Origin: a phage
Strand: one strand, 5' to 3'
Sequence record: PZ445427.1
Length of the DNA: 64,000 nucleotides
Shown here: piece by piece, positions 1 to 64,000 of the stretch
Layout: each line of letters begins with the position of its first letter
How positions within the stretch are numbered: position 1 is the first letter of the stretch
Program-made: the position numbers and the translations under genes
Notes under the pieces: model-generated
Seen by the model: the letters and a program-made list of their open reading frames with translations, nothing else
Told to the model about the DNA's origin: nothing
Database searches by the model: none

Positions 1-173
1 TCATCTTCACCACAGAAGCGACGGAAGCCAGCTTCAAAGTTAGGCAAGCTACATACTTCCTCTAGATCGTACTCATCCCACAAGGATTTCCCACTAGCAG
101 TATCAGTACGGAAAGCACGAACACCACTATCTACACTCAAACCTGCACCACTAACAACGATTAGTCTACGCAT
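1..173 (-). CDS. Sir2-like NAD-dependent deacetylase, N-terminal part (gene continues left of window)
   Basis: Minus-strand ATG at 173..171; translation MRRLIVVSGAGLSVDSGVRAFR... matches sirtuin GAGxSxxSGIxxFR NAD-binding motif; TAATG overlap with upstream gene. Confidence 0.5.
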   Translation of the reverse strand, partial: MRRLIVVSGAGLSVDSGVRAFRTDTASGKSLWDEYDLEEVCSLPNFEAGFRRFCGED

Positions 174-325
174 TATACGATTCCTTGCTTGAATCCTTCG
201 ATGATATTTTGGAGCAGAATTGCTTCTTCTGGGCGAACCTTCTCTTGCTTAATAAGTATATCCAAACCAGCAATACAGGTAGCTACTCCAGCATTATACC
301 CAGCATTCCACTGCTCCATGAGCAT
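173..325 (-). CDS. hypothetical small protein (50 aa, internal Met of track ORF 173..451)
   Basis: Track ORF 173..451 overlaps 336..539 in another frame; only the part after stop of 336..539 is likely coding. Confidence 0.25.
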   Translation of the reverse strand: MLMEQWNAGYNAGVATCIAGLDILIKQEKVRPEEAILLQNIIEGFKQGIV

Positions 326-335
326 ATTTTCTAAA

Positions 336-539
336 TTACTTTTTAGATTCTGATTCAAGAAGTCCATAAAGTTTTTCCTCCAATTCCATAATACGATTTT
401 CGTAAGAAGCACGCAGCTTCTCGATGGACAAAGCACGAACTGTAACTTCATCTGAATTGATCGCTAGCTGAGCTAGATCTTCTGTTTCCATACGTCCGTT
501 GTAAATTAAGCGATATTTAAGATGTTTTACGTTTTTCAT
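336..539 (-). CDS. hypothetical protein (67 aa)
   Basis: ORF with AAGGAAC RBS upstream of ATG 539; in operon with flanking minus-strand genes. Confidence 0.45.
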   Translation of the reverse strand: MKNVKHLKYRLIYNGRMETEDLAQLAINSDEVTVRALSIEKLRASYENRIMELEEKLYGLLESESKK

Positions 540-548
540 TCTTGTTCC

Positions 549-830
549 TTAGTTCTGTACTGTAAATTCATTCTTATCACAGTGAGCATAATAATACCCA
601 TACATACGATAAATTTTAACAGCCTTAGTAGATCCTTTGGATTCTTCATAATCAATCCAGAGCCACTTGTCTTTACCTACATAATGTACCCGAAACTTCT
701 TAACTTTCTTATCATTCCATGTTGCAACAACACGACGATAATCAAATCCGCCTAACCAATCGAGAGCCTTACGTTCATCACTAGGCTCTCCAAGATGTGA
801 AACATCTACTTTAGGAAGCAATTCGCTCAT
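549..830 (-). CDS. hypothetical protein (93 aa)
   Basis: ORF preceded by GAGGAG RBS and a T5-type promoter on minus strand. Confidence 0.6.
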   Translation of the reverse strand: MSELLPKVDVSHLGEPSDERKALDWLGGFDYRRVVATWNDKKVKKFRVHYVGKDKWLWIDYEESKGSTKAVKIYRMYGYYYAHCDKNEFTVQN

Positions 831-857
831 AGCTTTCTCCTCTCAAATTTATAAATC

Positions 858-886
858 AATTATACATAAGTTTTAGCTCGAAAGCA
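858..886 (-). promoter_or_regulatory. sigma70 promoter (minus strand) TTGCTT-17-TATAAT
   Basis: plus-strand attata 858..863 and aagcaa 881..886 give minus-strand -10/-35 with 17-bp spacer; followed by ATAAATTTGAGAGGAG box. Confidence 0.6.
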
Positions 887-889
887 AAT

Positions 890-920
890 AAAATAAAAGC
901 CAGGTCGACTAGCAACCTGG
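890..920 (-). terminator. rho-independent terminator downstream of nrdD
   Basis: Stem gccaggt/acctggc (898..904/914..920) followed on minus strand by TTTTATTT. Confidence 0.6.
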
Positions 921-928
921 CTGATTCA

Positions 929-2803
929 TTATTTAGCGCGAATGTCCTGATGTTTCACTCGACCCATAACCTCATGTTGTTTGCCTGGGTTAAATGGACG
1001 AGCACCTGGATTTCCAAGATATCCGCAAACTCGACGAGTTACCTCAAGAGTCTCAGGATCATGATTGCCACAAATTGGGCATTTGAAACCATCCTCAGAA
1101 GCTATAGTTTCACCCAAGAACCCACATTCCCCACAAGAGTCTACTGGAGTATTAATACCGAAGTAATGAACTTTACTTGCAGCATAGTTAATAACCCATT
1201 CCAGTGCATCAGGGAATCGTTTCATATCCGGTAATTCCACATAGGAAATGCACCCACCAGAAGCAATAGGAGTAAAGTTAGACTCATAATCAAACTTCAC
1301 ATTTGGAGCAACCTTACGTTCTACATCAAGGTGATGGGAATTAGTGTAATATCCTTTAGCCAGAATATCTTCATGCTCTGGGAAATACTCACGGTCTAGG
1401 CGACAGAAGCGATCACATAGAGATTCAGATGGTGTAGCATACAGACTATACCCTAATTGAGTCTCTTCCTTCTTCTGATCAGCACGATCACGCATGTATT
1501 GTAGCACACGTTGAACGAACTTGATACAAGACTCAGACATTGTATCTACATCTTTACCAAACATGAGTTGCAACATTTCGTGGCAGCCAATATATCCTAG
1601 GGATACAGAAGCACGCTTGTAGAAATGATCAAATACATATTCATCTGGCCCCAGACGTAATCCAAAGGCTCCTGACATATAGAGGATGGGCGCAGCTTTA
1701 GCTTGAATGTATTTTAAGCGATCAACCCTCCACTCCAATCCTTTTAACGCGGTATCCACACGCAGCTCAAGCAGATCGAAGAATAGATCAATATTTCCTT
1801 CCGCTTCGATAGCAATTCGAGGAAGGTTCACAGAAACAACACCTAAGTTATTACGGCCAGAAGTTTCACCATCTTCCGCAGCAGCTAGGAATGAACGACA
1901 GCCCATAGAGACTTTGTAGTCACCAGTAACTTCTACAACCTTATCATAACTGATATAGTCAGGATACATACGTTCAGCAGTACATTTCATAGCTAACTTC
2001 TTGATATCATAGTTAACATCACCAGGTTTCATGTTAACACCATCACGAAGTACAAATACCAGTTTAGGGAAGATAGCTGTACGTTTATTAATACCCAAAC
2101 CATCCATACGCACTTCTAAGATTGCTTTCTGTACAAGACGTGCTTCCCAAGAAGTTCCTAGACCAAAACCAAAGGTAATAAATGGACTCTGACCATTAGA
2201 GTTGAACATCGTATTGATCTCATACTCTAGACCCTGACAGGCATCGTAAACTTCCTTCTCAGTCATTTCCGTAGCCATTACAGATGCTTTAGCTTCATCC
2301 TTAGTCCAACGTTTTGCAAACGCATGATTCTTATCATAAGACTTACGAACATAAGGAGCCAATACTTCATCTAATCGGTCTACAGAAGTACCACCATATT
2401 GATGTGAACTAACCTGAGTGATAATCTGAGCTGTGATAGCAGCCGCAGTAGTAATAGAGTTTGGCGTACTGATTTCAGCATTACCAACCTTCATACCGTT
2501 TTTCAACATATCTTCCAAAGCAACCAGGCAACAGTTAGTCATACCTAACGCAGCGTAATCAGCATCATGGAAGTGAATATCACCAATCATGTGAGCATTT
2601 CGAATCTGGATTGGCATTTCTTCCAGAATCAGATATTTACTCAATTCCCCTGCAAGCATGTCCCTTTGTGTAGGGAAACGTTCTGAGGGCTTATTGGCAT
2701 TATTAAACAGCAGCTCTTCATCTGCTGAACCTTCGATAATTTCTTTGCAGTTTCGAATCAAGGACTGCATTCCTTTATACTTTAGTTCTTCATTGCGATT
2801 CAT
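929..2803 (-). CDS. nrdD: anaerobic ribonucleoside-triphosphate reductase (class III)
   Basis: 624 aa; C-terminal glycyl-radical motif RVCGYLG and CxxC...CxxC zinc site; AAGGAGG RBS. Confidence 0.9.
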   Translation of the reverse strand: MNRNEELKYKGMQSLIRNCKEIIEGSADEELLFNNANKPSERFPTQRDMLAGELSKYLILEEMPIQIRNAHMIGDIHFHDADYAALGMTNCCLVALEDMLKNGMKVGNAEISTPNSITTAAAITAQIITQVSSHQYGGTSVDRLDEVLAPYVRKSYDKNHAFAKRWTKDEAKASVMATEMTEKEVYDACQGLEYEINTMFNSNGQSPFITFGFGLGTSWEARLVQKAILEVRMDGLGINKRTAIFPKLVFVLRDGVNMKPGDVNYDIKKLAMKCTAERMYPDYISYDKVVEVTGDYKVSMGCRSFLAAAEDGETSGRNNLGVVSVNLPRIAIEAEGNIDLFFDLLELRVDTALKGLEWRVDRLKYIQAKAAPILYMSGAFGLRLGPDEYVFDHFYKRASVSLGYIGCHEMLQLMFGKDVDTMSESCIKFVQRVLQYMRDRADQKKEETQLGYSLYATPSESLCDRFCRLDREYFPEHEDILAKGYYTNSHHLDVERKVAPNVKFDYESNFTPIASGGCISYVELPDMKRFPDALEWVINYAASKVHYFGINTPVDSCGECGFLGETIASEDGFKCPICGNHDPETLEVTRRVCGYLGNPGARPFNPGKQHEVMGRVKHQDIRAK

Positions 2804-2832
2804 TATACCCTCCTTCTCTAACTAAGACTACT

Positions 2833-2861
2833 ATTATAACTCATTCGAAGGCGGATGTCAA
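2833..2861 (-). promoter_or_regulatory. consensus sigma70 promoter for nrdD (TTGACA-17-TATAAT)
   Basis: plus-strand attata 2833..2838 and tgtcaa 2856..2861 = perfect -10 and -35 on minus strand, 17-bp spacer, about 25 nt upstream of nrdD start. Confidence 0.65.
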
Positions 2862-2912
2862 CAATATTTTACTATAACATTCTGTAAATTGATCTGAGTC
2901 AAAAAATTTTAT

Positions 2913-2941
2913 TTGCCAACCTCTATTAAAAATAGTATAAT
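2913..2941 (+). promoter_or_regulatory. sigma70 promoter TTGCCA-17-TATAAT
   Basis: ttgcca 2913..2918, tataat 2936..2941 in divergent nrdD/phoH intergenic region. Confidence 0.45.
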
Positions 2942-3053
2942 CACGCGCCCGTGTACGCGATATAAAATGATTATCTAGTACCACACATCTCCCAATAAAA
3001 GCAAGCAAATTTTTTATTTAAAAGCAATATCATAGGCTTATTTAAAATTGTAG

Positions 3054-3082
3054 TTGCTTTCTCCCGTATATATTGGTATAAT
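3054..3082 (+). promoter_or_regulatory. sigma70 promoter TTGCTT-17-TATAAT (phoH)
   Basis: ttgctt 3054..3059, tataat 3077..3082. Confidence 0.55.
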
Positions 3083-3155
3083 ATATTTGTAAGTTGATAA
3101 ACAAGATCTTTTTGTTGATCCTCTGTTAGCGAAGTACACTATAGGAGTGTTATTT

Positions 3156-3908
3156 ATGGGAAAAGCACGTCAAAAAAGAGAGAACCGCAATGGTTCAAGA
3201 AAGCGTGGCAACAAGTACGAGAGTAACGTAATTCAAGCAGATTTCTCTGGTGATTACGCCAATCCAGTTGCTAAATCCCTAGTTGGTAAAAACCGTGAGC
3301 AAAAATCATATATCAATATGATCAAGAACAACACAGTGACTGTGGGTATTGGTGAACCAGGTACTGGTAAAACCTTTATTCCATCCGTTCTTGCAGCTCA
3401 GGAACTCGTAGACATTCACTCAGATATTGAGCAAGTGATCCTCGTGCGTCCGAACGAACCTCTAGGTAAATCTCTTGGTATGCTCCCAGGTGATCTGGCA
3501 GAAAAGCTAGAGCCTTGGTTGGAACCAATAGCCGATGGCATGAAATGGGCAATCGGTGATCACGCCTACAAAGGATATGTCGAACGTCAGAAAATTAAAT
3601 TCCTGGCTATCGAACATGCCCGTGGCCGAACTTTCAACAACTCCTATGTAATTGTCGATGAAGCTCAGAATATCTCCGTTGAAGCAATGATCTGTCTCTT
3701 GACTCGTGTAGGACAAGATTGTCGTTTAATTATCTGTGGGGATATAGCGCAGAAAGACATCAAGGGTGATTCAGGTCTAGCACTTCTTATGGAAGTCTAT
3801 GAGAAGTATGAAAACTCTCCTTTCTCTATGATCGAACTGATCGACAACGTTCGCTCACCAGAGTCTAAAGCATTCTACGATATCTTTAAGGATATGGGGA
3901 AGGTGTAA
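3156..3908 (+). CDS. phoH: PhoH-like ATPase
   Basis: Walker A GEPGTGKT, PhoH-like fold; likely start ATG 3156 after AGGAG (track start 3147 is GTG). Confidence 0.8.
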   Translation: MGKARQKRENRNGSRKRGNKYESNVIQADFSGDYANPVAKSLVGKNREQKSYINMIKNNTVTVGIGEPGTGKTFIPSVLAAQELVDIHSDIEQVILVRPNEPLGKSLGMLPGDLAEKLEPWLEPIADGMKWAIGDHAYKGYVERQKIKFLAIEHARGRTFNNSYVIVDEAQNISVEAMICLLTRVGQDCRLIICGDIAQKDIKGDSGLALLMEVYEKYENSPFSMIELIDNVRSPESKAFYDIFKDMGKV

Positions 3909-3909
3909 T

Positions 3910-4152
3910 ATGGGAAACGTCGTACATCTGCACCGCAAAACTAAGATCCACCGTACTTCACTGAGTGCTGCTAATATGATTACACGTAAGGAAGGGGAAG
4001 AAAGTCCTAAGACTACCCTAGCGTGGAAAATTGTAGCCTCTAATCCAAATCGGCCTTTTAATTATAATGAACTTTCAACATCAGTAGATATTCTTCTGAG
4101 GGCGAATGCGAAAGCAAAAGTAATTAATCAAGCCGAAAAACTAGACTGGTAA
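3910..4152 (+). CDS. hypothetical protein (80 aa)
   Basis: ORF directly coupled to phoH stop (TAATATG). Confidence 0.4.
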   Translation: MGNVVHLHRKTKIHRTSLSAANMITRKEGEESPKTTLAWKIVASNPNRPFNYNELSTSVDILLRANAKAKVINQAEKLDW

Positions 4153-4273
4153 TATAGAAGGCCTGGGTATGAAAATACTCGGGCCTTTTCTATCAGAAAA
4201 TTTTATTTGCCAAATGACTGAGAATAAAGTAAACTATTTCCTAAATCCTGATAACTACAAAAAGGAAAGCCAA

Positions 4274-6604
4274 ATGAGCCATCGCATAGAAAAAGTAATC
4301 AAACGTGACGGTACTGTAGAAGACTTTGCTCCTGAAAAACTCAATGGTTGGGCAGTGTATGGCTGCAAAACAGTTGATGTAAGCTGGTCATCCATCACTA
4401 TGGCTGCTCAAAAAACTCTACCTAAAGGTGTTGTAGACTCCGACACCCTAATGGATGCGTTAATTAAAGCCGCTGAAGGTCTTATCAAAGATAACCCAGC
4501 ATATGATGTGCCAGCTAAGGAATTACGTCTTGCGCAGATGCGTAAACGTCTATATGACTCCTTCGAGCCTCCTTCTCTGCGTTTCTTCCACGATCATATG
4601 GTTAGTGTTGGAGCTTGGGAAGACATGAGTGCATGGATTAGCGATGATCAGTTTGATGCTCTGAATCAAGTTATCGATCATGATCGCGATCGTTTATTCA
4701 CCAGTGGTGGACTGAAACAGTTCTTCGACAAGTATTCCCGTCGTAATATTGCAACTGGTGAAATTTATGAAACCCCGCAGTTTGCCTACATGGGCATGGC
4801 AATGGCGATGTTATCTCAACCTAACTGGACAATCCTAGATGCAATCGACCTCTACAATGCAATGTCGCTCCACAAAATCAACGTTCCTACTCCACCTCTC
4901 GTGGGTCTTAGGAGCAGCGACCGCGGTTTTGCTTCTTGTTGTCTTGTTGATAGTACTGATACCCTCGATTCAATCGACACAGCCGAGCATATCGTCTTCA
5001 AAATGGTCGCAGCCAGAGCGGGAATCGGGTATCATCTTGAAAGCCGATCAATTGCTGATCCGGTGCGAAATGGGGCATTCCCGCATTCCGGAAAACTGCC
5101 ATATTATCGACACATTGACCGTTCAGTAAAAGCTAACACTCAGCAAACCCGTGGCGGTTCTGCTACTGTGTCTTATCCATACTTCGATCCTGAAATCATT
5201 CAGTTGATGCAGGTTAAGCAGCAACGTGCTACAGACGAGAATAAAATCGATAAGATGGATTATTCTCTGAGCTTTAACAACCTTCTGTTAAAACGTTACC
5301 TGAAAAACGAAGATATTACGCTAATGTCCTACTTCTACGCACCAGAAGTTCATGAAGCGTTTTATGGTGAAGATGAGGCTAAGTTTGAAGAAATCTACGT
5401 GGCAGCGGAGAAACGTGTGGCATCTCTTACAAAGACCGACCACGAAGGAAAAACAATTCCAGCAGCTCCTAGAATCTCTGCAAAAGAAATCCTAGATACT
5501 TGGTTACGTATCCGTATGGAAACAGGGCGTATGTATGCTCATCACATTGGTGAATCTAACCGTCATGGTAACTTCCTTGACCCGATTCGTATGACCAACC
5601 TTTGTGTTGAAATTACTCAGCCAACCCGTCCATTCCATCACATTACGGAACTGTATAAAACCCAAGATCAGTTAGACGATATGCGTCCAGAAGATATTGG
5701 TGAAGTATCTCTGTGTAACTTAGGTGGTGTTGTACTAGGCCGCATGGAATCTCTGGCTGAATGGGAGAAAACTTGCTACATCCTTCTGAAATTCGTTGAT
5801 ACAATCATCGAGATTCAGGATTACCCATTCCCAACTATGGAATACACGGCTAAGAAACGTCGAAACGTTGGTATTGGCCTGATGAACGCAGCAGGTGCAA
5901 TGGCAGCAGAAGGTTTGGCTTACGAAGGTGTTGAAGCTCGTAACTGGATTCACCGTGAAGCTGAAAAACTGTCTTACTTCCTGCACAAAGCATCTGTACG
6001 TCTGGCTAAAGAACAAGGTGCATGTGACTGGTTTAATCGTACTAAGCCATCCAAAGGAACTCTGGTAATCGACACGTACAAGAAAACTGTTGATGAACTG
6101 GTAACCGTAGGTCTAGAAATGGATTGGGAATCTCTGCGTGCAGATATCCTGAAATACGGTATGCGTAACTCTGTTCTGACTGCTCAGATGCCGGGTGAAA
6201 GTTCCTCTGTACTGCTAGGTGTTACTAACTCTATTGAACCACCTCGTAAGATTGTATCTATCAAGGGTAGTGCAGTGAATAAAGTAATTGCAATTGCTCC
6301 AGGTGCAACCGATTGGGATACATTAATGAGCTATAAACTGGCTTATGATGTAGATCGTATCGAGTGGATCAAATGGGTAGCAACCATGCAGAAATTTTTC
6401 AGTCAGTCTATCAGTACGAATATGTACTATGACTACACCAAGTTTGAGAATGAAATCATTCCTGGTCCAGTAGTAGTTCGTGATTTCATGACTGCTGTTA
6501 AGTACGGTTGGAAAACTTGGTACTACGCTAACTTCAACACTGAAAATGGTGGTGGAGCTGGTGAAGAAGCAGCAGGTTGTGCATCCGGTGGTTGTAACCT
6601 ATAA
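4274..6604 (+). CDS. nrdA: ribonucleoside-diphosphate reductase large subunit (class Ia)
   Basis: ATP-cone VIKRDG start, C-terminal CxxxxC tail; start taken at ATG 4274 after AAAGGAAA (track ORF starts earlier at 4169). Confidence 0.9.
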   Translation: MSHRIEKVIKRDGTVEDFAPEKLNGWAVYGCKTVDVSWSSITMAAQKTLPKGVVDSDTLMDALIKAAEGLIKDNPAYDVPAKELRLAQMRKRLYDSFEPPSLRFFHDHMVSVGAWEDMSAWISDDQFDALNQVIDHDRDRLFTSGGLKQFFDKYSRRNIATGEIYETPQFAYMGMAMAMLSQPNWTILDAIDLYNAMSLHKINVPTPPLVGLRSSDRGFASCCLVDSTDTLDSIDTAEHIVFKMVAARAGIGYHLESRSIADPVRNGAFPHSGKLPYYRHIDRSVKANTQQTRGGSATVSYPYFDPEIIQLMQVKQQRATDENKIDKMDYSLSFNNLLLKRYLKNEDITLMSYFYAPEVHEAFYGEDEAKFEEIYVAAEKRVASLTKTDHEGKTIPAAPRISAKEILDTWLRIRMETGRMYAHHIGESNRHGNFLDPIRMTNLCVEITQPTRPFHHITELYKTQDQLDDMRPEDIGEVSLCNLGGVVLGRMESLAEWEKTCYILLKFVDTIIEIQDYPFPTMEYTAKKRRNVGIGLMNAAGAMAAEGLAYEGVEARNWIHREAEKLSYFLHKASVRLAKEQGACDWFNRTKPSKGTLVIDTYKKTVDELVTVGLEMDWESLRADILKYGMRNSVLTAQMPGESSSVLLGVTNSIEPPRKIVSIKGSAVNKVIAIAPGATDWDTLMSYKLAYDVDRIEWIKWVATMQKFFSQSISTNMYYDYTKFENEIIPGPVVVRDFMTAVKYGWKTWYYANFNTENGGGAGEEAAGCASGGCNL

Positions 6605-6613
6605 TAAAAACAA

Positions 6614-6640
6614 GGAGATCTTCGGGTCTCCTTTTTCTTT
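6614..6640 (+). terminator. rho-independent terminator after nrdA
   Basis: ggagatc-ttcg-ggtctcc hairpin then T-run. Confidence 0.6.
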
Positions 6641-6650
6641 GAAATTTTAC

Positions 6651-6679
6651 TTGCTAATCGCTACCAGATTTGCTATAAT
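6651..6679 (+). promoter_or_regulatory. sigma70 promoter TTGCTA-17-TATAAT (nrdB)
   Basis: ttgcta 6651..6656, tataat 6674..6679. Confidence 0.6.
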
Positions 6680-6710
6680 ATTCCTGAAATAGTGAGAAAG
6701 AGGAAAATCA

Positions 6711-7856
6711 ATGACTACTTTACTAAACCTGAATTGGGATCATACTAACGCTGACCTTTTCCTGGGCGATTCTCTTGGTATCGCAGATTACGTTCGTGTA
6801 GCACATCCTGAACTTGAGCGTCTAGCACTTCTGCAACGTTCTCAATTTTGGACTGAAACTGAAATCAGTCTGGAAGCTGATAAGAAACAATGGCCAAACC
6901 TCCCGCGTGATATCCAGGAAATTACTCTCCTGAACTTAGCATGGCAAACTCAAACAGATTCTTTCATTAGTCGTGCTCCTGAGGCAGCTATTATGCCACT
7001 TGTAAGCCGTCCTGAATTGGAAGGTATGCTCAAGCAGTGGAGCTACTTCGAAGATCTACATAGCCGTGCGTATAGTAACATTATTCGTAACGTTCTGACT
7101 GACCCAGCAGAATTTATTGATTCTGTAACTAAAAACCAAGAAGCATTTGCACGTATCGCAGATTCTGTTGAACTGTTTGATGAATTGTATCTGTTAGGTC
7201 AGTATTTCCTTGCAGTACGTGATCATCAGGGTGATAATACTTATCCAGAAACTGAGTTCCCTGAAGTTAAACGTGAAACTCAGGCTAAGCTGTTAGATGC
7301 TTACTTTGCAATCTACGGTCTGGAAGCAATGCAGTTCTACGCATCTTTTGCATGTACCTTTGCTCTAGCAGAGAACGATATTCTGCAAGGTATTGCCAAG
7401 AACCTGCAACTAATTGCTAAAGATGAAGCTCTGCACACTCAAATGTCTAAAGCTATCATCCAGATTATGTTTCAGCAGTTTGATAAAGATCTGGTAGATG
7501 AAGCATTAGCTAAAGCACCAGCACAACTCCTAAAAACTCTGAAAACTGAGATTGAATGGGGTCACTTTATCTTTAAAGGCCGTAGTCTGATTGGTTTGAA
7601 CGCAGAACTGCTTGAAGAATATCTTTACTTTGTAGGACGTAACGCATTTATGCATATTGGTGTAGAATGGCCAAGCCACTTACCTGTAATTACTAAGAAC
7701 CCTATTCCGTGGATTATGAACTGGTTGGATACTACGTCTTTACAACCTGCTCCGCAAGAGATTCAGATTGGTGCGGCATACCGCGTAGGTCAGGTCACAG
7801 AAACCTCTGCTGATACTCTGAAAGATCTTGGCAACGAATTTGAGGGTATGTTCTAA
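6711..7856 (+). CDS. nrdB: ribonucleoside-diphosphate reductase small subunit
   Basis: 381 aa, ferritin-like diiron R2 fold, AGAGGAAA RBS. Confidence 0.9.
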   Translation: MTTLLNLNWDHTNADLFLGDSLGIADYVRVAHPELERLALLQRSQFWTETEISLEADKKQWPNLPRDIQEITLLNLAWQTQTDSFISRAPEAAIMPLVSRPELEGMLKQWSYFEDLHSRAYSNIIRNVLTDPAEFIDSVTKNQEAFARIADSVELFDELYLLGQYFLAVRDHQGDNTYPETEFPEVKRETQAKLLDAYFAIYGLEAMQFYASFACTFALAENDILQGIAKNLQLIAKDEALHTQMSKAIIQIMFQQFDKDLVDEALAKAPAQLLKTLKTEIEWGHFIFKGRSLIGLNAELLEEYLYFVGRNAFMHIGVEWPSHLPVITKNPIPWIMNWLDTTSLQPAPQEIQIGAAYRVGQVTETSADTLKDLGNEFEGMF

Positions 7857-8386
7857 TGATAGCAGCAATCTATGCAACTGGGCCGAATGGGGAGTTCGGC
7901 CTCAACGGTAAACTCCCTTGGGGTTCTTTCAAAGAAGAACTAGATATCTTCTACGCTACTTTGGATTCTCTAGCACCTGATAATATTATTGTAGGAGCAG
8001 GAACTTGGTTAGCCTTCCCTGAGACTCTGCAAAAAAGAATACTAGGAGATTCTGACCTATTTATTTATGCAAATAGACCACTACCTAACTCTGTAGGATC
8101 AGCCACACGCATAAGTAACATTGGATACAGTCTACCTGATTTCCTCAAGGAAGAAGTAACTGTAGTATTAGGGGGAGCAACTCTGCTTCTTGAAATGTAT
8201 GTCAAAAATCATCTAGATATGGCGTATATCTCTACTATTACTTCAGCTACACCATTATCTGCTGATGTACATCTGCATCATCACATTACTTTAACTAATT
8301 CAATGGCAACTAGAATGGACTATGTAGCAGGACAGAATGCAGATAAAACACTTTCTTTCTTACAAGAATTGGTGATATTTAAATGA
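7856..8386 (+). CDS. frd: dihydrofolate reductase-like protein
   Basis: N-terminal GLNGKLPWG and IVGAGTW / VLGGATLL motifs as in phage DHFRs; translationally coupled to nrdB and thymidylate synthase. Confidence 0.6.
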
Positions 8387-9237
8387 GGCAATATATTGAA
8401 ACTGGAAAACGTATTCTAGAAGAGGGTGTATGGGTAACGAATCCTAGAACAGGGGTTCGTTGCCTAACTATTATTGATGCAGACTTTACCTTTAACGTAG
8501 GAGCAGGAGAACTGCCGCTAGTAACTACTCGTAAAGCATTTGCTAAACAAGCAATAATGGAAATGATCGGATATCTCCGTGGGTACGACTCAGCAGCACA
8601 ATTCCGCGCTATTGGTGTTAATACATGGAATGCTAATGCAAATGAAAATATTGCCTGGCTAGGTAATCCATTCCGTAAAGGCGAGGATGATATGGGACGA
8701 GTCTATGGTGTTCAAGGACGTCATTGGACTAATTCTGATGGTATGGTATTTGATCAGTTAGCCAAAGTCTATCATAATTTGAAAAGAGGGATTGACGATC
8801 GTGGAGAAATTTTAACTTTTTGGAACCCTGGGGAATTTCGTAAAGGATGCCTACGTCCGTGTATGCATACCCATCAATTCTCTATTTTAGGTGATACACT
8901 ATACCTAAACTCTTTCCAGAGGTCTAATGATTTCTTGCTGGGCCAAGTATTTAATATGGTGCAATGTTATGCACTTCTAGCTATTATGGCACAGATTACA
9001 GGTCTTAAGCCAGGTATTGCTCGTCAAAAGATTATCAATCTTCATATCTATGAAGATCAGTATAATGTTCTGATGGAGCACAAGCAATTCGATCGTAAAC
9101 CTTTTGCATCTCCTACTTTAGAAATCAATCCAAATATCCAAACTTTGGATGATGTATTAACGTGGGTAAATAAGGATGATTTTACTGTTCGTGGCTATGA
9201 ACACCATCCTGCTATTGCATACCCATTCACAGTCTAA
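8383..9237 (+). CDS. thyA: thymidylate synthase
   Basis: 284 aa; catalytic RPCMHTHQF motif; ATGA overlap with upstream gene. Confidence 0.85.
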
Positions 9238-9242
9238 TTCAA

Positions 9243-9267
9243 ATAGCCCTTCGGGGCTATTATATTT
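9243..9267 (+). terminator. rho-independent terminator
   Basis: atagccc-ttcg-gggctat hairpin followed by TATATTT. Confidence 0.55.
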
Positions 9268-9276
9268 AAATTTCAT

Positions 9277-9305
9277 TTGCTTACTGAGTGAAATTCAAAT
9301 ATAAT
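9277..9305 (+). promoter_or_regulatory. T5-type early promoter
   Basis: ttgctt 9277..9282, 17 bp, tataat 9300..9305. Confidence 0.6.
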
Positions 9306-9329
9306 ATATTTTATAAATTGGAGACACTT

Positions 9330-9584
9330 ATGGGACTCTTTAAAAAGAAAGTTTATTTAACACAAAGTCAAGAACGCAGGTTCTTAGCTCTGTCTCAGTA
9401 TTACCATTTACCTTTCGATCATTTCATAGAACGGGCGTTAGAACAATTCCTAGAAAAGGAATTAAGGGCAATTAGACCTGAACCGCCAAGAGCACCAAAT
9501 GATGCACAGAGAGGTCATCCACGTATCCCACCTATGCCGCCAGTTCCACCAGCGACTAGGGTCATTATAGAAGGTGAAAAATAA
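9330..9584 (+). CDS. ribbon-helix-helix-like small DNA-binding protein with Pro-rich tail
   Basis: ATG 9330 after GGAGA; N-terminal KKVYLTQSQERRFLALSQYY resembles RHH beta-strand/helix; C-terminal PRIPPMPPVPP. Confidence 0.45.
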   Translation: MGLFKKKVYLTQSQERRFLALSQYYHLPFDHFIERALEQFLEKELRAIRPEPPRAPNDAQRGHPRIPPMPPVPPATRVIIEGEK

Positions 9585-9853
9585 TGTCTATTCTTTTATC
9601 TGCTTTAGAAGCAAAACAAAATACTATTGCTAGTATTAAAAAGGAAGTAATTGACTTAGAGTCACTTATTGCCGTAGAGATTGACAAAGCCATCAAAGAT
9701 AAAGAATTTAACTGTCACATCCAGGGATTGACTGAATATTCAGAAAATGCTAGAAATAGCGTCATGCAAAAACTTAGCAAACTAGGTTATGTTGTGGAAG
9801 CTAAGTATGAGCAACGTGAAGGTTTTTGGCTTGAAATTGATTGGAGCAAATAA
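9584..9853 (+). CDS. hypothetical protein (89 aa)
   Basis: ORF translationally coupled (TAATG) on both sides. Confidence 0.5.
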   Translation: MSILLSALEAKQNTIASIKKEVIDLESLIAVEIDKAIKDKEFNCHIQGLTEYSENARNSVMQKLSKLGYVVEAKYEQREGFWLEIDWSK

Positions 9854-10329
9854 TGTCGGTTTTCCACATATATACAGATGGTGCATGTAAGGGCAATCCT
9901 GGTTTAGGTGCGTGGGGATTCGTTGTCTATAATGATAATGATGATCGTATTGGCTCTAAATCTGGCTTCAGCCATAAAACTACTAATAACGAAATGGAAC
10001 TTACTGCAATTGTTGAAGTTCTTCGTTGGTCTACTAAGAAAGATAATCGTCCAGTAATTATCTACACTGATTCTGCTTACTGCAAAAATGGTATGGAAAG
10101 CTGGATGTGGTCTTGGCAGAAGAAAGGATGGAAGAAAGGAGATGGTGAAACTCCTCTTAATCTAGAACTCTGGCAAGAAGCGTTTAAACTAACTCAACAG
10201 TATATTAATTTCCATGATACTAACCCAACCTTTGTTAAGGTTAAAGGTCACTCAGGTATTCGTGGTAATGAAGAAGTTGATGCTCTATGCAATACTGTAA
10301 TTACTGAGCAAGAACTTGCTGAGATGTAA
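9853..10329 (+). CDS. rnhA: ribonuclease H
   Basis: HIYTDGACKGNPG and ELTA motifs of RNase HI; ATG 9853 overlaps upstream stop. Confidence 0.8.
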   Translation: MSVFHIYTDGACKGNPGLGAWGFVVYNDNDDRIGSKSGFSHKTTNNEMELTAIVEVLRWSTKKDNRPVIIYTDSAYCKNGMESWMWSWQKKGWKKGDGETPLNLELWQEAFKLTQQYINFHDTNPTFVKVKGHSGIRGNEEVDALCNTVITEQELAEM

Positions 10330-10349
10330 TAAATAATTTAAAAATTCAC

Positions 10350-10378
10350 TTGCTTAAAGCCCTCGAATTTAGTATAAT
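10350..10378 (+). promoter_or_regulatory. T5-type early promoter
   Basis: ttgctt 10350..10355, 17 bp, tataat 10373..10378. Confidence 0.6.
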
Positions 10379-10405
10379 ATTCGTATTGAAAGTGAGGAGG
10401 GCTTT

Positions 10406-10684
10406 ATGCGAATTTACAACTCAAATTCATTAGGATTTAAACCTTTGAGAAAACGCGCACAATCTCCGCGTCAGATCAGAAAGGCAAATATTGGTGAGCC
10501 AGAAACTAGGCTTCCACCACCTCCGGAGCAGCGTCTAGTTTATCTAGATGAAGAATTAGCCGAAAGGGAACGCAAAGCTCAAGAAGAAATTGAGCGCAAG
10601 AAACTGTGTACTGCTCCTGCATATAACAAGGGTGGTTATCAGTACGTTTCCAGTGAGGAACAAGCTAAGATGATCGGCAGATAA
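10406..10684 (+). CDS. hypothetical protein (92 aa)
   Basis: GAGGAGGG RBS. Confidence 0.55.
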   Translation: MRIYNSNSLGFKPLRKRAQSPRQIRKANIGEPETRLPPPPEQRLVYLDEELAERERKAQEEIERKKLCTAPAYNKGGYQYVSSEEQAKMIGR

Positions 10685-10700
10685 TTTTTAAAAAATTCAT

Positions 10701-10729
10701 TTGCTAAACGCTTCAAAATTTCGTATAAT
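10701..10729 (+). promoter_or_regulatory. T5-type early promoter
   Basis: ttgcta 10701..10706, 17 bp, tataat 10724..10729. Confidence 0.6.
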
Positions 10730-10767
10730 ATATCTCATAAATTGATCAACAAAAAGGAAAACAAATA

Positions 10768-11283
10768 ATGGCTAAGCAGAAAAACGCAAAAACTCAGGCA
10801 GCTCCGGCAGTTAAAACTTTCGCTCAGACCGAAGCCAATCGTAAGGCTCGTCTGGAACGTCATCTGCGTAAGCATCCTACTGATGCTCAGGCTCAGACTG
10901 CCCTGAAGTCTGCGGCTCCGGTTCGCCAGAAGCCGAAGGCCAAGAACTCTACTCGCGCAACTGCTAAGCAGATTGTGTTCATCAAGGATGAAGGTCATAA
11001 GTCTGTACCGGTAACTCTGAGCTTTAACGGCGGTGCTGAGATGTTCGCCCGCAACGGTATGGCTCTGAAAGACTACGAAAAAGCAGTCAATCAGAAGCGT
11101 AAGCCAATGGCTGACGTAATGCGTGAATCCCGTGGACAGTTTGGCTCCGTTAAACCGAATATTTTCGGTGTAGAGTATAGCCGTGACAACGTTCGCGCTC
11201 TGTGCTACGGTATCGGTATTAAGTTTACTGGTGCTTCTGATCGTAAATCCGCTAAACCTACTCGTAAGCGTAAAGCGAAGTAA
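10768..11283 (+). CDS. basic (K/R/A-rich) hypothetical protein, highly expressed codon style
   Basis: 171 aa, AAAGGAAA RBS, strong codon bias (CTG, CGT, GCT); antisense ORF 10735..11307 is spurious. Confidence 0.6.
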   Translation: MAKQKNAKTQAAPAVKTFAQTEANRKARLERHLRKHPTDAQAQTALKSAAPVRQKPKAKNSTRATAKQIVFIKDEGHKSVPVTLSFNGGAEMFARNGMALKDYEKAVNQKRKPMADVMRESRGQFGSVKPNIFGVEYSRDNVRALCYGIGIKFTGASDRKSAKPTRKRKAK

Positions 11284-11344
11284 TGATTGATGGGGCGAAA
11301 GCCCCATATACTAACTCTTTCTCTGACTAATTAAGGATATTTTT

Positions 11345-11560
11345 ATGTTCTCTAAGAAACCACGTTCCGTTACTGAAATCGTTGCTTCCTTTACCACTAT
11401 TACTGATGAACTTCAAGCTCGTATTGAAGCTGACCAGAAAACTGCTGCTGATATTCAGAAACAGCAGGAAGAACTCGCTCTGAAACTGGCTGAAACCAAT
11501 AAGAGTGAAAAATCTGCTCAAACTATTAAGGAAAATATCCTTAAACTGCTGGGCAAGTAA
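11345..11560 (+). CDS. hypothetical coiled-coil protein (71 aa)
   Basis: AAGGA RBS. Confidence 0.5.
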   Translation: MFSKKPRSVTEIVASFTTITDELQARIEADQKTAADIQKQQEELALKLAETNKSEKSAQTIKENILKLLGK

Positions 11561-11601
11561 TTTAAATCAGGGGGCGAAAGCCCCTCTTATTTGGAGAAAC
11601 T

Positions 11602-11814
11602 ATGCGTAACTTCGTTGCAAAGAATGATTTTAACCGTGCTAGCACTCACAAGTCTGCTAGAGACTACACTCGTCTTTCTAAACATGAGCTTCTAGAAGAA
11701 ATCATGGAAGAAAACTGGGATGTTAGTGAAAATGGAACAGACCTGTTTGAAGAAGAGGAACTTCCTCTGAAAGACCCCAAACAGTGGGAGTCTATTAAAG
11801 AGACAGCTCTTTAA
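11602..11814 (+). CDS. hypothetical acidic protein (70 aa)
   Basis: GGAGA RBS. Confidence 0.5.
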   Translation: MRNFVAKNDFNRASTHKSARDYTRLSKHELLEEIMEENWDVSENGTDLFEEEELPLKDPKQWESIKETAL

Positions 11815-11844
11815 TAGTTTTCTACAACAATAAAGGACATAATT

Positions 11845-12546
11845 ATGAAATTCAAGCCCTTTGGTATGCTGGACATTGAATCTCTAGGTACTCCAGGAAA
11901 TTGCGGTACTACTCATATTGCAATGCCTTCTTTCGCTTTTGTAGCGATGCACGGAATTGATAAAGATCCTGATCTGGTATTCGTTACTCTAGACGTTCAA
12001 GATCAGCTTAATGCGGGTGCTAAGGTAACTGCCTCTACTATTGCATTCTGGATGGATCAAGCTAAAAACAGTCCATCTGCGCTCCATATTATGGAGGCTC
12101 TAAATGGTCGTAATCCTAAACTGATTGCCTTCCGTGATGGTAAGCATCACTGCACTAATGACGTAGGCTCTAATTATGCTGCCTTCTCTATGGCTCAGAA
12201 CATTATGGAATTGTCTCTAGGAGATAATGCTCTGTATTACGGCAATGGCCCAGAGTTTGATATGACAATCTACTCTGCAAATACGTTCCATGCCGGAACC
12301 CATGAAGAAATAGTTCCGTGGAAATTCTGGAACTTAGGTAACGTTCGATCTTTCCGTAATCAGTGGATGCAAGCTGGTTATAGCTATAAAGATCTAGAAG
12401 CCGAAGGTGCTAGCTGGGCAAAAGCTAAAATGGAAAAGATGGACACCATTCGTTATGGAATCTATCCTGTGAAGCATGATCCAGCATTCGATGCTTTAGT
12501 TGAAAGTTATTGTGTAGCCGTCATGATCGAAAAAATCAAAATTTGA
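11845..12546 (+). CDS. DEDDh-type 3'-5' exonuclease-like protein
   Basis: Exo I motif LDIES near N-terminus and Exo III motif HDPAFDA near C-terminus. Confidence 0.5.
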   Translation: MKFKPFGMLDIESLGTPGNCGTTHIAMPSFAFVAMHGIDKDPDLVFVTLDVQDQLNAGAKVTASTIAFWMDQAKNSPSALHIMEALNGRNPKLIAFRDGKHHCTNDVGSNYAAFSMAQNIMELSLGDNALYYGNGPEFDMTIYSANTFHAGTHEEIVPWKFWNLGNVRSFRNQWMQAGYSYKDLEAEGASWAKAKMEKMDTIRYGIYPVKHDPAFDALVESYCVAVMIEKIKI

Positions 12547-12547
12547 T

Positions 12548-12576
12548 TTGCTTTCAGCTCCAAAATTCTGTATAAT
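12548..12576 (+). promoter_or_regulatory. T5-type early promoter
   Basis: ttgctt 12548..12553, 17 bp, tataat 12571..12576. Confidence 0.6.
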
Positions 12577-12616
12577 ATATTCATAAATTTGAGAGAACAA
12601 CAAAAGGAAAACAATT

Positions 12617-12799
12617 ATGCCAGTATCTAAAAACGTCCGTAAAAATGGTAAAGTAGCAAAACGTAACCTGGGTCTGCGTCGTATGGCTGAACGTCAGTCC
12701 GGCATCCAGAAAATCTTTAACGTACTGAATCGCGCCAATCCGAATATTGATAACAGTTCTGATACTGTTCTGCGCACTCTGCTCGCAATCGGTCTGTAA
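12617..12799 (+). CDS. small basic protein (60 aa)
   Basis: AAAAGGAAA RBS. Confidence 0.5.
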   Translation: MPVSKNVRKNGKVAKRNLGLRRMAERQSGIQKIFNVLNRANPNIDNSSDTVLRTLLAIGL

Positions 12800-12853
12800 T
12801 AGACCGTTTTTAAAACAAATTCAAATCTCAAACTTCATATAAGGAAGCAAATA

Positions 12854-13492
12854 ATGACTACTCGTATCTCTAAAACTCGTGCTCTGGCAACTATCAAGTC
12901 TCTGGAAGCTAAAATCCGTAAAGCTACTGAACAACAGCTTTTGATTGCTGTTGGTGAAGGTAAAGACAAGAATCAAGTTGTCGTTGGTGCTGCAATCGAA
13001 GTAGATGCTCTGTCTACTCGTATTAAAACTGATTTCCAGTCTCTGCTGGATATGATGACCCAGCGTGATCATCTGAAAGCAGCGCTGATCAAGAGCAATG
13101 CTGAAACTGTTGTAGAGATCGGTTCCCGCTCTATGACTGTTGCGGAAGCAATCGAAGCTAAGCGTTCTATGGAACTCAAAGCTCAGTTGCTGGCTAACAT
13201 GCGTAAGCAGTTCCATGCTGCTACTGTTAAGTTTAACACTCAAAAGGCTCAGTTTGATGCCAAGTATGAGCGTTTGCAGGATACCATGGCTACCCGTGAC
13301 AAGAAGACTTCCGAGGATGAAGTTAAGATGCAGCTTAACCTGCTGGAACTCAAGAACACTCCGTTCCTGATCGATCCGCTGGAGCTGGAAAAGCTGATCA
13401 AGCAACACGACGAAGAGTACCAGGACTTTGCAACCAACGTTGACTTTGTTCTGTCTGAGTCCAACGCCTCTACTTTTATCGAAGTAGAGTAA
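12854..13492 (+). CDS. hypothetical protein (212 aa), highly expressed codon style
   Basis: TAAGGAAG RBS; antisense ORFs 12821..13408 and 13249..13464 are spurious. Confidence 0.6.
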   Translation: MTTRISKTRALATIKSLEAKIRKATEQQLLIAVGEGKDKNQVVVGAAIEVDALSTRIKTDFQSLLDMMTQRDHLKAALIKSNAETVVEIGSRSMTVAEAIEAKRSMELKAQLLANMRKQFHAATVKFNTQKAQFDAKYERLQDTMATRDKKTSEDEVKMQLNLLELKNTPFLIDPLELEKLIKQHDEEYQDFATNVDFVLSESNASTFIEVE

Positions 13493-13501
13493 TAATTTAA
13501 A

Positions 13502-13855
13502 AGACTAGTAAATCGGTAGACGAAAGCCCAAGCATCTTACCTCGCAGCAGCGGTTGAAATACGAGGTTAAATAAGACCGCTGACCATACTATAAAGTATA
13601 ATCTATTGGAGATTATGTTTATTACATCAGACATTTAATCTGACACGTAAAAACAAAAGGTCGTTGGTAGTACCAACACAACTTCAAAGATCAACGCTCA
13701 AGTATGAAAGCTGAAAAGTTAAAAGCACTCAAACTTCTAACCTTCTAAAGCTAAAAGATGCAAAGTATTCGTTGATGATTCAAACCCTAGATCAAAGGTA
13801 CATGGCTCATAAGATATGGCCTGTGGCGCCTCTAGGCTGTTTATCGGTTTACTAG
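13502..13855 (+). other. ORF-free structured region closed by long-range stem (candidate ncRNA or processed 3' UTR)
   Basis: agactagtaaatcgg at 13502.. pairs with ccggtttactagtct at about 13840..13855; no ORF of 60 aa or more and no tRNA motif inside. Confidence 0.3.
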
Positions 13856-13876
13856 TCTCTCAATTTAAAAATGTAT

Positions 13877-13905
13877 TTGCTAATTAGTTTAGTTTTCTAT
13901 ATAAT
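13877..13905 (+). promoter_or_regulatory. T5-type early promoter
   Basis: ttgcta 13877..13882, 17 bp, tataat 13900..13905. Confidence 0.6.
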
Positions 13906-13935
13906 ATATTTTTAAATTGATGAGACGAGGCTATT

Positions 13936-14253
13936 ATGATTTTTCATATTCTGATTGATGATGTGCGTAACCTTCATGGAATGGACATTATCATTCGAAC
14001 CCCCGAAGCCGCTGTTGAGTTTCTGAATAAAACCGATACCACAGGTCATTTCGTTTATATGGATAACGATCTGGCTGTAGATGGTATGGAAGGTTATCAA
14101 ATTCTTCGTTTACTCCTAGAATTTGGTCAGAGACCCAAGAAAGTGGTACTAGTAACCTCGAACCCAGTAGCTAAAGAGACCATGCGTAATGATCTCTTAG
14201 ACGAAGGGTATCAAGAAAGCCCTAATCGTATTGAGTACGATTGGCCGGAGTAA
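13936..14253 (+). CDS. CheY-like receiver-domain protein (orphan)
   Basis: ILIDDV acidic pocket, YMDNDLAVDGMEG around the putative phospho-Asp, VVLVTSNP; 105 aa. Confidence 0.4.
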   Translation: MIFHILIDDVRNLHGMDIIIRTPEAAVEFLNKTDTTGHFVYMDNDLAVDGMEGYQILRLLLEFGQRPKKVVLVTSNPVAKETMRNDLLDEGYQESPNRIEYDWPE

Positions 14254-14258
14254 ATAAA

Positions 14259-14708
14259 ATGAAGGCAGCTTTGCTTTTAATAGCTGCCCTAACCTATAGC
14301 TTCAATAGTCATGCGACCTACGACTCAAAGCAGATTGATTGCATTGCAAAAAATATCTACTTCGAAGCACGAGGTGAGGGCACTAAAGGAATGATCGCAG
14401 TTGCACAGGTTACTAAAAACCGTGTTAACTCTGGTACTTTTCCTGATTCTTACTGTAAAGTAGTATATCAGTCTAACCAGTTCTCTTGGGTGGCCAAGAG
14501 ACCAAAAGTTGATAAAACCGATGAGGCTTGGCAAGTTGCTAAGAATTTAGCTAGAGTGATATACTACGTTGATTTACCACAAGATCCAACACATGGAGCG
14601 TTATACTTCCATAGTGGTAAAGATAAACCGTACTGGACAAAGAAGTTTAAGAAAACAACGAAGATTCAAGGCCATACGTTCTACAAGCCTGTGGTTAAGA
14701 AAACTTAA
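14259..14708 (+). CDS. secreted SleB-like cell-wall hydrolase (Hydrolase_2 family)
   Basis: Start ATG 14259 after GGAG gives signal peptide MKAALLLIAALTYSFNSHA; motifs NIYFEARGE, AVAQVTKNRV, YQSNQFSWV. Confidence 0.6.
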   Translation: MKAALLLIAALTYSFNSHATYDSKQIDCIAKNIYFEARGEGTKGMIAVAQVTKNRVNSGTFPDSYCKVVYQSNQFSWVAKRPKVDKTDEAWQVAKNLARVIYYVDLPQDPTHGALYFHSGKDKPYWTKKFKKTTKIQGHTFYKPVVKKT

Positions 14709-14716
14709 AAATTCGA

Positions 14717-14745
14717 TTGCTTAAAGCCTTAAATTTCTGTATAAT
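14717..14745 (+). promoter_or_regulatory. T5-type early promoter
   Basis: ttgctt 14717..14722, 17 bp, tataat 14740..14745. Confidence 0.6.
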
Positions 14746-14776
14746 ACTTTCATAAATTAATGAGAGGAAGCGAAAT

Positions 14777-14947
14777 ATGAAATCAGTTGTAATTATTGGT
14801 GTTAATACTCGTGGTATCCGTACTACGAAAACAGTTAAAACTACTAACGTTGCTGAAATTACTACAAACCCTAAGAAGTTTGATTTCGCTAAAGTCTCGG
14901 CAGTTATGACAGAACAATCTTTTAACCAAGCACTGGGAATTAAATAA
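14777..14947 (+). CDS. small hypothetical protein (56 aa, below track cutoff)
   Basis: GAGAGGAAG RBS then ATG 14777; stop overlaps next start (TAATG). Confidence 0.45.
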   Translation: MKSVVIIGVNTRGIRTTKTVKTTNVAEITTNPKKFDFAKVSAVMTEQSFNQALGIK

Positions 14948-15390
14948 TGGAAGAGAATATTCTAAATGTTTTGCGTAGGGCTTTGCAGGAATCTAAGGTT
15001 GATGGTTCTGATAAAGAAGTAGCTAAAAGCTACCAGACCATAATCGGAGATCTTCAGCGTGTTGATAAAGACTTCATTACTTCTGAACAGTTTGTATCTT
15101 ATCTAAAAGCTCAACTGAAAAGCATTAATCAGACGAAAGCTAAACTTCACGGTCAAGACCTTGATAATTATAGCTTGCAGTCTGCTCAGTATGAGTATAT
15201 ACTGAACAAATGGCTACAACAGTATCTGCCGCCTCAGTTATCTGATTCTGAGATTCGCAAATACTTTGCAGAATTAGTTAAGTTGAACCCTGGGATTACA
15301 AAAGGTATGCTGATGAAAGCGATTAAGGAAGAGTTTCCTGGTCGTTACGACGGTGGCATTGCTGCTCAGGTTGCTGGCGAATTTAATTAA
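14947..15390 (+). CDS. YqeY/GatB-domain-like protein
   Basis: 147 aa; LNVLRRALQESK ... ELVKLNPGITKGMLMKAIKEEFPGRYDG resembles YqeY family. Confidence 0.45.
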   Translation: MEENILNVLRRALQESKVDGSDKEVAKSYQTIIGDLQRVDKDFITSEQFVSYLKAQLKSINQTKAKLHGQDLDNYSLQSAQYEYILNKWLQQYLPPQLSDSEIRKYFAELVKLNPGITKGMLMKAIKEEFPGRYDGGIAAQVAGEFN

Positions 15391-15398
15391 AAATTGAT

Positions 15399-15427
15399 TT
15401 GCTAAACGCCTCAAAATTCTGTATAAT
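15399..15427 (+). promoter_or_regulatory. T5-type early promoter (very close to classical P_N25 sequence)
   Basis: ttgcta 15399..15404, 17 bp, tataat 15422..15427, then AGATTCATAAATT. Confidence 0.65.
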
Positions 15428-16286
15428 AGATTCATAAATTAGAGAACAGCGAGCCGATTACGCTGAGTGAGTTTAGTGATTCCTACTAGGATAGCTATTC
15501 CACTGAATAGAGTCGGTGAGTTGGAGACTAGTAAGTACTCTGAGAGAGGCTACGAGCTAACGCTTATTGCTATTGATAGGGAACTGAAAATCTGCGGAAA
15601 ACTCGGGAGCTGTCCCGAAATCTCGTAAACTCTTCTCTAGTTTATGTTAGTGGGGTGTCGAACTGACTTATGTGATAACACTGCCGTCCTAGTATAAACG
15701 GTAATATCAAACCGTAACTGGTGGAAGATGCAGGTTCGAATCCTGCGGTCGGAAAGAATCAGATAACTCGGGCTTATACCGGATAAGCATTCGCTGCTGG
15801 AGTACATACTATGACGGTTCAGGAGGTACGCCACCTGATCAGTATTAGGTTAGAATCGAAACAGCTAAACCACGAGGAAACCTGACGGCCTCAACCAAAC
15901 TCGGAACTCGGGATCACTGCCTAGTGTGTGCCCCGTTTAACCTGAGACTAGGCATCCAGCTTCGCATCGAAAATCGGAGGTGCGATTCTAACAGACCGCG
16001 TGAATATGAGAGTGGGAAACGCTGACATGAGAGATGTCACTAATGGTGCCCAATAGTACAGGTAATTCGCGATAATTCCTGTTGAGCGGCAGCAGTAGGC
16101 TGGGAGTCATGACCTAAGCCTAACCGAGTTCTTCACATACGGAGAACATAACCACAAAGTCACCCTGACTTAAACTGGAAGATATTGTCTGACGGAAGGG
16201 CTGCAGAGCTTAATCTGAGGGGGCTGACCCTACCTACCGTCGGGTATCTTTAAGAGCTTTTATAAGAGTTCTTAAAAATACCTAAA

Positions 16287-16361
16287 CGGGGTGTAGTCTA
16301 AGGGATAGGCAGGAGTCTTCTAAATTCCTTTATGCAGGTTCGAATCCTGTCACCTCGGCCA
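16287..16361 (+). tRNA. tRNA-Arg(TCT)
   Basis: Acceptor cggggtg/cacctcg, anticodon loop cttctaa, T-arm gcagg-ttcgaat-cctgt, CCA encoded. Confidence 0.75.
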
Positions 16362-16387
16362 ATTTTATTAACTGCTAGGAAAATAAA

Positions 16388-16588
16388 GTGAAAACACGAT
16401 ATATAGTAAAAGTAGTAGGTGAACATTCACAAGTAAATACCACCGATGTTACAGCGCTAGCATTTGAAGTAGTCTCCGGTATAGTCATATTTCATAACGG
16501 AGATATCAAAGCTCCTGAATTTGCTGTGGATGCTAGCCTGTTTATTTCTGCAACTAAAGTAACTGTAGTAGCTAACTCTTCTAAATAA
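16388..16588 (+). CDS. hypothetical protein (66 aa, GTG start)
   Basis: AGGAAA RBS before GTG. Confidence 0.45.
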   Translation: MKTRYIVKVVGEHSQVNTTDVTALAFEVVSGIVIFHNGDIKAPEFAVDASLFISATKVTVVANSSK

Positions 16589-16599
16589 TAAGGAAATAT

Positions 16600-17544
16600 A
16601 TGTTTACTAAAAACACTAAAGAACTGACTTCCGATCAAAAAGTAATTCGTACTATTAAACGTTGGGGTGTTGGTGCTGTAGTTGGTCTTGGCGCTCTTAT
16701 TCTGGCTCTCAATTCCTACACAGTTGTTCAGGATGGTACTGTTAAGACTCAAACCTTCCTGGGTAAAGTTAGCCCGAACCCTGTACTGCCAGGCTTCCAT
16801 ATTGTTAACCCATTTGCTTCTTTTGATACTTTTAGTACGAAAGATATTTCTATGAAACTGGATAAACTTCAGGTTCCTAGCCAGGATAAGTTTAAGTCTA
16901 CTGTTGACATTACCGTTATGTTGCAGTTTGATGGTGCTAAAGCTCCTATGAACCGTGTTAACGCAGGTACTCAGGATCAGGCTCTGAACAAGTACGTTGA
17001 AGAGAAGATGCTATCTACGATTCGTGAGTTTGGTAAGTCTGTACCAAAAGCACAAGATCTGTTCGACGCTAAGATTCAGGCTCAACTGCAAACTGCTATT
17101 CAGCAAGAAGTAGAGGAGTATGCGCGTCCTTATGGTTACACCGTTAAGCAAGTATTCCTTCAGGATATTACTCTGCCACCGGTAATCATGGAACAGGTAC
17201 AGAACACCAAAGTTCGTGAAGAACAAGTTAACGCTGCAAAAGCTGAACTGGCTCGTGTTGAACAAGAAGCACAACAGAAAGTTAAGCAAGCTGAGGCAGA
17301 TCGTTCTGCTCGTGAAAACATGGCAGTAGCTAACGAACGTGACGCAGATGCTAAACTGTACGCAGCTAAGAAAGAAGCTGAAGCTAACGCCGCTCTGCAA
17401 CGTACCATTACTCCTGAAATGATTCGTTGGAAGCAGCTGGAAGTTGAAATGCTTCGTGCTGAAAAATACCAAGGTGGTGTACCGCAGACTGTTGTTGGTA
17501 CTGGCTATGATGGTCAAATGATCATGGATATGCGTAACAAGTAA
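16600..17544 (+). CDS. SPFH/band-7 (prohibitin/HflK-like) membrane protein
   Basis: N-terminal TM segment then SPFH-like core (VVQDGTVKTQTF, PGFH, DITV) and long coiled-coil tail. Confidence 0.6.
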   Translation: MFTKNTKELTSDQKVIRTIKRWGVGAVVGLGALILALNSYTVVQDGTVKTQTFLGKVSPNPVLPGFHIVNPFASFDTFSTKDISMKLDKLQVPSQDKFKSTVDITVMLQFDGAKAPMNRVNAGTQDQALNKYVEEKMLSTIREFGKSVPKAQDLFDAKIQAQLQTAIQQEVEEYARPYGYTVKQVFLQDITLPPVIMEQVQNTKVREEQVNAAKAELARVEQEAQQKVKQAEADRSARENMAVANERDADAKLYAAKKEAEANAALQRTITPEMIRWKQLEVEMLRAEKYQGGVPQTVVGTGYDGQMIMDMRNK

Positions 17545-17568
17545 TAGTTACACGTAATCTTCGAACCA

Positions 17569-17601
17569 AGCCCGCGTTTCCTCCGAGAGCGCGGGCTTTT
17601 C
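17569..17601 (+). terminator. rho-independent terminator
   Basis: agcccgcg ... cgcgggct hairpin then TTTTCT. Confidence 0.6.
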
Positions 17602-17611
17602 TGTATTTAAG

Positions 17612-17654
17612 ACAAAAGAAAAGCCCCTTACCTTTCGGCAGGGGCTTTGTTTTT
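17612..17654. terminator. bidirectional terminator between convergent transcription units
   Basis: aagcccct ... aggggctt hairpin flanked by A-run upstream and TTTGTTTTT downstream. Confidence 0.6.
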
Positions 17655-17861
17655 GGTTTAGAACCATATACTCTTGTTACAGCAACCACCCATACGGGAG
17701 ACCAATCTTGACTGAAAATCTACTCTAGGGGGCAGGATAAGAGTAGGCTTAAAGGCAAACGGATTGAACACCGGTATTTGCGTAAACATTGCTGGAGAGC
17801 AACAACGTGCTACAGGCATTGGGCAGCATGATGTAGGTTTTCTACAACACATATAAACTCC

Positions 17862-18281
17862 TTAGGATTTCTCCCCATTTTGCGCTTTTGCAACTTGACT
17901 TTGACAGAAACTATTAAACTTACCCATAAGTGAAACAAGTTGCTTCCCATCCTCTGTTTTAGCGAAGTCTTCGAAAAGGGCTAGAACAGCCTGTCCTTCC
18001 GCAGATACCTGCGGTTGTTGGGTTTGTTGAGTCATCTGCTGCTGTGGTTGCATTTGCTGAGGCATCATCTGCTGAGGCACCATTTGTTGCATTTGCATTT
18101 GCGGCTGCATTTGCATCTGGTTGATGTTTCCCTGCGGGTTTTGCAGGGAATTTTGCATTTGCTGTGCTTCTGCCAATCTCTGTTGCAACTGTTGTAAGTA
18201 GGGGTTATCCAGCCCCGGAACGGGCTGCTGGGAGCCCATACTTTGATTAAATCCGTTGTTCACAAAACCATATTTACTCAT
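17862..18281 (-). CDS. Q/M-rich low-complexity protein (139 aa)
   Basis: GGGGAGGAG RBS; central QMQMQPQMQMQQMVPQQMMPQQMQPQQQ tract. Confidence 0.6.
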   Translation of the reverse strand: MSKYGFVNNGFNQSMGSQQPVPGLDNPYLQQLQQRLAEAQQMQNSLQNPQGNINQMQMQPQMQMQQMVPQQMMPQQMQPQQQMTQQTQQPQVSAEGQAVLALFEDFAKTEDGKQLVSLMGKFNSFCQSQVAKAQNGEKS

Positions 18282-18303
18282 GATGGGCTCCTCCCCTTAA
18301 TTA

Positions 18304-19299
18304 TTAAGCCGGCAGTTTAGCCTGCAGACCAGCCAGAGTCTGAGTGATAGCACCAAGACTTACAGCGATTTGGTTGATTACCTGACCGTTAGCACCGCTA
18401 CCCTGAGCGATAGCTTCACGCAGACGGCATTCGTTCAGTTCGTCCTGAATACGCGCAGTAGTTACACCAGCGATTGCAGACTGAAGTTCACAGCAGCATT
18501 CAGCGATCTGACGTTCCAGAGCGTTCTGGTTAGCACAAGCCTGAGCAGCTACAGCAGCGAACTGGTTGTTAGTCTGGATAGACTGAGCAAACATGATCTG
18601 AGCGGTATCGAACTTGTCTTGAGCACGTGCGATCTGGTTAGCAGCGAAAGCTTGATCCATTTGACGAGAAAGATCGAACTGACCCTGAATAACATTACGA
18701 GTTTCCTGACAGATCTGGTTGGACAGGTTAGCACCAGTACCGTAGATCGTAGTCAGAAGCTGTTGAGTACTAGCAGCTTGAGCAGCTCCTACACCATTTA
18801 CTGCACTCAGAACAGCACCAGTACCCTGATTAGCTTCAGTACGAGTAGTGTTGATTGCAGCTAGAATACTTGCAGTATCCTGGTTAGAAAGGATCGCATC
18901 CACAGCAGTTCCCTCAGCGGCAACACCAGCACCGCGGCCAAAACCACCGAAACCACCGAATCCGCCTGTTAATAGAGCACCGATTAGGATAGCTCCGAAT
19001 AGACCCATACCTTCACCACCGAAAGCACCATTAGCAACTGCTGGGTAACCACCCATTAGGCCAGGGAAGCCACTAGTGAATACGTTTACTGGTTCTTGCA
19101 TTTTATGTTTTCCATGTTTATGACAATGTTCATCATCGTCATCTTCTTCATCATTTTCATCGTGTTCACGATGTTCTTTTTCGTAGGCCTTGACCTTCTC
19201 CCACTTTTTCTTGTCTGATTCTTCGTGACGACGCAGTTCTGCTGCTACGCCAGCGACCGTATCAGGACTCTTAGCTACTTCTTCTGTCATTTTTGACAC
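18304..19299 (-). CDS. membrane-anchored Gly/Ala/Gln-rich protein (331 aa)
   Basis: AGGAGGTG RBS; acidic His-rich segment, TM LFGAILIGALLTGGFGGFGGFG, A/Q-rich C-terminal half; antisense track ORFs inside are spurious. Confidence 0.6.
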   Translation of the reverse strand: MSKMTEEVAKSPDTVAGVAAELRRHEESDKKKWEKVKAYEKEHREHDENDEEDDDDEHCHKHGKHKMQEPVNVFTSGFPGLMGGYPAVANGAFGGEGMGLFGAILIGALLTGGFGGFGGFGRGAGVAAEGTAVDAILSNQDTASILAAINTTRTEANQGTGAVLSAVNGVGAAQAASTQQLLTTIYGTGANLSNQICQETRNVIQGQFDLSRQMDQAFAANQIARAQDKFDTAQIMFAQSIQTNNQFAAVAAQACANQNALERQIAECCCELQSAIAGVTTARIQDELNECRLREAIAQGSGANGQVINQIAVSLGAITQTLAGLQAKLPA

Positions 19300-19351
19300 C
19301 TCCTAGTATATAGAAAATGTGTGTCTCTTTGATCACTCATCCATATCATAT

Positions 19352-19380
19352 ACTTTACATTACCCCAGCGAAAATGTCAA
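19352..19380 (-). promoter_or_regulatory. sigma70 promoter (minus strand) TTGACA-17-TAAAGT
   Basis: plus-strand tgtcaa 19375..19380 gives minus -35; -10 TAAAGT 17 bp downstream. Confidence 0.45.
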
Positions 19381-19496
19381 GGGGTCTTTAAAAATTGCCC
19401 CCGGATTTTTAGTGGGGTAACAATTTCTGGACTTCACCACTCACCTGCTACCCTTAAGTGCCCTGCGATTTTCCACTAAAAAGTTTAAAAATTCGA

Positions 19497-19525
19497 TTGC
19501 TTGAATGCTAAATTCTCTGTATAAT
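19497..19525 (+). promoter_or_regulatory. T5-type early promoter
   Basis: ttgctt 19497..19502, 17 bp, tataat 19520..19525. Confidence 0.6.
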
Positions 19526-19555
19526 ATATTTATAAATTTGAGAGAGGAATCAAAT

Positions 19556-20611
19556 ATGATTAAGACTGGTCTAGTAATTGGTAAGTTCGCACCATTAACG
19601 CGTGGTCATATTAACCTAATAAACACAGCAGCAACTATGTGTGAACGAGTTATTGTTGTAGTTAGTCATGATAATCGTTGGCTGGATAAGCAGAACACAC
19701 GTGATCAGGAAGTATTACAGTTAAAGAATCGACTTCGTTGGTTAGAACAAACTTACGCGGATATTGAGCACATTTCGGTAGAGTACATTATTGAAGATGA
19801 TATTCCTGAATATCCGAATGGTTGGCCGGAATATGCTAGAATCCTTAATGAAAATTACGGACATTTGCCTGAGATCACCATTTTCTCTAGCGAACTAGAC
19901 TATGATGCAGAATATAAGAAATATCTGCCGAAGTTTGGTCATTATATTGTAGATTCTGATCGGACTCGTGTTCCAATCTCAGCTACAATGATTCGTAATG
20001 ATCTTATGAAGTATTGGGAGTTTCTTCCTAGCGTAGTTCGTAAAGATTACGTGCGTAAGGTTGTAATCATTGGGACTGAAAGCTCGGGAAAGACTACTTT
20101 AACAAAATACCTTGCGAAGCTATACAACACTTCGTGGGTAGAAGAATATGGCCGAACGTATTGTGAAGTTGATCTAGTTGGTAACGAAAATCTACTTACC
20201 AGTGAAGATTATAGTAAAATTGCGTTCAGACACAAAGAGCTAGAGTTTGAAGCAGAACGTACTGCAAATAAGATCATGTTTGTGGATACAAATGCTTTTA
20301 TTACTGAGTTCTACCACAGACTTTATGAACATCGTAAGAATCCTGTGGTTACAGCAATTGCAAAAGAAGAACATTACGATTTAGTAATTGTTCTAGCGCC
20401 TACTGTTAAGTGGGTAGATGATGGTTTACGTATTAACTCCGATCGTTCAATTACTTCTGAACTGTTCGAGCAGATGAAGAAAGAATTTCCAAATCAGTTC
20501 CCTGAAGGGCGTACTGTTTACATCGACTCCCCGGACTACAAAGTTCGTATGGACGAAGCAGTAAACGCAGTAGACTGGCTGATTCATCACTTTAACGTTG
20601 GAGAGTTTTAA
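19556..20611 (+). CDS. nadR: NadR-like bifunctional NMN adenylyltransferase / ribosylnicotinamide kinase
   Basis: GKFAPLTRGH nucleotidyltransferase motif and IIGTESSGKTTL P-loop; start ATG 19556 (track start 19505 lies in promoter). Confidence 0.7.
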   Translation: MIKTGLVIGKFAPLTRGHINLINTAATMCERVIVVVSHDNRWLDKQNTRDQEVLQLKNRLRWLEQTYADIEHISVEYIIEDDIPEYPNGWPEYARILNENYGHLPEITIFSSELDYDAEYKKYLPKFGHYIVDSDRTRVPISATMIRNDLMKYWEFLPSVVRKDYVRKVVIIGTESSGKTTLTKYLAKLYNTSWVEEYGRTYCEVDLVGNENLLTSEDYSKIAFRHKELEFEAERTANKIMFVDTNAFITEFYHRLYEHRKNPVVTAIAKEEHYDLVIVLAPTVKWVDDGLRINSDRSITSELFEQMKKEFPNQFPEGRTVYIDSPDYKVRMDEAVNAVDWLIHHFNVGEF

Positions 20612-20612
20612 T

Positions 20613-21290
20613 ATGACTAACTATCTTGTAAATGACTTTAAAAACTGGAAACCTTTGGAATATCTGTGGCTGTTTATAGCAGTCGCCTTTATTAGTTTAG
20701 CAAACTATAATGGTACAGCTCTAGATTGGGCTACTGCAATAACCAATGTGGTTTGTGTTATTCTGGTTGCAAAAGGACGTGTTTCCAACTATATTTGGGG
20801 CTTAGTGGGTGTTCTTACATATGGTATTACAGCTTTAAACGCAGATCTTTATGGTAACGCTGCACTAAACCTGCTATACTACGTTCCTATGCAGTTTTAT
20901 GGAATGTACTTATGGCATAAAAATAAGCCAAGTAATCTGCCAGATGTTCCAACTAAGGTTCTGACTAAAGCCCAAGCTCTGCTGACTCTAGGGATTCTAG
21001 CAGTAGCCACGTTAGGGTATGGTAGTTTCTTAGCTACTACGGCTGATCCATTCCCAATGTTGGATGCATTTACTGCGGTAGGTAGTGTGATCGCTATGTG
21101 GCTTATGGTTAAGCAGTATGCCGAGCAGTGGCTGATCTGGATTGCTATTAACATTGGTACTGTGTACATTTGGCTTGTAACTGCTCAATCTACAGGTGCA
21201 TCTTATGCAATCCTAGCAATGTGGCTAGTATTCTTAGGTAACTCTATTATGGGAGCCTATAAAGGATACTTTGTACGCGTTAACAAATAA
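20613..21290 (+). CDS. pnuC: PnuC-like nicotinamide riboside transporter
   Basis: Polytopic membrane protein immediately after nadR; start ATG 20613 after GGAGAG. Confidence 0.6.
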   Translation: MTNYLVNDFKNWKPLEYLWLFIAVAFISLANYNGTALDWATAITNVVCVILVAKGRVSNYIWGLVGVLTYGITALNADLYGNAALNLLYYVPMQFYGMYLWHKNKPSNLPDVPTKVLTKAQALLTLGILAVATLGYGSFLATTADPFPMLDAFTAVGSVIAMWLMVKQYAEQWLIWIAINIGTVYIWLVTAQSTGASYAILAMWLVFLGNSIMGAYKGYFVRVNK

Positions 21291-21296
21291 AGTAGT

Positions 21297-21325
21297 TATA
21301 GCCCTCGCTTAGAGGGCTATTATAC
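21297..21325 (+). terminator. hairpin, probable terminator
   Basis: tatagccctc-gctta-gagggctat stem-loop, weak U-tract. Confidence 0.4.
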
Positions 21326-21337
21326 AGAAATTTTCAC

Positions 21338-21366
21338 TTGCTTTATATAGAAAATTTCTGTATAAT
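21338..21366 (+). promoter_or_regulatory. T5-type early promoter
   Basis: ttgctt 21338..21343, 17 bp, tataat 21361..21366. Confidence 0.6.
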
Positions 21367-21396
21367 ATATTTATAAATTTGAGAGAGGAATCAAAC

Positions 21397-21693
21397 ATGA
21401 AACGCATTGTACTTGCATTGACTCTAGTATCTACTTCTGTATTTGCTGTTCCACAACAGGAACTTTGTCAAGTTCAGGTTTGTAATAAGTTAGAACGATT
21501 TACTTTGGATATTTGGTCACACATTAAAGATAATATGGGTGAACAGTGTTTTGATATTGTTCTGCCAAAAGAGCAGGCTGTTCCTGGTGCTGTTCTTAGC
21601 TCAGAGTCACGTTGGTGGCAGGGTTCTTCTATCAACCCAACTAAGAAGTCAGTGACACGTATCAAACAGGTATATCAGTGCAATGTTCAGTAA
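21397..21693 (+). CDS. secreted hypothetical protein (98 aa)
   Basis: ATG 21397 gives signal peptide MKRIVLALTLVSTSVFA; track start 21379 is TTG inside promoter box. Confidence 0.55.
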   Translation: MKRIVLALTLVSTSVFAVPQQELCQVQVCNKLERFTLDIWSHIKDNMGEQCFDIVLPKEQAVPGAVLSSESRWWQGSSINPTKKSVTRIKQVYQCNVQ

Positions 21694-21701
21694 AATTTCA
21701 C

Positions 21702-21730
21702 TTGCTTAATGCCGAAATTTTCTGTATAAT
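21702..21730 (+). promoter_or_regulatory. T5-type early promoter driving tRNA cluster
   Basis: ttgctt 21702..21707, 17 bp, tataat 21725..21730. Confidence 0.6.
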
Positions 21731-21744
21731 ATATTCATAAATTT

Positions 21745-21838
21745 GGAAGATTAACCCTAAAGGTAAGGGAGCTGTTTGCTAAACAGCCAGTAACTGTGGA
21801 GACACGGTGTGCCAGTTCGAATCTGGCATCTTCCTCCA
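21745..21838 (+). tRNA. tRNA-Ser(GCT)
   Basis: Acceptor ggaagat/atcttcc, anticodon loop ttgctaa, long variable arm, T-loop ttcgaat, CCA. Confidence 0.75.
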
Positions 21839-21843
21839 AATTT

Positions 21844-21921
21844 GGTTCTCAAGCTCATTTGGTATGAGCCGTCGCCTCATAAGCGAAAGGTAGGTAGGTT
21901 CGAATCCTCCGGGAGCCACCA
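21844..21921 (+). tRNA. tRNA-Met/Ile(CAT)
   Basis: Acceptor ggttctc/gggagcc with G-U pairs, anticodon loop ctcataa, T-arm with one mismatch. Confidence 0.55.
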
Positions 21922-21938
21922 ATTAATTAGGAGACTAT

Positions 21939-22124
21939 ATGTCTAGATTCTACGAAATGAAGAAAGCATTAGAAGAATGTCGGTGTAAGGACTGTCATGG
22001 TGGTGGTAGGCAGGATGATGCAGAACCTGGGGATATTTTCTGTAGAGAATGGGAATGTCCTACATGTAAAGGTACTGGTATCAACCCTGAATATGCAATT
22101 TGTCTAGACATTGAGCGAGGCTAA
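21939..22124 (+). CDS. small zinc-ribbon-like protein (61 aa)
   Basis: AGGAGA RBS; CxxC...CxxC. Confidence 0.5.
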   Translation: MSRFYEMKKALEECRCKDCHGGGRQDDAEPGDIFCREWECPTCKGTGINPEYAICLDIERG

Positions 22125-22125
22125 G

Positions 22126-22464
22126 ATGGATATTTTTACTACTCCGGCAATAAACCTTTTAGGTGTTGGCTTGTTCCAAGCTACGGTGTATCGTACCGAT
22201 GATTCTACTGATGTGGTAACGTTCATCGTACCTGAGTTCTTCCTAGAAAAGTTCTTTGAAGAGTTTGAGCAGTTCCGTGAAGAACACAATGCTCATTCCG
22301 ATATGGAAGATCTAGCAGCTATGTTCCCTGCGGTTTACGGCTATATCTTTGAAGGTAATGGCCTAGATCTTAATAAATCTGAACTCGTTGAACTTAATTG
22401 GGGCATCAATTTTGAGGTTGGCTCTCCATTCCCTCGATATTTCCAGGGTTTAGAGATTCGCTAA
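22126..22464 (+). CDS. hypothetical protein
   Basis: ATG 22126 after previous stop; track start 22111 is TTG. Confidence 0.5.
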   Translation: MDIFTTPAINLLGVGLFQATVYRTDDSTDVVTFIVPEFFLEKFFEEFEQFREEHNAHSDMEDLAAMFPAVYGYIFEGNGLDLNKSELVELNWGINFEVGSPFPRYFQGLEIR

Positions 22465-22472
22465 GATTACAT

Positions 22473-22549
22473 GGGGGTGTAATCGAATTGGCATAGGTAC
22501 TGGACTTAAAATTCAGGTTTTGTGGGTTCGAATCCCACCACCCCTACCA
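22473..22549 (+). tRNA. tRNA with anticodon TAA (Leu-like, short variable loop)
   Basis: Acceptor gggggtg/cacccct, anticodon stem ctgga/ttcag loop cttaaaa, T-arm gtggg-ttcgaat-cccac, CCA. Confidence 0.5.
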
Positions 22550-22564
22550 AATTAAGGAAATAAA

Positions 22565-22686
22565 ATGAAAGCTATTAAGAAAGCACTACGTAAATTTATG
22601 TACTGTCGTTTCCATAGTATTAAGGCTTCAACTAATGGTACGACTTACGATCGCTATGATCCTAAGTTTGGCTTACATTCTAAATA
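22565..22686 (+). CDS. small hypothetical protein (40 aa)
   Basis: AAGGAAA RBS then ATG; below track cutoff. Confidence 0.3.
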
Positions 22687-22700
22687 ACTGGAGATAATAA

Positions 22701-22907
22701 ATGGCTAATCCTGAAATTACTGCACAGCGCTTTATGCTGAAAGGTATTATTGCTGAAGCAGGCATGACAGAAGAAGTTGCAGATTTTCAAAAGCAGTTCC
22801 TAAATATTCTCACTCAAGCCAAAGAGCTAGGAGAGAAAGAACATGGCGCGGCTATTATGGCAATCACATTGGTTGGGCTTGATCTGGCAGAAGAATCAGG
22901 AGTTTAA
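22701..22907 (+). CDS. hypothetical protein (68 aa)
   Basis: GGAGA RBS. Confidence 0.5.
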   Translation: MANPEITAQRFMLKGIIAEAGMTEEVADFQKQFLNILTQAKELGEKEHGAAIMAITLVGLDLAEESGV

Positions 22908-22937
22908 CTCCTCCAAGCAGAAATTTTAAAAATGTAC

Positions 22938-22967
22938 TTGCTTTTTACTTAAGATTTCTGCTATAAT
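22938..22967 (+). promoter_or_regulatory. T5-type early promoter
   Basis: ttgctt 22938..22943, 18-bp spacer, tataat 22962..22967. Confidence 0.55.
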
Positions 22968-22997
22968 AGTTATATAAATTGATGAAGGAGTTAACGA

Positions 22998-23273
22998 ATG
23001 TCAAAACGTGTTACTTCAACTGGTGTTGAAAGTGCTGTTTGTAAATCCTGGGGTGGCTGGGAAGGTGAGATTGAATGGCTTTATTTCTACGATGTAGAAC
23101 TTCTGCCGGAAGTCAAAGCTAAATGTGTGGAAGCTGGTATGGCTCCTGATGCAAAGGCTGATATCGAAATCACCATGACTAAGCTAGAAGGTCGTGTAAT
23201 TACGCTCAATGATGATTATGAAGAAGTGTTCGAGCTTCCATTCAAACTGAGTGTCACTCCTAGCTTCGAGTAA
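22998..23273 (+). CDS. hypothetical protein (91 aa)
   Basis: AAGGAG RBS. Confidence 0.55.
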   Translation: MSKRVTSTGVESAVCKSWGGWEGEIEWLYFYDVELLPEVKAKCVEAGMAPDAKADIEITMTKLEGRVITLNDDYEEVFELPFKLSVTPSFE

Positions 23274-23309
23274 CTGATATAGCACTGAGCAAGTTCTTTA
23301 AAATTTGAC

Positions 23310-23338
23310 TTGCTCAGTCCTTCAAAACTTGATATAAT
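23310..23338 (+). promoter_or_regulatory. T5-type early promoter
   Basis: ttgctc 23310..23315, 17 bp, tataat 23333..23338. Confidence 0.55.
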
Positions 23339-23403
23339 ATTTATCTAATTTGGAAACATATTTAAAAGTGTTTAAATGAGAATTTTTGAATACTTCTAAA
23401 TAT

Positions 23404-23491
23404 GGGCGTTTATTCCGTAAGTGGTAGCGGAGGGGATTGTAAATCCCTGGTCATTGCGACTCGAGTGGTTCGACTCCATTAACGCCCACCA
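23404..23491 (+). tRNA. tRNA-Tyr(GTA)
   Basis: Acceptor gggcgtt/aacgccc, anticodon loop ttgtaaa, long variable arm, T-loop ttcgact, CCA. Confidence 0.75.
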
Positions 23492-23508
23492 AATTAAAGG
23501 TAAAGGAT

Positions 23509-24000
23509 ATGTATATTGATCGGATAATTCAAGAAGCTGCAAATAGGGGTATTATACAGTTGGGTTCACCCGCTGATATAAATAAAGATCTAATATTAGA
23601 AAGCCTCACATTTGGTACAGCTAACTTTGGTCGCGATAGTAATCGTCGATATAGCTTGAAGTTATCTGCACTATCTTTTATCAAGTATAACAAAAGTATT
23701 GGAGAAAAATCCAGCTGTGGTTTTATTTACGCAATAACTAACCCAGCTTGGGATAACTATGTAAAAATTGGTATGTCTTCTGATCCTAAAACAAGATTAA
23801 GAAATTACCAAACCTATTCTCCTTTACGTGATTATAAGTTAATACATTGGTCATTCTGGTTTAATGCTAGAGAAGCGGAGAAAATGCTTCATAATAGCTT
23901 TCCTGAACGGCTTAACGAATGGGTAGTGTTAGACAGAGGTGTAGACGAAATACTTTCCGAGTTTAACAATTTATCCAATAAGCAATTTAAGTCCTGTTAG
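23509..24000 (+). CDS. GIY-YIG nuclease-like protein (T5orf172-type domain)
   Basis: CGFIYAITN ... YVKIGMSSD ... RLRNY arrangement typical of GIY-YIG/T5orf172 domain; sits inside tRNA cluster; stop overlaps tRNA-Glu. Confidence 0.5.
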   Translation: MYIDRIIQEAANRGIIQLGSPADINKDLILESLTFGTANFGRDSNRRYSLKLSALSFIKYNKSIGEKSSCGFIYAITNPAWDNYVKIGMSSDPKTRLRNYQTYSPLRDYKLIHWSFWFNAREAEKMLHNSFPERLNEWVVLDRGVDEILSEFNNLSNKQFKSC

Positions 24001-24067
24001 ACAAACTGGTAAAGTCACTACCCTTTCAAGGTAGGATTTGCGGGTTCGATCCCCGCACAGGACGCCA
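23991..24067 (+). tRNA. tRNA-Glu(TTC)
   Basis: Acceptor gtcctgt/acaggac, anticodon stem ctacc/ggtag loop ctttcaa, T-arm gcggg-ttcgatc-cccgc, CCA. Confidence 0.7.
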
Positions 24068-24075
24068 ATTTCTGC

Positions 24076-24152
24076 ATTCCTAGAGTGTTACTGGACAGCA
24101 TGTCGGTCTCCAAAACCGTACGGTCTAGGTTCGAGTCCTAGTAGGTTTGCCA
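24076..24152 (+). tRNA. tRNA-Trp(CCA), acceptor stem imperfect
   Basis: Anticodon loop ctccaaa, T-arm ctagg-ttcgagt-cctag, CCA; 5' acceptor pairs only 5 of 7. Confidence 0.4.
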
Positions 24153-24158
24153 ATATTT

Positions 24159-24233
24159 GCACCTTTAGCTGAGATGGATTAGCGCTTGCCTGAAGAGCTT
24201 GAGAGGTTCGTTCAATTCGAACAGGGTGCACCA
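24159..24233 (+). tRNA. tRNA-Phe(GAA), weak anticodon stem
   Basis: Acceptor gcacctt/agggtgc, anticodon loop ctgaaga, T-arm gttcg-ttcaatt-cgaac, CCA. Confidence 0.45.
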
Positions 24234-24252
24234 ATTAATCAATATAAGGCTT

Positions 24253-24633
24253 ATGGAAACAAAAACGTGTAATAAGTGTGGAAATACATTTCCCTTGAGT
24301 ACGGACTACTTCTTTAAAAGTGGTAAGCAAGTCTCAGGAAAACAAAAATGGAAACCTATGTGCAAACAATGCGAAAGTATATCTCGTATTGAATACTATA
24401 ATAATACAATTGCCGAGGTTTTTCCTGACTTACATTGTGCTATTTGTGGGTATAACAAGTGTCCACAGGCGATTGATTTCCATCATTTAGAGCAGGATGA
24501 TAAAGAGTTTAATATTAGTGAAGCTAGACGGGGTACGTTTAACAAAGAAAAACTAATAGAAGAGCTTGAGAAATGTGTACCTTTATGCTGTAGGTGTCAC
24601 AGAGAATATCATGCTGGAGTTATTGAGCTTTAA
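24253..24633 (+). CDS. HNH endonuclease-like protein
   Basis: CAICGY...HHL...N...CCRCHREYH HNH/zinc motif; start ATG 24253 (track start 24199 overlaps tRNA). Confidence 0.65.
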   Translation: METKTCNKCGNTFPLSTDYFFKSGKQVSGKQKWKPMCKQCESISRIEYYNNTIAEVFPDLHCAICGYNKCPQAIDFHHLEQDDKEFNISEARRGTFNKEKLIEELEKCVPLCCRCHREYHAGVIEL

Positions 24634-24647
24634 ACTGAAAAATGTAG

Positions 24648-24676
24648 TTGCTTAAATCCTTAAAGTTCTGTATAAT
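24648..24676 (+). promoter_or_regulatory. T5-type early promoter
   Basis: ttgctt 24648..24653, 17 bp, tataat 24671..24676. Confidence 0.6.
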
Positions 24677-24704
24677 TATTATATAAATTGAACTGGAGAA
24701 CTAG

Positions 24705-24893
24705 ATGAAAGCACCTAAACCGAAATTAGTTAAGTTCGACTGCTGTGACACTGAAATCTTATTTACTAAGTTTGGTGAATTTAAGATGTGTGAATGTGGA
24801 ACATGTGGTTATGATCATGGTGATGGATATTATTGCAGAACCCTCGGGCCTTCTGAACTAATCCACTTCTCATGGCCGGAAAGTAAAGAATAA
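24705..24893 (+). CDS. small Cys-rich protein (62 aa)
   Basis: GGAGAA RBS; CCxxC...CxCGxC. Confidence 0.5.
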   Translation: MKAPKPKLVKFDCCDTEILFTKFGEFKMCECGTCGYDHGDGYYCRTLGPSELIHFSWPESKE

Positions 24894-24895
24894 TA

Positions 24896-24971
24896 CGACC
24901 GTTGGCTGAATGGCTTAGGCGGAGGCCTGCAAAACCTCCTTATGTGAGTTCGAATCTCATGCGGTCGTCCA
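24896..24971 (+). tRNA. tRNA-Cys(GCA)
   Basis: Acceptor cgaccgt/gcggtcg, anticodon region ctgcaaa, discriminator U, T-loop ttcgaat, CCA. Confidence 0.6.
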
Positions 24972-24978
24972 AATTTTA

Positions 24979-25061
24979 GGGTCGTTAGCCAAGCGGTTTG
25001 GCGGTGGACTGTTAATCCATGTCGAAAGACAACGTAGGTTCGAATCCTACACGGCCCGCCA
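24979..25061 (+). tRNA. tRNA-Asn(GTT) with unusually long variable arm
   Basis: Acceptor gggtcgt/acggccc, D stem gcca/tggc, anticodon stem gtgga/tccat loop ctgttaa, 13-nt variable arm (gtc-gaaa-gac), T-arm gtagg-ttcgaat-cctac, CCA. Confidence 0.6.
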
Positions 25062-25164
25062 TATTCTGTGTAGAGTTAAGTAAACCGGTAGCCAACCAGC
25101 TATCATTGCTGATATCGAATTCAGTCACAGATACCATTTTTCATTAACAACTGAGGAAATAGAT

Positions 25165-25350
25165 ATGACAACTCGTGCAATTGCTCGACTAGAAGCTGAT
25201 CGTGATAGTCTGATTAATAATATTAAGGTTTGGGATCAAGAAATTGAAAACCAAAAACTGACATTAATTCAAGATATGCAACAACAGAATGCCCGTCGTG
25301 AAGCTCTAAAAGAGGTTGAGGAAGCTATCGAAAAACTCAAAACTGAGTAA
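25165..25350 (+). CDS. hypothetical coiled-coil protein (61 aa)
   Basis: GAGGAAA RBS. Confidence 0.5.
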   Translation: MTTRAIARLEADRDSLINNIKVWDQEIENQKLTLIQDMQQQNARREALKEVEEAIEKLKTE

Positions 25351-25359
25351 ATAAATTAT

Positions 25360-25436
25360 GCGATCGGGGCTGGCTTGGTAATGGTACTCCCCTGTCACGG
25401 GAGAGAATGTGGGTTCGAATCCCATCGGTCGCGCCA
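25360..25436 (+). tRNA. tRNA-Asp(GTC)
   Basis: Acceptor gcgatcg/cggtcgc, anticodon stem ctccc/gggag loop ctgtcac, T-loop ttcgaat, CCA. Confidence 0.75.
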
Positions 25437-25442
25437 AATAAT

Positions 25443-25518
25443 ACATCCATAGCTCAATGGTTAGAGCTACCGCCTCTTAAGCGGAGGGTTCTAGGTTCAA
25501 GTCCTAGTGGGTGTACCA
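25443..25518 (+). tRNA. tRNA-Lys(CTT)
   Basis: Acceptor acatcca/tgggtgt, D stem gctc/gagc, anticodon loop ctcttaa, T-arm ctagg-ttcaagt-cctag, CCA. Confidence 0.65.
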
Positions 25519-25519
25519 A

Positions 25520-25731
25520 ACATCAGAGCAGCGTGATGTACTGCAAAGACCCAAAGTCCGGGGTGGACTTCTTGATTCAAAGGAGCAGGCATTAATTATC
25601 ATTCTAGCGTGGTGGAGAGGGGACACCAGCTTGCCGAGGGTAGAAGCTCGTTCGATTCGAGTGAAAGAATGGTTCTCGTAAATCCGCACAAGTGATAGTA
25701 GGTTCAAGTCCTACCTAGATTGACTCATTAT
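25520..25731 (+). other. unresolved tRNA-like region (two T-arm-like hairpins without canonical acceptor stems)
   Basis: gctcg-ttcgatt-cgagt at 25646..25662 and gtagg-ttcaagt-cctac at 25698..25714; no 7-bp acceptor partner found by eye. Confidence 0.3.
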
Positions 25732-25805
25732 GCGTTCGTAGTTAAAAGGTATAATTTTTGGTTGCCAACCAGAAGTTGAGGGTTCGATTCCCTCCGACCG
25801 CACCA
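25732..25805 (+). tRNA. tRNA-Gly(GCC)
   Basis: Acceptor gcgttcg/cgaccgc (1 mismatch), anticodon stem tttgg/ccaga loop ttgccaa, T-arm gaggg-ttcgatt-ccctc, CCA. Confidence 0.65.
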
Positions 25806-26053
25806 AATTTAGGTTTCTGCTTCCTAGAGAACTGACTCCTAGATAAACAAGGCGATGAGTTTCCGGCCGGTTCTAGTCGCTGAAAATCCTCCCGACCAGG
25901 TAGGTGTAAGTAAACGAAAGTTTACTTATTAAGTAAGTCCGACACATCGGCGGGTGTGTTCTAGTACTTAAAGAAGGTCTCGCAAACTTTCTCGCTAGCA
26001 TGAGTTGATAGCTCGGTGACTTACCTAATAAGTAAATTTATTAAAAAATGTAG

Positions 26054-26082
26054 TTGCTATTTAGCTTAATTCTCTGTATAAT
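26054..26082 (+). promoter_or_regulatory. T5-type early promoter
   Basis: ttgcta 26054..26059, 17 bp, tataat 26077..26082. Confidence 0.6.
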
Positions 26083-26114
26083 ATATTTTATAAAGTGAGT
26101 TAACAAAGAATATT

Positions 26115-26192
26115 CTCCGTGTAGCTCAGTTTGGCCAGAGCGTTTCGTTTGGGGCGATAGGGTCGGGGGTTCAAATCCTCCCACGGAGACCA
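26115..26192 (+). tRNA. tRNA-Pro(TGG)
   Basis: Acceptor ctccgtg/cacggag, anticodon loop tttgggg (G37), variable gggtc, T-loop ttcaaat, CCA. Confidence 0.7.
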
Positions 26193-26198
26193 AACAAT

Positions 26199-26276
26199 TG
26201 CGGGTTAGATCTCTGGTAGAGATCGCTAGTCTCATAAGCTAGAAAGAGGTAGGTTCGATTCCTACACCCGCTTCCA
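26199..26276 (+). tRNA. tRNA-Met/Ile(CAT)
   Basis: Acceptor tgcgggt/acccgct with 1:72 mismatch, anticodon stem ctagt/gctag loop ctcataa, T-arm gtagg-ttcgatt-cctac, CCA. Confidence 0.6.
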
Positions 26277-26297
26277 ATTTAATAGAAGGATTTCGAA

Positions 26298-26462
26298 ATG
26301 AAATTATTTCGTTTAAAAGTAAGTGATCTACGTTCTAGCAAAGATCGTAAGAAGTATCCACTAGCCCATTACGGTAAAGATGAAAATGAAGTGATGGCGG
26401 AATTTGGTATTAATCATCCTTACTTGAAAGTTCACTCTATTAAAGAAGTATACATGTATTAA
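26298..26462 (+). CDS. small hypothetical protein (54 aa)
   Basis: AAGGA RBS; between tRNAs; below track cutoff. Confidence 0.35.
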   Translation: MKLFRLKVSDLRSSKDRKKYPLAHYGKDENEVMAEFGINHPYLKVHSIKEVYMY

Positions 26463-26464
26463 AT

Positions 26465-26542
26465 TGACCGTTAACTCAACTGGATAAGAGTACCGAGCTT
26501 TTACCTCGTAGGTTCTGGGTTCGAATCCCAGACGGTCAACCA
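26465..26542 (+). tRNA. tRNA-Lys(TTT)
   Basis: Acceptor tgaccgt/acggtca, anticodon loop cttttac, T-arm ctggg-ttcgaat-cccag, CCA. Confidence 0.7.
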
Positions 26543-26559
26543 ATTTAAAGGAATTTGTT

Positions 26560-26877
26560 ATGAATATTAACAAAGTTCTAGGAACAATATCAGAAATGTC
26601 TGGTAGAGCTGGAAAACGCTTTACTGAATTATGTATTAAAAATCAAAAAGTACCAGAACATCAATGTCATTATTGTCGAGACTGTGAACAATACCATGAA
26701 ATGTGTGTGGTTGAAGATTGGGTCTGGGATCAGATAAGAAAAGAACAATCCAAAGATATTGTTCTATGTTTTACTTGTATGGAACGACGTTTAGGACGTA
26801 AAATTACTCTTAAAGATCTTAAACATGTTCCCTGTAACGCTCCTTACTTCATTGGTTTTAGAATGGAGAGATTTTGA
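26560..26877 (+). CDS. Cys-rich zinc-ribbon-like protein (105 aa)
   Basis: AAAGGAA RBS; CHYCRDC and CFTC motifs. Confidence 0.55.
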   Translation: MNINKVLGTISEMSGRAGKRFTELCIKNQKVPEHQCHYCRDCEQYHEMCVVEDWVWDQIRKEQSKDIVLCFTCMERRLGRKITLKDLKHVPCNAPYFIGFRMERF

Positions 26878-27010
26878 TGATAATCTGGTTTTACTTAATG
26901 AAACAAAAAGTCAAGCAGTACAACGTATTTTCTGCTGATTTTACTATTGGAATGTTCTTAGCGGGATTATGTGAGTTTCTGTTTGAAGCCTACATCATAG
27001 GAAGTCTTTT

Positions 27011-27084
27011 GCTCGGTTAGTTTAATGGGAGAACCCCGTCTTTACACGGCGGTTGCGATAGTTCGATTCTATCACCGAGTACCA
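27011..27084 (+). tRNA. tRNA-Val(TAC)
   Basis: Acceptor gctcggt/accgagt, anticodon stem ccgtc/ggcgg loop tttacac, T-arm gatag-ttcgatt-ctatc, CCA. Confidence 0.7.
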
Positions 27085-27103
27085 ATTAACTCAAAATAAG
27101 GAA

Positions 27104-27463
27104 TTGCAAATGCAATTATCAAGCAAGGTTCAAGGCTATTTCGGGCATGTAACAATGGAGTTCGCTATCTCTAAAGGTTGGGACTTCGAACAAGATCTAG
27201 CTGAATTCTACAAAGATATTGATCTGAATGTACCGTACATAGGACTCTCTACTGGTCAAGAGATCACAGAAGGCGATGTGTTCAAGGCAAGTCAAGGTGA
27301 GGTAACACCTAGTTTTGCCGAGTTCTGGTTAGGTATTACTTTGAAAGAAGATGCACCGGATGGTGGTGTGGTTATGCAGAGTATGCACTCTGGAAGCTCT
27401 GACTACCTTTTCGTTAGTGACGTTAAGGAAATACAAGAAATCTGCAAAAATGTACTTGCTTGA
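27104..27463 (+). CDS. hypothetical protein (119 aa)
   Basis: AAGGAA RBS. Confidence 0.55.
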   Translation: MQMQLSSKVQGYFGHVTMEFAISKGWDFEQDLAEFYKDIDLNVPYIGLSTGQEITEGDVFKASQGEVTPSFAEFWLGITLKEDAPDGGVVMQSMHSGSSDYLFVSDVKEIQEICKNVLA

Positions 27464-27484
27464 TGCTTAATTTCTTGTTATAAT
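27456..27484 (+). promoter_or_regulatory. T5-type early promoter
   Basis: ttgctt 27456..27461, 17 bp, tataat 27479..27484. Confidence 0.6.
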
Positions 27485-27727
27485 ATTTATATAAATTGAT
27501 GGGGAGAAATCCTCATCAAAGTTCACTAAGGTATTAGCTCGACCTAGGACTGGCTGCCAAAAAGCACGATCCCTACGACTTGGGAGAAGTTCTAGATTAG
27601 TCCACTAGATTCAGTGGCAACTGAATAGTGTATCGGGTTTGTGAAGAGCGGTTATCCTCTACTGGCTAATGTCTGAGGGTAATACGCACACCGAGCTAAT
27701 AGCCTTAGTAAACTAGAAGGAATATCT

Positions 27728-27991
27728 ATGTTTGATCTTAAAGATATGGCTAAGAAACTAATGTCGCAACGTTATCAACAAAGAACCCTCCATAAACGAG
27801 TTTCCGATATGAAGAAACGTTGCAATAATGCTAAGTATTATAATAGTCTTAATAAACTATCTGATGTAGATCTTGCTAAAACTGAAGCAATATATAATCA
27901 CTTAGTAGTAGAATCTGATATAGTGAATAAAGATATTGCTAGGCTAGAAGCTCAGATTGTAGCAACTGTTCTCGATATGTATAGAGAATAA
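27728..27991 (+). CDS. hypothetical protein (87 aa)
   Basis: AGAAGGAA RBS; preceded by about 240-nt ORF-free leader. Confidence 0.5.
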   Translation: MFDLKDMAKKLMSQRYQQRTLHKRVSDMKKRCNNAKYYNSLNKLSDVDLAKTEAIYNHLVVESDIVNKDIARLEAQIVATVLDMYRE

Positions 27992-28000
27992 ATAAATTTT

Positions 28001-28079
28001 GGGGAATGGGTCTGCATGGAGTGGACACCTCGCTTGCACCGAGGACATCAGAACGGTTCGATTCCGTTATTCTCCACCA
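28001..28079 (+). tRNA. tRNA-Ala(TGC)
   Basis: Acceptor ggggaat/attctcc with G3-U70, anticodon stem cctcg/cgagg loop cttgcac, T-arm aacgg-ttcgatt-ccgtt, CCA. Confidence 0.65.
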
Positions 28080-28085
28080 AAATTC

Positions 28086-28161
28086 GGGGTCATAGGTTAT
28101 TTGGTTAAACTTACTGCCTTGCAAGCAGTGGAACTCAGTTCAATTCTGAGTGACTCCACCA
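28086..28161 (+). tRNA. tRNA-Ala(TGC) second copy (divergent sequence)
   Basis: Acceptor ggggtca/tgactcc with G3-U70, anticodon stem actgc/gcagt loop cttgcaa, T-arm ctcag-ttcaatt-ctgag, CCA. Confidence 0.6.
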
Positions 28162-28180
28162 AACAAATTAAGGAAATAAT

Positions 28181-28399
28181 ATGGTATTCTTAGCAGCCTC
28201 TGTAGTTCTTGCAGCTTTAGCACTAGCTATCTATTTTAGAACTATTAAAGATTTAGCTAAAGAAAAGAAAACTTTCTTTACTGATTATTCTTGGGGCGCT
28301 CCATATACCGTCCGCTTTATCAGCTTAGAAGCTATGCTGATAATGGTATTCAGTGGTATAGGTTCCGTTGTTACAGGGTTACTATTTATTTCTAACTAA
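28181..28399 (+). CDS. small membrane protein (72 aa)
   Basis: AAGGAAA RBS; two hydrophobic segments. Confidence 0.5.
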   Translation: MVFLAASVVLAALALAIYFRTIKDLAKEKKTFFTDYSWGAPYTVRFISLEAMLIMVFSGIGSVVTGLLFISN

Positions 28400-28406
28400 A
28401 TAAAAT

Positions 28407-28487
28407 GGGGATGTGGCGAAATTGGCAGACGCGCTAGATTTAGGCTCTAGTCTTCGGGTGTGGGTTCGAGTCCCTCCATCCCTACCA
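28407..28487 (+). tRNA. tRNA-Leu(TAG)
   Basis: Acceptor ggggatg/catccct, anticodon stem ctaga/tctag loop tttaggc, long variable arm, T-loop ttcgagt, CCA. Confidence 0.7.
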
Positions 28488-28661
28488 AACATTGGATTAA
28501 CTCATGATGAAAACTCCTATAACTGATATCTGGTTAGCTGTTAATACATTAACTAAAGAGTATGTGTTTATAGAGTATGGTCAGAGGTATGACCAAAAGA
28601 TGTATAATCTCATACTTCCAGTATCCGCTAATGAAGTTTATGATTTAATCCTGAGATCTAC

Positions 28662-28752
28662 GGAAGAGCAAATCGATTAGGTGACGAAAACCGCTTGGAA
28701 AGTGGCTGACTGGTAAAACGGCTTGAGAGTTCGAATCTCTCTTCTTCCGCCA
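28662..28752 (+). tRNA. tRNA-Ser(GGA)
   Basis: Acceptor ggaagag/ttcttcc, anticodon loop ttggaaa, long variable arm, T-arm gagag-ttcgaat-ctctc, CCA; 91 nt. Confidence 0.55.
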
Positions 28753-28774
28753 AACAACTTACTAGGAAACTAAT

Positions 28775-29131
28775 ATGTCAGAAGTGACAATCTATAATGA
28801 AATGCTTGGCAAAATTTTTACTAGTGTATGCCAAGACCAAGATACTCTTATCTTCATTTGTACTGATGGTAAGAACTATAAGTTTTATCATGAGCAGGAC
28901 TGCTGTGAAGATGTTCATATAGATGATATTATTGGTGATTTACATGACCTTTTAGGTTATCCAATCATAGAAGCAGAGGAAGTAATCACACACGCTACAG
29001 AAGATTGGGATTCAGTAACCCATACATGGTATAAGTTTGCCACAGCTAAAGGCTGTGTAACCGTTAAATGGCATGGTTCTAGTAATGGTTATTACTCTGA
29101 ATCTGTAAACTTTGTAATATACGAACAATAG
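28775..29131 (+). CDS. hypothetical protein (118 aa)
   Basis: AGGAAA RBS. Confidence 0.55.
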   Translation: MSEVTIYNEMLGKIFTSVCQDQDTLIFICTDGKNYKFYHEQDCCEDVHIDDIIGDLHDLLGYPIIEAEEVITHATEDWDSVTHTWYKFATAKGCVTVKWHGSSNGYYSESVNFVIYEQ

Positions 29132-29219
29132 AAGATAGGACGTAGTGGTACGTAACCGGTCTTGAAAACCGGCCCGCTGTAGTGATATGGTGATGGTTCG
29201 ACTCCATTATCTTCTGCCA
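29130..29219 (+). tRNA. tRNA-Ser(TGA)
   Basis: Acceptor agaagat/atcttct perfect, anticodon stem ccggt/accgg loop cttgaaa, long variable arm, T-loop ttcgact, CCA. Confidence 0.75.
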
Positions 29220-29356
29220 AATCTTGAAGTATGCCGGAATCGGTAGACGGGGCTTCCTAAAGGGCGTAAGGGGAACATCCACTCCTCATAAGATACCCGA
29301 AAACGAGGCTGAGATAAATGGTCTATCTCGTGAAGGTTCAAGTCCTTCTGCTTCTT
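29220..29356 (+). other. unresolved tRNA-like structured region
   Basis: Hairpin gagata-aatggtc-tatctc followed by T-arm-like gaagg-ttcaagt-ccttc; no canonical acceptor stem found. Confidence 0.3.
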
Positions 29357-29577
29357 GATATTCAATGGCTCAAAGAGTAACGGTGCACCTTTCTAGAGAA
29401 TTTCCTGGGCGAGAATCCAGGTGTAATCAACTAGTTGTTAGTGTGATGAGTTTCGGAGAGCCGCCACAATTGAAAATTCGTACTCGTCTTGAGCTTCGTG
29501 CAATAGAAGATAACTTGATTAGTATTCTAGAAAATGCTATTTGAGGATGGTTTCGCTAACCCTGCGAGTTTTCAATT

Positions 29578-29654
29578 GTGGCTATATCATAATTGGTTAA
29601 TGATCCTGATTGTGAATCAGGCCTATGTGGATTCGAGTTCCACTAGCCACCCCA
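29578..29654 (+). tRNA. tRNA-His(GTG)
   Basis: Acceptor gtggcta/tagccac, anticodon stem cctga/tcagg loop ttgtgaa, T-arm gtgga-ttcgagt-tccac, CCA. Confidence 0.75.
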
Positions 29655-29660
29655 AATATT

Positions 29661-29735
29661 GCGTCCTTATTTCAACGGAAAGAATGTAAAGCTACGAACT
29701 TTACGATCGGGGTTCGATTCCCTGAGGATGCACCA
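29661..29735 (+). tRNA. tRNA-Arg(ACG)
   Basis: Acceptor gcgtcct/aggatgc, anticodon stem taaag/cttta loop ctacgaa, T-arm cgggg-ttcgatt-ccctg, CCA. Confidence 0.7.
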
Positions 29736-29759
29736 ATTAACTTAAACAGGAAAATAATA

Positions 29760-29960
29760 ATGGCTGATTTCTGTAAAGAATGCTCTATCGATATGTGGGG
29801 CAAAGATACACAAGATCTTTCTGGTCTTATCACTGAAGCCGAGGTTAAAGAGGGCTACGGTGCTGTAGTAATCTGCGAAGGTTGTGGTATTATCCGTGTT
29901 GATCATGAAGGCAAACGCCTTGAAGAACCTGAGCCAATCGCAACGGTTCCTGTAGAGTAA
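29760..29960 (+). CDS. small zinc-ribbon-like protein (66 aa)
   Basis: ATG 29760 after AGGAAAA; CxxC...CxxC; track ORF 29625.. overlaps tRNAs and is rejected as start. Confidence 0.5.
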   Translation: MADFCKECSIDMWGKDTQDLSGLITEAEVKEGYGAVVICEGCGIIRVDHEGKRLEEPEPIATVPVE

Positions 29961-29968
29961 AGAATTAT

Positions 29969-30044
29969 TGGGATGTAGATCAATTGGCAGATCGTCGGCC
30001 TCTGACTCCGAAGGTTCCACGTTCGATCCGTGGCATCCCAGCCA
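29969..30044 (+). tRNA. tRNA-Gln(CTG)
   Basis: U1-A72 acceptor tgggatg/catccca, anticodon loop ctctgac, T-arm ccacg-ttcgatc-cgtgg, 3' end CCCAGCCA. Confidence 0.7.
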
Positions 30045-30050
30045 AACAAT

Positions 30051-30126
30051 TGGAGAGTAGTGTAACGGTTAGCACAACGGCCTTTGACTCCGTTAATGGT
30101 AGGTTCGATTCCTCCTTCTCCAGCCA
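30051..30126 (+). tRNA. tRNA-Gln(TTG)
   Basis: U1-A72 acceptor tggagag/ttctcca, anticodon loop ctttgac, T-loop ttcgatt, CCA. Confidence 0.65.
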
Positions 30127-30132
30127 ATTTAT

Positions 30133-30207
30133 GCGTGATTAGTTCAGTGGCTAGAATAACTGGCTTCCAACCAGTAGACACGAGTTCGACTCTCGTATCC
30201 CGCACCA
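30133..30207 (+). tRNA. tRNA-Gly(TCC)
   Basis: Acceptor gcgtgat/atcccgc (1 mismatch), anticodon stem actgg/ccagt loop cttccaa, T-arm acgag-ttcgact-ctcgt, CCA. Confidence 0.7.
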
Positions 30208-30223
30208 AATATAAGGAAACGTT

Positions 30224-30466
30224 ATGGACGTTTTTGAGTTTCGTAATAAAAGCCCCAATAGGCGCGTTTTGATTATTGGTGAAACATATCGAGCTTATGA
30301 GCAAGAAGATGGTTCGGTTTTACTAAACGATGAAAAGCAAGGTTATAGCTTTTATCCAGAAGAAACGTATGAAGAATTTCGTACCAAGTTTCTCTTACCA
30401 GACTGGCTAGCAGTAGCCGAGCAACGAGAATCCGAAGATGGCAGAAAACCTAAAATTAAAGGTTGA
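30224..30466 (+). CDS. hypothetical protein (80 aa)
   Basis: AAGGAAA RBS. Confidence 0.55.
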   Translation: MDVFEFRNKSPNRRVLIIGETYRAYEQEDGSVLLNDEKQGYSFYPEETYEEFRTKFLLPDWLAVAEQRESEDGRKPKIKG

Positions 30467-30612
30467 CAAACAAAAGAAATACGTTGAGGTTGAATTAGGC
30501 GAAGAACGCTTAAAGCTATCCTTCGAGTTTCTTCAGCAGTTGGCGATGACAGTAATGTCTGATAAGTCTCCTGTATTTGAGAAAGAAATCCCGTTGAAAT
30601 GACGGGTTTATT

Positions 30613-30687
30613 GCTCCTAAAGCATTGCTGGCGATGCAGTTGCCTTGTAAGCATCTGAACCGGGTTCGATTCCTGGTGGGAGCACCA
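30613..30687 (+). tRNA. tRNA-Thr(TGT)
   Basis: Acceptor gctccta/tgggagc, D stem gcat/atgc, anticodon loop cttgtaa, T-arm ccggg-ttcgatt-cctgg, CCA. Confidence 0.7.
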
Positions 30688-30702
30688 AATTTAAAAATTC
30701 AT

Positions 30703-30731
30703 TTGCCTTCTCTCTTATTTCTTGTTATAAT
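30703..30731 (+). promoter_or_regulatory. T5-type early promoter
   Basis: ttgcct 30703..30708, 17 bp, tataat 30726..30731. Confidence 0.55.
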
Positions 30732-30761
30732 ATTTATATAAATTAATGAGAGGGAAACCAA

Positions 30762-31055
30762 ATGAAACGTTATCTTTCTGTCGTATTCCAAACGGGTGGT
30801 CAACGCTACACTTACGAATTTCCTGAGTCTTGGAAAATCAAAGAGGGTGATCAAGTTGTTGTGTTAACACCTCGTGAAGGCTTCAAAGTAGTAACGGTTA
30901 AACAAGTATTTCCAAAAGATCACGAACCATCTAAGTCTCTTAACTATAAGATGATTCATGGTCTGGTACGAAAAGTACCTAGAACAGAAGTCGAAGTAGA
31001 TAAAACTGGAGAAGCTAAATACCAGTATACCTCTTACTTAGACGAAATGATGTAA
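30762..31055 (+). CDS. hypothetical protein (97 aa)
   Basis: GAGAGGGAAA RBS. Confidence 0.55.
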   Translation: MKRYLSVVFQTGGQRYTYEFPESWKIKEGDQVVVLTPREGFKVVTVKQVFPKDHEPSKSLNYKMIHGLVRKVPRTEVEVDKTGEAKYQYTSYLDEMM

Positions 31056-31056
31056 T

Positions 31057-31132
31057 GCTCCGATAGTTCAAACGGTTAGAACAGGCGACCGATAATCGTC
31101 AAATCTTGGTTCGATCCCAAGTCGGAGTACCA
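31057..31132 (+). tRNA. tRNA-Ile(GAT)
   Basis: Acceptor gctccga/tcggagt, anticodon stem ggcga/tcgtc loop ccgataa, T-arm cttgg-ttcgatc-ccaag, CCA. Confidence 0.6.
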
Positions 31133-31138
31133 AATTAT

Positions 31139-31211
31139 AGTTAGTTGGCAGAGTGGTTATGCACCTCCTTCATACGGAGTGACTACAGTGGTTCAAATCC
31201 ACTACTAACTA
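31139..31211 (+). tRNA. tRNA-Met/Ile(CAT), CCA not encoded
   Basis: Acceptor agttagt/actaact perfect, anticodon loop ttcatac, T-arm agtgg-ttcaaat-ccact. Confidence 0.6.
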
Positions 31212-31583
31212 CTAAACAGAGGATCAGGTCATTGTACCAGATCCTGCTGAGAAGAGAGTCCACATTCTATAAATGGCCGGGCGTGACAGCAGGAAGTAGA
31301 CTGCAACTCCATGCTATCCAGGAGTATAAATGTAGAAGCTAGGACTTTAGATAGCCATTGTCTTAGCGTGAGCAATCACGTAGTTGCAACAGACCTGGAA
31401 GATCGCAACGTTAAAATCAAAGTTCCAGTGCTTATTTATCTAATCGAGACCATCAATCTCACCGGAATGCTAGCACCCCAACAGTAGCTAGTGATTAGAT
31501 AATAAGCAAGCCTGCCTTCCAGTTTTTATCTTGCTTCTGGGTTAACAAAAAGCTGAGCCAAATTCTAACATCAGGGAGATCTA

Positions 31584-31952
31584 ATGAAAGCATATCAAAG
31601 TCTTAAGTCTGGCGTAATTAACATTGTTCATAACAATCAGATCATTCAACTATATTCTAAAGATGGTGAACTTAAACAGAAAGTTCTAGTCGAAGATCTA
31701 GAAGGTATCACACCTCACTTTGACCCTGAGGCCTTTCGCATTGTAGATGTGGAAGTGGTTCCTCAAGTCGAGGGTGGTCAGCACCTAAATGTCAATGTGT
31801 TAAGCCGTGATCAGCTTTTGGATGCACAGAAACATCCTGAAAAATATCCTCAGTTGACCATCCGTGTCTCTGGCTATGCTGTTCGATTTAACGCATTGAC
31901 GCGTGAACAACAGAACGACGTTATTAGTCGTACATTTACTCAGGCGATATAA
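31584..31952 (+). CDS. grcA: autonomous glycyl radical cofactor (GrcA/YfiD-like)
   Basis: 122 aa; [11 protein letters not shown] and [32 protein letters not shown] closely match the GrcA / pyruvate formate-lyase C-terminal glycyl-radical domain. Confidence 0.8.
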
Positions 31953-32033
31953 TGGGGTTTGGATACGATTTCTCCCAGCTACGCAAGGTAGTCGAGCAAA
32001 CTCCATTTATCTCCCAAGTTTTAGGAGAAATGT

Positions 32034-32333
32034 GTGGATCGAGCATTAAGACGCCATCACCGGCAACGTGTGAAAAACAACCGAAAGAAGTATTGGACAG
32101 TATTCCCTCATGAAGAAAGTCCTAAGCGGTTAGGCATTATTACTACCACGCCTTGCATCTGTTCTTGTTGGATGTGTGGGAATCCTCGCAAATACTATAA
32201 GAATAGTAAAGCAGGTATGAAAATCTCGGAGATTAAAAAGATGGATGCAATGATTATGGGCACCACCTTTACAGGTGGTATCTCTGATGAATTCGACGGT
32301 TTTGTAACTCAAGATATTGTTGAAATTATCTAA
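32034..32333 (+). CDS. hypothetical protein (start uncertain)
   Basis: Track ORF; overlaps an alternative 53-aa ORF at 31952..32113; no clear RBS. Confidence 0.3.
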   Translation: MDRALRRHHRQRVKNNRKKYWTVFPHEESPKRLGIITTTPCICSCWMCGNPRKYYKNSKAGMKISEIKKMDAMIMGTTFTGGISDEFDGFVTQDIVEII

Positions 32334-32342
32334 TTAATAATA

Positions 32343-32378
32343 AACCCCAGCTATTGAATAAGTAGTCTGGGGTTTTCT
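32343..32378 (+). terminator. rho-independent terminator
   Basis: aaccccag ... ctggggtt hairpin then TTTCTT. Confidence 0.6.
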
Positions 32379-32397
32379 TGTATGTAGGATTTTCGAA

Positions 32398-32583
32398 ATG
32401 AAAATTTTTAAAGTGAACTATAGAGGCCTGTGGTTAGGTGGTACAGCTATTGTTGTTGCGGAAACTGCGGAAGAAGCAATCGAACTGGCTAGAAACCATA
32501 GAAGTTCTATAGAGTTCGAAGATGCGAGGGTAGAAGAACTCCCAAGCAGTGGGGTAGTATACAACGACAACGGAGATTACTAA
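32398..32583 (+). CDS. hypothetical protein (61 aa)
   Basis: Track ORF, weak RBS. Confidence 0.4.
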   Translation: MKIFKVNYRGLWLGGTAIVVAETAEEAIELARNHRSSIEFEDARVEELPSSGVVYNDNGDY

Positions 32584-32641
32584 TGTTATATTTTGAAGTT
32601 CGTCCACATTAAGTTAATTCAAAAGACTTAATGGAGGTAAT

Positions 32642-32989
32642 ATGAGCCGTACTTATCGTAAACAATCTGGTGATCAGTGGTGGAAATCAAAAGCTAAGTA
32701 TACTCAGGAGTACACTCTCCTCAAAGGTAGTGGCTACTGGATTCGAGTTACTTACGCTAAATCCTGGGATGAAGTAGAGCAGGAAATGAAGGAAGCAACT
32801 ATCCGCAACGAGAAAAAGGATGGTTACAACTGGGATTCTGTTAGCAAGAATGTTAAGTGGCATTCTAACAAAATGGTTCGTCAAGGGAATCGTCAAGAAC
32901 TCCACCGTGTAATGAGAGATCCAGAAAATTACGACTATAATCGCGACCATGACATGCGTAAGCGTGGTTTATGGTGGTGCTACGACTAA
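32642..32989 (+). CDS. hypothetical protein (115 aa)
   Basis: GGAGG RBS. Confidence 0.55.
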   Translation: MSRTYRKQSGDQWWKSKAKYTQEYTLLKGSGYWIRVTYAKSWDEVEQEMKEATIRNEKKDGYNWDSVSKNVKWHSNKMVRQGNRQELHRVMRDPENYDYNRDHDMRKRGLWWCYD

Positions 32990-32995
32990 GGAAAT

Positions 32996-33493
32996 ATGGA
33001 AACCTGGAAAGACATAACAGGTTTTGAGGGTAAATACCAGATATCTAATAAGGGGAATGTCTCTAGTTATTTATCTGGTAAAATTCTCAAACCCCAAGTA
33101 AATAGACAAGGGTATCTTGTCATCAACCTATATTATGAAGTAGGTAAAGCTAGAAAATTTAGGATACACAGACTTGTAGCTGAGCACTTTATACCTAATC
33201 CAGATAATAAACCCTTCGTTAATCATCTGGATGGTGATAAGTCAAATAATGACGAGGATAACCTAGAATGGAGCACCTCGGAAGAGAATAATAGACATGC
33301 CCGTGAAAATGGTTTAGCTAATTGGGCGAAAGGGGAACAGCATGGTAGGTGTAAACTATCTGATGCAGATATCTTTTGGATAAGAAGTCATTATCAGCCA
33401 AGAAACCGAGAATTTGGTCAAGCTGCTTTAGCTAGGATGTTCGGTGTAAGTCAACCTCACATATCGTATATAATTAACGGGCATAAAAGGTAA
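32996..33493 (+). CDS. HNH homing endonuclease (NUMOD4 + HNH)
   Basis: GFEGKYQISNKGNV NUMOD4 motif and HRLVAEHFIPNP...NHLDGDKSNN...NLEW HNH motif; C-terminal HTH-like tail. Confidence 0.85.
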   Translation: METWKDITGFEGKYQISNKGNVSSYLSGKILKPQVNRQGYLVINLYYEVGKARKFRIHRLVAEHFIPNPDNKPFVNHLDGDKSNNDEDNLEWSTSEENNRHARENGLANWAKGEQHGRCKLSDADIFWIRSHYQPRNREFGQAALARMFGVSQPHISYIINGHKR

Positions 33494-33509
33494 AAATGAA
33501 ATAATTCAT

Positions 33510-33538
33510 TTGCTAAAGAACCTCTTTATTGATATAAT
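33510..33538 (+). promoter_or_regulatory. T5-type early promoter
   Basis: ttgcta 33510..33515, 17 bp, tataat 33533..33538. Confidence 0.6.
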
Positions 33539-33569
33539 ATTTATATAAATTGATAGAGAGGGCTTTGAA

Positions 33570-33851
33570 ATGAAAACTCGCCTAGACTGTGCTGTTCATG
33601 TACTTGAGCATGATATTGTTGGGACTTGTATGTCTTATCATGAAGCAGGTAAAATGATTGTTAAACGTGTTGCTGATGTTTGTAGTTTGAAAATCACCGA
33701 AGATGAAGCAGACGAACTGCTTGGACAGGCAATAGAGAAAACAGAAATTTTCTTGTGCGATTCTTGTTCTTGGTGGTGTGAAGCTCACGAACATTCTTTC
33801 AATGATTATGATGTATGCCGTGACTGTAAAGAGGACGATGAAGATGAATAA
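33570..33851 (+). CDS. Cys-rich acidic protein (93 aa)
   Basis: AGAGAGGG RBS. Confidence 0.55.
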   Translation: MKTRLDCAVHVLEHDIVGTCMSYHEAGKMIVKRVADVCSLKITEDEADELLGQAIEKTEIFLCDSCSWWCEAHEHSFNDYDVCRDCKEDDEDE

Positions 33852-34143
33852 GTTTATTATTGCTCTGGTAATTTCAGCAGTCAGTTTCGGTTCTCTGGCA
33901 TCTACCAAAGTTTCTATGAAAAATGGTAATGTTAAAGTTCAGCAGAATGGCATTACCACCGAATATGGTAAAGTACGTGATGTAAAAGAACGTAATGGCA
34001 AAGTAGAAATATATACTAATAAAAACTTCTCTACTCCGGCTGTTACTGTTAGTAAACGTGGTGAAATCACTACTCAACGTACTAATAGTTCTGATTCTTT
34101 TACTTGCCGTTATGACTGCGGCTTTGAAGGTGAAGATGAGTAA
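33844..34143 (+). CDS. secreted protein with signal peptide (99 aa)
   Basis: ATG 33844 gives MNKFIIALVISAVSFGSLA signal peptide; track start 33778 rejected. Confidence 0.5.
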   Translation: MNKFIIALVISAVSFGSLASTKVSMKNGNVKVQQNGITTEYGKVRDVKERNGKVEIYTNKNFSTPAVTVSKRGEITTQRTNSSDSFTCRYDCGFEGEDE

Positions 34144-34555
34144 TTTAGACCCTAGAATTAAACATGCAGTTGAAGAAATCCAAGATCAAATCGATGAGGA
34201 TTTCACTGTTTGGTCAAGATTTGGTAATGGTGAAGGTTGTCAGCTTTATAGCATGAAAATGGGTATCTCGATTGAACTTAGTATCAATCCCGAGGGTAAC
34301 GTAGAAGCCCAACCCATGTTCAGTGTTCCAGGCTTCTCTGGATTTGTTATGGGCATGAAACTATGTCTACCAAATAAACATCTTTACCGTGTTATCTGTC
34401 AGCTAGAAACAATTAAACATTTCTTGCCAGAAGATAACATTAATGACTACTATCATGAAGTTGTAGCAGCTTACATGATGAAAGAACGCAAACGTCGGAG
34501 AGCAGAACGTGAAAGAGCTAAATCTCAACAGTCTAGTACAGATTCCAGCAACTGA
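34136..34555 (+). CDS. hypothetical protein (139 aa)
   Basis: ATG 34136 (MSNLDPRIKHAVEE); track start 34058 is upstream in overlap. Confidence 0.5.
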   Translation: MSNLDPRIKHAVEEIQDQIDEDFTVWSRFGNGEGCQLYSMKMGISIELSINPEGNVEAQPMFSVPGFSGFVMGMKLCLPNKHLYRVICQLETIKHFLPEDNINDYYHEVVAAYMMKERKRRRAERERAKSQQSSTDSSN

Positions 34556-34805
34556 TGCTGTACTAGACTTCCTCAAGCAGGAACATATTAAGTTCTGGAC
34601 TAACTATGCAGAACAGTACGAAGAAACTTCTAGTGCAATAACATTCGCGGATAAACGAATAGCTGAGTATACAGATCCTAGAGTTAAAAATGGTATGATT
34701 ACCTTACCACTTTGGGATGTAATGGAAAAGTTTGGTAAAGATTTGTGCCCAGGTTGTATACCATTGTTTGTTACTATTCTAATTGACGAAAAGGATCTTA
34801 AATGA
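34509..34805 (+). CDS. hypothetical protein (GTG start, uncertain)
   Basis: Track ORF begins with GTG overlapping previous gene by 47 nt. Confidence 0.3.
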   Translation: MKELNLNSLVQIPATDAVLDFLKQEHIKFWTNYAEQYEETSSAITFADKRIAEYTDPRVKNGMITLPLWDVMEKFGKDLCPGCIPLFVTILIDEKDLK

Positions 34806-35086
34806 TTATCTCTCCATTTGCTTTGTGGTTTGTTATTGGTGCAGTTGTCGCGATTTACAGTCTGATTGATGATCTGTATATCTCTAAAAATAAAGATGTT
34901 ATTCTTTATGTTATAAACAAATATCGTCCGCCAGAATTAGCAGAATTTGACGATGAAAAGATGTTCAAATTCATTATGTCAGGTATGCTTATTATGGACA
35001 CCTTGTTCGGGCCAGTAGCTACTTATTTCTTCTTCCGTAAAACTCGTAAGATGAAAAAGTTCCGTGCTGAAATGCAGAGCAAGTAA
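34802..35086 (+). CDS. membrane protein (94 aa)
   Basis: ATGA overlap start; two hydrophobic segments. Confidence 0.5.
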   Translation: MIISPFALWFVIGAVVAIYSLIDDLYISKNKDVILYVINKYRPPELAEFDDEKMFKFIMSGMLIMDTLFGPVATYFFFRKTRKMKKFRAEMQSK

Positions 35087-35202
35087 AGAACTCGCGTAGG
35101 ACCGAGTTGCGTCACCTGCAACTGTTACGGATAAGGGAGTCGTGCCCCTTAGTGCGGTAAGTGGTGAGTTGGTCGCTGACCTCAACTTTAACTGGAGATA
35201 TC

Positions 35203-35550
35203 ATGAGCTTTATTTTATTTATTGTAGCAGCATGGTTTATTATTGGTTTAGGCTATGCTATTGCAGTTATTCGTCATCTGGATGAATATTCTGCTGAATG
35301 GTTTATTAAGTACCTACGTTTAGACGATCAAGAACACGAGTTCGACAGTGCTGAGGAAAGACAGGCTGTCCAGTCAATGACTCCCAAAGAATGCTTGCTT
35401 TACATGCGTGTAATTGGTTTCTTTGGACTGTTGGTAGCGGGGCCGCTAGGTCTTACTATTGCTCCCTACAAAGAAGTTGTTGACGACATTAAACTATGGA
35501 GAACCGCTGGATCGCTACGTCGTGCTAGAGAATTAAGTAAACAAGAGTGA
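35203..35550 (+). CDS. membrane protein (115 aa)
   Basis: ATG 35203 after GGAGA; track start 35161 is upstream alternative. Confidence 0.5.
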   Translation: MSFILFIVAAWFIIGLGYAIAVIRHLDEYSAEWFIKYLRLDDQEHEFDSAEERQAVQSMTPKECLLYMRVIGFFGLLVAGPLGLTIAPYKEVVDDIKLWRTAGSLRRARELSKQE

Positions 35551-35585
35551 TGATAATCACCTCCTAGCAAGAATAATAATGACAA

Positions 35586-35620
35586 AGCCCAGCCTGCAAT
35601 TTTGCGACTGGGCTATTTTT
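35586..35620 (+). terminator. rho-independent terminator
   Basis: agcccag ... ctgggct hairpin then TTTTT. Confidence 0.6.
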
Positions 35621-35635
35621 GTAATAAAATTTCAG

Positions 35636-35664
35636 TTGCTCAGATGCCACAAGTATTGTATAAT
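35636..35664 (+). promoter_or_regulatory. T5-type early promoter
   Basis: ttgctc 35636..35641, 17 bp, tataat 35659..35664. Confidence 0.55.
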
Positions 35665-35695
35665 ATGTTTATAGATTGAGGCAAAAGGATAATTT

Positions 35696-36394
35696 ATGAG
35701 AATCATTTCAAAGTTCAATGATGTATACGATTTGCAGAATAGTTTATTTGATCCAGATCGTGTCTGGGAGCGTAAAACTGAAGAGCTGCTAGTAAAAGTA
35801 ACTGACGATGTAGAAAAGAATATCGTTCATAATCGTCAGGTGTTTCGTGAGGGTTCCTTATCCTTCCGTGGTGACTTCGAATACTCAGTAAATCCACTGT
35901 TTATTGCAGGCGAAGTTTACTGGTTACATGAACTGTCCTGCTGGCATCCAGCATTCAGTTTCAAAACGTTCAACATCGATGCTGTGTTCGATAAAATGGA
36001 AGAAATGGGATTACATGCCCGTTCTTACTTACTAGATAAGAATCGTGGTGATGTTCGTGAAACCATGCGAGATATGTTGGTTGAAGCAAAACCTAAAGCA
36101 GAACGTATCTTATCTGAACTGCGCGTACCAATTGCATATGTGAAAGGTATTAAGAAGAACGATAACGATGATGTTCGTAACTTCGTAATTCAGACAAACA
36201 TTCGTTTCCATCAGTCAGGTATTCCGTGGCAGGAAATTGAAAGTAACTTATACCGTTTACACCAAGTTCTCGAACAGTATATCTTCGGTGTACTAGGAAC
36301 TGGTGAGCCTGATATGATTACCGTATCAGATAAAGACAGGTTAGCAGCACATGGATTTGATACAAAAACTTCTTTCAGGAATATGGCAAGGTAA
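35696..36394 (+). CDS. hypothetical protein (232 aa)
   Basis: AAAAGGA RBS. Confidence 0.55.
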   Translation: MRIISKFNDVYDLQNSLFDPDRVWERKTEELLVKVTDDVEKNIVHNRQVFREGSLSFRGDFEYSVNPLFIAGEVYWLHELSCWHPAFSFKTFNIDAVFDKMEEMGLHARSYLLDKNRGDVRETMRDMLVEAKPKAERILSELRVPIAYVKGIKKNDNDDVRNFVIQTNIRFHQSGIPWQEIESNLYRLHQVLEQYIFGVLGTGEPDMITVSDKDRLAAHGFDTKTSFRNMAR

Positions 36395-36800
36395 GTGGTA
36401 TATCCTGGGAGCTGGTCTTGCGATAGGTATCGGATTCGGTGCTTATCACTTAGTAAATAAGGTTGAAACCCTAGCTGGGGATCTTGCAATTGCGACTAAA
36501 AAGATCTCCACTCTAGAGACTTCCCTTAATAAGGTGAAAACTGAGAGTGAACTTCGTGAGACTCGAATGAACCAGTATTTCACAATGAATAATATTTCGC
36601 AAGCAGATCTAGACAAAAAGATTAAGCAGTTAGATAAAGCTCTTAGTCGTCAAGATGTTATCGCTGCAAAGCCTGGATTGGTAACATTAATTGCTAAAAA
36701 GCAGAATAAAGAGTTCGAGGAAAGATTAGCATGTTTAACTGGAAACTTGGAGTACTGCTCGCAGCCGCAATCACAATCACAGGCTGTGCAGAAGAAATAA
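36351..36800 (+). CDS. membrane-anchored coiled-coil protein (i-spanin-like)
   Basis: N-terminal TM WYILGAGLAIGIGFGAY then coiled-coil; overlaps next gene. Confidence 0.4.
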   Translation: MDLIQKLLSGIWQGKWYILGAGLAIGIGFGAYHLVNKVETLAGDLAIATKKISTLETSLNKVKTESELRETRMNQYFTMNNISQADLDKKIKQLDKALSRQDVIAAKPGLVTLIAKKQNKEFEERLACLTGNLEYCSQPQSQSQAVQKK

Positions 36801-37084
36801 AACCAGAGCCATCTCATGAGTTAAAGCAAGCTCATGTTGACTGGCCTAAAGGACTTCAGCCGTGTAGCTTTGATTTCAAATTCGAAAAGAAATTAGCTAC
36901 AAATGGTGAAGATGGCGTAGTAGTTGTTGTACCTTACAAAGATTGGAATGCAAAAGCAAAATGCGAGGAAGCAGTTTACTCTTACATTTCACGACTGACC
37001 GGTATGGTTTGCTTCTATCGTCAAGATTTACAAGAAAAACGTTGCTTAGTTTACTATCCACCCATTACAAATAGGAAAGATTAA
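36731..37084 (+). CDS. lipoprotein (o-spanin-like), overlapping upstream gene by 70 nt
   Basis: GAGGAAAG RBS; signal peptide with lipobox LLAAAITITGC. Confidence 0.45.
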   Translation: MFNWKLGVLLAAAITITGCAEEIKPEPSHELKQAHVDWPKGLQPCSFDFKFEKKLATNGEDGVVVVVPYKDWNAKAKCEEAVYSYISRLTGMVCFYRQDLQEKRCLVYYPPITNRKD

Positions 37085-37836
37085 TGTCAGTATTAGTCGG
37101 TTTACATGGTGAGGCTGGTGCGGGAAAAGATACCGTTGCAGAATTAATGATTGACTGGTGTAATGACACGTTCCCAACGTGTTTATCCCGTCGTTATAGT
37201 TTTGCTAAACCCGTTTACGAACTTGCATCCGTAATCCTCGGGGTAACCCCAGAGTTTCTGGGAGAGCGCAGGGGAAAAGAGATTGACCAATGGTTTACAG
37301 TCACACAATCTCAATTGGAGCGAGCTAGAGACGTATGGTTTAAGTATGGTATCGATAAGTTTGAGGACTTCTCGTACGTTTGGCCGATATTTGAAGGAAA
37401 ATACCTTGATCCTCAGCAGTTAATTGGGCAAGCTGATGATGCGCTGTATAGCGTATTTATCTCCCCAAGAAAAATGCTACAGCTTGTAGGTACTGAGTTA
37501 GGAAGGCAGCTGGTGCATGAACGCATTTGGCTCATAATTCTGGAGCAATCCATCGATAAAGACGACCCAGACGTCGCAATCGTTACCGATGTGCGTTTCC
37601 CCAATGAGGGAGAGCTAATCATGGAAACCAATACTCTAGATATGGATTCCATGCTTATTAAGGTTGAATCTGGTATTACTAATAAGTATCGCATCGAGAC
37701 AGATCATCCGTCTGAAAGCGGTATTCCTGAAAAATACATTTCTCATAAATTTGAGAATACCTTCAACGGACTTGATGCACTTCGTACCGATGTGTACCAC
37801 TTCTGTGACTTAGAGCTAGAACCACTAGTTGGATAA
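37084..37836 (+). CDS. dnk: deoxynucleoside monophosphate kinase
   Basis: GLHGEAGAGKDT P-loop and overall similarity pattern to phage dNMP kinases (T4 gp1 type). Confidence 0.65.
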   Translation: MSVLVGLHGEAGAGKDTVAELMIDWCNDTFPTCLSRRYSFAKPVYELASVILGVTPEFLGERRGKEIDQWFTVTQSQLERARDVWFKYGIDKFEDFSYVWPIFEGKYLDPQQLIGQADDALYSVFISPRKMLQLVGTELGRQLVHERIWLIILEQSIDKDDPDVAIVTDVRFPNEGELIMETNTLDMDSMLIKVESGITNKYRIETDHPSESGIPEKYISHKFENTFNGLDALRTDVYHFCDLELEPLVG

Positions 37837-37848
37837 TTAAGGATCACT

Positions 37849-38448
37849 ATGACTAATAAGAAAGAAGAAAAGACTAACCTGTTTCACACTGTTCGCCAAT
37901 CTAACGAATATACCTTTTTCTTTGATGAAGAATTAGGCTCACCGGATGAGTATCGTGATCTATCAATGATACTGATGCAGGCTGGTGAAGATGATGAAAT
38001 TAATCTGATGATTAATGGGCCTGGTGGTTACGTTGATACTGCTGCACAACTATCTAACCTAATCGCTAACTGTCGTGGAACGGTTATTGGACACCTGCTC
38101 GGTCCTAGTGCTTCTGCTTACTGCACAATCTTCCTGTCTTGCCATGGTTGGGTTGTACATCCACATGCTACGCTTATGGGACATACGTTCTCTGGCGGAT
38201 TCTGTGAGAAAGGTCAAGAAATCAAGAAAGCCTATGAATCTTACAACCAGTTTGTAGAAGATATGATGCTCGATGTTTACTTCCCGTTCTTCTCTATTGA
38301 CGAGATCGAGGACATGGTAAAAGAGAATAAGAATATCTACCTCAACAGCAAAGAAATCAATAAGCGTATTGAAATTTTGGCGAATTATCGCAAAGAGCAA
38401 TATAGTAAAGCTCAAGCTCCACATCCAGAAGAACATGGAGAAGTGTAA
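37849..38448 (+). CDS. ClpP-family serine peptidase-like protein
   Basis: LMINGPGGYV and GPSASAYC resemble ClpP/S14 core motifs. Confidence 0.45.
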   Translation: MTNKKEEKTNLFHTVRQSNEYTFFFDEELGSPDEYRDLSMILMQAGEDDEINLMINGPGGYVDTAAQLSNLIANCRGTVIGHLLGPSASAYCTIFLSCHGWVVHPHATLMGHTFSGGFCEKGQEIKKAYESYNQFVEDMMLDVYFPFFSIDEIEDMVKENKNIYLNSKEINKRIEILANYRKEQYSKAQAPHPEEHGEV

Positions 38449-38457
38449 GTAGTTTTA

Positions 38458-38489
38458 AGCCAGAGTTTAACGACTCTGGCTTTTCTTTT
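38458..38489 (+). terminator. rho-independent terminator
   Basis: agccagag ... ctctggct hairpin then TTTCTTTT. Confidence 0.6.
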
Positions 38490-38551
38490 GCCTAAAATTC
38501 TTCTTGACAACGACAAAAAATTATGCTCCAGAAGTGATCTTTAAAAACACG

Positions 38552-38580
38552 TTGTAATTTTCCTCTAGAATTAGTATAAT
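38552..38580 (+). promoter_or_regulatory. sigma70 promoter TTGTAA-17-TATAAT (lysis cassette)
   Basis: ttgtaa 38552..38557, tataat 38575..38580. Confidence 0.5.
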
Positions 38581-38604
38581 GGTAATGGTTAGAGGAGGTT
38601 ACAA

Positions 38605-39261
38605 GTGGAAAAGTTTCTACAACTATTAACGGTACTGCTCCAAGAAGCGAAAGATCCAGCTTCGCTACTAAAACGTCTGCTAACTATCTTAGTTGCTGTC
38701 ATTATTTTCTTGTTTGTAAGTAACACTAGCGAGGTGATGTCATTTTTAAAGACTTTCTCCACGTCTGCGGTTTTACAGGATGTTCAAACCCAAAGGATAG
38801 ATAACTTTCCTAATGTAGCACGAGAAAAGAGCATGGTTCTTTTCTCTCAGACGGGTGCGGATGCTGTTTTTGTAGTCAAGTATAAACCCGATGCTATAAA
38901 CGATTATTCGAACATTATTGCATGGGAAAGCAATGCGCAATTGGATAGGGCTGACTTGGCCGATAAAGCAGTAAACAAGACGTCTGAACTTTATAGACGT
39001 CACCTGGAAGGCTTTAACTACGCTTCGGATTTAAGTGTAAAAGTAAATAAATATATGGGGTCAAATATACCCGCGTTTAAGAACGTTACTTTTAATTACG
39101 TCTATACTTGTCCGTATTTCAACCTAAATAATATCTATGCTGGATACATAGGTATTGCCTGGAAGGATAAACCCGTAGATACAGCTGACTCGGAACAATT
39201 TAAGGAGTACTTAACAAAGCTTTGCTCACCGCAGCAAAGATCATTAGGTAGATCTATATGA
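38605..39261 (+). CDS. holin (T5-type)
   Basis: GTG start after AGAGGAGG; 218 aa with single N-terminal TM; immediately upstream of and overlapping endolysin. Confidence 0.7.
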   Translation: MEKFLQLLTVLLQEAKDPASLLKRLLTILVAVIIFLFVSNTSEVMSFLKTFSTSAVLQDVQTQRIDNFPNVAREKSMVLFSQTGADAVFVVKYKPDAINDYSNIIAWESNAQLDRADLADKAVNKTSELYRRHLEGFNYASDLSVKVNKYMGSNIPAFKNVTFNYVYTCPYFNLNNIYAGYIGIAWKDKPVDTADSEQFKEYLTKLCSPQQRSLGRSI

Positions 39262-39671
39262 GTTTTAAATTTGGTAAAAATAGCGAAAAACAATTAGCAA
39301 CTGTTAAGCCCGAGCTACAAAAGGTAGCTCGTAGGGCTTTAGAACTATCCCCATATGATTTCACAATCGTACAAGGTATTCGTACAGTAGCACAAAGTGC
39401 CCAAAACATTGCTAATGGTACTTCATTTTTGAAAGACCCTAGCAAAAGTAAGCATGTAACTGGAGACGCTATCGATTTTGCACCATATATTAATGGTAAG
39501 ATTGATTGGAAAGATCTGGAAGCATTTTGGGCTGTTAAGAAGGCTTTTGAACAAGCTGGTAAGGAACTTGGTGTCAAACTTCGTTTTGGTGCCGACTGGA
39601 ATAGTTCTGGTGATTATCATGATGAGATCGATCGTGGTACTTACGACGGTGGTCACGTAGAATTAGTCTGA
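39258..39671 (+). CDS. lys: endolysin, L-alanyl-D-glutamate peptidase (M15-type)
   Basis: 137 aa; Zn-binding H...D...H pattern (SKHVTGDAIDF ... GGHVELV) as in T5 Lys. Confidence 0.8.
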   Translation: MSFKFGKNSEKQLATVKPELQKVARRALELSPYDFTIVQGIRTVAQSAQNIANGTSFLKDPSKSKHVTGDAIDFAPYINGKIDWKDLEAFWAVKKAFEQAGKELGVKLRFGADWNSSGDYHDEIDRGTYDGGHVELV

Positions 39672-39681
39672 TAATAAATCA

Positions 39682-39705
39682 AGGCGGGGTAATTCCCGCC
39701 TTTTA
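39682..39705 (+). terminator. rho-independent terminator
   Basis: aggcggg-gtaatt-cccgcct then TTTT. Confidence 0.6.
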
Positions 39706-39746
39706 AAGCAAAGGGGGCTTTAAAAACTTAATGATAGGAGAAAGCC

Positions 39747-40163
39747 ATGTTTGCAGAACTATTCACCATGATATTACTAGGAATATGGAAAATAAGCCTA
39801 GTAGTTTTCATCTTAATGATAATTCTCACTGTTGTCGCACTAGTTACCCAAAATGATACATTAAAGAAAGTCGTTCATGGGCTAGAGTATATAATTATGG
39901 GCACATTCGGCGTTTGCAAATGCAACTGCCAGAGGAATACGAAATATTGTTGGCTTTGGATGGAGTTAGAGAACTGCATCACAGTAGCCCTGGCTGTCTC
40001 ATTCGGTATGATTCTTATGGCCCTTACTCTAGCATTGATACCACTGATGTTAGCTGGGGGAGTCACGGCTTATTTCACCCTTTTCTCCCCTATACTTATG
40101 TATTCAATATATCCAATAACTATGTACTTAGTTAGGAAGAGATTCCCACATCAAGCACACTAA
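39747..40163 (+). CDS. polytopic membrane protein (138 aa)
   Basis: AGGAGAAAG RBS; four hydrophobic segments. Confidence 0.55.
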   Translation: MFAELFTMILLGIWKISLVVFILMIILTVVALVTQNDTLKKVVHGLEYIIMGTFGVCKCNCQRNTKYCWLWMELENCITVALAVSFGMILMALTLALIPLMLAGGVTAYFTLFSPILMYSIYPITMYLVRKRFPHQAH

Positions 40164-40175
40164 TATAAAAAAGTA

Positions 40176-40204
40176 GTTGACTTTCCGCTGAAATTTTTAT
40201 ATAA
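40176..40204 (+). promoter_or_regulatory. T5-type early promoter
   Basis: ttgact 40176..40181, 17 bp, tataat 40199..40204. Confidence 0.6.
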
Positions 40205-40238
40205 TATTTGTATAAATTGAATCAGAGGAGTTTCACAA

Positions 40239-40649
40239 ATGTCAGATCGTTACTATACTCAGATGGCTAACCATTACAATATGGCTCCGTATGAATTGAA
40301 CATCGCATTACGTGACCTCGATTCACCAGAGCGTGCAAAACTTGAGAAAAAGGCGGGAATTCGTATGTCTAGCAATGGCAAGAAACTTACTCGTATTGAC
40401 TTAAATACCATGCTAATGGAAGAGCTTGGCGTGAATATTGAAGGTCAGAAGTTGCCTCTCAATGTTCTTGAAACGATGCTGGATATAGTCAAAAAGAAAA
40501 CCTATAAGAAAGTACAAGTACCGGAAGGCAGGCTAAAAGCCCCTTATCAGGCTGCTGTATCTGAGTGCTTAGGTGCTACCTTAGATCTTAGCACTGCAAC
40601 TGTTAAAGTGATGAAGGCATTTTTGGAGGCCATTAATAAACATGAGTAA
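40239..40649 (+). CDS. hypothetical protein (136 aa)
   Basis: AGAGGAG RBS. Confidence 0.55.
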   Translation: MSDRYYTQMANHYNMAPYELNIALRDLDSPERAKLEKKAGIRMSSNGKKLTRIDLNTMLMEELGVNIEGQKLPLNVLETMLDIVKKKTYKKVQVPEGRLKAPYQAAVSECLGATLDLSTATVKVMKAFLEAINKHE

Positions 40650-40932
40650 ATTAGTATATCTATTAAAGGGATCTACCTGCAATCCGTGCAAAATGTTCGA
40701 GCCTGTATTTGATAAAGTAGTACAGGACTACAGTCTAGAAGTTCATAAAGAGACTGATAACACAGAACTTATGCAGAAATTTGGCGTTCGTCAGGTTCCT
40801 GTAGTAGTTTTAGCAGATCGTCTCCCGAATGGTCGTGTGGAAGCCAACCACATTCTGATTGGTCGTCAGCTTCGTAAAGAAACTATGCACGATGCAATCA
40901 AAAACTTCCTGGAAGATAATCCAGAAGATTAA
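40642..40932 (+). CDS. thioredoxin/glutaredoxin-like protein (CNPC active site)
   Basis: N-terminal GSTCNPCKMFEP CxxC motif in thioredoxin-fold context. Confidence 0.55.
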   Translation: MSKLVYLLKGSTCNPCKMFEPVFDKVVQDYSLEVHKETDNTELMQKFGVRQVPVVVLADRLPNGRVEANHILIGRQLRKETMHDAIKNFLEDNPED

Positions 40933-40940
40933 TAAATCCA

Positions 40941-40970
40941 ACCCAGATCTTAGCTGATCTGGGTTTTTTA
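40941..40970 (+). terminator. rho-independent terminator
   Basis: acccagatc ... gatctgggt hairpin then TTTTTTATT. Confidence 0.65.
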
Positions 40971-40974
40971 TTAC

Positions 40975-41003
40975 TTGCTTTCTGCTAAAAATTTTGATAT
41001 AAT
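40975..41003 (+). promoter_or_regulatory. T5-type early promoter
   Basis: ttgctt 40975..40980, 17 bp, tataat 40998..41003. Confidence 0.6.
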
Positions 41004-41034
41004 ATATGTATAAATTGATGAGAGGAGTATCACA

Positions 41035-41415
41035 TTGAATTACGCATATCTTATAATACATAACAACGTGGTCTGTGGTACTCGTGCTGTAGAGATGGGA
41101 ATCACAGAAGAAAAGTATAAGTCACTGCCTGAAAAGGAGCAAGAATATTATGTTGAGCAAGCTGCTTGGGAATATGCTGAAGTTTATCCCGAAGAACGTG
41201 AAGGCCGTGTTACTATTGTTGTTGCTCTGGGGCTGGTGGGCTGTGATACCGAAGTTGATACAGATCTAGAAACACTTGAAGAATGGGAAGAGCTGGATAT
41301 TGCAGAGCAAAATGCTATTATCCGTGAATCTTTCTGGGAAGCAGTAGACTGTCACGTTGTATTTGAGCCAAACGATACAGAAGCTGAAAAACACACTAAT
41401 TGGATGACTCGATAA
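41035..41415 (+). CDS. hypothetical acidic protein (TTG start)
   Basis: GAGAGGAG RBS 6 nt before TTG 41035. Confidence 0.45.
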   Translation: MNYAYLIIHNNVVCGTRAVEMGITEEKYKSLPEKEQEYYVEQAAWEYAEVYPEEREGRVTIVVALGLVGCDTEVDTDLETLEEWEELDIAEQNAIIRESFWEAVDCHVVFEPNDTEAEKHTNWMTR

Positions 41416-42278
41416 TGAAAAAAGAATTTAACCTGCATGAAATGTTAGTAGTACCAGATGATGTTAACCTGTTCTTCGTAGGAGATATTCACGGCTGTAA
41501 TGATATGCTGGAAGATGCTCTTAAACTAGCAGGGTATAAAGAGAAGCGTGATTATGTTGTCTGTGTTGGCGACCTAATTGACCGTGGCCCGCAGAACTTA
41601 CAGGTTCTAGCCAAATTCTTATATAACCCACGCTTCCGTAGCGTTCGTGGCAACCATGATCAGTTTATGATTGCTGGTGACTATGCCAACTGGATGTATA
41701 ATGGTGGAATGTGGGCAATGAATGATCTGGATACCGATACAATTAAAGGTATCGCAGAAGATATGGCAGTTAAAATGCCAGTATTCATGACTGTACTCCA
41801 TCGTGGCAAGAAATACGGTGTTGTTCATGGTGGAATACCATTCCAATATAAAGATGCGGGATTCGATGTACATACACCTAATTGGGACGATATTATTGAT
41901 CATATCGCTGCAAGTGAAAATGATCCTAATGATCATCCTAGTTATTACATTGAGCCATATCTATGGGATCGTGATGTAATTCAGGAAATTGGTTTTCATC
42001 TGTCTAAGCAAGGTGCAGAGCACCCCTATTTCCAGCGTTATACAGGATTTAAAGATGAACTGACTGTGGAAGTGCCAGAAGTTGAAAGTGTAGATTTCGT
42101 ATTCCATGGTCACACTGGTGTTCCTTACCCAATTCTGTACAAGAACCGTGTTTATCTCGATACTGGCGGTGTTTTCAACGGGCAGTTGACGGTTGCGCAA
42201 GTTAATGATGAAGCTGGTAAGATTATGACATTTACCACTGACAAAGATGATAGCTGTGGTGTACAGAGGATTCTATAA
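41415..42278 (+). CDS. Ser/Thr protein phosphatase (calcineurin-like, lambda-PP type)
   Basis: GDIHGC, GDLIDRG, RGNHDQ motifs; ATG 41415 overlaps upstream stop. Confidence 0.8.
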   Translation: MKKEFNLHEMLVVPDDVNLFFVGDIHGCNDMLEDALKLAGYKEKRDYVVCVGDLIDRGPQNLQVLAKFLYNPRFRSVRGNHDQFMIAGDYANWMYNGGMWAMNDLDTDTIKGIAEDMAVKMPVFMTVLHRGKKYGVVHGGIPFQYKDAGFDVHTPNWDDIIDHIAASENDPNDHPSYYIEPYLWDRDVIQEIGFHLSKQGAEHPYFQRYTGFKDELTVEVPEVESVDFVFHGHTGVPYPILYKNRVYLDTGGVFNGQLTVAQVNDEAGKIMTFTTDKDDSCGVQRIL

Positions 42279-42646
42279 TGGAACGTGAAGAACGTTATGT
42301 AGTTATAAAGCTGTCTGATATTGAGAAAGCCCTAGAATTAGGGCATATCACTCAGAGTAACTTTACCACTTTGGAACATATCTTGTCCAAACTATGGTAT
42401 AGTCGAGCACAACGTGGTAAAGAAGATCTCAAAACCGTCGTGGTAGAGCATGATTGGCCAGAGTACGAAGAAGTCTGGAAAATGCTAGAGAATCGTGTTG
42501 GTTTTGAGCAAGCACGACAGGAAGAACTTGACAAAGGATATCAAGAAGCGAAAGAGCACCATGAGGTTTATGATGAAATATTCAAACTTCGTGGTATTAG
42601 TAGTTATTGTCAGGGTTGGAATAAATATGCGGAGGAAGTTCTGTAA
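42278..42646 (+). CDS. hypothetical protein (122 aa)
   Basis: ATGA overlap coupling. Confidence 0.5.
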   Translation: MEREERYVVIKLSDIEKALELGHITQSNFTTLEHILSKLWYSRAQRGKEDLKTVVVEHDWPEYEEVWKMLENRVGFEQARQEELDKGYQEAKEHHEVYDEIFKLRGISSYCQGWNKYAEEVL

Positions 42647-42852
42647 TGAAGAGATTACTACTAGTATCAGTACTAATACTAGCTGGATGTGATCCTTATG
42701 ATAATAGTATGAGATTCACCGCAGAAGATACTAGACACTTGTGTGATGTAGCTGGAGGTGAGCTGGATAATTCCAGCATCCAAATTGGACTCACAAAAGG
42801 TATATTCTACGATAGTTATACTATTACCTCAACTTGTGTAAGGAATAAGTAA
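42646..42852 (+). CDS. small lipoprotein (68 aa)
   Basis: Signal peptide with lipobox LILAGC. Confidence 0.5.
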   Translation: MKRLLLVSVLILAGCDPYDNSMRFTAEDTRHLCDVAGGELDNSSIQIGLTKGIFYDSYTITSTCVRNK

Positions 42853-43442
42853 TGAAAGTTAAATTCTGGTCGGATTTGCACCTAGACCATCCTGGAACTC
42901 TTCGCTTCCGTCCGTGGTTTAAGAACATGAAAGAGCACGATGAATATATCCTAGATACTTTGTCCAAGCACATTGGCAAGCGTACAAAACTTGTATTGCT
43001 AGGAGATATTGCCGTGGGGCGTGAAGGGTTGGCTAAATTGAAGTCGGTTATCCACAATGTGCCTAACCAATTAATCATGGGCAACCACGATGCTGAACGT
43101 CAGGGTCTGCGTATTAAAGATCTTGTAGACGTTTATGATGATATTCAGGCTCTAGGTAAGCAAACAGGTGGTGGCAAGAAGTTTTGGCTGTCACACTGTC
43201 CATTGCACGAAGCAGAACTTCGTGGTAAGCTAAACATTCACGGACATGTGCACACCAATTCTGTGCGTGACCCACGTTATATCAACGTCTCTTTTGAGAT
43301 GAGCAAGACTCCTATTCCTCTAGAGGATATTGTGTCTGGCAAGTTCACAAGCTATGATAAAGTGGTTAACTGCACTACTGGTGAAATACTCCAAATCGAT
43401 GAAGATGTGGCGGCGGTATTGAGAGGAGATATCAATGTTTGA
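42852..43442 (+). CDS. metallophosphoesterase
   Basis: DLHLDH, GNHD, GHVH motifs. Confidence 0.7.
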   Translation: MKVKFWSDLHLDHPGTLRFRPWFKNMKEHDEYILDTLSKHIGKRTKLVLLGDIAVGREGLAKLKSVIHNVPNQLIMGNHDAERQGLRIKDLVDVYDDIQALGKQTGGGKKFWLSHCPLHEAELRGKLNIHGHVHTNSVRDPRYINVSFEMSKTPIPLEDIVSGKFTSYDKVVNCTTGEILQIDEDVAAVLRGDINV

Positions 43443-43537
43443 TTTTGATGGCATGGCTCGTGAGATATTTATAGCAATAGGTATAGTAGTTCTTATCTCT
43501 TTCTTTACGGGCCTAGGCTTAGGCCTTTTATTTTAAA
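43436..43537 (+). CDS. small hydrophobic peptide (33 aa)
   Basis: ATG overlapping upstream stop; single TM-like segment; below track cutoff. Confidence 0.25.
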
Positions 43538-43544
43538 ACTTCAT

Positions 43545-43573
43545 TTGCTAAAATGCTTAGTTTTCTGTATAAT
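43545..43573 (+). promoter_or_regulatory. T5-type early promoter
   Basis: ttgcta 43545..43550, 17 bp, tataat 43568..43573. Confidence 0.6.
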
Positions 43574-43603
43574 TACTTTATAAATTGATGAGAAGGAATC
43601 AAA

Positions 43604-44035
43604 ATGCAAAAGATTGATAAAGCACTCTTAATCGCAACAGCAGATAAGTTTGAGCAAGTTAAAGCTACTTTTAAGGCAGTCTTTCAGTCCTATGTTCAAG
43701 ACAAATCGAACCCGATTTCTGAGCGTTTGATGATGTGGGAATGTTTTGCTTGCAATGCTCTGCTAATTTCCGATTATAAGGGAGAAGTATCTGAGGAATT
43801 GCATGAGATCTTTATTAATGAGGATACTCCACGCTATCAGTTAGTGAACTTCCAAGATCTAGCTGAGCAAGTTATTCCTGATGATCTTTGGGACAAGTAT
43901 TACGGTGATCCTGAAGAAGATGGTATGGAACCTGAGAAGTGCATCGAACTGATCTGTAAGGATCACCCTGAAATTGCTGAGAAATTTGAGCTAGTATTTG
44001 CTTCTGAGTTCTCAGGTTTCGTTAACGATTGGTAA
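43604..44035 (+). CDS. hypothetical acidic protein (143 aa)
   Basis: AGAAGGAA RBS. Confidence 0.55.
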   Translation: MQKIDKALLIATADKFEQVKATFKAVFQSYVQDKSNPISERLMMWECFACNALLISDYKGEVSEELHEIFINEDTPRYQLVNFQDLAEQVIPDDLWDKYYGDPEEDGMEPEKCIELICKDHPEIAEKFELVFASEFSGFVNDW

Positions 44036-44051
44036 GTAAATAAAAAATTCA

Positions 44052-44080
44052 GTTGCTTTTAGCTTTAAAATTCTGTATAA
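44052..44080 (+). promoter_or_regulatory. T5-type early promoter
   Basis: ttgctt 44052..44057, 17 bp, tataat 44075..44080. Confidence 0.6.
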
Positions 44081-44113
44081 TAAGTTCATAAATTAATGAG
44101 AGAGGAAATTCTA

Positions 44114-44365
44114 ATGGAAAACATGACTAAAACTGAAATGGCTAACGTTCTGGCAATTCTCCTCGATATGCAGGGTTTTGAAGGTCAGCTCATGAAGATG
44201 TCTATTCCGGCAATGAAAAAGATGTATGATTCTCTGAACAAGAATGCTATGGCATTCAACCTTGCAAAACAAGAAGCACGTTTTGCAAAAGAGCATCAGG
44301 CAACTGCGGAACGTCGTGCAGCATCTTTTGAGCGTGAAGTTAAGCAACTGAAAGGTAAAAAATAA
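44114..44365 (+). CDS. hypothetical protein (83 aa)
   Basis: ATG 44114; track start 44096 is the ATG inside the conserved promoter box ATGAGAGAGG. Confidence 0.5.
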   Translation: MENMTKTEMANVLAILLDMQGFEGQLMKMSIPAMKKMYDSLNKNAMAFNLAKQEARFAKEHQATAERRAASFEREVKQLKGKK

Positions 44366-44778
44366 TGACTTACGGCCAATTCTTCTATACACTAGGGCTT
44401 GGTGCCCTAGTTTCACTCTGTATTTCGATGGGCACGACGGGCTATATGCTTAGTCAAAGAGATGCAGATCTACCAAAACCAGTAACTAAAGAAGTATACG
44501 TTTACTCCAGTCCTGAAGTACAAGCAATAGCGGAACGTAATAAAATGCTCGCAGAAGCAAACGTTGCACTTAAACAAACAGAATTAGATGAAGCGTTATC
44601 GAAATATTCTGGGGTTGAAGTAGTAGATGCCTACAAAATGGAAGACTCAATTGAAGTCAAGCTTCAAATTGAAGAGGGTAAAAGATTCTGTAAAATGAAT
44701 GATTCCTCCTTAGTAAAAATTAAGTTTTATGAAACTATAAGCCCCTACATTAAATGTAGTAATGGAGTAACGGATTAA
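44365..44778 (+). CDS. membrane protein (137 aa)
   Basis: Overlapping start; N-terminal TM. Confidence 0.5.
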   Translation: MTYGQFFYTLGLGALVSLCISMGTTGYMLSQRDADLPKPVTKEVYVYSSPEVQAIAERNKMLAEANVALKQTELDEALSKYSGVEVVDAYKMEDSIEVKLQIEEGKRFCKMNDSSLVKIKFYETISPYIKCSNGVTD

Positions 44779-45059
44779 TGATTACAGAAATTTTAATTGG
44801 ATTGCTGGTTCTCACGACTTTAGCAGCAATTGGTGGAATCATTGGCATTCTTAATGCTAATAAAAATATGGAAGCAATGAAGGCCACCAATAATGCGCTT
44901 TGGGAAAAATATATAGCTGCTGAAAAAGATATCGAAGACACGCAAAGACGTTCAGATCTTCTTAAAGAAAAGCTAAAGAATGTTGAAGCTCTTGTTGGTA
45001 ACACTAAACTTCCTATTAAAGTCCTGCGCGCTCAGGTAATCACGGAGATTAAGAAATGA
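44778..45059 (+). CDS. membrane protein (93 aa)
   Basis: Overlapping start; N-terminal TM then coiled-coil. Confidence 0.5.
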   Translation: MITEILIGLLVLTTLAAIGGIIGILNANKNMEAMKATNNALWEKYIAAEKDIEDTQRRSDLLKEKLKNVEALVGNTKLPIKVLRAQVITEIKK

Positions 45060-45301
45060 TGTTAATTATCTTAGCTTTTTATCTGGTTATTGTTGGTGTT
45101 CTGGTTACTAAGTATCACACCTGGACTCCAAAGAACGTTGGTAAAGTAGCGCTGTTTGTTCTGCCAGTTCCTATCATCATTGTTGCTATGTTGTTCACGA
45201 TGTTGGCAGGTAAAGTGACAAAAACTGATGTAAAACGCATTGTAGACGAACTACAGCAATCTTCTGACCTGATCGAGGATATTCTGAAAGATGAAGCTTA
45301 A
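45056..45301 (+). CDS. membrane protein (81 aa)
   Basis: ATGA overlap; two TM segments. Confidence 0.5.
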   Translation: MMLIILAFYLVIVGVLVTKYHTWTPKNVGKVALFVLPVPIIIVAMLFTMLAGKVTKTDVKRIVDELQQSSDLIEDILKDEA

Positions 45302-45623
45302 TTTTAGTGAATTAACCCTGCTGGACGAGTTTCTAGGTTTTGTTACTGAACGTGGGTTTATTAACGTAGACCCCCAGACACTAGAAGTCCTTCAATCTAT
45401 CCAGAATAAAACTAAAACAGATCTGGAAGACTTATGGCGACCGCTTTCTGAGTTAACTCCTCTTAATATGAAAGTGATTGTTAAAAATATTGAAACTGGT
45501 GAAGAACGTGAGATGGTTCGTAAAGAACTAGCTAATAGTTATTCTCCAGAGTCCTTAGTGATGCATCATGACGATGAACCAGAAACACTTTGGACAGCCC
45601 ATTACGTTTGGCGTCTACCTTGA
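45291..45623 (+). CDS. hypothetical protein (110 aa)
   Basis: Track ORF in coupled gene run. Confidence 0.5.
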   Translation: MKLNFSELTLLDEFLGFVTERGFINVDPQTLEVLQSIQNKTKTDLEDLWRPLSELTPLNMKVIVKNIETGEEREMVRKELANSYSPESLVMHHDDEPETLWTAHYVWRLP

Positions 45624-45722
45624 TTGATTTAACAACTGTTACGGCAATCTTAATCTTCGGTTTAGTGGTTGCCGTTTTCATAATCATTGAGCAGGCCAAA
45701 GTAATACGGAGACTTAAAAACA

Positions 45723-45923
45723 ATGCTAAGACTTCTTAGTTCCAAGCTCTCCCAATCCATTTGGGAGTATTTTATAATTCTACCAGCTTTTATGTTAAGT
45801 TGTGCAATCATTAACATTATGTATCAAGAAGCTGGTTGGACAGTCCAAGATTTCCACATTTCACAAGTTCTTCCTTTCATGTATGAAGGCGTTATCGCAG
45901 CAATAAATGGAGTTCGTAAATGA
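45723..45923 (+). CDS. small membrane protein (66 aa)
   Basis: Track ORF; hydrophobic core. Confidence 0.45.
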   Translation: MLRLLSSKLSQSIWEYFIILPAFMLSCAIINIMYQEAGWTVQDFHISQVLPFMYEGVIAAINGVRK

Positions 45924-46387
45924 CAGCACTGCAAAGATTACAGAATTACTGGTTTGATGACCAATTTAATGATTTATTCATCCAGTTGTTTGTCGAAACG
46001 AACGGACGTTTTAACTACCGCTTCTTTAATACTTTCCATGAAACGAAGTTCTCGCATACAGAGATTAACGCAGCGATTCAAGATCTCACTGGTTCTAAGG
46101 TAATTCCTTATCGTGATGTAGATTTTGCACCTGACTGTTTTGGTTTTGAACTGTTTAAGAAAGCATATAAGTTTGGTAAGTTCGAAGATGCACGACATTG
46201 GGTTCATGACTTCTGGTATAATACCGATATCGTCCCTAGCCGTGTACTGATCCTCAACTGGATTGCTAAACAACATCCGCCGAAGGCACAATCGGCATTC
46301 CTTCCAACTGATACAGGAAATCTTTACCATGACACAAAAGAAAAATCCAGTGCTAGAGCAGATGAAGCAGTTGGAGAAGCAGATTGA
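45920..46387 (+). CDS. hypothetical protein (155 aa)
   Basis: ATGA overlap start. Confidence 0.5.
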   Translation: MTALQRLQNYWFDDQFNDLFIQLFVETNGRFNYRFFNTFHETKFSHTEINAAIQDLTGSKVIPYRDVDFAPDCFGFELFKKAYKFGKFEDARHWVHDFWYNTDIVPSRVLILNWIAKQHPPKAQSAFLPTDTGNLYHDTKEKSSARADEAVGEAD

Positions 46388-46712
46388 GGAAGGAAGCGTT
46401 GATGGACAGTCAATTGTCAATCATGCTTTTGATCTTACAGTAGGATGTGCTAATCCGCTGGTGGCAGGTGAAACAGCAGATATTCTTGGGCTTTTAATGG
46501 CAGTTGGCCAGTTAATCGAGATTACCCAAGAAGAGCTAGACAATGATGAAGAAGTAACTGTTCATGATGTTCTCGGTGCTCTAGATCTGATTGTTAATGC
46601 TTATGCCTATAAACGCCGCCACTCAATTGATGAATATCTAGTTTCTCGTGAGATTACCGAATCTCTTCTGGAAACTGCTGATATGGCCTTAAACGGCAAG
46701 CAACTTCACTAA
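46329..46712 (+). CDS. hypothetical protein (127 aa)
   Basis: ATG 46329 after AGGAAA; track start 46263 is upstream in overlap. Confidence 0.5.
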   Translation: MTQKKNPVLEQMKQLEKQIEEGSVDGQSIVNHAFDLTVGCANPLVAGETADILGLLMAVGQLIEITQEELDNDEEVTVHDVLGALDLIVNAYAYKRRHSIDEYLVSREITESLLETADMALNGKQLH

Positions 46713-46719
46713 TCCTAGA

Positions 46720-46747
46720 GGCCAGGACTTAATTGTTCTGGCCTTTC
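46720..46747 (+). terminator. hairpin, probable terminator
   Basis: ggccag ... ctggcc hairpin then TTTCG. Confidence 0.4.
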
Positions 46748-46756
46748 GTGTATACT

Positions 46757-47275
46757 ATGAGAGATAAAATAAACGAATTACTTTATGAGGAAGCACTACA
46801 ATTCCCCATAAATAGATTCACTAAATCAGATGGATCTATTAATAGAACTAAGCTCAAACAACTTCATCCAGACTTCCAGCAAGATGCACTTAATCTTATC
46901 TTTATTAGAAGAGCTGTAGAAGCACATGGTAAGTTCTTTGGATATGAAAGAGTTAAGTATAGAACAATGCAACAGCAGGTTGAGGTCTATTGTCCAGATC
47001 ATGATGGCTACTTCTTGCAAACTGCACGGTCTCACTTAGAAGGATACGGTTGCCGATTATGTGCGCATAAAGTTGTGACACGCTTAACAGAATATGGAGT
47101 GTACACCGTACCAGCACCTTTCCACAAATTTGTAGTTGACGGTGAGCACATAATTTGGTATAATAAAGATCAAAAGTTAAAACAGGAGTTAAAGAAAGAT
47201 GGAGTACGTAGTCTGGTCAAACCCCTTAGCTCTACTCTCCCACAAACTGTTCAAGACGACGTGGGGAAGGCATGA
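46757..47275 (+). CDS. hypothetical protein (172 aa)
   Basis: ATG 46757; 3' end overlaps next ORF by 77 nt in another frame. Confidence 0.45.
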   Translation: MRDKINELLYEEALQFPINRFTKSDGSINRTKLKQLHPDFQQDALNLIFIRRAVEAHGKFFGYERVKYRTMQQQVEVYCPDHDGYFLQTARSHLEGYGCRLCAHKVVTRLTEYGVYTVPAPFHKFVVDGEHIIWYNKDQKLKQELKKDGVRSLVKPLSSTLPQTVQDDVGKA

Positions 47276-47483
47276 AGTCTTTATAGATACAAATCCTTAC
47301 CCAAATAATCATCCATTAGTTCCTACATTATTTAAGGTAAAAATTGATGGTAAAGAATATTTACTAGATTCTTTTGGGCATGAGTTTGTAATAGAAGCCA
47401 TAGAAGATAATAGTATCTCTATGCGTGAAGTAATTAATAGAGCAGCCAACTTTGATAAGAGTTGGATGCTAATCTGGGGTTAA
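47199..47483 (+). CDS. hypothetical protein (94 aa), overlaps upstream ORF
   Basis: AAAGAAAG RBS-like before ATG 47199. Confidence 0.4.
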   Translation: MEYVVWSNPLALLSHKLFKTTWGRHEVFIDTNPYPNNHPLVPTLFKVKIDGKEYLLDSFGHEFVIEAIEDNSISMREVINRAANFDKSWMLIWG

Positions 47484-47484
47484 T

Positions 47485-47670
47485 ATGGAAACACTACTTC
47501 TTGTACTACTAGGTGGCTCACTCTTAACCATTCTAGGCTTGATAATTGTATGCAGTCGCCTCAATGTTAAGAATCTAGAATTAAATAGTGAGAATGAGAT
47601 TCTTAACCGAGAAATTAAACAACATAATATCGCAGCTCGTAAGCTGTTAGATAAACTGGAGAATAGATAA
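47485..47670 (+). CDS. small membrane protein (61 aa)
   Basis: N-terminal TM then coiled-coil. Confidence 0.5.
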   Translation: METLLLVLLGGSLLTILGLIIVCSRLNVKNLELNSENEILNREIKQHNIAARKLLDKLENR

Positions 47671-48281
47671 TGTTTACACAACAAACCATTAAAGTAGTTG
47701 CAGATCATGAACTCGACACATGGGATTACAGCTTTAAAGATCTGACTGCTACAGTACAGTTTAAATCTATGCAACTGTCGTTTTTGCACACTGATCTTCA
47801 AGGTTGCAAGGAATTTCAGGCTAAACTCATGAATGCTCGTGCTATCTTTGGCACAGCTCGCATCCCGGCAGATAATCTGATTAATGCACTAATCGATGCG
47901 GGGTATAAACTCATGAAGACTGAGGTGAACCGCCCTAGTACTCCAGTGACTATTCGGGATCCATGGCAGTCAGGGCCAATCGCAATGCTGAATAATTCTG
48001 ATAAAAGATTAATGTCGGATATGCACAATGTTCCTTGTGGTGGCGTGGTAAGCAATACACAATCATATAAGTTTGGGGAAGCATCTAGCGTAGACGAGTG
48101 GGATAAAGCTGGCGTTGCAATGATGGGCTTTGCAAAAGATCGCGGAGCACAAGAAGACTCCGGAGTTTCTAGGAACTCATATACTATTCGTTTGAGCAAT
48201 CCTAGCAAAGAAGGTGAGCTTGAAGAAATGTTAACGAAAGTATTCGAAGCTATTGATGCAGATAAAGCTAGAGGTCGTTAA
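47670..48281 (+). CDS. hypothetical protein (203 aa)
   Basis: TAATG coupling. Confidence 0.55.
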   Translation: MFTQQTIKVVADHELDTWDYSFKDLTATVQFKSMQLSFLHTDLQGCKEFQAKLMNARAIFGTARIPADNLINALIDAGYKLMKTEVNRPSTPVTIRDPWQSGPIAMLNNSDKRLMSDMHNVPCGGVVSNTQSYKFGEASSVDEWDKAGVAMMGFAKDRGAQEDSGVSRNSYTIRLSNPSKEGELEEMLTKVFEAIDADKARGR

Positions 48282-49171
48282 TGGGATTTTATAGTAATAG
48301 AAAGCCGAAAGGTGTAGTTGGTAAATTCGCGGTGGAAGAGAGACCTTTTCCACCGGTCGATGTAGAGAAACTACGTGAACTTCTCGAAATGTTAGAGGGC
48401 TGCCATGAACGTTGTTACTCTGAGCTTTCTTTAAACGAGAAACGTGTTGTTGAGATGTTCTGTATTCGGTCAGCTAGAACAGTTAGAGGTACTTCTCCAA
48501 AAGATGAAATAAAAGAATACAGAGTTCTAGTGATGCATGCTTGGGCACAACGTTTTGCAGTTCATTCACTTCAGGAATGGTTTAATCTTCCAGCATATAA
48601 AGACTTCCATGTTTATGAAGATGAAGTTATGAATTATAATGAGTTGTACGGTTTGTCATTTAAAAAGACAGGCTCACCAATGCATGATGCACTCAATTCA
48701 TTCCCTGATCATTATCTTCCAGTTCGTGAATACAGAGATCGTGAGGGAAATAAACCTTGCTTCACTATATGGAATAAGTCTAAGACAATATCTGATCTAG
48801 ACAATTATTGGTTCCGCACAAAAGAAGGATTCCTAGGAACAGAACCTTTACCTAAGGATCTCAAGCCTATCCTCCCACCTGTGAAACCTAAGCATGAAGT
48901 AACGATTGCTATTAATAGAATAATTCTAGGAGCAGATGATCTTACTAAACAAATCGCCGCAGTTATTGCAGTTCTGTTTGAAGGTACAAAATCTTCCCCA
49001 CGTTATGAAAAGCTAACTGATAACAAATTGCAGATACCTAACGAGTTGTACGAGAGTTCATGTAAGATCTATGATAACTTCAGTAAAGTAGATTACCCTG
49101 TGAGATCCATCAAAGAACTCATGGAGTATGCGGAGATGGGGATGAAAGGAAATCTCATGTTCGATGAATAA
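48281..49171 (+). CDS. hypothetical protein (296 aa)
   Basis: TAATG coupling; last gene before repeat region. Confidence 0.55.
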   Translation: MGFYSNRKPKGVVGKFAVEERPFPPVDVEKLRELLEMLEGCHERCYSELSLNEKRVVEMFCIRSARTVRGTSPKDEIKEYRVLVMHAWAQRFAVHSLQEWFNLPAYKDFHVYEDEVMNYNELYGLSFKKTGSPMHDALNSFPDHYLPVREYRDREGNKPCFTIWNKSKTISDLDNYWFRTKEGFLGTEPLPKDLKPILPPVKPKHEVTIAINRIILGADDLTKQIAAVIAVLFEGTKSSPRYEKLTDNKLQIPNELYESSCKIYDNFSKVDYPVRSIKELMEYAEMGMKGNLMFDE

Positions 49172-49178
49172 ACTCTAC

Positions 49179-49207
49179 TTGACGTTATGATTTCTGCATG
49201 TTATAAT
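49179..49207 (+). promoter_or_regulatory. strong sigma70 promoter TTGACG-17-TGtTATAAT pointing into ORF-free repeat region
   Basis: ttgacg 49179..49184, extended -10 tg at 49199..49200, tataat 49202..49207. Confidence 0.55.
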
Positions 49208-49213
49208 AACTCT

Positions 49214-49400
49214 ATGAAATAACATAGAATAAAGAGATCCACCCGGATACGGATGGTGGATGGGAAACTTCTATTTCCCCCGTAGCTTGTCGGAGGGCTA
49301 GGGAAATCTTCAGAAGTTTTGTACCATCTCACGCAATTCGTATCCCAGGGGTGGAGCATCTCTCACAATCCCTTGGGGATCTTATACTTATATAAAAACT
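49214..49400 (+). ncRNA. candidate structured non-coding RNA
   Basis: Promoter-proximal ORF-free GC-rich segment with multiple local hairpins (gggaaacttctatttccc; cccagggg ... cccttgggg). Confidence 0.3.
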
Positions 49401-49456
49401 AATACTGTTGAATAGATAAATTAACGTTCAAGATGATACACTTGTTGCCGCCGCTC

Positions 49457-49650
49457 TTCCTAGGATGGCACAACACTTTCTAGTAGACTCCTAAGTTTCT
49501 AGGAAAACTCACACCAACTCAGGCGGTTTTCATATTCCTAGAAACTCTAGCAATAGGCGGTTTAATACAGGGCGGTTATTTCTAGGAGACATTTTTCCAA
49601 AACACATTTCTGGAAATTGCTATCGGATTTGCACTCTGTGTTTCTAGAAA
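49457..49650. repeat. array of about 8 TTCTAG(G/A)A motifs with 3 interspersed (A/G)GGCGGTT motifs
   Basis: tcctagga 49459, ttctagta 49479, ttctagga 49498, tcctagaa 49536, ttctagga 49580, ttctggaa 49609, ttctagaa 49643; ggcggtt at 49522, 49556, 49571. Confidence 0.6.
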
Positions 49651-50222
49651 TTTATGGTCGGATTTGCACAATTGCCTAAGTTTTCATGAACACATACTCT
49701 CCTGAAAATAACAGCATTATTTCGGGCCGAAGGCCCATGATTGCCTGAGTTTTTAGAGCCACAGGAATTTTCACTTGTCAAGCTATTTTGCCCCATTTTG
49801 CTAATAAAATTTCGCATAATCTCGCCCCACGCCCAATTATCCCAAAACATCCCACATTATCCCCAAAAACGCAGCAAACTAGGCGTTGCACGCCCTTCCA
49901 GCTGCTACTTTCGTAGTTCCTCCCAAAATCTCATCGGATTCGCACTTCTCCCCAAACTCACACAATCACACACCCTCCAATCGAAGTCACAAAAATCTTG
50001 TCGGTTCTGCACACCTTAACACTTGTCGGATTTGCACATATTCTAGTAAATCCAGCTGGATTGCATCGCAGTTGCGGATTGCTGGAGTTTTTAGGAAAAT
50101 TCATTGTCGGATTCGCACACTGTAAAAATATTTCCCATCGGATTTGCACACTACCAAAAATTGTCGGATTCGCACATGCACGCTGGCACGTAATCCATGG
50201 TGGCAAATGTCGGATTTGCACA
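49622..50222. repeat. dispersed array of about 9 copies of GTCGGATT(T/C)GCACA
   Basis: Copies at about 49622, 49657, 49932, 50000, 50025, 50106, 50137, 50163, 50209 plus 2 degenerate copies near 50057..50085. Confidence 0.7.
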
Positions 50223-50257
50223 AAAGCGCAGGGCAAAATGAAAATGCCCTGCCTGCC

Positions 50258-50405
50258 GAAATGCGAATGATAATGAGATTGATTCGCATTTGAGAAGTTG
50301 AATGCGAATGATAATGATTCGCGTTTAGAAAGGGGAATGAGAATGGTTATCCTTTACAGAGTTGAATACGAATGAGTCGCATTTAGAAAGCGAAGTGAGA
50401 AACAC
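50258..50405. repeat. three tandem palindromic units AATGCGAAT-N-ATTCGCATT
   Basis: gaatgcgaatgataatga...gattcgcattt repeated at 50260, 50301, 50367. Confidence 0.6.
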
Positions 50406-50416
50406 TGTTATTTAAG

Positions 50417-50425
50417 TTATCCACA
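50417..50425 (+). promoter_or_regulatory. consensus DnaA box TTATCCACA
   Basis: Exact 9-mer; two 8/9 copies TTATCAACA at 50478 and 50490. Confidence 0.55.
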
Positions 50426-50506
50426 GGTTTATTAACAGCACGATTTGACTTGACAAAATCCTAGTGATTTTGAGGCGTTATCAACAGACTTATCAACAGG
50501 TTATTC

Positions 50507-50526
50507 TACTGTATATTTATACAGTA
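50507..50526. promoter_or_regulatory. LexA (SOS) box-like palindrome TACTGTATATTTATACAGTA
   Basis: 19/20 match to TACTGTATATATATACAGTA consensus (CTGT-N8-ACAG). Confidence 0.5.
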
Positions 50527-50555
50527 TTCCTGCGTAGTGAATAACTCTAATATAG

Positions 50556-50587
50556 CTCTAAAACGCTCTCAAACGCATTCTAACGCG
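50556..50587 (+). repeat. 31-bp direct repeat copy 1 (tctaaaacgctctcaaacgcattctaacgcg)
   Basis: Second copy at 54824..54854 with 3 mismatches. Confidence 0.6.
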
Positions 50588-50627
50588 TTTATTTTTGGAG
50601 GACGTATTTTAATAAGGGGAAATTTGA

Positions 50628-50668
50628 GGAAGGCCAGAAAAAGCGGGGCCGATAGTTGCGCCCCGTTA
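50628..50668 (-). terminator. rho-independent terminator (minus strand)
   Basis: cggggc ... gccccg hairpin; minus strand reads stem then CTTTTTCT. Confidence 0.5.
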
Positions 50669-50671
50669 TTA

Positions 50672-50866
50672 TTAGTCCGGTATTTGATGGGAGAACTCTA
50701 CGCTTTCACCGTAGGAATCTACTAGATTAGTGTAGTAACCATACTCATCATATATAAGTTTGTCATACTCTTGATTCTCACAAATTGCGCGGTTTTCTTT
50801 TGTATCTTCTACATAGAATGTATCCACGGTAACACTAGTTTTACGAATAACAATTTTATCACTCAT
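50672..50866 (-). CDS. hypothetical protein (64 aa)
   Basis: Track ORF, last gene of minus-strand operon inside IR-bracketed cassette. Confidence 0.5.
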   Translation of the reverse strand: MSDKIVIRKTSVTVDTFYVEDTKENRAICENQEYDKLIYDEYGYYTNLVDSYGESVEFSHQIPD

Positions 50867-50883
50867 AGTAACGCCCTCTTTTA

Positions 50884-51144
50884 TTAGTATTCTGTATTAG
50901 TTATAACTATAGCCGTATTTTCTAATTGTCCAGCACTTTCCGCTAAAAATGTAATATGTGCTGTATTGTTAATATAGATTGACTTATGCGCATTTCTTAA
51001 AGCATAAGCCCACCCACGGATCGCTGGCAAAATCTTGTCAAGCGATATATTTTGCGCTCTCAATTCCTTAGCGCGTACTGCCATTGCTTCATGTGCTTCA
51101 GTCAGTCCCTTAACTGTAAAAATACCGTTGCCGTGGTTGATCAT
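50884..51144 (-). CDS. hypothetical protein (86 aa)
   Basis: Track ORF, minus-strand operon. Confidence 0.5.
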   Translation of the reverse strand: MINHGNGIFTVKGLTEAHEAMAVRAKELRAQNISLDKILPAIRGWAYALRNAHKSIYINNTAHITFLAESAGQLENTAIVITNTEY

Positions 51145-51270
51145 AGTGCCATTGCTCCTAGAATGAGAATGATTATCAATATCATTGTAAAGCCATTACC
51201 AAATCGTAAACGCTGGGAATGTTTCCCAGCGGTATTATTAGATTTATGGCTTTGTGTTTTTCGCCACCAG

Positions 51271-51471
51271 CTATTCACGGTAAACGCTCCAACCGTCTAG
51301 CTTCCATTCCTCCCCCTTGCGAATATTGAAAAACCAATCATTAAAATTGTAACCATCTTCCGACATGATCACGCCGTTTTCTTTCATGTACAAAAACTCA
51401 TCGCTAGTAAAATATTGATTACTAACTTTGAAACCTTGTTTCATTTTTTCTAACGCTTCATCTTTAGTCAT
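51271..51471 (-). CDS. hypothetical protein (66 aa)
   Basis: Track ORF, 4-nt overlap with upstream gene. Confidence 0.5.
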   Translation of the reverse strand: MTKDEALEKMKQGFKVSNQYFTSDEFLYMKENGVIMSEDGYNFNDWFFNIRKGEEWKLDGWSVYRE

Positions 51472-51812
51472 TGTGCAATTTCCCGAAACGCTGTTTCAAT
51501 ACTTTCAGCGGTTGATTGAATATATGCGCCTTTCATAATCAGGCGCTCTGTACATACTTTGCGGAAAATGTCAATAAATTCATTTTCATTTTCTGCTACT
51601 AATGGCTCACCCATAACCTGTACATCACATGCGCCAAAAGTAAGAAACTGGAAGGCAAGCTCGCGAGCAACAACGGCATTAATCTTATAATGTGATTTGC
51701 CCTCATAGATATTAACCACGCCTTTATAAACTGGTGAAAGCTGATTTAAATAGCTTGCTAATAATGCCGGACGGCAATTAGTAACAAAACGATTACCCTC
51801 GTAAATAACCAT
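51468..51812 (-). CDS. hypothetical protein (114 aa)
   Basis: Track ORF, minus-strand operon. Confidence 0.55.
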   Translation of the reverse strand: MVIYEGNRFVTNCRPALLASYLNQLSPVYKGVVNIYEGKSHYKINAVVARELAFQFLTFGACDVQVMGEPLVAENENEFIDIFRKVCTERLIMKGAYIQSTAESIETAFREIAQ

Positions 51813-51921
51813 TTGTCAAGCTCCTAAAGCTGGGAAAATATCAGGTACATTTTTAAAACAAATGCAGCGAATGAGCAAACAACGCCAACGGTAGCAAACG
51901 CTAGAGCAATATATAAGGATC

Positions 51922-52134
51922 TCATAATACCCCACGAAAAGCAGCGTAAAAGGTGGCAAAGTGTTTAACCGTTTCGGCTACCAAATTTCCGCGCTTGTCA
52001 AATTTCTTTTCAGTAACACGGAAAGCGTTTTTGTTACGTGCTACATATTCGATTTTACAATCTGGACGCTCAAACGTGTTAACATCCACCAGCTTAAAAC
52101 CTTTAGAACGGGCAAGGGAAACATTCTTTAACAT
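51922..52134 (-). CDS. hypothetical protein (70 aa)
   Basis: Track ORF; preceded on minus strand by extended -10 TGTTATAAT (plus 52192..52200). Confidence 0.5.
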   Translation of the reverse strand: MLKNVSLARSKGFKLVDVNTFERPDCKIEYVARNKNAFRVTEKKFDKRGNLVAETVKHFATFYAAFRGVL

Positions 52135-52191
52135 TTGCTTAACTCCTAGAAATCAGGGAAAATTTTCAATCCACCGTTTCGGTGTAAAGGC

Positions 52192-52200
52192 ATTATAACA
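52192..52200 (-). promoter_or_regulatory. extended -10 promoter element TGTTATAAT (minus strand)
   Basis: plus-strand attataaca; no clear -35. Confidence 0.35.
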
Positions 52201-52228
52201 AAAAAGGCCGCCGATTAGGGCGACCTTT
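52200..52228 (-). terminator. rho-independent terminator (minus strand)
   Basis: Minus strand reads aggtcgccc-taat-cggcggcct then TTTTTTGT. Confidence 0.55.
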
Positions 52229-52241
52229 ACAAAACTTTACA

Positions 52242-52763
52242 TTACATATATCTGATTATTGCATCGCCGTATAGCTCGCTTTCAGATCGTAACACTTGCT
52301 CGAAACGCTGGTATTCTAGCGCCCTGTTTTCTTTTGGGAAATAGCAAGCGTTTTCTAGTGCCTTTTGATAAACATGCAATTCATTATCAAAACGCTGAAC
52401 GATCCCCAGTTCTAGCAAGGCTTTATATACTTCATCCTCACCATGACCACCATTAACAAATTGATAACTTTTCGTGAATTGCCAGCGGTACGCCGTTGCG
52501 CCCACGTCTGGATTTTCTACCATGTTGCAATCGTCACACTCGCAATCATTAGCAGACTCATCACAATTCTGACAGATTTCATGATTGCTAAAACTGGAGG
52601 CGTTTTCCATCGCCATTTCATGCAACGGCGTTTCAATATCGCCAGCGAAAAAATGTTCTACGCTTGCCCATTGTTCGCCGTGGGTATTAGTGTAACAGTA
52701 CACTAGTGCAATGATCGGATGATCAATATGTGATCCGGTTACTACGTCGCCATACTTTGACAT
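52242..52763 (-). CDS. hypothetical Cys-rich protein (173 aa)
   Basis: Track ORF; CQNCDESANDCECDDC cluster. Confidence 0.55.
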   Translation of the reverse strand: MSKYGDVVTGSHIDHPIIALVYCYTNTHGEQWASVEHFFAGDIETPLHEMAMENASSFSNHEICQNCDESANDCECDDCNMVENPDVGATAYRWQFTKSYQFVNGGHGEDEVYKALLELGIVQRFDNELHVYQKALENACYFPKENRALEYQRFEQVLRSESELYGDAIIRYM

Positions 52764-52777
52764 TAATTAGTCTCCTA

Positions 52778-53086
52778 TTAATTAGCAGGGAAATAAAGAG
52801 AATTTGCTACATCGTAAAATCCTTTATTCAAGAAAATTACGTCATCACGGACTATTTCATCCATTCCATAATCCAGCAAAGTTTCATCTACAAAAATACA
52901 TAGCCAGCCATAACCACGATCAAAGAAAGCATGATAATTATTCGCGCTTTCTACATGTTCCCATAAAAAGGGACGGCCTTGCTTTTCCCATATAGGAATA
53001 TTGCTTTGATCGTCTGAATAATTAACGTGTGGGCTATTCGGCATCTTTTCGGCTAATTGCGTCAACATGATTTGATTCAGTTGCAT
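52778..53086 (-). CDS. hypothetical protein (102 aa)
   Basis: Track ORF. Confidence 0.5.
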   Translation of the reverse strand: MQLNQIMLTQLAEKMPNSPHVNYSDDQSNIPIWEKQGRPFLWEHVESANNYHAFFDRGYGWLCIFVDETLLDYGMDEIVRDDVIFLNKGFYDVANSLYFPAN

Positions 53087-53118
53087 AATAAGTAGTCTCC
53101 TAACAATTAACAGGGAAA

Positions 53119-53145
53119 TAGTAAAGCGGGGAAATAATCCCCGCT
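53119..53145 (-). terminator. hairpin terminator (minus strand)
   Basis: agcgggga-aataa-tccccgct; same stem recurs at 56588. Confidence 0.45.
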
Positions 53146-53153
53146 AGTTATTA

Positions 53154-54149
53154 TTATTCTGTTTCGGTGTTTTGGGTAAAGGTAGAAATGTCAATACCTT
53201 TTACCATTTCATCGATCATTTCAGCAATATTGAAACTTTGTACCATTTCCAACATTGCCGCTTCCATTGCCGCGCCTGCTACCGCTTTAGCTTTCGCATT
53301 AGTCGGGGCGTACTGGTCAACCGCTACACTCAGCAGGTTAGCGATCACTACACGACCAATCGGCGTATCAATATACCCTTTAATCATAAACGGCGCTTTT
53401 TTCGCCGCTACTTTTGTGATTTGAGTCAGTGCAATTTTACCCGCTTCCAGTTTAGCAGCGTTAACAACGGCGGATTTATTAGCGGCAACGATAGAAGATA
53501 CTTTAGACATAATATTTCCTTTATTTTCAGTAGTTTGCGCATTTGCGCTTGAAGTTTGAGAGTTTACAGCCTGTTTTGTTACGTTGTCAAGCGGTAAAAG
53601 TGTAAATCCAGCGTTTGCAACGTTTGATTCATTCCCATACTCTAAATAATCGTTAGGGATCAACATGTTACCGCTAGCGCGTTCAAAACACAATACGCCA
53701 GTTGTTTCGATTGCGTCACTATCAGCACGTTTAATGGCGCTTGTCAATTCGCCCCAAATACTAGATAGTAAATCTTCTACATCGCTGGAATTAATACCAT
53801 TTACGCGAGTAGCGAAAACCATTTCCTTTTCTTGTACATTGTAACCACGGGCAATATAGCTTTTTTCGTCGTGACCTACAATGATAAAATCAATATCGCT
53901 TCCCCGCTGATTTCGCATGATGTGATAGTCACGGTTGTAAAGCACTAGAACGCGGGTAGGGTCTAGTAGTTGTGTGAAATCACTTAAACAATAATGAGTA
54001 TCATTATTATCTAAAATATCATCGTGAATCTTTTCAACCATTGCCGCCGTATGTTGTAGGCTTGCTGGACTTGATCCGTCTAGCAGGTTGCGCAAACTAC
54101 CCTTAATAATAGTGGCGTTTGCTGGTACTGCAATTCTTACAGTAGACAT
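53154..54149 (-). CDS. hypothetical protein (331 aa)
   Basis: GGGAGACAAAGA RBS; first gene of cassette. Confidence 0.6.
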   Translation of the reverse strand: MSTVRIAVPANATIIKGSLRNLLDGSSPASLQHTAAMVEKIHDDILDNNDTHYCLSDFTQLLDPTRVLVLYNRDYHIMRNQRGSDIDFIIVGHDEKSYIARGYNVQEKEMVFATRVNGINSSDVEDLLSSIWGELTSAIKRADSDAIETTGVLCFERASGNMLIPNDYLEYGNESNVANAGFTLLPLDNVTKQAVNSQTSSANAQTTENKGNIMSKVSSIVAANKSAVVNAAKLEAGKIALTQITKVAAKKAPFMIKGYIDTPIGRVVIANLLSVAVDQYAPTNAKAKAVAGAAMEAAMLEMVQSFNIAEMIDEMVKGIDISTFTQNTETE

Positions 54150-54396
54150 TTCTTTGTCTCCCTCGTTAATCGGTGAGTGAATGATATAGATAATTGTTCG
54201 CTAGGGGCAAGAAAAAAGAAAAGGTTTTTTATTTCTTGCTTACTGCCTGTTTTTATGATAACCGCGCGTTTTCTATTTCTAGCTCTCTGTAAGCGTACAC
54301 AAGGCTTTATTATAGTAAGGGGTAATGCTGAAAAACCGCTTAGAACGCGTTTTAGGCCGCTTAAATTTGATTGCGGTTGTTACTGCTACCATTCTA

Positions 54397-54416
54397 CCCT
54401 GTATATTTATACAGTA
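54397..54416. promoter_or_regulatory. LexA (SOS) box-like palindrome (core CTGTATATTTATACAG identical to 50509..50524)
   Basis: ccctgtatatttatacagtagg. Confidence 0.5.
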
Positions 54417-54436
54417 GGATAACCTGTACATAAGTC

Positions 54437-54445
54437 TGTGGATAA
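54437..54445 (-). promoter_or_regulatory. consensus DnaA box (TGTGGATAA)
   Basis: Exact reverse complement of TTATCCACA. Confidence 0.55.
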
Positions 54446-54485
54446 GTCGCCAAAACGTCGCCTATTACGTCAAGTTATTTTGTGC

Positions 54486-54494
54486 TGTGGATAA
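54486..54494 (-). promoter_or_regulatory. consensus DnaA box (TGTGGATAA)
   Basis: Exact reverse complement of TTATCCACA; 8/9 copy at 54770. Confidence 0.55.
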
Positions 54495-54823
54495 CTTTGT
54501 GAATAACCTAAATGATAGTGGTTCTCACTTAGCCGATAGTTTCTTATAGTTATTATTTCTCTTTAATTTATAAATATATTATATAATATGAAATAGTTAG
54601 TTGGCTAATAGGTTTTTAGAGTATTAATAGTCTGCTAACTGTTTCGGCTGTTACAATCCACCAGCGTGATTATCATCCTAGCGATTGTTAGTCTACTAAT
54701 GCTCTGATGCACGTCCAGACTTATTTGTCAATGAAAAATAACAGCAGAAAATACTTTTTTGAAAAATCAAGTGGATAACTCATTAAATTTCATTTTTGCT
54801 TTTTGTATAAGTTATTAACAGGG

Positions 54824-54854
54824 TCTAAAACGCTCTGTAACGCATTCTAAGCGC
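54824..54854 (+). repeat. 31-bp direct repeat copy 2
   Basis: tctaaaacgctctgtaacgcattctaagcgc. Confidence 0.6.
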
Positions 54855-54921
54855 CTCAAAGGAAAAGATAGGCAATCATAAGGGGTACACCGAGAAAACC
54901 TCACCACGAGGATTTTAGATT

Positions 54922-54949
54922 TTGTCAAGTAGGGCAAAGCAAATATAAA
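54922..54949 (+). promoter_or_regulatory. candidate sigma70 promoter TTGTCA-16-TATAAA
   Basis: ttgtca 54922..54927, tataaa 54944..54949. Confidence 0.35.
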
Positions 54950-55180
54950 TGAAAAAATTACTTGCTAAAATGGTTGTTTTGGTGTTATTCGCGCGCCTGT
55001 TTCATTAAATTTAGTGCGCCGCTGGACGTTTGCGGGTAGTGGTTTTCTTTACGTTTCTTTACAAAAATACGCTTGCGCCATTTTCGGGAATAACCTATTA
55101 TTTATCTCGTAGGACGGCAAGACGGAAACGAAAGGCCAGACTACAACGGCGGGGAAGTTTACCGCCATGCTCTTTAAAAA

Positions 55181-55206
55181 CTAGGGAACATCTTAAAGCC
55201 TATCGG
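55181..55206. repeat. 26-bp inverted repeat, left copy (partner 55468..55495)
   Basis: ctagggaacatcttaaagcctatcgg vs reverse complement of ccgataggttttaagatgttccccgtag; flanked by 12-bp direct repeat gctctttaaaaa at 55169 and 55501. Confidence 0.6.
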
Positions 55207-55240
55207 CGGTAAACTTATACATTATAAGGAATCGACGATA

Positions 55241-55459
55241 ATGATCAAATCAAAAAACGCTTTAGTGATTAGTGCAAAACCTGCTAGCCCACTGGATAGC
55301 AGAACAAAAAATTTGTTGACAGTAGCGCAACGATCTGTAAAATACAGATTCAAGCAATACAAGAAAGGCAAGCAACAAGGGCTGGAAATGGTGTGGCGTA
55401 ATATAATGATTGATTTATATAACTCACATCAAATCGAAAAAAGTTTAAAAAACGCTTGA
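55241..55459 (+). CDS. hypothetical basic protein (72 aa) bracketed by inverted repeats
   Basis: Track ORF; lies exactly between the 26-bp IR copies. Confidence 0.45.
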   Translation: MIKSKNALVISAKPASPLDSRTKNLLTVAQRSVKYRFKQYKKGKQQGLEMVWRNIMIDLYNSHQIEKSLKNA

Positions 55460-55484
55460 CACGCTAGCCGATAGGTTTTAAGAT
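55456..55484 (+). promoter_or_regulatory. candidate sigma70 promoter TTGACA-17-TAAGAT
   Basis: ttgaca 55456..55461 overlapping right IR copy. Confidence 0.4.
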
Positions 55485-55495
55485 GTTCCCCGTAG
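55468..55495. repeat. 26-bp inverted repeat, right copy
   Basis: See 55181..55206. Confidence 0.6.
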
Positions 55496-55623
55496 TAACT
55501 GCTCTTTAAAAATTTGGATAACGGTAATGTTTAGGCTAACTCCTAGCGGATTATAATCTAATAGCGTTTCAAAGTATCGAGGCGCTATTGTGGAATAATC
55601 CCCAATAAACCGGAGTATTAAAA

Positions 55624-55875
55624 ATGCAAAACGTTATTACCGCGCCGAAAGTAGGTCAATCTGTATTCATTCCTTTTGTAACTAAAACGGATGAATTAAC
55701 CGGAAAAGCCGAACGTATTAAAGGTGCGGCGCTTGATCCCTTTGATAAGATTGAAGCGGTCTATGCGGAAACGGAACGCAGTAACCACGGCAAGCCTATT
55801 TATAACGTCCGTGTTAAATCTGGCGACGTTGTAAAAATCATTCAGAAAGATGATAAATGGCAAGCTATCGCATAA
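55624..55875 (+). CDS. hypothetical protein (83 aa)
   Basis: GGAGTATTAAAAATG initiation region (motif shared by several genes in this block). Confidence 0.55.
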   Translation: MQNVITAPKVGQSVFIPFVTKTDELTGKAERIKGAALDPFDKIEAVYAETERSNHGKPIYNVRVKSGDVVKIIQKDDKWQAIA

Positions 55876-56161
55876 ATTAATGCGCCTTACATATCATGCT
55901 TAGTTAGGCAATAAAGATAACTCGAAATATTCCTAGCGTGAACGGAATAATAAACAGCGTATAAATACAATGTTGCCTTATTAATTCTCTGGCAAGCCGG
56001 ATAAGGTGAGAATATAAATATATTCGGGAATTAATAAACCGCTTGAAACTGGAAATAAAAATAAAATGTTTCCGTTATATATTCTAGCTAATAGAATATA
56101 TAGCGATTAACATTTAGTTAATCATAATCCCTTAATTAATAATTGAATGGAGTATTAAATT

Positions 56162-56578
56162 ATGTCTAACGTTAAAACCGAAAAAACCGCAAAATTCTCT
56201 TGGAACGAAGAAAACACCGAAAAGGCTGTTTCTATGTATTCTGAAATGGTCGCTAAAAGCGGAATTGAATTTGCTAACAGTGACGGCCTGAAAGAAATTG
56301 CCGCCGCCGTTGGCGCTGCAAGCCCTGTTTCTGTACGTTCTAAACTGACAAGCGCAAAAGCGTACCAGAAAAGTGATAAACCGCGTAAAGTTGGCGGCGG
56401 GTCTAGTGTCCGTAAAGCTCACTATGTGCGCGTTATGGCTAAACATGCCATTGATGCTGGCGTTATCAAAGACGCTGATGATCTGGCAAGTCTGGAAAGT
56501 GCAAAACTGGAAACGCTGGAAGCCGTAGCGCAATTGTTAGGCGTAGCGGAGGAAGTAAAACAGGCCGCAGGTGAATAA
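56162..56578 (+). CDS. hypothetical protein (138 aa), possible A2-like pre-early DNA-binding protein
   Basis: GGAGTATTAAATTATG; position immediately upstream of the A1-like gene; identity is positional inference only. Confidence 0.35.
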   Translation: MSNVKTEKTAKFSWNEENTEKAVSMYSEMVAKSGIEFANSDGLKEIAAAVGAASPVSVRSKLTSAKAYQKSDKPRKVGGGSSVRKAHYVRVMAKHAIDAGVIKDADDLASLESAKLETLEAVAQLLGVAEEVKQAAGE

Positions 56579-56587
56579 ATTTTAATT

Positions 56588-56612
56588 AGCGGGGATTATT
56601 CCCCGCTATAAT
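56588..56612 (+). terminator. hairpin, probable terminator
   Basis: agcgggga-ttatt-ccccgct then ATAATTT. Confidence 0.45.
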
Positions 56613-56636
56613 TTCCCTTTGACCGGAGTTATTAAA

Positions 56637-56864
56637 ATGATCTTCTTCCCTAGTGAAGCGTTTATTTTAGGTTTATTTATAGTTGCCGCTATATTTATAT
56701 TTAATTACGGCAAATATATAATCTCTATTATCGGCATTAATTCAGCTTATGCCGCTGATATGTTTAAACGTCAAGCTAATAAACAAAAATATCTAGCGAT
56801 TATATTTTTAACGCTGGCTATTAGTTGCGGTTTTAGTTCTAGTCTTATGCCAATTCTAGAATAA
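56637..56864 (+). CDS. small membrane protein (75 aa)
   Basis: ATG 56637 after GGAGTTATTAAA; two TM segments; track start 56619 is upstream. Confidence 0.5.
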   Translation: MIFFPSEAFILGLFIVAAIFIFNYGKYIISIIGINSAYAADMFKRQANKQKYLAIIFLTLAISCGFSSSLMPILE

Positions 56865-56972
56865 TATTGCAAATTATAACGCCTTTTAAATTGTCCTCAC
56901 TTCAGGCAAGGCGTTATATTTGGCAATATTGCCAGTATTAATATTTATCCCTTTATAGGAGTTGATTTAGTT

Positions 56973-58637
56973 ATGAATATTTCCGCAGAAAAACAAGCTC
57001 AAATTCTGAAAATGGCCGCAGATTTTAACTTCTACGGTAAGCGTTTACGCGCTACTAAATTGGAAGTTTGCGACGATATTTCAAAAGCTGTTTATGATAC
57101 GCCGAAACATTCGACCGCAATTTGTGACTGGTTGGAAGCAAATAAGCCAGCGAAACCGAAAGCGGCAAAAGCTGAAAAGGCGATTAAAAATGATGATCGC
57201 CCCGAAGCGGCGGGGATTGTTTCTAGTACCGTCGAACAATGGGAAGTTAAATCCGGTCGCCGTTTTATTCTAACGTCGATTCAAAATAATACTTTCCCGC
57301 ATAAAAACTTTTTAGCAAGTCTGGAAAAATTCGCTGAATATTGCGGCGCTGAATTGCTGGTTAGTAAATTCATTTATAATAAAAATGGATTCCAGAATGG
57401 GGAAGGTAGCGACGGCATCAAATACGATCCCGCATTTAATAAATATATTTGCGAGAAAAACGTATTTTTAAATAATCGCCGCTTTGCTTTCATGGCTGAA
57501 ATTAACGTTTTACCAACGGCAGATTATCCGCTTTCAGGATTCGCAGAAACCGCCACGGCTTTAAATATTGAAGGGCTGGCAATCGGTCACGCTAAAATCA
57601 CCGCTGAAAGTGTACCAGCGTTAAAAGGTGAAGTAGTGCGCCGTATGTATTCAACCGGAACGGCGACACTAAAAAACTATATCCAGCAAAAGGCGGGACA
57701 AAAAGCCGAGGCTTTACATAATTTCGGCGCTTTGCTGGTAGAGTTTGACGACGACGGAGAATTTTATTGCCGCCAGCTTGAAACAATGGACGAAAGCGGA
57801 ATGTTCTACGATTTGAACGTGTGCGCTATCGCTACCGGATGTTATGAAACATCGGGCCATGTTCTAGGCTTGCAATATGGCGATATTCACGCCGAAAAAT
57901 TAGATGATGAATGCGCCGTTGCTTCATGGGCTAGTGAAAACAGCTTGCTTGATATTCTCAAGCCTAAATATCAATTTATTCATGATGTGCATGATTTTAC
58001 ATCGCGTAACCATCACAACCGCGCTAGTGGTGTATTCCTTGCTAAACAGTACGCCGCCGGACGTGATAAAGTTATTGATGATCTTATCGATACTGGACGC
58101 GTTTTAGAGTCTATGGAGCGTGATTTCTCTCAAACAATCATTGTGGAATCCAACCATGATTTAGCTCTTTCACGCTGGCTAGATGATCGTAACGCAAACA
58201 TTAAAGACGATCCCGCAAACGCGGAATTGTATCACCGTCTAAACGCTGCGATTTACGCCGCTATTGCTGAAAAGGATGATACCTTTAACGTTCTAGATTA
58301 CGCCTTGCGTAGTGTCGCAGGTTGCGAATTTAACGCTATTTTCCTGACGACAGACCAATCATTTAAAATCGCTGGCATTGAATGCGGCGTACACGGTCAC
58401 AATGGCATTAACGGCAGTCGGGGCAATCCTAAGCAGTTTAAAAAGTTGGGACGCCTTAACACTGGTCATACTCATACGGCTAGCATTTACGGCGGCGTTT
58501 ATACCGCTGGCGTGGCGGGGTCGCTTGATATGGGCTACAACGTGGGCGCGTCAAGCTGGACGCAAACGCATTTAATTACCTATGCAAACGGGCAACGTAC
58601 TTTGATTGATTTCAAAAACGGTAAATTCTTTGCATAA
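56973..58637 (+). CDS. A1: calcineurin-like metallophosphoesterase nuclease, T5 A1-like pre-early protein
   Basis: 554 aa; full set of metallophosphoesterase motifs (GDIH, IHDVHD, ESNHD, GVHGHNG, TGHTHT); TAGGAG RBS; assignment to T5 A1 rests on size, motif set and gene context. Confidence 0.5.
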   Translation: MNISAEKQAQILKMAADFNFYGKRLRATKLEVCDDISKAVYDTPKHSTAICDWLEANKPAKPKAAKAEKAIKNDDRPEAAGIVSSTVEQWEVKSGRRFILTSIQNNTFPHKNFLASLEKFAEYCGAELLVSKFIYNKNGFQNGEGSDGIKYDPAFNKYICEKNVFLNNRRFAFMAEINVLPTADYPLSGFAETATALNIEGLAIGHAKITAESVPALKGEVVRRMYSTGTATLKNYIQQKAGQKAEALHNFGALLVEFDDDGEFYCRQLETMDESGMFYDLNVCAIATGCYETSGHVLGLQYGDIHAEKLDDECAVASWASENSLLDILKPKYQFIHDVHDFTSRNHHNRASGVFLAKQYAAGRDKVIDDLIDTGRVLESMERDFSQTIIVESNHDLALSRWLDDRNANIKDDPANAELYHRLNAAIYAAIAEKDDTFNVLDYALRSVAGCEFNAIFLTTDQSFKIAGIECGVHGHNGINGSRGNPKQFKKLGRLNTGHTHTASIYGGVYTAGVAGSLDMGYNVGASSWTQTHLITYANGQRTLIDFKNGKFFA

Positions 58638-58689
58638 TTAAATTTAATCGGCGGTTGAAATATACCGCCATTAATAAAAGGTTTATTAA

Positions 58690-58968
58690 ATGGCTAGTAA
58701 AATTAATATATCTATCCCTGATAGCAATTGTTTAGAAGATATTGCATGGTCTGAAATGTCTTTTGATAGTTGCGTTTATTTAGTTACCCGTGGAATGTAC
58801 GCGGGAATGTATGCCGTATGGGATAGTAATATTGGCGAAAATATGATCTTTTTCGGAAAAGATTCTATTCAGGTAATGACAGGCGATTACCTTAATCAAG
58901 AAAGGAAAGACGGCGACGAAACATATTTTCGTAAAACTGATTTATCTTTAAATGTATTTTTTCAATAA
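58690..58968 (+). CDS. hypothetical protein (92 aa)
   Basis: Track ORF. Confidence 0.5.
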   Translation: MASKINISIPDSNCLEDIAWSEMSFDSCVYLVTRGMYAGMYAVWDSNIGENMIFFGKDSIQVMTGDYLNQERKDGDETYFRKTDLSLNVFFQ

Positions 58969-59000
58969 ATCCCGTAATTAAATAATCTGGAGTCATAAAC

Positions 59001-59393
59001 ATGAAACAACAAAATATTCCTTTTGACCGCGCTACTTCTTCCATCGTTCTAGTTTATTCTAACGGCGAACGTTATCACGTTGAAGCGGGGCAAGTTAATT
59101 TCGATTTGCTAAATTATAATGACGCTTTGCAGGTTACTACCTTTGCTTATGATACCGGCAAAGTGGCAAGCCATACGAAAGCAAAAGGCGTTTACGCTGA
59201 TACTTTGACAGTGCAAACAATCATTATTGATGCGCTTAAATCCGGTCTAGCGTTTGCAGTTGTTAAGCCGTGTCCGGTCTGCAATCCCGAAGCTAGCGCA
59301 ATGGTTTATACTTGCGCGGGGATTCGTTCTAGCGTACATGGTGAAGATCTTAGTTTTATTGGTGACGCGCTAGCGTATGGCCTCACTAACTAA
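59001..59393 (+). CDS. hypothetical protein (130 aa)
   Basis: CTGGAG RBS. Confidence 0.5.
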   Translation: MKQQNIPFDRATSSIVLVYSNGERYHVEAGQVNFDLLNYNDALQVTTFAYDTGKVASHTKAKGVYADTLTVQTIIIDALKSGLAFAVVKPCPVCNPEASAMVYTCAGIRSSVHGEDLSFIGDALAYGLTN

Positions 59394-59480
59394 TAGTTAA
59401 TTGAACATTGCCAGCTAATCTAATATAATTAGCTGGCAAGATTGAATTAACCTAAATCCCTTAAATGGAGAATGTAACAA

Positions 59481-60215
59481 ATGAATCAAGTCAACATGAA
59501 TATTACCCGCACTTTCCCGCATATTTCCCGCGTTATGATTTGGGATTTAGACGGAACGATTATAAATTCTTTCCATCGTGTAGCGCCTTGCTTTGATGAT
59601 AACGGGAATTTAGATTTAAATAAGTATTCTCGCGAAGCCTGCAAACATGATTTAATTATGCAAGATTCTTTATTGCCGTTGGTTGAATATATGCGCCAAT
59701 GTATGAATGATGCAAATACATTAAATATAATTTGTACCGCGCGCTTAATGTCTAAAAGCGATTATTTTTATTTACGCAAACAAGGCTTGCGAGGGCGCGG
59801 AAATAGTAATATTCGCGTATTTTCCCGCGATACATTACATAAATACTTTGATGCAAATAAGGTTAGCGAAATATATCACAGTAAAGACGCTGTATATAAA
59901 TCTTATTACTTTGAACTGTTTAAACAGCTATATCCTAACGCTGATTTTACAATGATTGATGATCATAAAGGTGTATTATCGGCGGCGGCAAGTGCTGGAT
60001 TTAAAACGCTGGACGCTCAAGCCGTTAATGATATCCTATCAATCGGCGTAACATTGATCGGTGAAACCTTTATTGATGAATCGCTTGATGATGATAACGA
60101 TTATCAATTCCTAGCCGAACGTTTAAAAATGTGTTGGGAAGGTATGACCGAGGAAGAACGCGCGGAATATAGTACCACTCCGCAACAATTCATTGATAAA
60201 TTAAAAGTTGCCTAA
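59481..60215 (+). CDS. dmp: HAD-superfamily 5'-deoxyribonucleotidase (T5 Dmp-like)
   Basis: 244 aa; HAD motif I IWDLDGTIINS; TGGAGA RBS; last gene of the pre-early-like block. Confidence 0.55.
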   Translation: MNQVNMNITRTFPHISRVMIWDLDGTIINSFHRVAPCFDDNGNLDLNKYSREACKHDLIMQDSLLPLVEYMRQCMNDANTLNIICTARLMSKSDYFYLRKQGLRGRGNSNIRVFSRDTLHKYFDANKVSEIYHSKDAVYKSYYFELFKQLYPNADFTMIDDHKGVLSAAASAGFKTLDAQAVNDILSIGVTLIGETFIDESLDDDNDYQFLAERLKMCWEGMTEEERAEYSTTPQQFIDKLKVA

Positions 60216-60227
60216 CAATTAAAAATA

Positions 60228-60264
60228 AAATAGTCACACTGTGTAATGATAACATGGTGTGACT
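60228..60264 (+). terminator. 10-bp perfect hairpin after dmp-like gene
   Basis: atagtcacac ... gtgtgactat; no clear U-tract. Confidence 0.35.
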
Positions 60265-60378
60265 ATTAGCTTGCTAAGTACCGGGGCGGTAATGAGACTC
60301 ATTCTCATCTAGGGAACCTCTGGGCACACCTTCATGTGTAATCTTATGAGATTTCGAGAATTGGTAATTAGCGCTAAC

Positions 60379-60624
60379 TTAGGAGGAACACCGGTCTACC
60401 GGCTTGTCTCCTGATTCTGACATACGAAATCTCCTCCGCGATGCCCGAGATCCATCCGACCACTCTCGCTCAAACTCCTCCCGTTTCTCCGCAAACTTCC
60501 GCTCCCTTTCCGAAAGCTCCCGCGATACTCCCGCAATATATTCACGATGCTTATTAATCGCCCCGAGTGTTCCGAAGATTCCCGCAAGCACCCTGATAAT
60601 AAAGATAGCTACAAAGCTAAACAT
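60379..60624 (-). CDS. small membrane-anchored charged protein (81 aa)
   Basis: Track ORF; N-terminal TM then ERERKFAEKREEFERE. Confidence 0.45.
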   Translation of the reverse strand: MFSFVAIFIIRVLAGIFGTLGAINKHREYIAGVSRELSERERKFAEKREEFEREWSDGSRASRRRFRMSESGDKPVDRCSS

Positions 60625-60811
60625 CTAATTCCCTCTCAAGTTGGTGAATACGTGCCCGATCATTACGTTGGGAGTCCAGTAACTTATCCATATTAATATT
60701 CAGTTGGGTGACTTTATCCTCTAGCCGCTGTATACGATTACGATGTGACGTCATATATCCAACAATCCAGACAAGCCATACTACAAGTGTAATAAGTCCT
60801 AGCCAATCCAT
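60617..60811 (-). CDS. small membrane protein with coiled-coil tail (64 aa)
   Basis: Track ORF; 8-nt overlap with downstream gene. Confidence 0.45.
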   Translation of the reverse strand: MDWLGLITLVVWLVWIVGYMTSHRNRIQRLEDKVTQLNINMDKLLDSQRNDRARIHQLERELDV

Positions 60812-60916
60812 TATTTGTCTCCCCGCAGCTTACGTTCTATACGAGCTAAGTGGTTATCTAGAATGCACTGTCCGATAATTACCACAACTAGTAAAGCAAT
60901 AATTACTACTTCCATT
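60812..60916 (-). CDS. small hydrophobic peptide (34 aa)
   Basis: ATG at 60916 on minus strand; MEVVIIALLVVVIIG...; below track cutoff. Confidence 0.25.
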
Positions 60917-60987
60917 ATAACCACCCCGCCATAGCTGCTAACCAAAAGAGTACAAAGATAAAGAATAACACAGTCCCGAATCCGAAA

Positions 60988-61302
60988 CTATTTATCCAAC
61001 TTTCGTACACTTCCCCGCGTCTGTTCTTTCTTCTGTTGTCGTCTGACATCTCTTTGCTTCTCCTGTAGTCCTGGTATTTGGAATATCCTAGCAATTGCAC
61101 GAACCATTATGACCGTCCCGATAAGATCCATTACTTCATCGAAGCCGGATTCTTCTAGTAAGAAGGATGTTCCCATCACATCTTCCATTGTATCTTCTAT
61201 GACGTCTTGAATGATTTCGTTAATTGCATCATGTATTGCTTTAGTCCTGGGATCTATTTCAAAGTTAACAGGTTCCTGAAAGGCCTTTTCTTCATCTTGC
61301 AT
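60988..61302 (-). CDS. hypothetical acidic protein (104 aa)
   Basis: Track ORF; overlaps alternative ORF 60915..61100 in another frame. Confidence 0.4.
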   Translation of the reverse strand: MQDEEKAFQEPVNFEIDPRTKAIHDAINEIIQDVIEDTMEDVMGTSFLLEESGFDEVMDLIGTVIMVRAIARIFQIPGLQEKQRDVRRQQKKEQTRGSVRKLDK

Positions 61303-61376
61303 TGTGTTTGCTACCTGTACCTCATCCCAGAAATAAAAATTTTTGTTTACTTCGAGATCTTTTTACTTTATACTAA

Positions 61377-61643
61377 TTACAAGTGACCAGATTGTTCTAG
61401 TTTAAATTTGCAATCGCCATATTTGAGGTCAAACTGTGACAAATCCCACCACCCAAACTTAGTGCGTAACTGAGTTTTAGGGAATCGGTAGCCCACAGTA
61501 CGTGCTTCTCGAATATCTAAAGCATAGTGTTCTTCACCAACATGACCATAAGACTTCACGTATGCCTTACAGAATGGCTCGGGAGCTGGTACACAACCAG
61601 TCAACACTACTGCTGCAACTACGATAGCTAATAACTTTTTCAT
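61377..61643 (-). CDS. lipoprotein (88 aa), possibly Llp-like receptor-blocking lipoprotein
   Basis: Signal peptide with lipobox VVLTGC; divergently transcribed from adjacent receptor-binding-protein-like gene, as T5 llp is from oad. Confidence 0.45.
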   Translation of the reverse strand: MKKLLAIVVAAVVLTGCVPAPEPFCKAYVKSYGHVGEEHYALDIREARTVGYRFPKTQLRTKFGWWDLSQFDLKYGDCKFKLEQSGHL

Positions 61644-61726
61644 AATCGTTCCTCTGTTTAATTTATAAATATATTATAGCAAAATAGAGGGATCTAAGCA
61701 AATACATTTTTAAAGAAGGAGATTGT

Positions 61727-63508
61727 ATGAGTTTTTTCGCAGGAAAATTTAGTGATGGTAAAACTGTATTATCGCTAAACGCTGCTAATGGTGGTGATAC
61801 TGGTGAACACTACTCTCCAAATACTAATAGTATCTTTCACTCAGATATGCCTTTCGTCCTGGTTGATGGGACTTATGAAGCGGCTCTAGGTAATGCAGGT
61901 AATGGATACTTTGTTACTCAGATGCCTTGGGATATTATAAATATTAAATCCAATGATCCGGGTAGAGTTATATTAACTGCTATTGAGATTAATGGTACCC
62001 ATAGAGGATTCCTCAATGGTACTCAATCTCAGGTTGGTAGCTATTTAACTCTTGCGGAGGATCCAGGTTTTAGAGCATTCGCTCAAGTAGGCTTAAGTTC
62101 TGCTTTTGCAATCGGCGATAGTCTAGCACACGGTACTTATATTTATAATAGTGGATTAGGACATGAAGAGTCTATAGCCAGACAAGGTACTGGCGGAACA
62201 ATTATACAATCATCAGATGTGGGTATAGTGAGACCTGGGGGTGTTCCGGTAGGGGAAGCGGTTGCCAGAGCATATGAAATGCTTGGATTTCCTAGAGGAA
62301 CTATTAATGTACCTATAAATGCCGGAGATTTAAACTATTGGGATCCTAACTGGCAGGCACCTATTGGTTCTGCCGGTAGAGGTCATGATCATTTCTACGT
62401 ATGTAACTCAAATATTCGCAGCTATATAGGTAAGAAAAAAGAAATACCGGCAAATGTAAATCATATCTATTCCTCCCCTACTTTTCCTTATCTATATACC
62501 TGTAGAGGTTCGGCTAGTAATATGGGTTCTCAGTCTGTTAACACTGTTTATATTCAGGACTGGTATAATATTACACCTACTAAGGTTATCTGGTATGTTT
62601 TAAACCTACGTTACTCTAATGGTAATATGGTGGTTTCTGGTAATCCATTTACTGGTTCTGATATCCTTATCTCTCCATCTAACTTTACTATTAAAGGGGT
62701 AAGTTTACCTAACTCTGGTTATAAATTTATTAATCAGAATGCCTTTGGTAATCTAGGTTATCGTTCAGATATGGAATATATAGGTAATAATGCTGCGTAT
62801 ACTGGGGTTTTTGGGGATACTACTGCGCGATGTGAATTCATTGGCTCTAGCAATGGTGGATTATGGTCTCCAGTTAACTATGGGGGTGCTGCCTCTCAGA
62901 TTAGTTTATATAAGTTTGGTGCAGGTAAACAATGGTATGTAGATACTAATAGTAATTCCATAGGAAATGAACATGGTCCAGTTTGGAGTCCCTCTACAGT
63001 TCCACTACGATTATTCCCTGGTAACGTTGCTAGTACTTATGTTGGGGATGATATAAATCCATCTTACCCAGCGGCAGGCAACTATTATCAGCCTTTAGCT
63101 ACTGTATGGTTGGGTCTGCCTAATGCTCATTCTACTATTATACTAACCACTGAAGTTATTATGGGTAATATTAATACTGCTGGAATGCCTGTGCGTACTT
63201 ACGGAGGTAGTGCTTGGCAGGTACAAGGTAGACGGCAACAAAGTTATACTGCTGGTGATGGTATATTTCATCAAATACTAACATTGCCTCCAGGATATCT
63301 AGTACCATATCATAGTACTACAGCATATAGTTATACACAGGAATGGGCGAGCCGACCAGATAGTATGATTTTTAGAAGGAATGGTTATATTTATACTATT
63401 AAAAACCTTGGTAATGGCAACGTTGAGTTGGGTGTTATTATCCATGCTGCAGAAGCAGCTGCTATCTTCTTACCAAGACTACGTGTAACAGTTCAACGCC
63501 TAACCTAA
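61727..63508 (+). CDS. tail receptor-binding protein-like (pb5/Oad-like), 593 aa
   Basis: GGAGA RBS; large Gly/Asn/Ser/Tyr-rich beta-type protein; position next to lipoprotein gene; identity by context and composition only. Confidence 0.45.
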
Positions 63509-63518
63509 AGGAGGATAT

Positions 63519-64000
63519 ATGGCAAATGATGTATTAGTTCCCGATCTCATGTCTCCCGAAGGCATGGATGTTATTGAAGCCTATTTACAGTGTAGTAGCG
63601 ACGTTCCTGCCGCCGCTCGTAGTCTTGGTATGTCCGAGATTGCATTTCGTGATATAATGAATCGTGGAGAAGTTAAAAACTATCTCAACGATATATTTAT
63701 GGAAAGCGGCTTCCGTAACCGTGACCGTTTATTCGGAGTTCTTGATGAAGTTATCAAGCGTAAGCTGGAAGAACTTGAAGAAACTGGCATGGGTTCTGAC
63801 CAGGATATCATGGATATTCTCTGGAAGGCGCATAAGATGAAGATGGAAGAAATGAAAATGATGGTAGAACTGGAGAAAGTGAAGGCAGCAGCTCGTACTC
63901 CGGCTAACCAGACTAACATTCAGAATAATATTATTGCTGGAAGTGGTGACGAAAACTATATGAATCTTATTACCGCTCTAGCAGGAGGGGGTAAGAGATA
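63519..64000 (+). CDS. HTH-containing protein, 5' part (terminase small subunit-like); continues beyond window
   Basis: AAAGGAGGA RBS; N-terminal [16 protein letters not shown] helix-turn-helix then coiled-coil. Confidence 0.35.

What the first reader, a model, noticed from the sequence alone, without database searches (positions are those of the whole stretch)
49400..50405. 1-kb ORF-free region with three distinct repeat families (TTCTAGRA array, GTCGGATTTGCACA array, tandem AATGCGAAT palindromes)
Between the last early gene and the IR-bracketed cassette there is no ORF but dense ordered repeats: about 8 TTCTAG(G/A)A motifs at roughly 20-30 bp spacing with three GGCGGTT motifs (49457..49650); about 9 copies of GTCGGATT(T/C)GCACA (49622..50222); a CA-rich tract with repeated TCCC(C)AAAA (49840..49990); and three tandem palindromic units AATGCGAAT...ATTCGCATT (50258..50405). 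This looks like iterated protein-binding sites: a replication origin or partition-like site, or the injection-stop signal region that T5-type phages use to pause DNA entry after the pre-early genes. Which protein binds each family is unknown.
Basis: seen in the sequence. Interest (0 to 1): 0.7.

Follow-up and report, generated by a model that had tools for sequence, protein, structure and literature searches.

The report
T5-type injection-stop repeat region
This repeat-dense non-coding stretch is the already described "injection stop signal" region that T5-like phages carry where their long terminal repeat meets the unique DNA; how it works is still unproven.

Summary
The window is a T5-like phage (Epseptimavirus-like), reversed relative to T5. 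The non-coding stretch 49172-50671 is collinear with T5 "Repeat Region 3". T5's GenBank records annotate that region repeat by repeat and label its repeat-internal part "injection stop signal (iss)".

- GTCGGATTYGCACA is T5 direct repeat D: 9 copies, all on one strand, against 0.4 expected by chance.
- The AATGCGAAT palindromes are direct repeat C with palindromes E-I.
- TCCC(C)AAAA is direct repeat A.
- The TTCTAGRA/GGCGGTT array is conserved but unnamed in the sources I could read.

What I add:
- The inner end of the terminal repeat lies inside the region, at 49755|49756. It is the centre of the best-conserved 110 bp.
- The CTAG/GGCGGTT array and two D copies are therefore unique DNA.
- The T5 7.9 % nick site maps to 50225|50226.

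Origin and partition site are not supported. No binding protein is known for any family, and a role in packaging or end formation is not excluded.

Verdict: already known, ordinary for this phage family, moderately low interest.

The parts
49179..49207 (+). Near-consensus sigma-70 promoter (TTGACG-17-TATAAT with an upstream TG). It is conserved in all relatives and fires towards the repeat region.
   Evidence: 11 of 12 positions; alignment; also seen in the Klebsiella and Proteus phage sequences.
49214..49393 (+). Candidate small RNA. It has a long imperfect hairpin (49233-49362) and a terminator-like hairpin (49368-49380). The body is hypervariable in sequence, but it folds into a long hairpin in every relative examined.
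   Evidence: MFE -68 kcal/mol, z -5.5; z -2.9 to -7.4 in 9 phages; + strand more stable than - strand by 6-14 kcal/mol; no Rfam match.
49455..49652 (.). CTAG-core array: 7 CTAG cores, 4 of them exact TTCTAGRA. It is interleaved with three GGCGGTT motifs (49522, 49556, 49571). It lies outside the terminal repeat, in unique DNA. It is not named in the T5 records I read.
   Evidence: densest CTAG cluster in the window; motif conservation 0.84-0.96 against 0.55 for the spacer; no T5 annotation; motifs kept in Erwinia KEY and Proteus Stubb.
49623..49669 (+). Two direct repeat D (DRD) copies outside the terminal repeat (cores 49623-49634 and 49658-49669). They correspond to T5 DRD8 and DRD7 and lie at -132 and -97 from the repeat end.
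49703..49815 (.). The best-conserved block of the region (0.95-0.96 identity). It is centred on the inner end of the terminal repeat, ...TGAGTTTTTA|GAGCCACAGG (49755|49756), which is the mature right DNA end in T5 orientation. It includes the GC hairpin GGGCCGAAGGCCC (49724-49736).
   Evidence: 7 of 9 independently annotated records, including two T5 records and two PhageTerm runs, place the boundary at this identical sequence. One search gives the conservation.
49816..49997 (+). C-rich, G-poor tract (GC skew -0.57) with TCCC(C)AAAA repeats, equivalent to T5 direct repeat A copies 2-3. It also holds one extra DRD copy (49934-49945) that T5 lacks.
50001..50221 (+). Six DRD copies inside the terminal repeat, equivalent to T5 DRD6 to DRD1. 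Cores start at 50001 (degenerate), 50026, 50107, 50138, 50164 and 50210. Their spacing (25, 81, 31, 26, 46) is identical to T5.
   Evidence: One search shows positions fixed at +246/+271/+352/+383/+409/+455 from the repeat end in ten phages, with no copy on the other strand.
50063..50075 (.). Small hairpin between DRD5 and DRD4. It is kept by compensatory changes among relatives: CGAAC/GTTCG, CGAGC/GCTCG, GATGC/GCATC.
   Evidence: Alignment, read directly from the sequences.
50222..50252 (+). Predicted site of the T5-type major single-strand nick, AAAA|GCGCAGGG, between 50225 and 50226. It is followed by the palindrome J hairpin (50228-50252).
   Evidence: T5 annotations. The PhageTerm 'ends' of Seafire, Sugarland and Stubb fall at this motif. 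Conservation is 0.98.
50259..50384 (.). Tandem palindromic AATGCGAAT...ATTCGCATT units, equivalent to T5 direct repeat C with palindromes E-I. The T5 estimate of the first-transfer shear point (7.9 %, about position 9618) maps to about 50276.
   Evidence: The shear-point estimate is; the mapping is my arithmetic from DRD1.
50390..50526 (.). The IRC'-spacer-IRD' module, a 135-nt arm inverted at 54399-54533. It holds two DnaA-box pairs, each separated by 3 bp: TTATCCACA-GGT-TTATTAACA at 50417-50437 and TTATCAACA-GAC-TTATCAACA at 50478-50498. It also holds a 19/20 LexA-box look-alike at 50507-50526, which is T5 palindrome D.

Best explanation
The stretch is the orthologue of bacteriophage T5 'Repeat Region 3'. 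This is the non-coding junction between the roughly 10.6-kb terminal repeat (window 49756-60325, which carries the pre-early genes dmp, A1 and A2) and the unique early-gene DNA. It is a composite of cis-acting sites rather than one array.

The repeat-internal half is the region held to be the injection stop signal. It comprises the paired DnaA boxes, the SOS-box-like palindrome, the AATGCGAAT palindromes, the conserved nick site and the DRD copies.

Proposed mechanism: DNA enters left end first, which is right to left in window coordinates. Entry pauses when about 50276 reaches the cell. Only the pre-early genes are expressed during the pause. A1 and A2 then restart entry.

Inferred, not shown: the stop module (50259-50526) is held by host proteins and/or DNA structure at the envelope. 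The one-stranded DRD array is the first DNA to enter on restart and serves as a track of binding sites for a phage protein. A2 is the obvious candidate.

The same region also contains the end of the terminal repeat, which is the site where the mature right end is cut.
For: Shown here:
- The window is a T5-like phage. The best match is 93.6 % identical over the region, and 545 related records match.
- The region aligns end to end with T5 at about 77 % identity, with the same order of elements.
- T5 GenBank records name every element and label 9140-10149 'injection stop signal (iss)'.
- DRD spacing is identical to T5, and DRD positions are fixed relative to the repeat end in ten phages.
- Motifs are conservation islands (0.9-0.98) among weaker spacers (0.55-0.77).
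- The architecture persists in Klebsiella (Sugarlandvirus) and Erwinia KEY phages, whose A1 proteins are only 64-74 % identical.
- No ORF is conserved.

From the literature:
- The first-transfer fragment is about 7.9 % of T5, and iss is a cis-acting site in this untranslated region (Davison 2020).
- The mechanism is still open in 2023-2026 papers.
Against: - Nothing here, or in the papers I could read, demonstrates that any of these motifs stops or restarts DNA entry. The iss assignment in T5 rests on position and sequence peculiarity only.
- By the T5 estimate, most DRD copies and the whole CTAG/GGCGGTT array lie beyond the DNA that has entered at the pause. If they take part, it is not by acting inside the cytoplasm at the stop.
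- Proteus phage Stubb has A1 and A2 homologues but only one DRD-like copy. The DRD array is therefore not universal among two-step-type phages.
- The A2 model gave no recognisable DNA-binding fold.
Confidence: 0.7

Rival explanations
1. Packaging and end-formation site. The invariant 110 bp around 49755|49756 is where terminase cuts the concatemer to make the right genome end, and packaging should start there. The DRD array flanking it, fixed in position and on one strand only, would be the set of small-terminase binding sites, like cosB R sites in lambda. This can coexist with an injection-stop role for the neighbouring module.
For: - The repeat end lies inside the region, at an identical sequence in 7 of 9 annotated records.
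- That block is the most conserved part of the whole non-coding stretch.
- DRD copies lie on both sides of it at fixed distances, all on one strand.
- Inference: because the left end enters the cell first, the right end should be packaged first. The cut at this boundary would then be the initiating cut.
- No T5 packaging signal turned up in the literature search.
Against: - There is no DRD near the other repeat end (60325|60326).
- DRD positions relative to the cut differ in Erwinia KEY. Their spacing along the array differs in Klebsiella EK80.
- There is no experimental link between terminase and these motifs.
- The small-terminase gene runs off the end of the window and was not analysed.
Confidence: 0.3
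2. Replication origin built from DnaA boxes and iterated initiator-binding sites.
For: - One consensus DnaA box and three near-consensus ones lie in two pairs.
- The DRD 3' half (ATTTGCACA) is one mismatch from the TTWTNCACA consensus, by direct reading.
- The repeats look like iterons.
Against: - There is no AT-rich unwinding element. GC is 0.39-0.46, not lower than the flanks.
- DRD spacing of 25-81 bp shows no helical phasing.
- No initiator gene is adjacent. Flanking ORFs gave no Pfam replication-domain match.
- The literature places T5 origins near the genome centre, and the replication genes are not expressed while this DNA is the only DNA in the cell.
Confidence: 0.05
3. Transcription-control region. 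Host-regulator operators (LexA-like, DnaA) and hairpins would regulate or terminate the convergent early and pre-early transcripts and a small RNA. On this reading the repeats are regulatory operators rather than DNA-transfer signals.
For: - A strong conserved promoter and a structured RNA lie at 49179-49393.
- The genes on both sides converge on the region.
- There are terminator-like hairpins.
- A LexA-like box lies in each arm of the inverted pair. One of them sits between a promoter-like site and the first gene of the 54149-to-50672 cassette.
Against: - Nine same-strand DRD copies spread over 600 bp, with no gene downstream, do not resemble an operator.
- The motif order is conserved even where the flanking genes are not (Davison).
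- The nick and the repeat end point to functions at the DNA level.
Confidence: 0.15
4. Partition (centromere-like) site.
For: Only the general look of iterated short repeats.
Against: - This is a virulent phage with linear DNA.
- None of the neighbouring proteins scanned has a ParA or ParB domain.
- The homologous T5 region has never been linked to segregation in the sources read.
Confidence: 0.02

Closest known systems
Bacteriophage T5 Repeat Region 3 / injection stop signal (iss). Sources: AY587007 9194-10409; AY543070 misc_feature 9140-10149; Heusterspreute et al. 1987 (cited); Davison 2020.
   Same: It is orthologous. The position is the same (inner end of the terminal repeat), and the order of elements is the same: DnaA-box inverted-repeat module, repeat C palindromes, palindrome J with the nick, repeat D array, repeat A, repeat end, then more repeat D. 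Identity is about 77 % end to end, and DRD spacing is identical.
   Different: - The window lacks T5 DRD9, which lies in a 45-bp segment missing here. It has an extra DRD at 49934.
- It has fewer repeat C units than T5 or DT57C.
- The CTAG/GGCGGTT array extends beyond the limit of the named T5 region and is unnamed there.
Lambda cosB and other terminase recognition sites (several small-terminase binding repeats beside the cut site). From my own knowledge.
   Same: Short repeats in one orientation lie within a few hundred bp of a precisely conserved DNA end.
   Different: No terminase binding has been shown. The copies lie on both sides of the cut and up to 455 bp away. T5 makes 10-kb direct terminal repeats, not cohesive ends.
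T7 arrays of short repeats (SRL/SRR) just inside and outside its terminal repetition (Dunn and Studier 1983). From my own knowledge; not verified with the tools.
   Same: Arrays of imperfect short repeats flank the boundary of a direct terminal repeat in a phage that enters left end first.
   Different: The motifs are unrelated. The T7 repeat is 160 bp, against about 10.6 kb here. The function of the T7 arrays is also poorly defined.
oriC-type DnaA box clusters.
   Same: There are consensus and near-consensus DnaA boxes in closely spaced pairs (Davison 2020).
   Different: There is no AT-rich unwinding element, the boxes sit in two distant inverted modules, and T5 origins map elsewhere.

Membership tests
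T5 Repeat Region 3 / iss region | Lies at the inner end of the long terminal repeat, between the pre-early genes (dmp, A1, A2) and the early genes. | tested here: met
   dmp is at 59481-60215, A1 at 56973-58637 and A2 at 56162-56578, downstream in the same repeat. Early genes end at 49171. The repeat end is at 49755|49756.
T5 Repeat Region 3 / iss region | Sequence homology and collinearity with T5 9194-10409. | tested here: met
   Coverage is 100 % at 76.6-76.8 % identity to both T5 records. The aligned elements appear in the same order.
T5 Repeat Region 3 / iss region | Characteristic repeat set: about 9 repeat D copies, repeat C palindromes, repeat A, and an inverted-repeat module with paired DnaA boxes 3 bp apart and a distant inverted partner. 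| tested here: met
T5 Repeat Region 3 / iss region | Untranslated. | tested here: met
   No mechanical ORF is preserved in relatives.
T5 Repeat Region 3 / iss region | Acts in cis to halt DNA transfer after about 8 % of the genome. | not testable with these tools
   This needs infection experiments. It has not been demonstrated at motif level even for T5.
Terminase recognition / cleavage site (pac or cos type) | Contains or adjoins a physical genome end. | tested here: met
   The repeat end is at an identical sequence in 7 of 9 annotated relatives. This rests on homology, not on data from this phage.
Terminase recognition / cleavage site (pac or cos type) | Bound and cut by the phage terminase. 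| not testable with these tools
   No data are available.
DnaA-dependent replication origin | Cluster of DnaA boxes next to an AT-rich unwinding element. | tested here: not met
   DnaA boxes are present, but there is no AT-rich element: GC is 0.39-0.46 across the region.
DnaA-dependent replication origin | Replication starts there. | not testable with these tools
   The literature cited places T5 origins mid-genome.
Partition site (parS-like) | Adjacent ParA/ParB-type genes. | tested here: not met
   The eight flanking proteins scanned gave no such domain. This was not an exhaustive scan of the phage.
LexA (SOS) operator | CTGT-N8-ACAG with a close match to the 20-bp consensus. | tested here: met
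   50507-50526 matches 19/20 and 54397-54416 matches 17/20. These are the only two CTGT-N8-ACAG sites in the 64 kb. Binding was not tested. The consensus is quoted from my own knowledge.
Fur box | Close match to GATAATGATAATCATTATC. | tested here: not met
   The palindromic units score only 13-14 of 19, no better than many other places in this AT-rich window.

The most novel reading that the evidence does not exclude
The so-called iss region is really two machines side by side.

(a) A stop module made of near-consensus host-protein sites: two DnaA-box pairs plus a 19/20 LexA box, duplicated in inverted orientation 3.9 kb away.

(b) The never-defined T5 packaging and end-formation site: the invariant 110 bp around the repeat end, together with the one-stranded, fixed-position DRD array that flanks it, and perhaps the unnamed CTAG/GGCGGTT array in unique DNA.

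On this reading the DRD and CTAG families have nothing to do with stopping injection.
Probability: 0.25. Interest if true: 0.55.

Novelty: already known. Interest (0 to 1): 0.3.

Why it matters
Two-step DNA transfer in T5 has been known since the 1960s, and its cis-acting stop signal has never been pinned to a sequence. Papers from 2023 to 2026 still call the mechanism poorly understood.

The finding rediscovers that region in a related phage, so it does not add a new kind of element. The comparative map made here does turn a vague 'repeat-rich region' into a short list of separately testable parts:
- the stop module;
- the nick;
- the DRD track at fixed distances from the repeat end;
- the invariant end block;
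- the CTAG/GGCGGTT array, which is unique DNA and present only once per genome.

That could guide mutagenesis and binding experiments.

Tried and rejected
- **Rfam:** a scan of 48500-51500 at E<=1 gave only a sub-threshold snoRNA chance hit.
- **Fur-box idea for the AATGATAATGATTC units:** scores of 13-14/19 are not better than background.
- **Origin reading:** no AT-rich element.
- **Coding potential:** all mechanical ORFs are broken in relatives. Pfam gave nothing informative for the flanking proteins.
- **DRD as the nickase recognition site:** DRD1 sits exactly 16 nt before the nick in every phage aligned, and in Proteus phage Stubb by direct reading. However, the only other GCGCAGGG in the window (37266, probably the 18.5 % nick) has no DRD next to it.
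- **DRD match at 42870:** it lies inside a coding ORF, so I take it as a chance match.
- **A2 as a recognisable DNA binder:**
  - No PDB sequence match.
  - The AlphaFold model (pLDDT 82) is two helical bundles joined by a basic linker.
  - No Foldseek hit has E<0.8. The result is inconclusive.
- **Chi sites:** none in the region.
- **G-quadruplex or telomere-like reading of the C-rich tract:** the G-runs are not conserved in relatives.
- **Papers not held:** Davison 2015 (PMC4743489) and the supplements to Davison 2020 were not held. I could not check whether the CTAG/GGCGGTT array or the LexA-like box were named there.
- **Known host-factor motifs for DRD:** I compared it from memory with CRP, TyrR, IHF, Fis, PurR and ArgR sites. 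None fits. Only the DnaA box comes within one mismatch.

Full report
**Observation**

The stretch between the last + strand gene (ends 49171) and the first - strand gene (50672-50866) is 1.5 kb and densely repetitive.

The strongest family is TCGGATTYGCAC.
- There are eight exact copies plus one degenerate copy between 49623 and 50221, all on the + strand.
- Allowing one mismatch, the whole window holds 10 matches against 0.41 expected.
- Of the two outside matches, the one at 42870 sits inside a coding ORF. I did not examine the other, at 48015.

Seven CTAG cores in 49460-49644 nevertheless form the densest CTAG cluster in the window.

Three GGCGGTT copies are interleaved with the CTAG cores.

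All three exact AATGCGAAT sites of the window lie in 50260-50309, forming two good and one or two degenerate palindromic units.

Mechanical ORFs of up to 92 aa exist, but none survives in relatives. The region is non-coding.

**Identity**

The window is a T5-like phage. The best hit is Salmonella phage SIY1lw (Epseptimavirus) at 93.6 % identity, and hundreds of Demerecviridae records match. [quoted passage not shown]

The window runs in the reverse of the T5 convention. It comes from an assembly with one collapsed terminal repeat, because receptor-binding and terminase genes follow dmp.

The region aligns over its full length with T5 at about 77 % identity. T5 record AY587007 annotates the homologous stretch element by element. 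The list reads:
- palindromes C-J;
- inverted repeats D' and C';
- direct repeats B, C and A;
- nine copies of direct repeat D;
- 'major single-stranded nick 1, 7.9 %'.

AY543070 labels 9140-10149 'injection stop signal (iss)'. Davison's 2020 preprint calls the region Repeat Region 3 and reports it conserved in 25 T5-like phages.

- GTCGGATTYGCACA is direct repeat D. Its spacing of 46, 26, 31, 81, 25 is identical to T5.
- The AATGCGAAT palindromes are direct repeat C with palindromes E-I.
- TCCC(C)AAAA is direct repeat A.
- The CTAG/GGCGGTT array is present in the T5 sequence. It is not annotated in the T5 record, and Davison's limit of 10409 excludes part of it.

**Anatomy added here**

*Repeat end.* Seven of nine independently annotated records place the inner end of the terminal repeat at the same sequence...TGAGTTTTTA|GAGCCACAG. 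These records are T5 twice, SIY1lw, Sw2 and Sepoy by PhageTerm, EscoHU1 and SPC35. In the window this is 49755|49756.
- The other repeat end maps to 60325|60326. The repeat is therefore about 10.6 kb.
- The CTAG/GGCGGTT array, two D copies and a GC hairpin are unique DNA. Everything to the right of 49755 is present at both genome ends.

*Conservation.* The 110 bp around the repeat end are the most conserved part of the whole stretch, at 0.95-0.96 identity. Motifs score 0.9-0.98 and spacers 0.55-0.77.

*D-copy positions.* The D copies sit at fixed distances from the repeat end in ten Tequintavirus and Epseptimavirus genomes: -132, -97, +246, +271, +352, +383, +409 and +455. They are always on the same strand.

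*Nick.* The T5 nick maps to AAAA|GCGCAGGG at 50225|50226. Three PhageTerm 'repeat ends' fall exactly on this motif: Seafire, Sugarland and Stubb. This suggests the nick is conserved and that those annotations mistook it for the terminus.

*Wider conservation.* Klebsiella (Sugarlandvirus) and Erwinia KEY phages keep the whole plan. The more distant Proteus phage Stubb keeps the following:
- one D-like copy with the nick;
- the palindromes;
- the DnaA pairs;
- the SOS-like palindrome;
- TTCTAG motifs;
- one GGGCGGTTAT.

It has no D array.

**Mechanism**

By homology, this is the region where DNA entry pauses. The T5 estimate of the sheared first-transfer fragment (about 9618) maps to about 50276, inside the palindromic units. 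This estimate is uncertain by a few hundred bp.

On that estimate, the inverted-repeat module with two DnaA-box pairs has just entered or is at the envelope. So has a 19/20 LexA-box look-alike (50390-50526). The D array, the repeat end and the CTAG array are still in the tail or head.

A tail of about 250 nm (the BF23 measurement) holds roughly 735 bp. The 1.1-kb repeat region is therefore about as long as the DNA path from capsid to cytoplasm. Different families could act at different points along that path. This is inference.

My preferred reading has two parts: a host-protein- or structure-dependent stop module, and a one-stranded D track that enters first on restart and binds a phage protein, with A2 as the candidate. 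None of this is shown.

The main rival is that the invariant end block and the flanking D copies are the terminase recognition and cutting site. It may be complementary rather than exclusive. By the last-in, first-out rule, the right end should be packaged first. I found no defined T5 packaging signal in the literature.

The origin and partition readings lack support.

**Comparison and novelty**

The region passes every sequence-level membership test for T5 Repeat Region 3 / iss. The functional test cannot be made computationally.

It is already known: it was described in 1987 (cited) and 2020, and it is annotated in GenBank.

The following points are, as far as the sources I could read go, either new or not stated there:
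- the exact coincidence of the conservation maximum with the repeat end;
- the fixed register of the D copies;
- the CTAG/GGCGGTT array in unique DNA;
- the LexA-like boxes (no mention; no paper found);
- the structured RNA next door.

Recent papers still regard the mechanism as open.

**Dead ends**

- Rfam gave nothing.
- The Fur-box idea was not supported.
- The D repeat is not a general nick signal.
- The A2 fold was uninformative.
- Davison 2015 and the preprint supplements were unavailable.

Noticed in passing
window 49179-49393 (+): A candidate small RNA gene lies just left of the finding. It has a near-consensus promoter, a long hairpin of about 130 nt (MFE -68 kcal/mol, z -5.5) and a terminator-like hairpin. 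The promoter and 3' end are conserved in all relatives. The body is hypervariable in sequence, yet it folds into a long hairpin in all 9 phages tested (z -2.9 to -7.4). The + strand is always more stable than the - strand. There is no Rfam match.
   Followed up: partly
window 50507-50526 and 54397-54416: There are two LexA (SOS) box look-alikes, TACTGTATATTTATACAGTA (19/20) and CCCTGTATATTTATACAGTA (17/20). They are the only CTGT-N8-ACAG sites in the 64 kb, one in each arm of the 135-nt inverted repeat. The first is T5 'palindrome D'. It is almost invariant in the ten phages aligned (only the two central bases vary), and the CTGT-N8-ACAG frame is kept in Proteus phage Stubb. It is not mentioned in Davison 2020, and no paper was found linking T5 to LexA.
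   Followed up: partly
window 50225|50226 and 37265|37266 (+ strand): GCGCAGGG occurs only twice in the window. The first is the homologue of the T5 7.9 % nick. The second lies about where the 18.5 % nick should fall. Both are on the strand that is the T5 minus strand.
   Followed up: partly
L007 (Seafire), L015 (Sugarland), L014 (Stubb): The PhageTerm-derived 'terminal repeat' ends in these three GenBank records fall at R|GCGCAGG, the nick motif, rather than at the conserved GTTTTTA|GAGCCACAG repeat end. This is probably a nick read as a terminus. The DTR end annotated for Kenya-K16 (equivalent to window 50410|50411) also disagrees with the consensus position.
   Followed up: partly
window 50063-50075: A 5-bp hairpin between two D copies is preserved by compensatory substitutions in T5, SIY1lw and Sw2. 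This suggests a structural element or a co-varying dyad binding site.
   Followed up: no
window 49756-60325: The window carries a single copy of the terminal repeat (about 10.6 kb) joined directly to the receptor-blocking, receptor-binding and terminase genes. The source record is therefore a collapsed or permuted assembly, not the virion DNA layout. At the outer repeat end (60325|60326), the conserved sequence is on the unique side (CACCTTCATGTGTAATCTTATGA...), not the repeat side.
   Followed up: partly
window 49800-49999: The base composition is strongly strand-asymmetric (GC skew -0.57). The tract is C-rich with CCCCAAAA-type repeats, so the G-rich strand runs 5' to 3' towards the right genome end. 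The G-runs are not conserved in relatives.
   Followed up: no
window 49426-49480: A near-invariant 55-bp block (GTTCAAGATGATACAC..GTTGCCGC..CTAGGATGGCACAACACTTTC) opens the CTAG array. It has no obvious repeat or known motif.
   Followed up: no
window 56162-56578 (+), A2: The A2 protein has no match in the local Pfam copy, although its database homologues carry PF26822. It has no PDB relative. The AlphaFold model (pLDDT 82) shows two helical bundles joined by a conserved basic, glycine-rich linker (KPRKVGGGSS.RK).
   Followed up: partly

What the first reader, a model, noticed from the sequence alone, without database searches (positions are those of the whole stretch)
50405..54860. Eight-gene cassette of unknown proteins bracketed by DnaA-box/LexA-box inverted repeats and a 31-bp direct repeat
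About 120-bp imperfect inverted repeats (50405..50530 and 54395..54520) flank eight minus-strand ORFs (54149 down to 50672) in at least two transcription units, all without recognisable domains. Each arm carries consensus DnaA boxes (TTATCCACA at 50417, 54437, 54486) and the same 16-bp core CTGTATATTTATACAG, a 19/20 match to the E. coli LexA SOS box at 50507..50526. A 31-bp direct repeat lies just outside each arm (50556 and 54824). Codon style by eye is richer in GCG/CGC than the early region. In T5-like phages this position corresponds to the first DNA to enter the cell, so these genes are candidates for host-takeover or anti-defence functions, and the flanking sites suggest host DnaA/LexA binding, an origin-like element, or a recombination/inversion module.
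Basis: partly seen in the sequence, partly recalled or inferred. Interest (0 to 1): 0.8.

Follow-up and report, generated by a model that had tools for sequence, protein, structure and literature searches.

The report
Known T5 repeats hiding LexA operators
This is the already described pair of inverted DnaA-box repeats that brackets the accessory early-injected genes of T5-like phages, but its conserved inner palindrome is a near-perfect site for the host SOS repressor LexA, an apparently unreported detail that gives a cheap test of how these phages pause DNA injection.

Summary
The window is a T5-like Epseptimavirus, and the region lies in the terminal repeat (first-step-transfer DNA), reversed relative to the T5 map. 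The two arms (50390-50524 and 54399-54533; 135 nt, 75%) are T5's IRD'-spacer-IRC' (Repeat Region 3, the inner edge of the injection-stop region) and IRC-spacer-IRD (Repeat Region 2). Each arm carries two pairs of DnaA or DnaA-like boxes 3 bp apart, as published for 25 T5-like phages. The genes between them are the variable right-hand pre-early operon. They are not all unknown: one is a T5.015-type Ung-dependent nickase, one is DUF7566 (homologous to toxic T5 gene 011), and one has a Tad2-like anti-Thoeris fold.

The LexA box seems to be new. The palindrome (T5 "palindrome D") scores as well as or better than natural E. coli SOS boxes. It is expected 0.01 times per window. It is kept next to DnaA boxes in Escherichia, Salmonella, Klebsiella, Pectobacterium, Proteus and Vibrio phages, where the spacer drifts and CTGT/CTGG half-sites persist. 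No accessible paper mentions LexA here. Binding and function are untested. The origin and invertible-switch readings are weak, although the gene block was inverted at least once in evolution.

The parts
50390..50526 (.). Left arm, homolog of T5 IRD'-spacer-IRC' (Repeat Region 3, inner edge of the injection-stop region). DnaA box TTATCCACA 50417-50425 + 3 bp + DnaA-like TTATTAACA 50429-50437; 40-nt gap; TTATCAACA 50478-50486 + 3 bp + TTATCAACA 50490-50498; then the LexA-like 20-mer at 50507-50526.
   Evidence: I1; gapless alignment to T5 9332-9462. S114 annotates the equivalent of window ~49831-50618 as 'similar to DNA injection stop signal'.
50507..50526 (.). LexA-operator-like palindrome TACTGTATATTTATACAGTA (T5 'palindrome D'), at the gene-proximal end of the left arm.
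   Evidence: 19/20 to consensus, 0.01 expected. PWM score 25.5 bits, above all 25 E. coli training boxes. Only 4e-6 of all 20-bp palindromes score this high. Conserved across genera.
54397..54533 (.). Right arm, homolog of T5 IRC-spacer-IRD (Repeat Region 2). LexA-like CCCTGTATATTTATACAGTA 54397-54416; DnaA-like TGTACATAA 54425-54433 + 3 bp + TGTGGATAA 54437-54445; 40-nt gap; TGTGGATAA 54486-54494 + 3 bp + TGTGAATAA 54498-54506; conserved end AGTGGTTCTCACTT 54517-54530.
   Evidence: PWM score 22.3 bits.
50557..50583 (+). 'B motif' (TCTAAAACGCTCTCAAACGCATTCTAA), an array of CGTTnTAG-like units on the gene side of the left arm. It is part of the extended inverted repeat.
   Evidence: (D8, I24).
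54337..54362 (-). Inverted copy of the B motif (T5 IRB'), on the gene side of the right arm. This is the true mirror partner of 50557-50583.
   Evidence: (I4, I24).
54824..54850 (+). Third copy of the B motif (T5 IRB, Repeat Region 1), 290 bp outside the right arm.
   Evidence: (D8).
53154..54149 (-). P1, 331 aa, DUF7566. Homolog of T5 ORF011+012 (T5 gene 011: toxic, alters the nucleoid). Function unknown.
   Evidence: Pfam PF24450, E 6e-136. tblastn to T5 6417-7423. Toxicity from bioRxiv 10.64898/2026.04.02.716235. AF2 pLDDT 69; no meaningful fold match.
52778..53086 (-). P2, 102 aa, phrog_16959, unknown function. Accessory: present in only some relatives.
52242..52763 (-). P3, 173 aa, Cys-rich, phrog_6741, unknown function. 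Followed by a strong terminator at 52228-52203.
51922..52134 (-). P4, 70 aa, homolog of T5.015 (nickase acting at abasic sites made by host Ung). First gene of the second transcription unit; an extended -10 TGTTATAAT lies at 52200-52192.
   Evidence: phrog_4227, E 2.5e-50. 93% identity to T5 8007-8216. Function. Promoter read directly.
51824..51925 (-). P5, 33-aa hydrophobic ORF, conserved in a few relatives.
51468..51812 (-). P6, 114 aa, homolog of T5 ORF016, phrog_4379, unknown function. Nearly universal in close relatives.
51271..51471 (-). P7, 66 aa, compact Tad2-like fold (candidate Thoeris anti-defence sponge). Accessory.
   Evidence: Pfam Tad2-like E 0.005, below threshold. Best PDB sequence hit is SPO1 Tad2, E 0.02. 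AF2 pLDDT 97.4. The top four Foldseek hits are all Tad2, prob up to 0.96, TM about 0.6.
51141..51278 (-). 45-aa ORF (GTG start), conserved at 82-100% in several relatives.
50884..51144 (-). P8, 86 aa, no family. Found in only one other fetched locus.
50672..50866 (-). P9, 64 aa, phrog_6973. Has T5 (8875-9066) and My1 homologs. Followed by a GC hairpin and T-run terminator at about 50666-50636, the T5 palindrome C equivalent.
   Evidence: Terminator read directly.
54181..54210 (-). Candidate promoter of the P1 operon (TTGCCC-18-TATCAT), in the position of T5's promoter upstream of gene 011.
   Evidence: (T5P4).

Best explanation
The locus is the right-hand pre-early (first-step-transfer) accessory operon of a T5-like phage. 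It is bracketed by the family-wide elements IRC-spacer-IRD and IRD'-spacer-IRC'; the latter forms the inner edge of the injection-stop region.

Each arm is a composite landing pad for host DNA-binding proteins. A near-consensus LexA operator sits at the gene-proximal end, in fixed register with two pairs of DnaA boxes. The arms lie outside the operon's promoter and terminator, so they act as DNA, not RNA.

Most likely mechanism (inferred, not shown). [quoted passage not shown] The resulting nucleoprotein complexes hold or insulate the end of the injected DNA during the pause, for example by blocking RNA polymerase that reads from the very strong pre-early promoters towards DNA still in the channel. 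Phage A1/A2 later relieve the block.

The genes between the arms are exchangeable host-takeover and anti-defence cargo: a T5.015-type nickase, a DUF7566 protein homologous to toxic T5 gene 011, and a Tad2-like protein.

Confidence by layer: identity of the element about 0.95; DnaA and LexA really bind about 0.6; role in the injection pause or insulation about 0.3.
For: Identity. The best hits are Epseptimavirus phages. Synteny runs from early genes through the injection-stop region, the cassette, divergent promoters, A2, A1 and dmp. The arms align without gaps to T5's annotated IRC/IRD/IRD'/IRC'. The pattern of box pairs 3 bp apart with a constant spacer matches Davison 2020.

LexA. There are 2 sites against 0.01 expected. 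PWM scores are 25.5 and 22.3 bits, against 12.8-24.0 for E. coli boxes and 12.9 for the next best site in the window. Fewer than 6e-5 of all palindromes look this LexA-like. In an anchor search that did not condition on the palindrome, every T5-like arm carried it. It is retained beside TTATCCACA boxes in Klebsiella, Pectobacterium, Proteus and two Vibrio lineages. In these the spacer changes (ATATCCAT, ATATAATT, AAAGGTTT) and the recurring half-site change is CTGT to CTGG or ACAG to CCAG, which natural SOS boxes tolerate. It is the most conserved block of the arm in the distant set.

The palindrome is always at the inner end, with the boxes outward. The gene content and length of the inter-arm block vary while the arms stay conserved.
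Against: No binding data exist for DnaA or LexA on this DNA; a 2023 paper says the repeats have not been tested experimentally.

The LexA sites are not at known promoters: the right one is about 190 bp upstream of the P1 promoter and the left one is downstream of the terminator.

From general knowledge, T5 grows on recA strains, so LexA cleavage cannot be essential.

The site is not inviolable. S114's left copy reads ATAG. Four phages have TTGT in the Repeat Region 2 arm. Proteus-type phages keep only one full arm.

My LexA matrix was built from boxes recalled from memory.

Cytoplasmic proteins binding incoming DNA would be expected to favour entry rather than stop it.
Confidence: 0.6

Rival explanations
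1. The palindrome is recognised by a phage protein rather than LexA. The dimeric DNA-binding protein A2, alone or with A1, would bind or cut it to release the injection block or to join the terminal repeats (Davison's restriction-site idea for PalD). The resemblance to an SOS box would then be mimicry or coincidence.
For: A2 is a DNA-binding dimer essential for second-step transfer, and Davison lists PalD among candidate cleavage palindromes. The palindrome and A2 co-occur in all lineages examined.
Against: A2 diverges to about 40-43% identity in Vibrio and Proteus phages, yet the half-sites stay CTGT/CTGG. Those are the LexA specificity shared by all these gammaproteobacterial hosts (general knowledge). 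Fewer than 6e-5 of all palindromes would resemble the LexA consensus this closely by accident. A2 matches no Pfam family that would predict a specificity.
Confidence: 0.2
2. The arms matter mainly as recombination substrates. They would be conserved homology blocks that let co-infecting T5-like phages swap the accessory cassette and occasionally invert it. This does not exclude protein binding.
For: The distance between the palindromes ranges from about 1.7 to 4.1 kb, with mosaic gene content between conserved arms. Davison reports the same contrast. Homologs of P1 and P9 lie in reversed order and orientation between the arms in My1, and the P1 homolog is reversed in Klebsiella GZ8.
Against: All 37 close relatives have one orientation. 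No recombinase domain occurs in or near the cassette. In My1 three genes next to the Repeat Region 3 arm are not inverted, so the inversion end-points need not be the arms. Recombination alone does not explain why specific host-protein motifs are the best-conserved columns, or why they persist where the long repeat has decayed.
Confidence: 0.25
3. The DnaA-box clusters form a DnaA-dependent replication origin or origin-like unwinding element in the terminal repeat.
For: Each arm has four DnaA-type boxes, arranged in a way reminiscent of oriC. A very AT-rich 60-70 bp block (about 54550-54620) abuts the right arm.
Against: Electron microscopy maps the T5 origins near the middle of the genome, and the replication genes are not expressed during first-step transfer (Davison 2020). 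No 13-mer-type unwinding repeats were identified. The left arm has no AT-rich neighbour.
Confidence: 0.05
4. The motifs are chance features of an AT-rich repeat and have no function.
For: The loose DnaA consensus is not enriched in the window as a whole. CTGT-N8-ACAG alone is expected about once per 64 kb (my estimate from base composition).
Against: The full LexA consensus is expected 0.01 times but is seen twice, both in the arms. TTATCCACA occurs 4 times against 0.64 expected, three of them in the arms. The motifs are conserved across six host genera while the flanks diverge.
Confidence: 0.02

Closest known systems
Bacteriophage T5 Repeat Regions 2 and 3: IRC-spacer-IRD (6022-6152) and IRD'-spacer-IRC' (9332-9462) with palindrome D (Heusterspreute 1987; Wang 2005 annotation AY587007; Davison 2015 and 2020)
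   Same: Same genomic position, same order of elements, gapless alignment, the same paired DnaA and DnaA-like boxes 3 bp apart, the same 40-nt gap between pairs, and an identical 16-bp palindrome core. Both bracket the variable rightward pre-early ORFs.
   Different: Nothing structural; the arms are about 78% identical per column to T5's. The cassette content differs: P2, P3, P5, P7 and P8 have no T5 homolog, and there is no HNH insertion between Repeat Regions 1 and 2. The literature treats palindrome D as a plain palindrome or a possible restriction site, not as a LexA operator.
E. coli SOS boxes (LexA operators, consensus TACTGTATATATATACAGTA; for example dinD, umuDC, sulA)
   Same: CTGT-N8-ACAG with an AT-rich spacer and TA flanks. 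The score is at or above natural operators. Variants seen among phages (CTGG/CCAG, spacer changes) match what natural boxes tolerate.
   Different: The sites do not overlap a demonstrated promoter. They occur as a mirrored pair about 3.9 kb apart, each fused in fixed register to DnaA boxes, in a strictly virulent phage. Binding is untested.
Chromosomal DnaA-box clusters (oriC, datA, DARS)
   Same: Several consensus and near-consensus 9-mers in closely spaced, same-orientation pairs.
   Different: No evidence of initiation or DnaA titration here. The published hypothesis is membrane anchoring of the injected DNA. There is no demonstrated unwinding element.
Invertible DNA segments (Hin/Gin/Cin, fimS)
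   Same: Inverted repeats flank a gene block, and both orientations of the block exist among Demerecviridae lineages.
   Different: No recombinase is present. The arms are long and only 75% identical. One orientation is fixed in 37 close relatives.
Tad2 (SPO1 Gp34.65), the Thoeris anti-defence sponge, compared with P7 only
   Same: The best sequence and fold matches are all Tad2.
   Different: P7 is 66 aa against about 90 aa. All sequence scores are below family thresholds. A deeper family profile loses the PDB hit. Ligand-binding residues were not examined.

Membership tests
T5-type first-step-transfer inverted repeats (IRC-spacer-IRD / IRD'-spacer-IRC') | Located in the terminal repeat of a T5-like phage. 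One arm lies beside the divergent pre-early promoter region and the other at the inner edge of the injection-stop repeats. | tested here: met
   Synteny with S114, BD13 and T5 annotations. DRD-type and DRC-type repeats lie immediately outside the left arm.
T5-type first-step-transfer inverted repeats (IRC-spacer-IRD / IRD'-spacer-IRC') | About 131-bp arms in inverted orientation that align with the T5 arms. | tested here: met
   135 nt, 75% complementary. Gapless alignment to T5 6022-6152 and 9332-9462.
T5-type first-step-transfer inverted repeats (IRC-spacer-IRD / IRD'-spacer-IRC') | Eight DnaA or DnaA-like boxes, in pairs separated by 3 bp, with a constant spacer between pairs. | tested here: met
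   Four boxes per arm, with 3-bp gaps inside each pair and 40 nt between pairs in both arms, as in T5.
T5-type first-step-transfer inverted repeats (IRC-spacer-IRD / IRD'-spacer-IRC') | Causes or contributes to the injection stop. | not testable with these tools
   This is only a hypothesis in the literature.
LexA operator (SOS box) | CTGT-N8-ACAG palindrome with an AT-rich spacer, scoring within the range of known operators. | tested here: met
   The matrix was built from boxes recalled from memory, so absolute scores are approximate.
LexA operator (SOS box) | Half-sites are conserved and the spacer is free to vary among related sequences in hosts that share the LexA motif. | tested here: met
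   Exceptions: the S114 left arm, and four Repeat Region 2 arms with TTGT.
LexA operator (SOS box) | Overlaps or closely follows the promoter of a regulated gene. | tested here: inconclusive
   The sites are not at the annotated or predicted operon promoters. A weak outward-facing promoter-like element exists (TTGAGA-17-TAGAGT, 50572-50544, ending 17 nt before the 20-mer). Its -10-like hexamer recurs across genera but its -35 is not conserved.
LexA operator (SOS box) | Bound by LexA in vitro or in vivo and derepressed on SOS induction. | not testable with these tools
   No data found.
DnaA-dependent replication origin | A DnaA-box cluster next to an AT-rich unwinding element, with initiation mapped there. 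| tested here: inconclusive
   Boxes are present, and there is an AT-rich block beside the right arm only. Published mapping places the T5 origins mid-genome.
Site-specific invertible switch | A recombinase is encoded in or beside the segment. | tested here: not met
   No recombinase family appears among the cassette or neighbouring proteins.
Site-specific invertible switch | Both orientations are found among close relatives or within a population. | tested here: not met
   37 close relatives all have the same orientation. Opposite orientation is seen only between subfamilies.
T5.015 Ung-dependent AP-site nickase (P4) | Full-length sequence homology to T5.015. | tested here: met
   phrog_4227, E 2.5e-50, 70/70 positions. 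93% identity to T5 8007-8216.
Tad2 / DUF2829 (P7) | Passes the Pfam gathering threshold for PF11195. | tested here: not met
   17.8 bits against a cutoff of 25. 15 of 60 family members give weak hits.
Tad2 / DUF2829 (P7) | Tad2 fold. | tested here: met
   AF2 pLDDT 97.4. The top four PDB hits are all Tad2, prob 0.66-0.96, TMq 0.58-0.61. All other listed hits have prob 0.21 or lower.
Tad2 / DUF2829 (P7) | Binds gcADPR or His-ADPR and blocks Thoeris. | not testable with these tools
   The ligand pocket was not analysed.

The most novel reading that the evidence does not exclude
The host SOS repressor LexA, together with DnaA, is a previously unrecognised host factor of the T5 family's two-step DNA delivery or pre-early programme. 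High-affinity LexA operators fused to DnaA boxes at both ends of the accessory pre-early operon would be occupied on entry. They would help to hold or insulate the first-step-transfer DNA, or gate an outward-reading promoter. [quoted passage not shown]
Probability: 0.25. Interest if true: 0.75.

Novelty: already known. Interest (0 to 1): 0.45.

Why it matters
How T5 stops after injecting 8% of its DNA, and how it restarts, has been open since the 1960s. The only current molecular proposal, DnaA boxes binding membrane-bound DnaA, is untested.

If the most conserved element of the stop-region repeats is a textbook LexA operator, there is a second concrete host candidate. It can be tested with standard reagents: purified LexA, lexA(Def) and lexA(Ind-) hosts, and existing T5 genome-editing tools.

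The result would also be an unusual case of a strictly virulent phage carrying conserved SOS operators. The cassette itself is ordinary accessory cargo of this family. The Tad2-like gene suggests that some Epseptimaviruses deliver an anti-Thoeris sponge with the very first DNA to enter the cell.

Tried and rejected
Transposon or mobile-cassette reading. The '31-bp direct repeat' is not a target-site duplication. The copies are not symmetric around the arms, they match T5's IRB/IRB' plus a third copy, and no transposase is present.

RNA-level function. The arms lie outside the promoter and terminator of the operon, and no Rfam family matches 49000-56200.

Other regulators for the palindrome. 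I compared CRP, TyrR, the Fur box and the XerCD dif site by eye. The spacings and half-sites do not fit.

Outward LexA-controlled promoter. Only a 9/12 match exists, the -35 is not conserved, and the Repeat Region 2 arm has a different inner flank. I kept this as a speculation only.

Firmer Tad2 membership for P7. Profiles A1 and A4 did not improve the PDB match.

Metagenomic contigs that matched the DnaA-pair anchor without the palindrome share no proteins with the window, so they are irrelevant.

Davison 2015 and Heusterspreute 1987 could not be read. 'LexA unreported' therefore rests on Davison 2020 and full-text searches only.

Full report
**What the sequence is.** The region 50200-55000 matches 531 phage records. 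The best match is Salmonella phage vB_SenS-AKM_HA2021_32 at 96.6% identity over 96% of the query. All the good matches are Epseptimavirus or other T5-like Demerecviridae.

Annotated relatives give the gene order in window orientation (S114, BD13). It runs: early genes (T5p029 to T5p018), the 'DNA injection stop signal', minus-strand genes similar to T5p014 and T5p010, divergent pre-early promoters (P-H22, P-D/E20), then T5p008, T5p007, A2, A1 and dmp.

The finding therefore lies in the terminal repeat, that is the first-step-transfer (FST) DNA, reversed relative to the T5 map. By the BD13 alignment the terminal-repeat boundary is at about window 49755.

**Checking the observation.** The inverted repeat is real: 50390-50524 against 54399-54533, 135 nt, 75% complementary.
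- TTATCCACA occurs 4 times in the window against 0.64 expected, and three of the four copies are in the arms.
- The loose consensus TTWTNCACA is not enriched overall (9 vs 8.05). The signal is the arrangement. Each arm has two pairs of 9-mers, 3 bp apart within a pair and 40 nt between pairs (read).
- The LexA consensus with up to 3 mismatches is found twice against 0.01 expected, at 50507-50526 (1 mismatch) and 54397-54416 (3 mismatches).
- The '31-bp direct repeat' is 27 nt at 93% (D8), but its geometry was misread. The 50557-50583 copy is on the gene side of the left arm. Its mirror partner is the inverted copy at 54337-54362. The 54824-54850 copy lies 290 bp beyond the right arm. These copies correspond to T5's IRB' and IRB plus a third copy that the T5 record does not annotate.
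- Alignment of both arms with T5, and ungapped comparison of 71 distinct arms, show that inverted similarity continues about 90 nt further inward.
- The ORFs, the two or more transcription units and the modest GCG/CGC excess are confirmed.

**This architecture is published.** The T5 record AY587007 annotates inverted repeats C and D (6022-6060, 6112-6152), D' and C' (9332-9372, 9424-9462), 'palindrome D' (9330-9349) and IRB/IRB'. The window's arms align to them without gaps.

Davison's 2020 preprint compares 25 T5-like phages, including EPS7. It describes:
- the same 131-bp IRC-spacer-IRD and IRD'-spacer-IRC' elements;
- eight DnaA or DnaA-like boxes in pairs 3 bp apart, with a constant spacer;
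- high conservation of these untranslated repeats, in contrast to the highly variable ORFs between them.

It proposes that membrane-bound DnaA holds the injected DNA. A 2023 BF23 paper states that experimental tests of these sites are lacking.

**The genes.** Nine or ten minus-strand ORFs lie between the arms.
- P1 (331 aa) is DUF7566 and homologous to T5 ORF011/012. T5 gene 011 is dispensable, toxic, alters the nucleoid and 'resists functional predictions'. My own model and fold searches also found nothing, and no methyltransferase fold despite a propagated UniRef label.
- P4 (70 aa) is a T5.015-type nickase that acts at abasic sites made by host Ung.
- P6 and P9 have T5 homologs.
- P2, P3, P5, P7, P8 and a 45-aa ORF are accessory and patchily distributed among 37 related loci.
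- P7 (66 aa) has a confident model (pLDDT 97.4) whose four best PDB matches are all Tad2 anti-Thoeris sponges. Sub-threshold sequence hits agree with this.

'All without recognisable domains' is therefore wrong, but 'host-takeover or anti-defence cargo' is reasonable.

**The LexA box.** T5's palindrome D is TACTGTATAAATATACAGTA. Its 16-bp core is the exact reverse complement of the window's, and it is also 19/20 to the consensus.

I built a weight matrix from 25 E. coli SOS boxes. These were recalled from memory, so the scores are approximate.
- The two window sites score 25.5 and 22.3 bits.
- The training boxes score 12.8-24.0 bits.
- The next best site in the 64 kb scores 12.9 bits.
- Only 3e-5 of all possible 20-bp palindromes reach 22.3 bits, and 4e-6 reach 25.5 bits. 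A phage that merely needed 'some palindrome' would almost never land here.

Conservation is the stronger argument. CTGT-N8-ACAG, or a one-step variant, sits at the gene-proximal end of the arms in every T5-like locus examined, with the DnaA boxes always pointing outward. A search anchored only on the adjacent DnaA pair recovered the palindrome in every T5-like arm.

In distant genera the half-sites persist while the spacer drifts. Each site lies within 10-25 nt of TTATCCACA boxes, even where the long inverted repeat has decayed.
- Vibrio D441: TACTGTATATCCATACAGCG and CACTGTATATCCATACAGGG.
- Proteus: TACTGTATATAATTACAGGG.
- Vibrio Luma: TACTGTAAAGGTTTACAGTA.
- Pectobacterium My1: TACTGTGTATTTATACAGTA and TACTGTATATTTATCCAGTA.
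- Klebsiella GZ8: TACTGGTTATTTATACAGTA.

The recurrent half-site change is T to G (CTGG/CCAG), which natural SOS boxes also show. Exceptions exist: S114's left copy reads ATAG, and four phages have TTGT in the Repeat Region 2 arm.

Davison 2020 contains no mention of LexA or SOS and treats PalD as a possible restriction site. Full-text searches linking LexA with T5 or T5-like phages returned nothing relevant. I could not read the 1987 and 2015 papers.

**How it most likely works.** Shown:
- The arms are DNA elements outside the operon's promoter and terminator.
- They are conserved independently of each other; each arm type keeps its own inner flank across phages.
- What the two arms share is precisely the LexA-like site, the box pairs, a TGTCAAG core in the spacer and an AGTGKTTCTCAC end.

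Inferred: host LexA and DnaA occupy both arms soon after entry. The resulting complexes would act in holding or insulating the end of the FST DNA during the pause. One possibility is that they stop RNA polymerase coming from the strong pre-early promoters before it reaches DNA still in the channel. A1/A2 would later relieve the block.

Against an essential LexA-cleavage step: T5 grows on recA hosts (general knowledge), and the sites are not at known promoters. A weak outward promoter-like element precedes the left palindrome, but it is not convincingly conserved.

**Rival explanations.**
- Phage A2 or A1/A2 as the binder is possible. It fits poorly with invariant LexA-type half-sites across A2 proteins that share only about 40% identity.
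- A recombination role has some support. The distance between the palindromes varies from 1.7 to 4.1 kb with mosaic content. Homologs of P1 and P9 are reversed in order and orientation in My1, and the P1 homolog is reversed in Klebsiella GZ8. However, there is no recombinase, close relatives are uniform, and the inversion end-points need not be the arms.
- An origin is unlikely given published mid-genome origin mapping.
- Chance is excluded by the conservation.

**Verdict.** The locus is an ordinary member of a described architecture, so I label it 'already known'. The residual interest lies in the apparently unreported, statistically and phylogenetically robust LexA-operator identity of palindrome D. 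This gives a directly testable handle on an old problem. A smaller point of interest is the Tad2-like gene carried in the first-injected DNA.

Noticed in passing
window 51271-51471 (minus strand): P7 is a 66-aa protein with a very confident AF2 model. Its four best PDB matches are all Tad2 anti-Thoeris sponges, and sequence hits to Tad2/PF11195 are sub-threshold. The family has 580 representatives. The gene is present in only a few T5-like cassettes.
   Followed up: partly
window 49623-50221; also 42870 and 48015: Eight same-orientation copies of TCGGATTYGCAC (T5 'DRD') span the terminal-repeat boundary, with 10 hits against 0.41 expected. The repeat is conserved in Klebsiella, Pectobacterium and Vibrio T5-like phages. 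ATTTGCACA within it is 8/9 to the DnaA-box consensus. An isolated copy at 42870 lies 178 bp from a lone TTATCCACA at 43048 in the unique region.
   Followed up: partly
window 50236-50401: Five tandem 29-35-nt units (GAATGAGAATGATTCGCATTTAGAAAG-like, each containing a short palindrome) lie immediately outside the left arm. They are equivalent to T5 DRC / palindromes E-J of the injection-stop region.
   Followed up: no
window 50557-50583, 54337-54362, 54824-54850: The 'B motif' is an array of roughly 10-nt CGTTnTAG-like units and looks like a protein-binding array. It is conserved from enterobacterial to Pectobacterium and Klebsiella phages. The binder is unknown.
   Followed up: partly
L045 (My1) 8260-10487; L041 (Klebsiella GZ8) 7612-8550: Homologs of P1 and P9 lie between the arms in reversed orientation, and in My1 also in reversed order, relative to T5 and this window. 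The block was therefore inverted at least once in Demerecviridae evolution. Davison had described these ORFs simply as replaced and read in the opposite direction.
   Followed up: partly
window 55184-55207 / 55467-55490, and 55316-55343, 55456-55484: A 24-nt, 96% inverted repeat (T5 IRA/IRA') surrounds two near-consensus sigma-70 promoters facing A2/A1 (TTGACA-16-TAAAAT and TTGACA-17-TAAGAT). These are probably the P-H22 and P-D/E20 equivalents.
   Followed up: no
window 53154-54149 (P1) and its homologs: UniRef names many DUF7566 homologs 'DNA N-6-adenine methyltransferase'. No Pfam methyltransferase domain or methyltransferase fold supports this, so it is probably a propagated misannotation.
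   Followed up: yes
window 54550-54620: An extremely AT-rich block (about 90% A+T) directly abuts the outer end of the right arm. The left arm has no counterpart. Its role (UP element, bending or unwinding) is unknown.
   Followed up: no
One is 33 aa and hydrophobic; the other is 45 aa with a GTG start. The cassette has about 10 genes.
   Followed up: partly
L042 (Vibrio D441) 11532; L043 (Proteus) 10688: Extra high-scoring LexA-like boxes lie outside the arms in distant phages. Each is followed within 4-12 nt by a -35-like TTGACA or TTGGCA upstream of the A2-side genes, which hints at promoter-linked LexA sites in those lineages.
   Followed up: no
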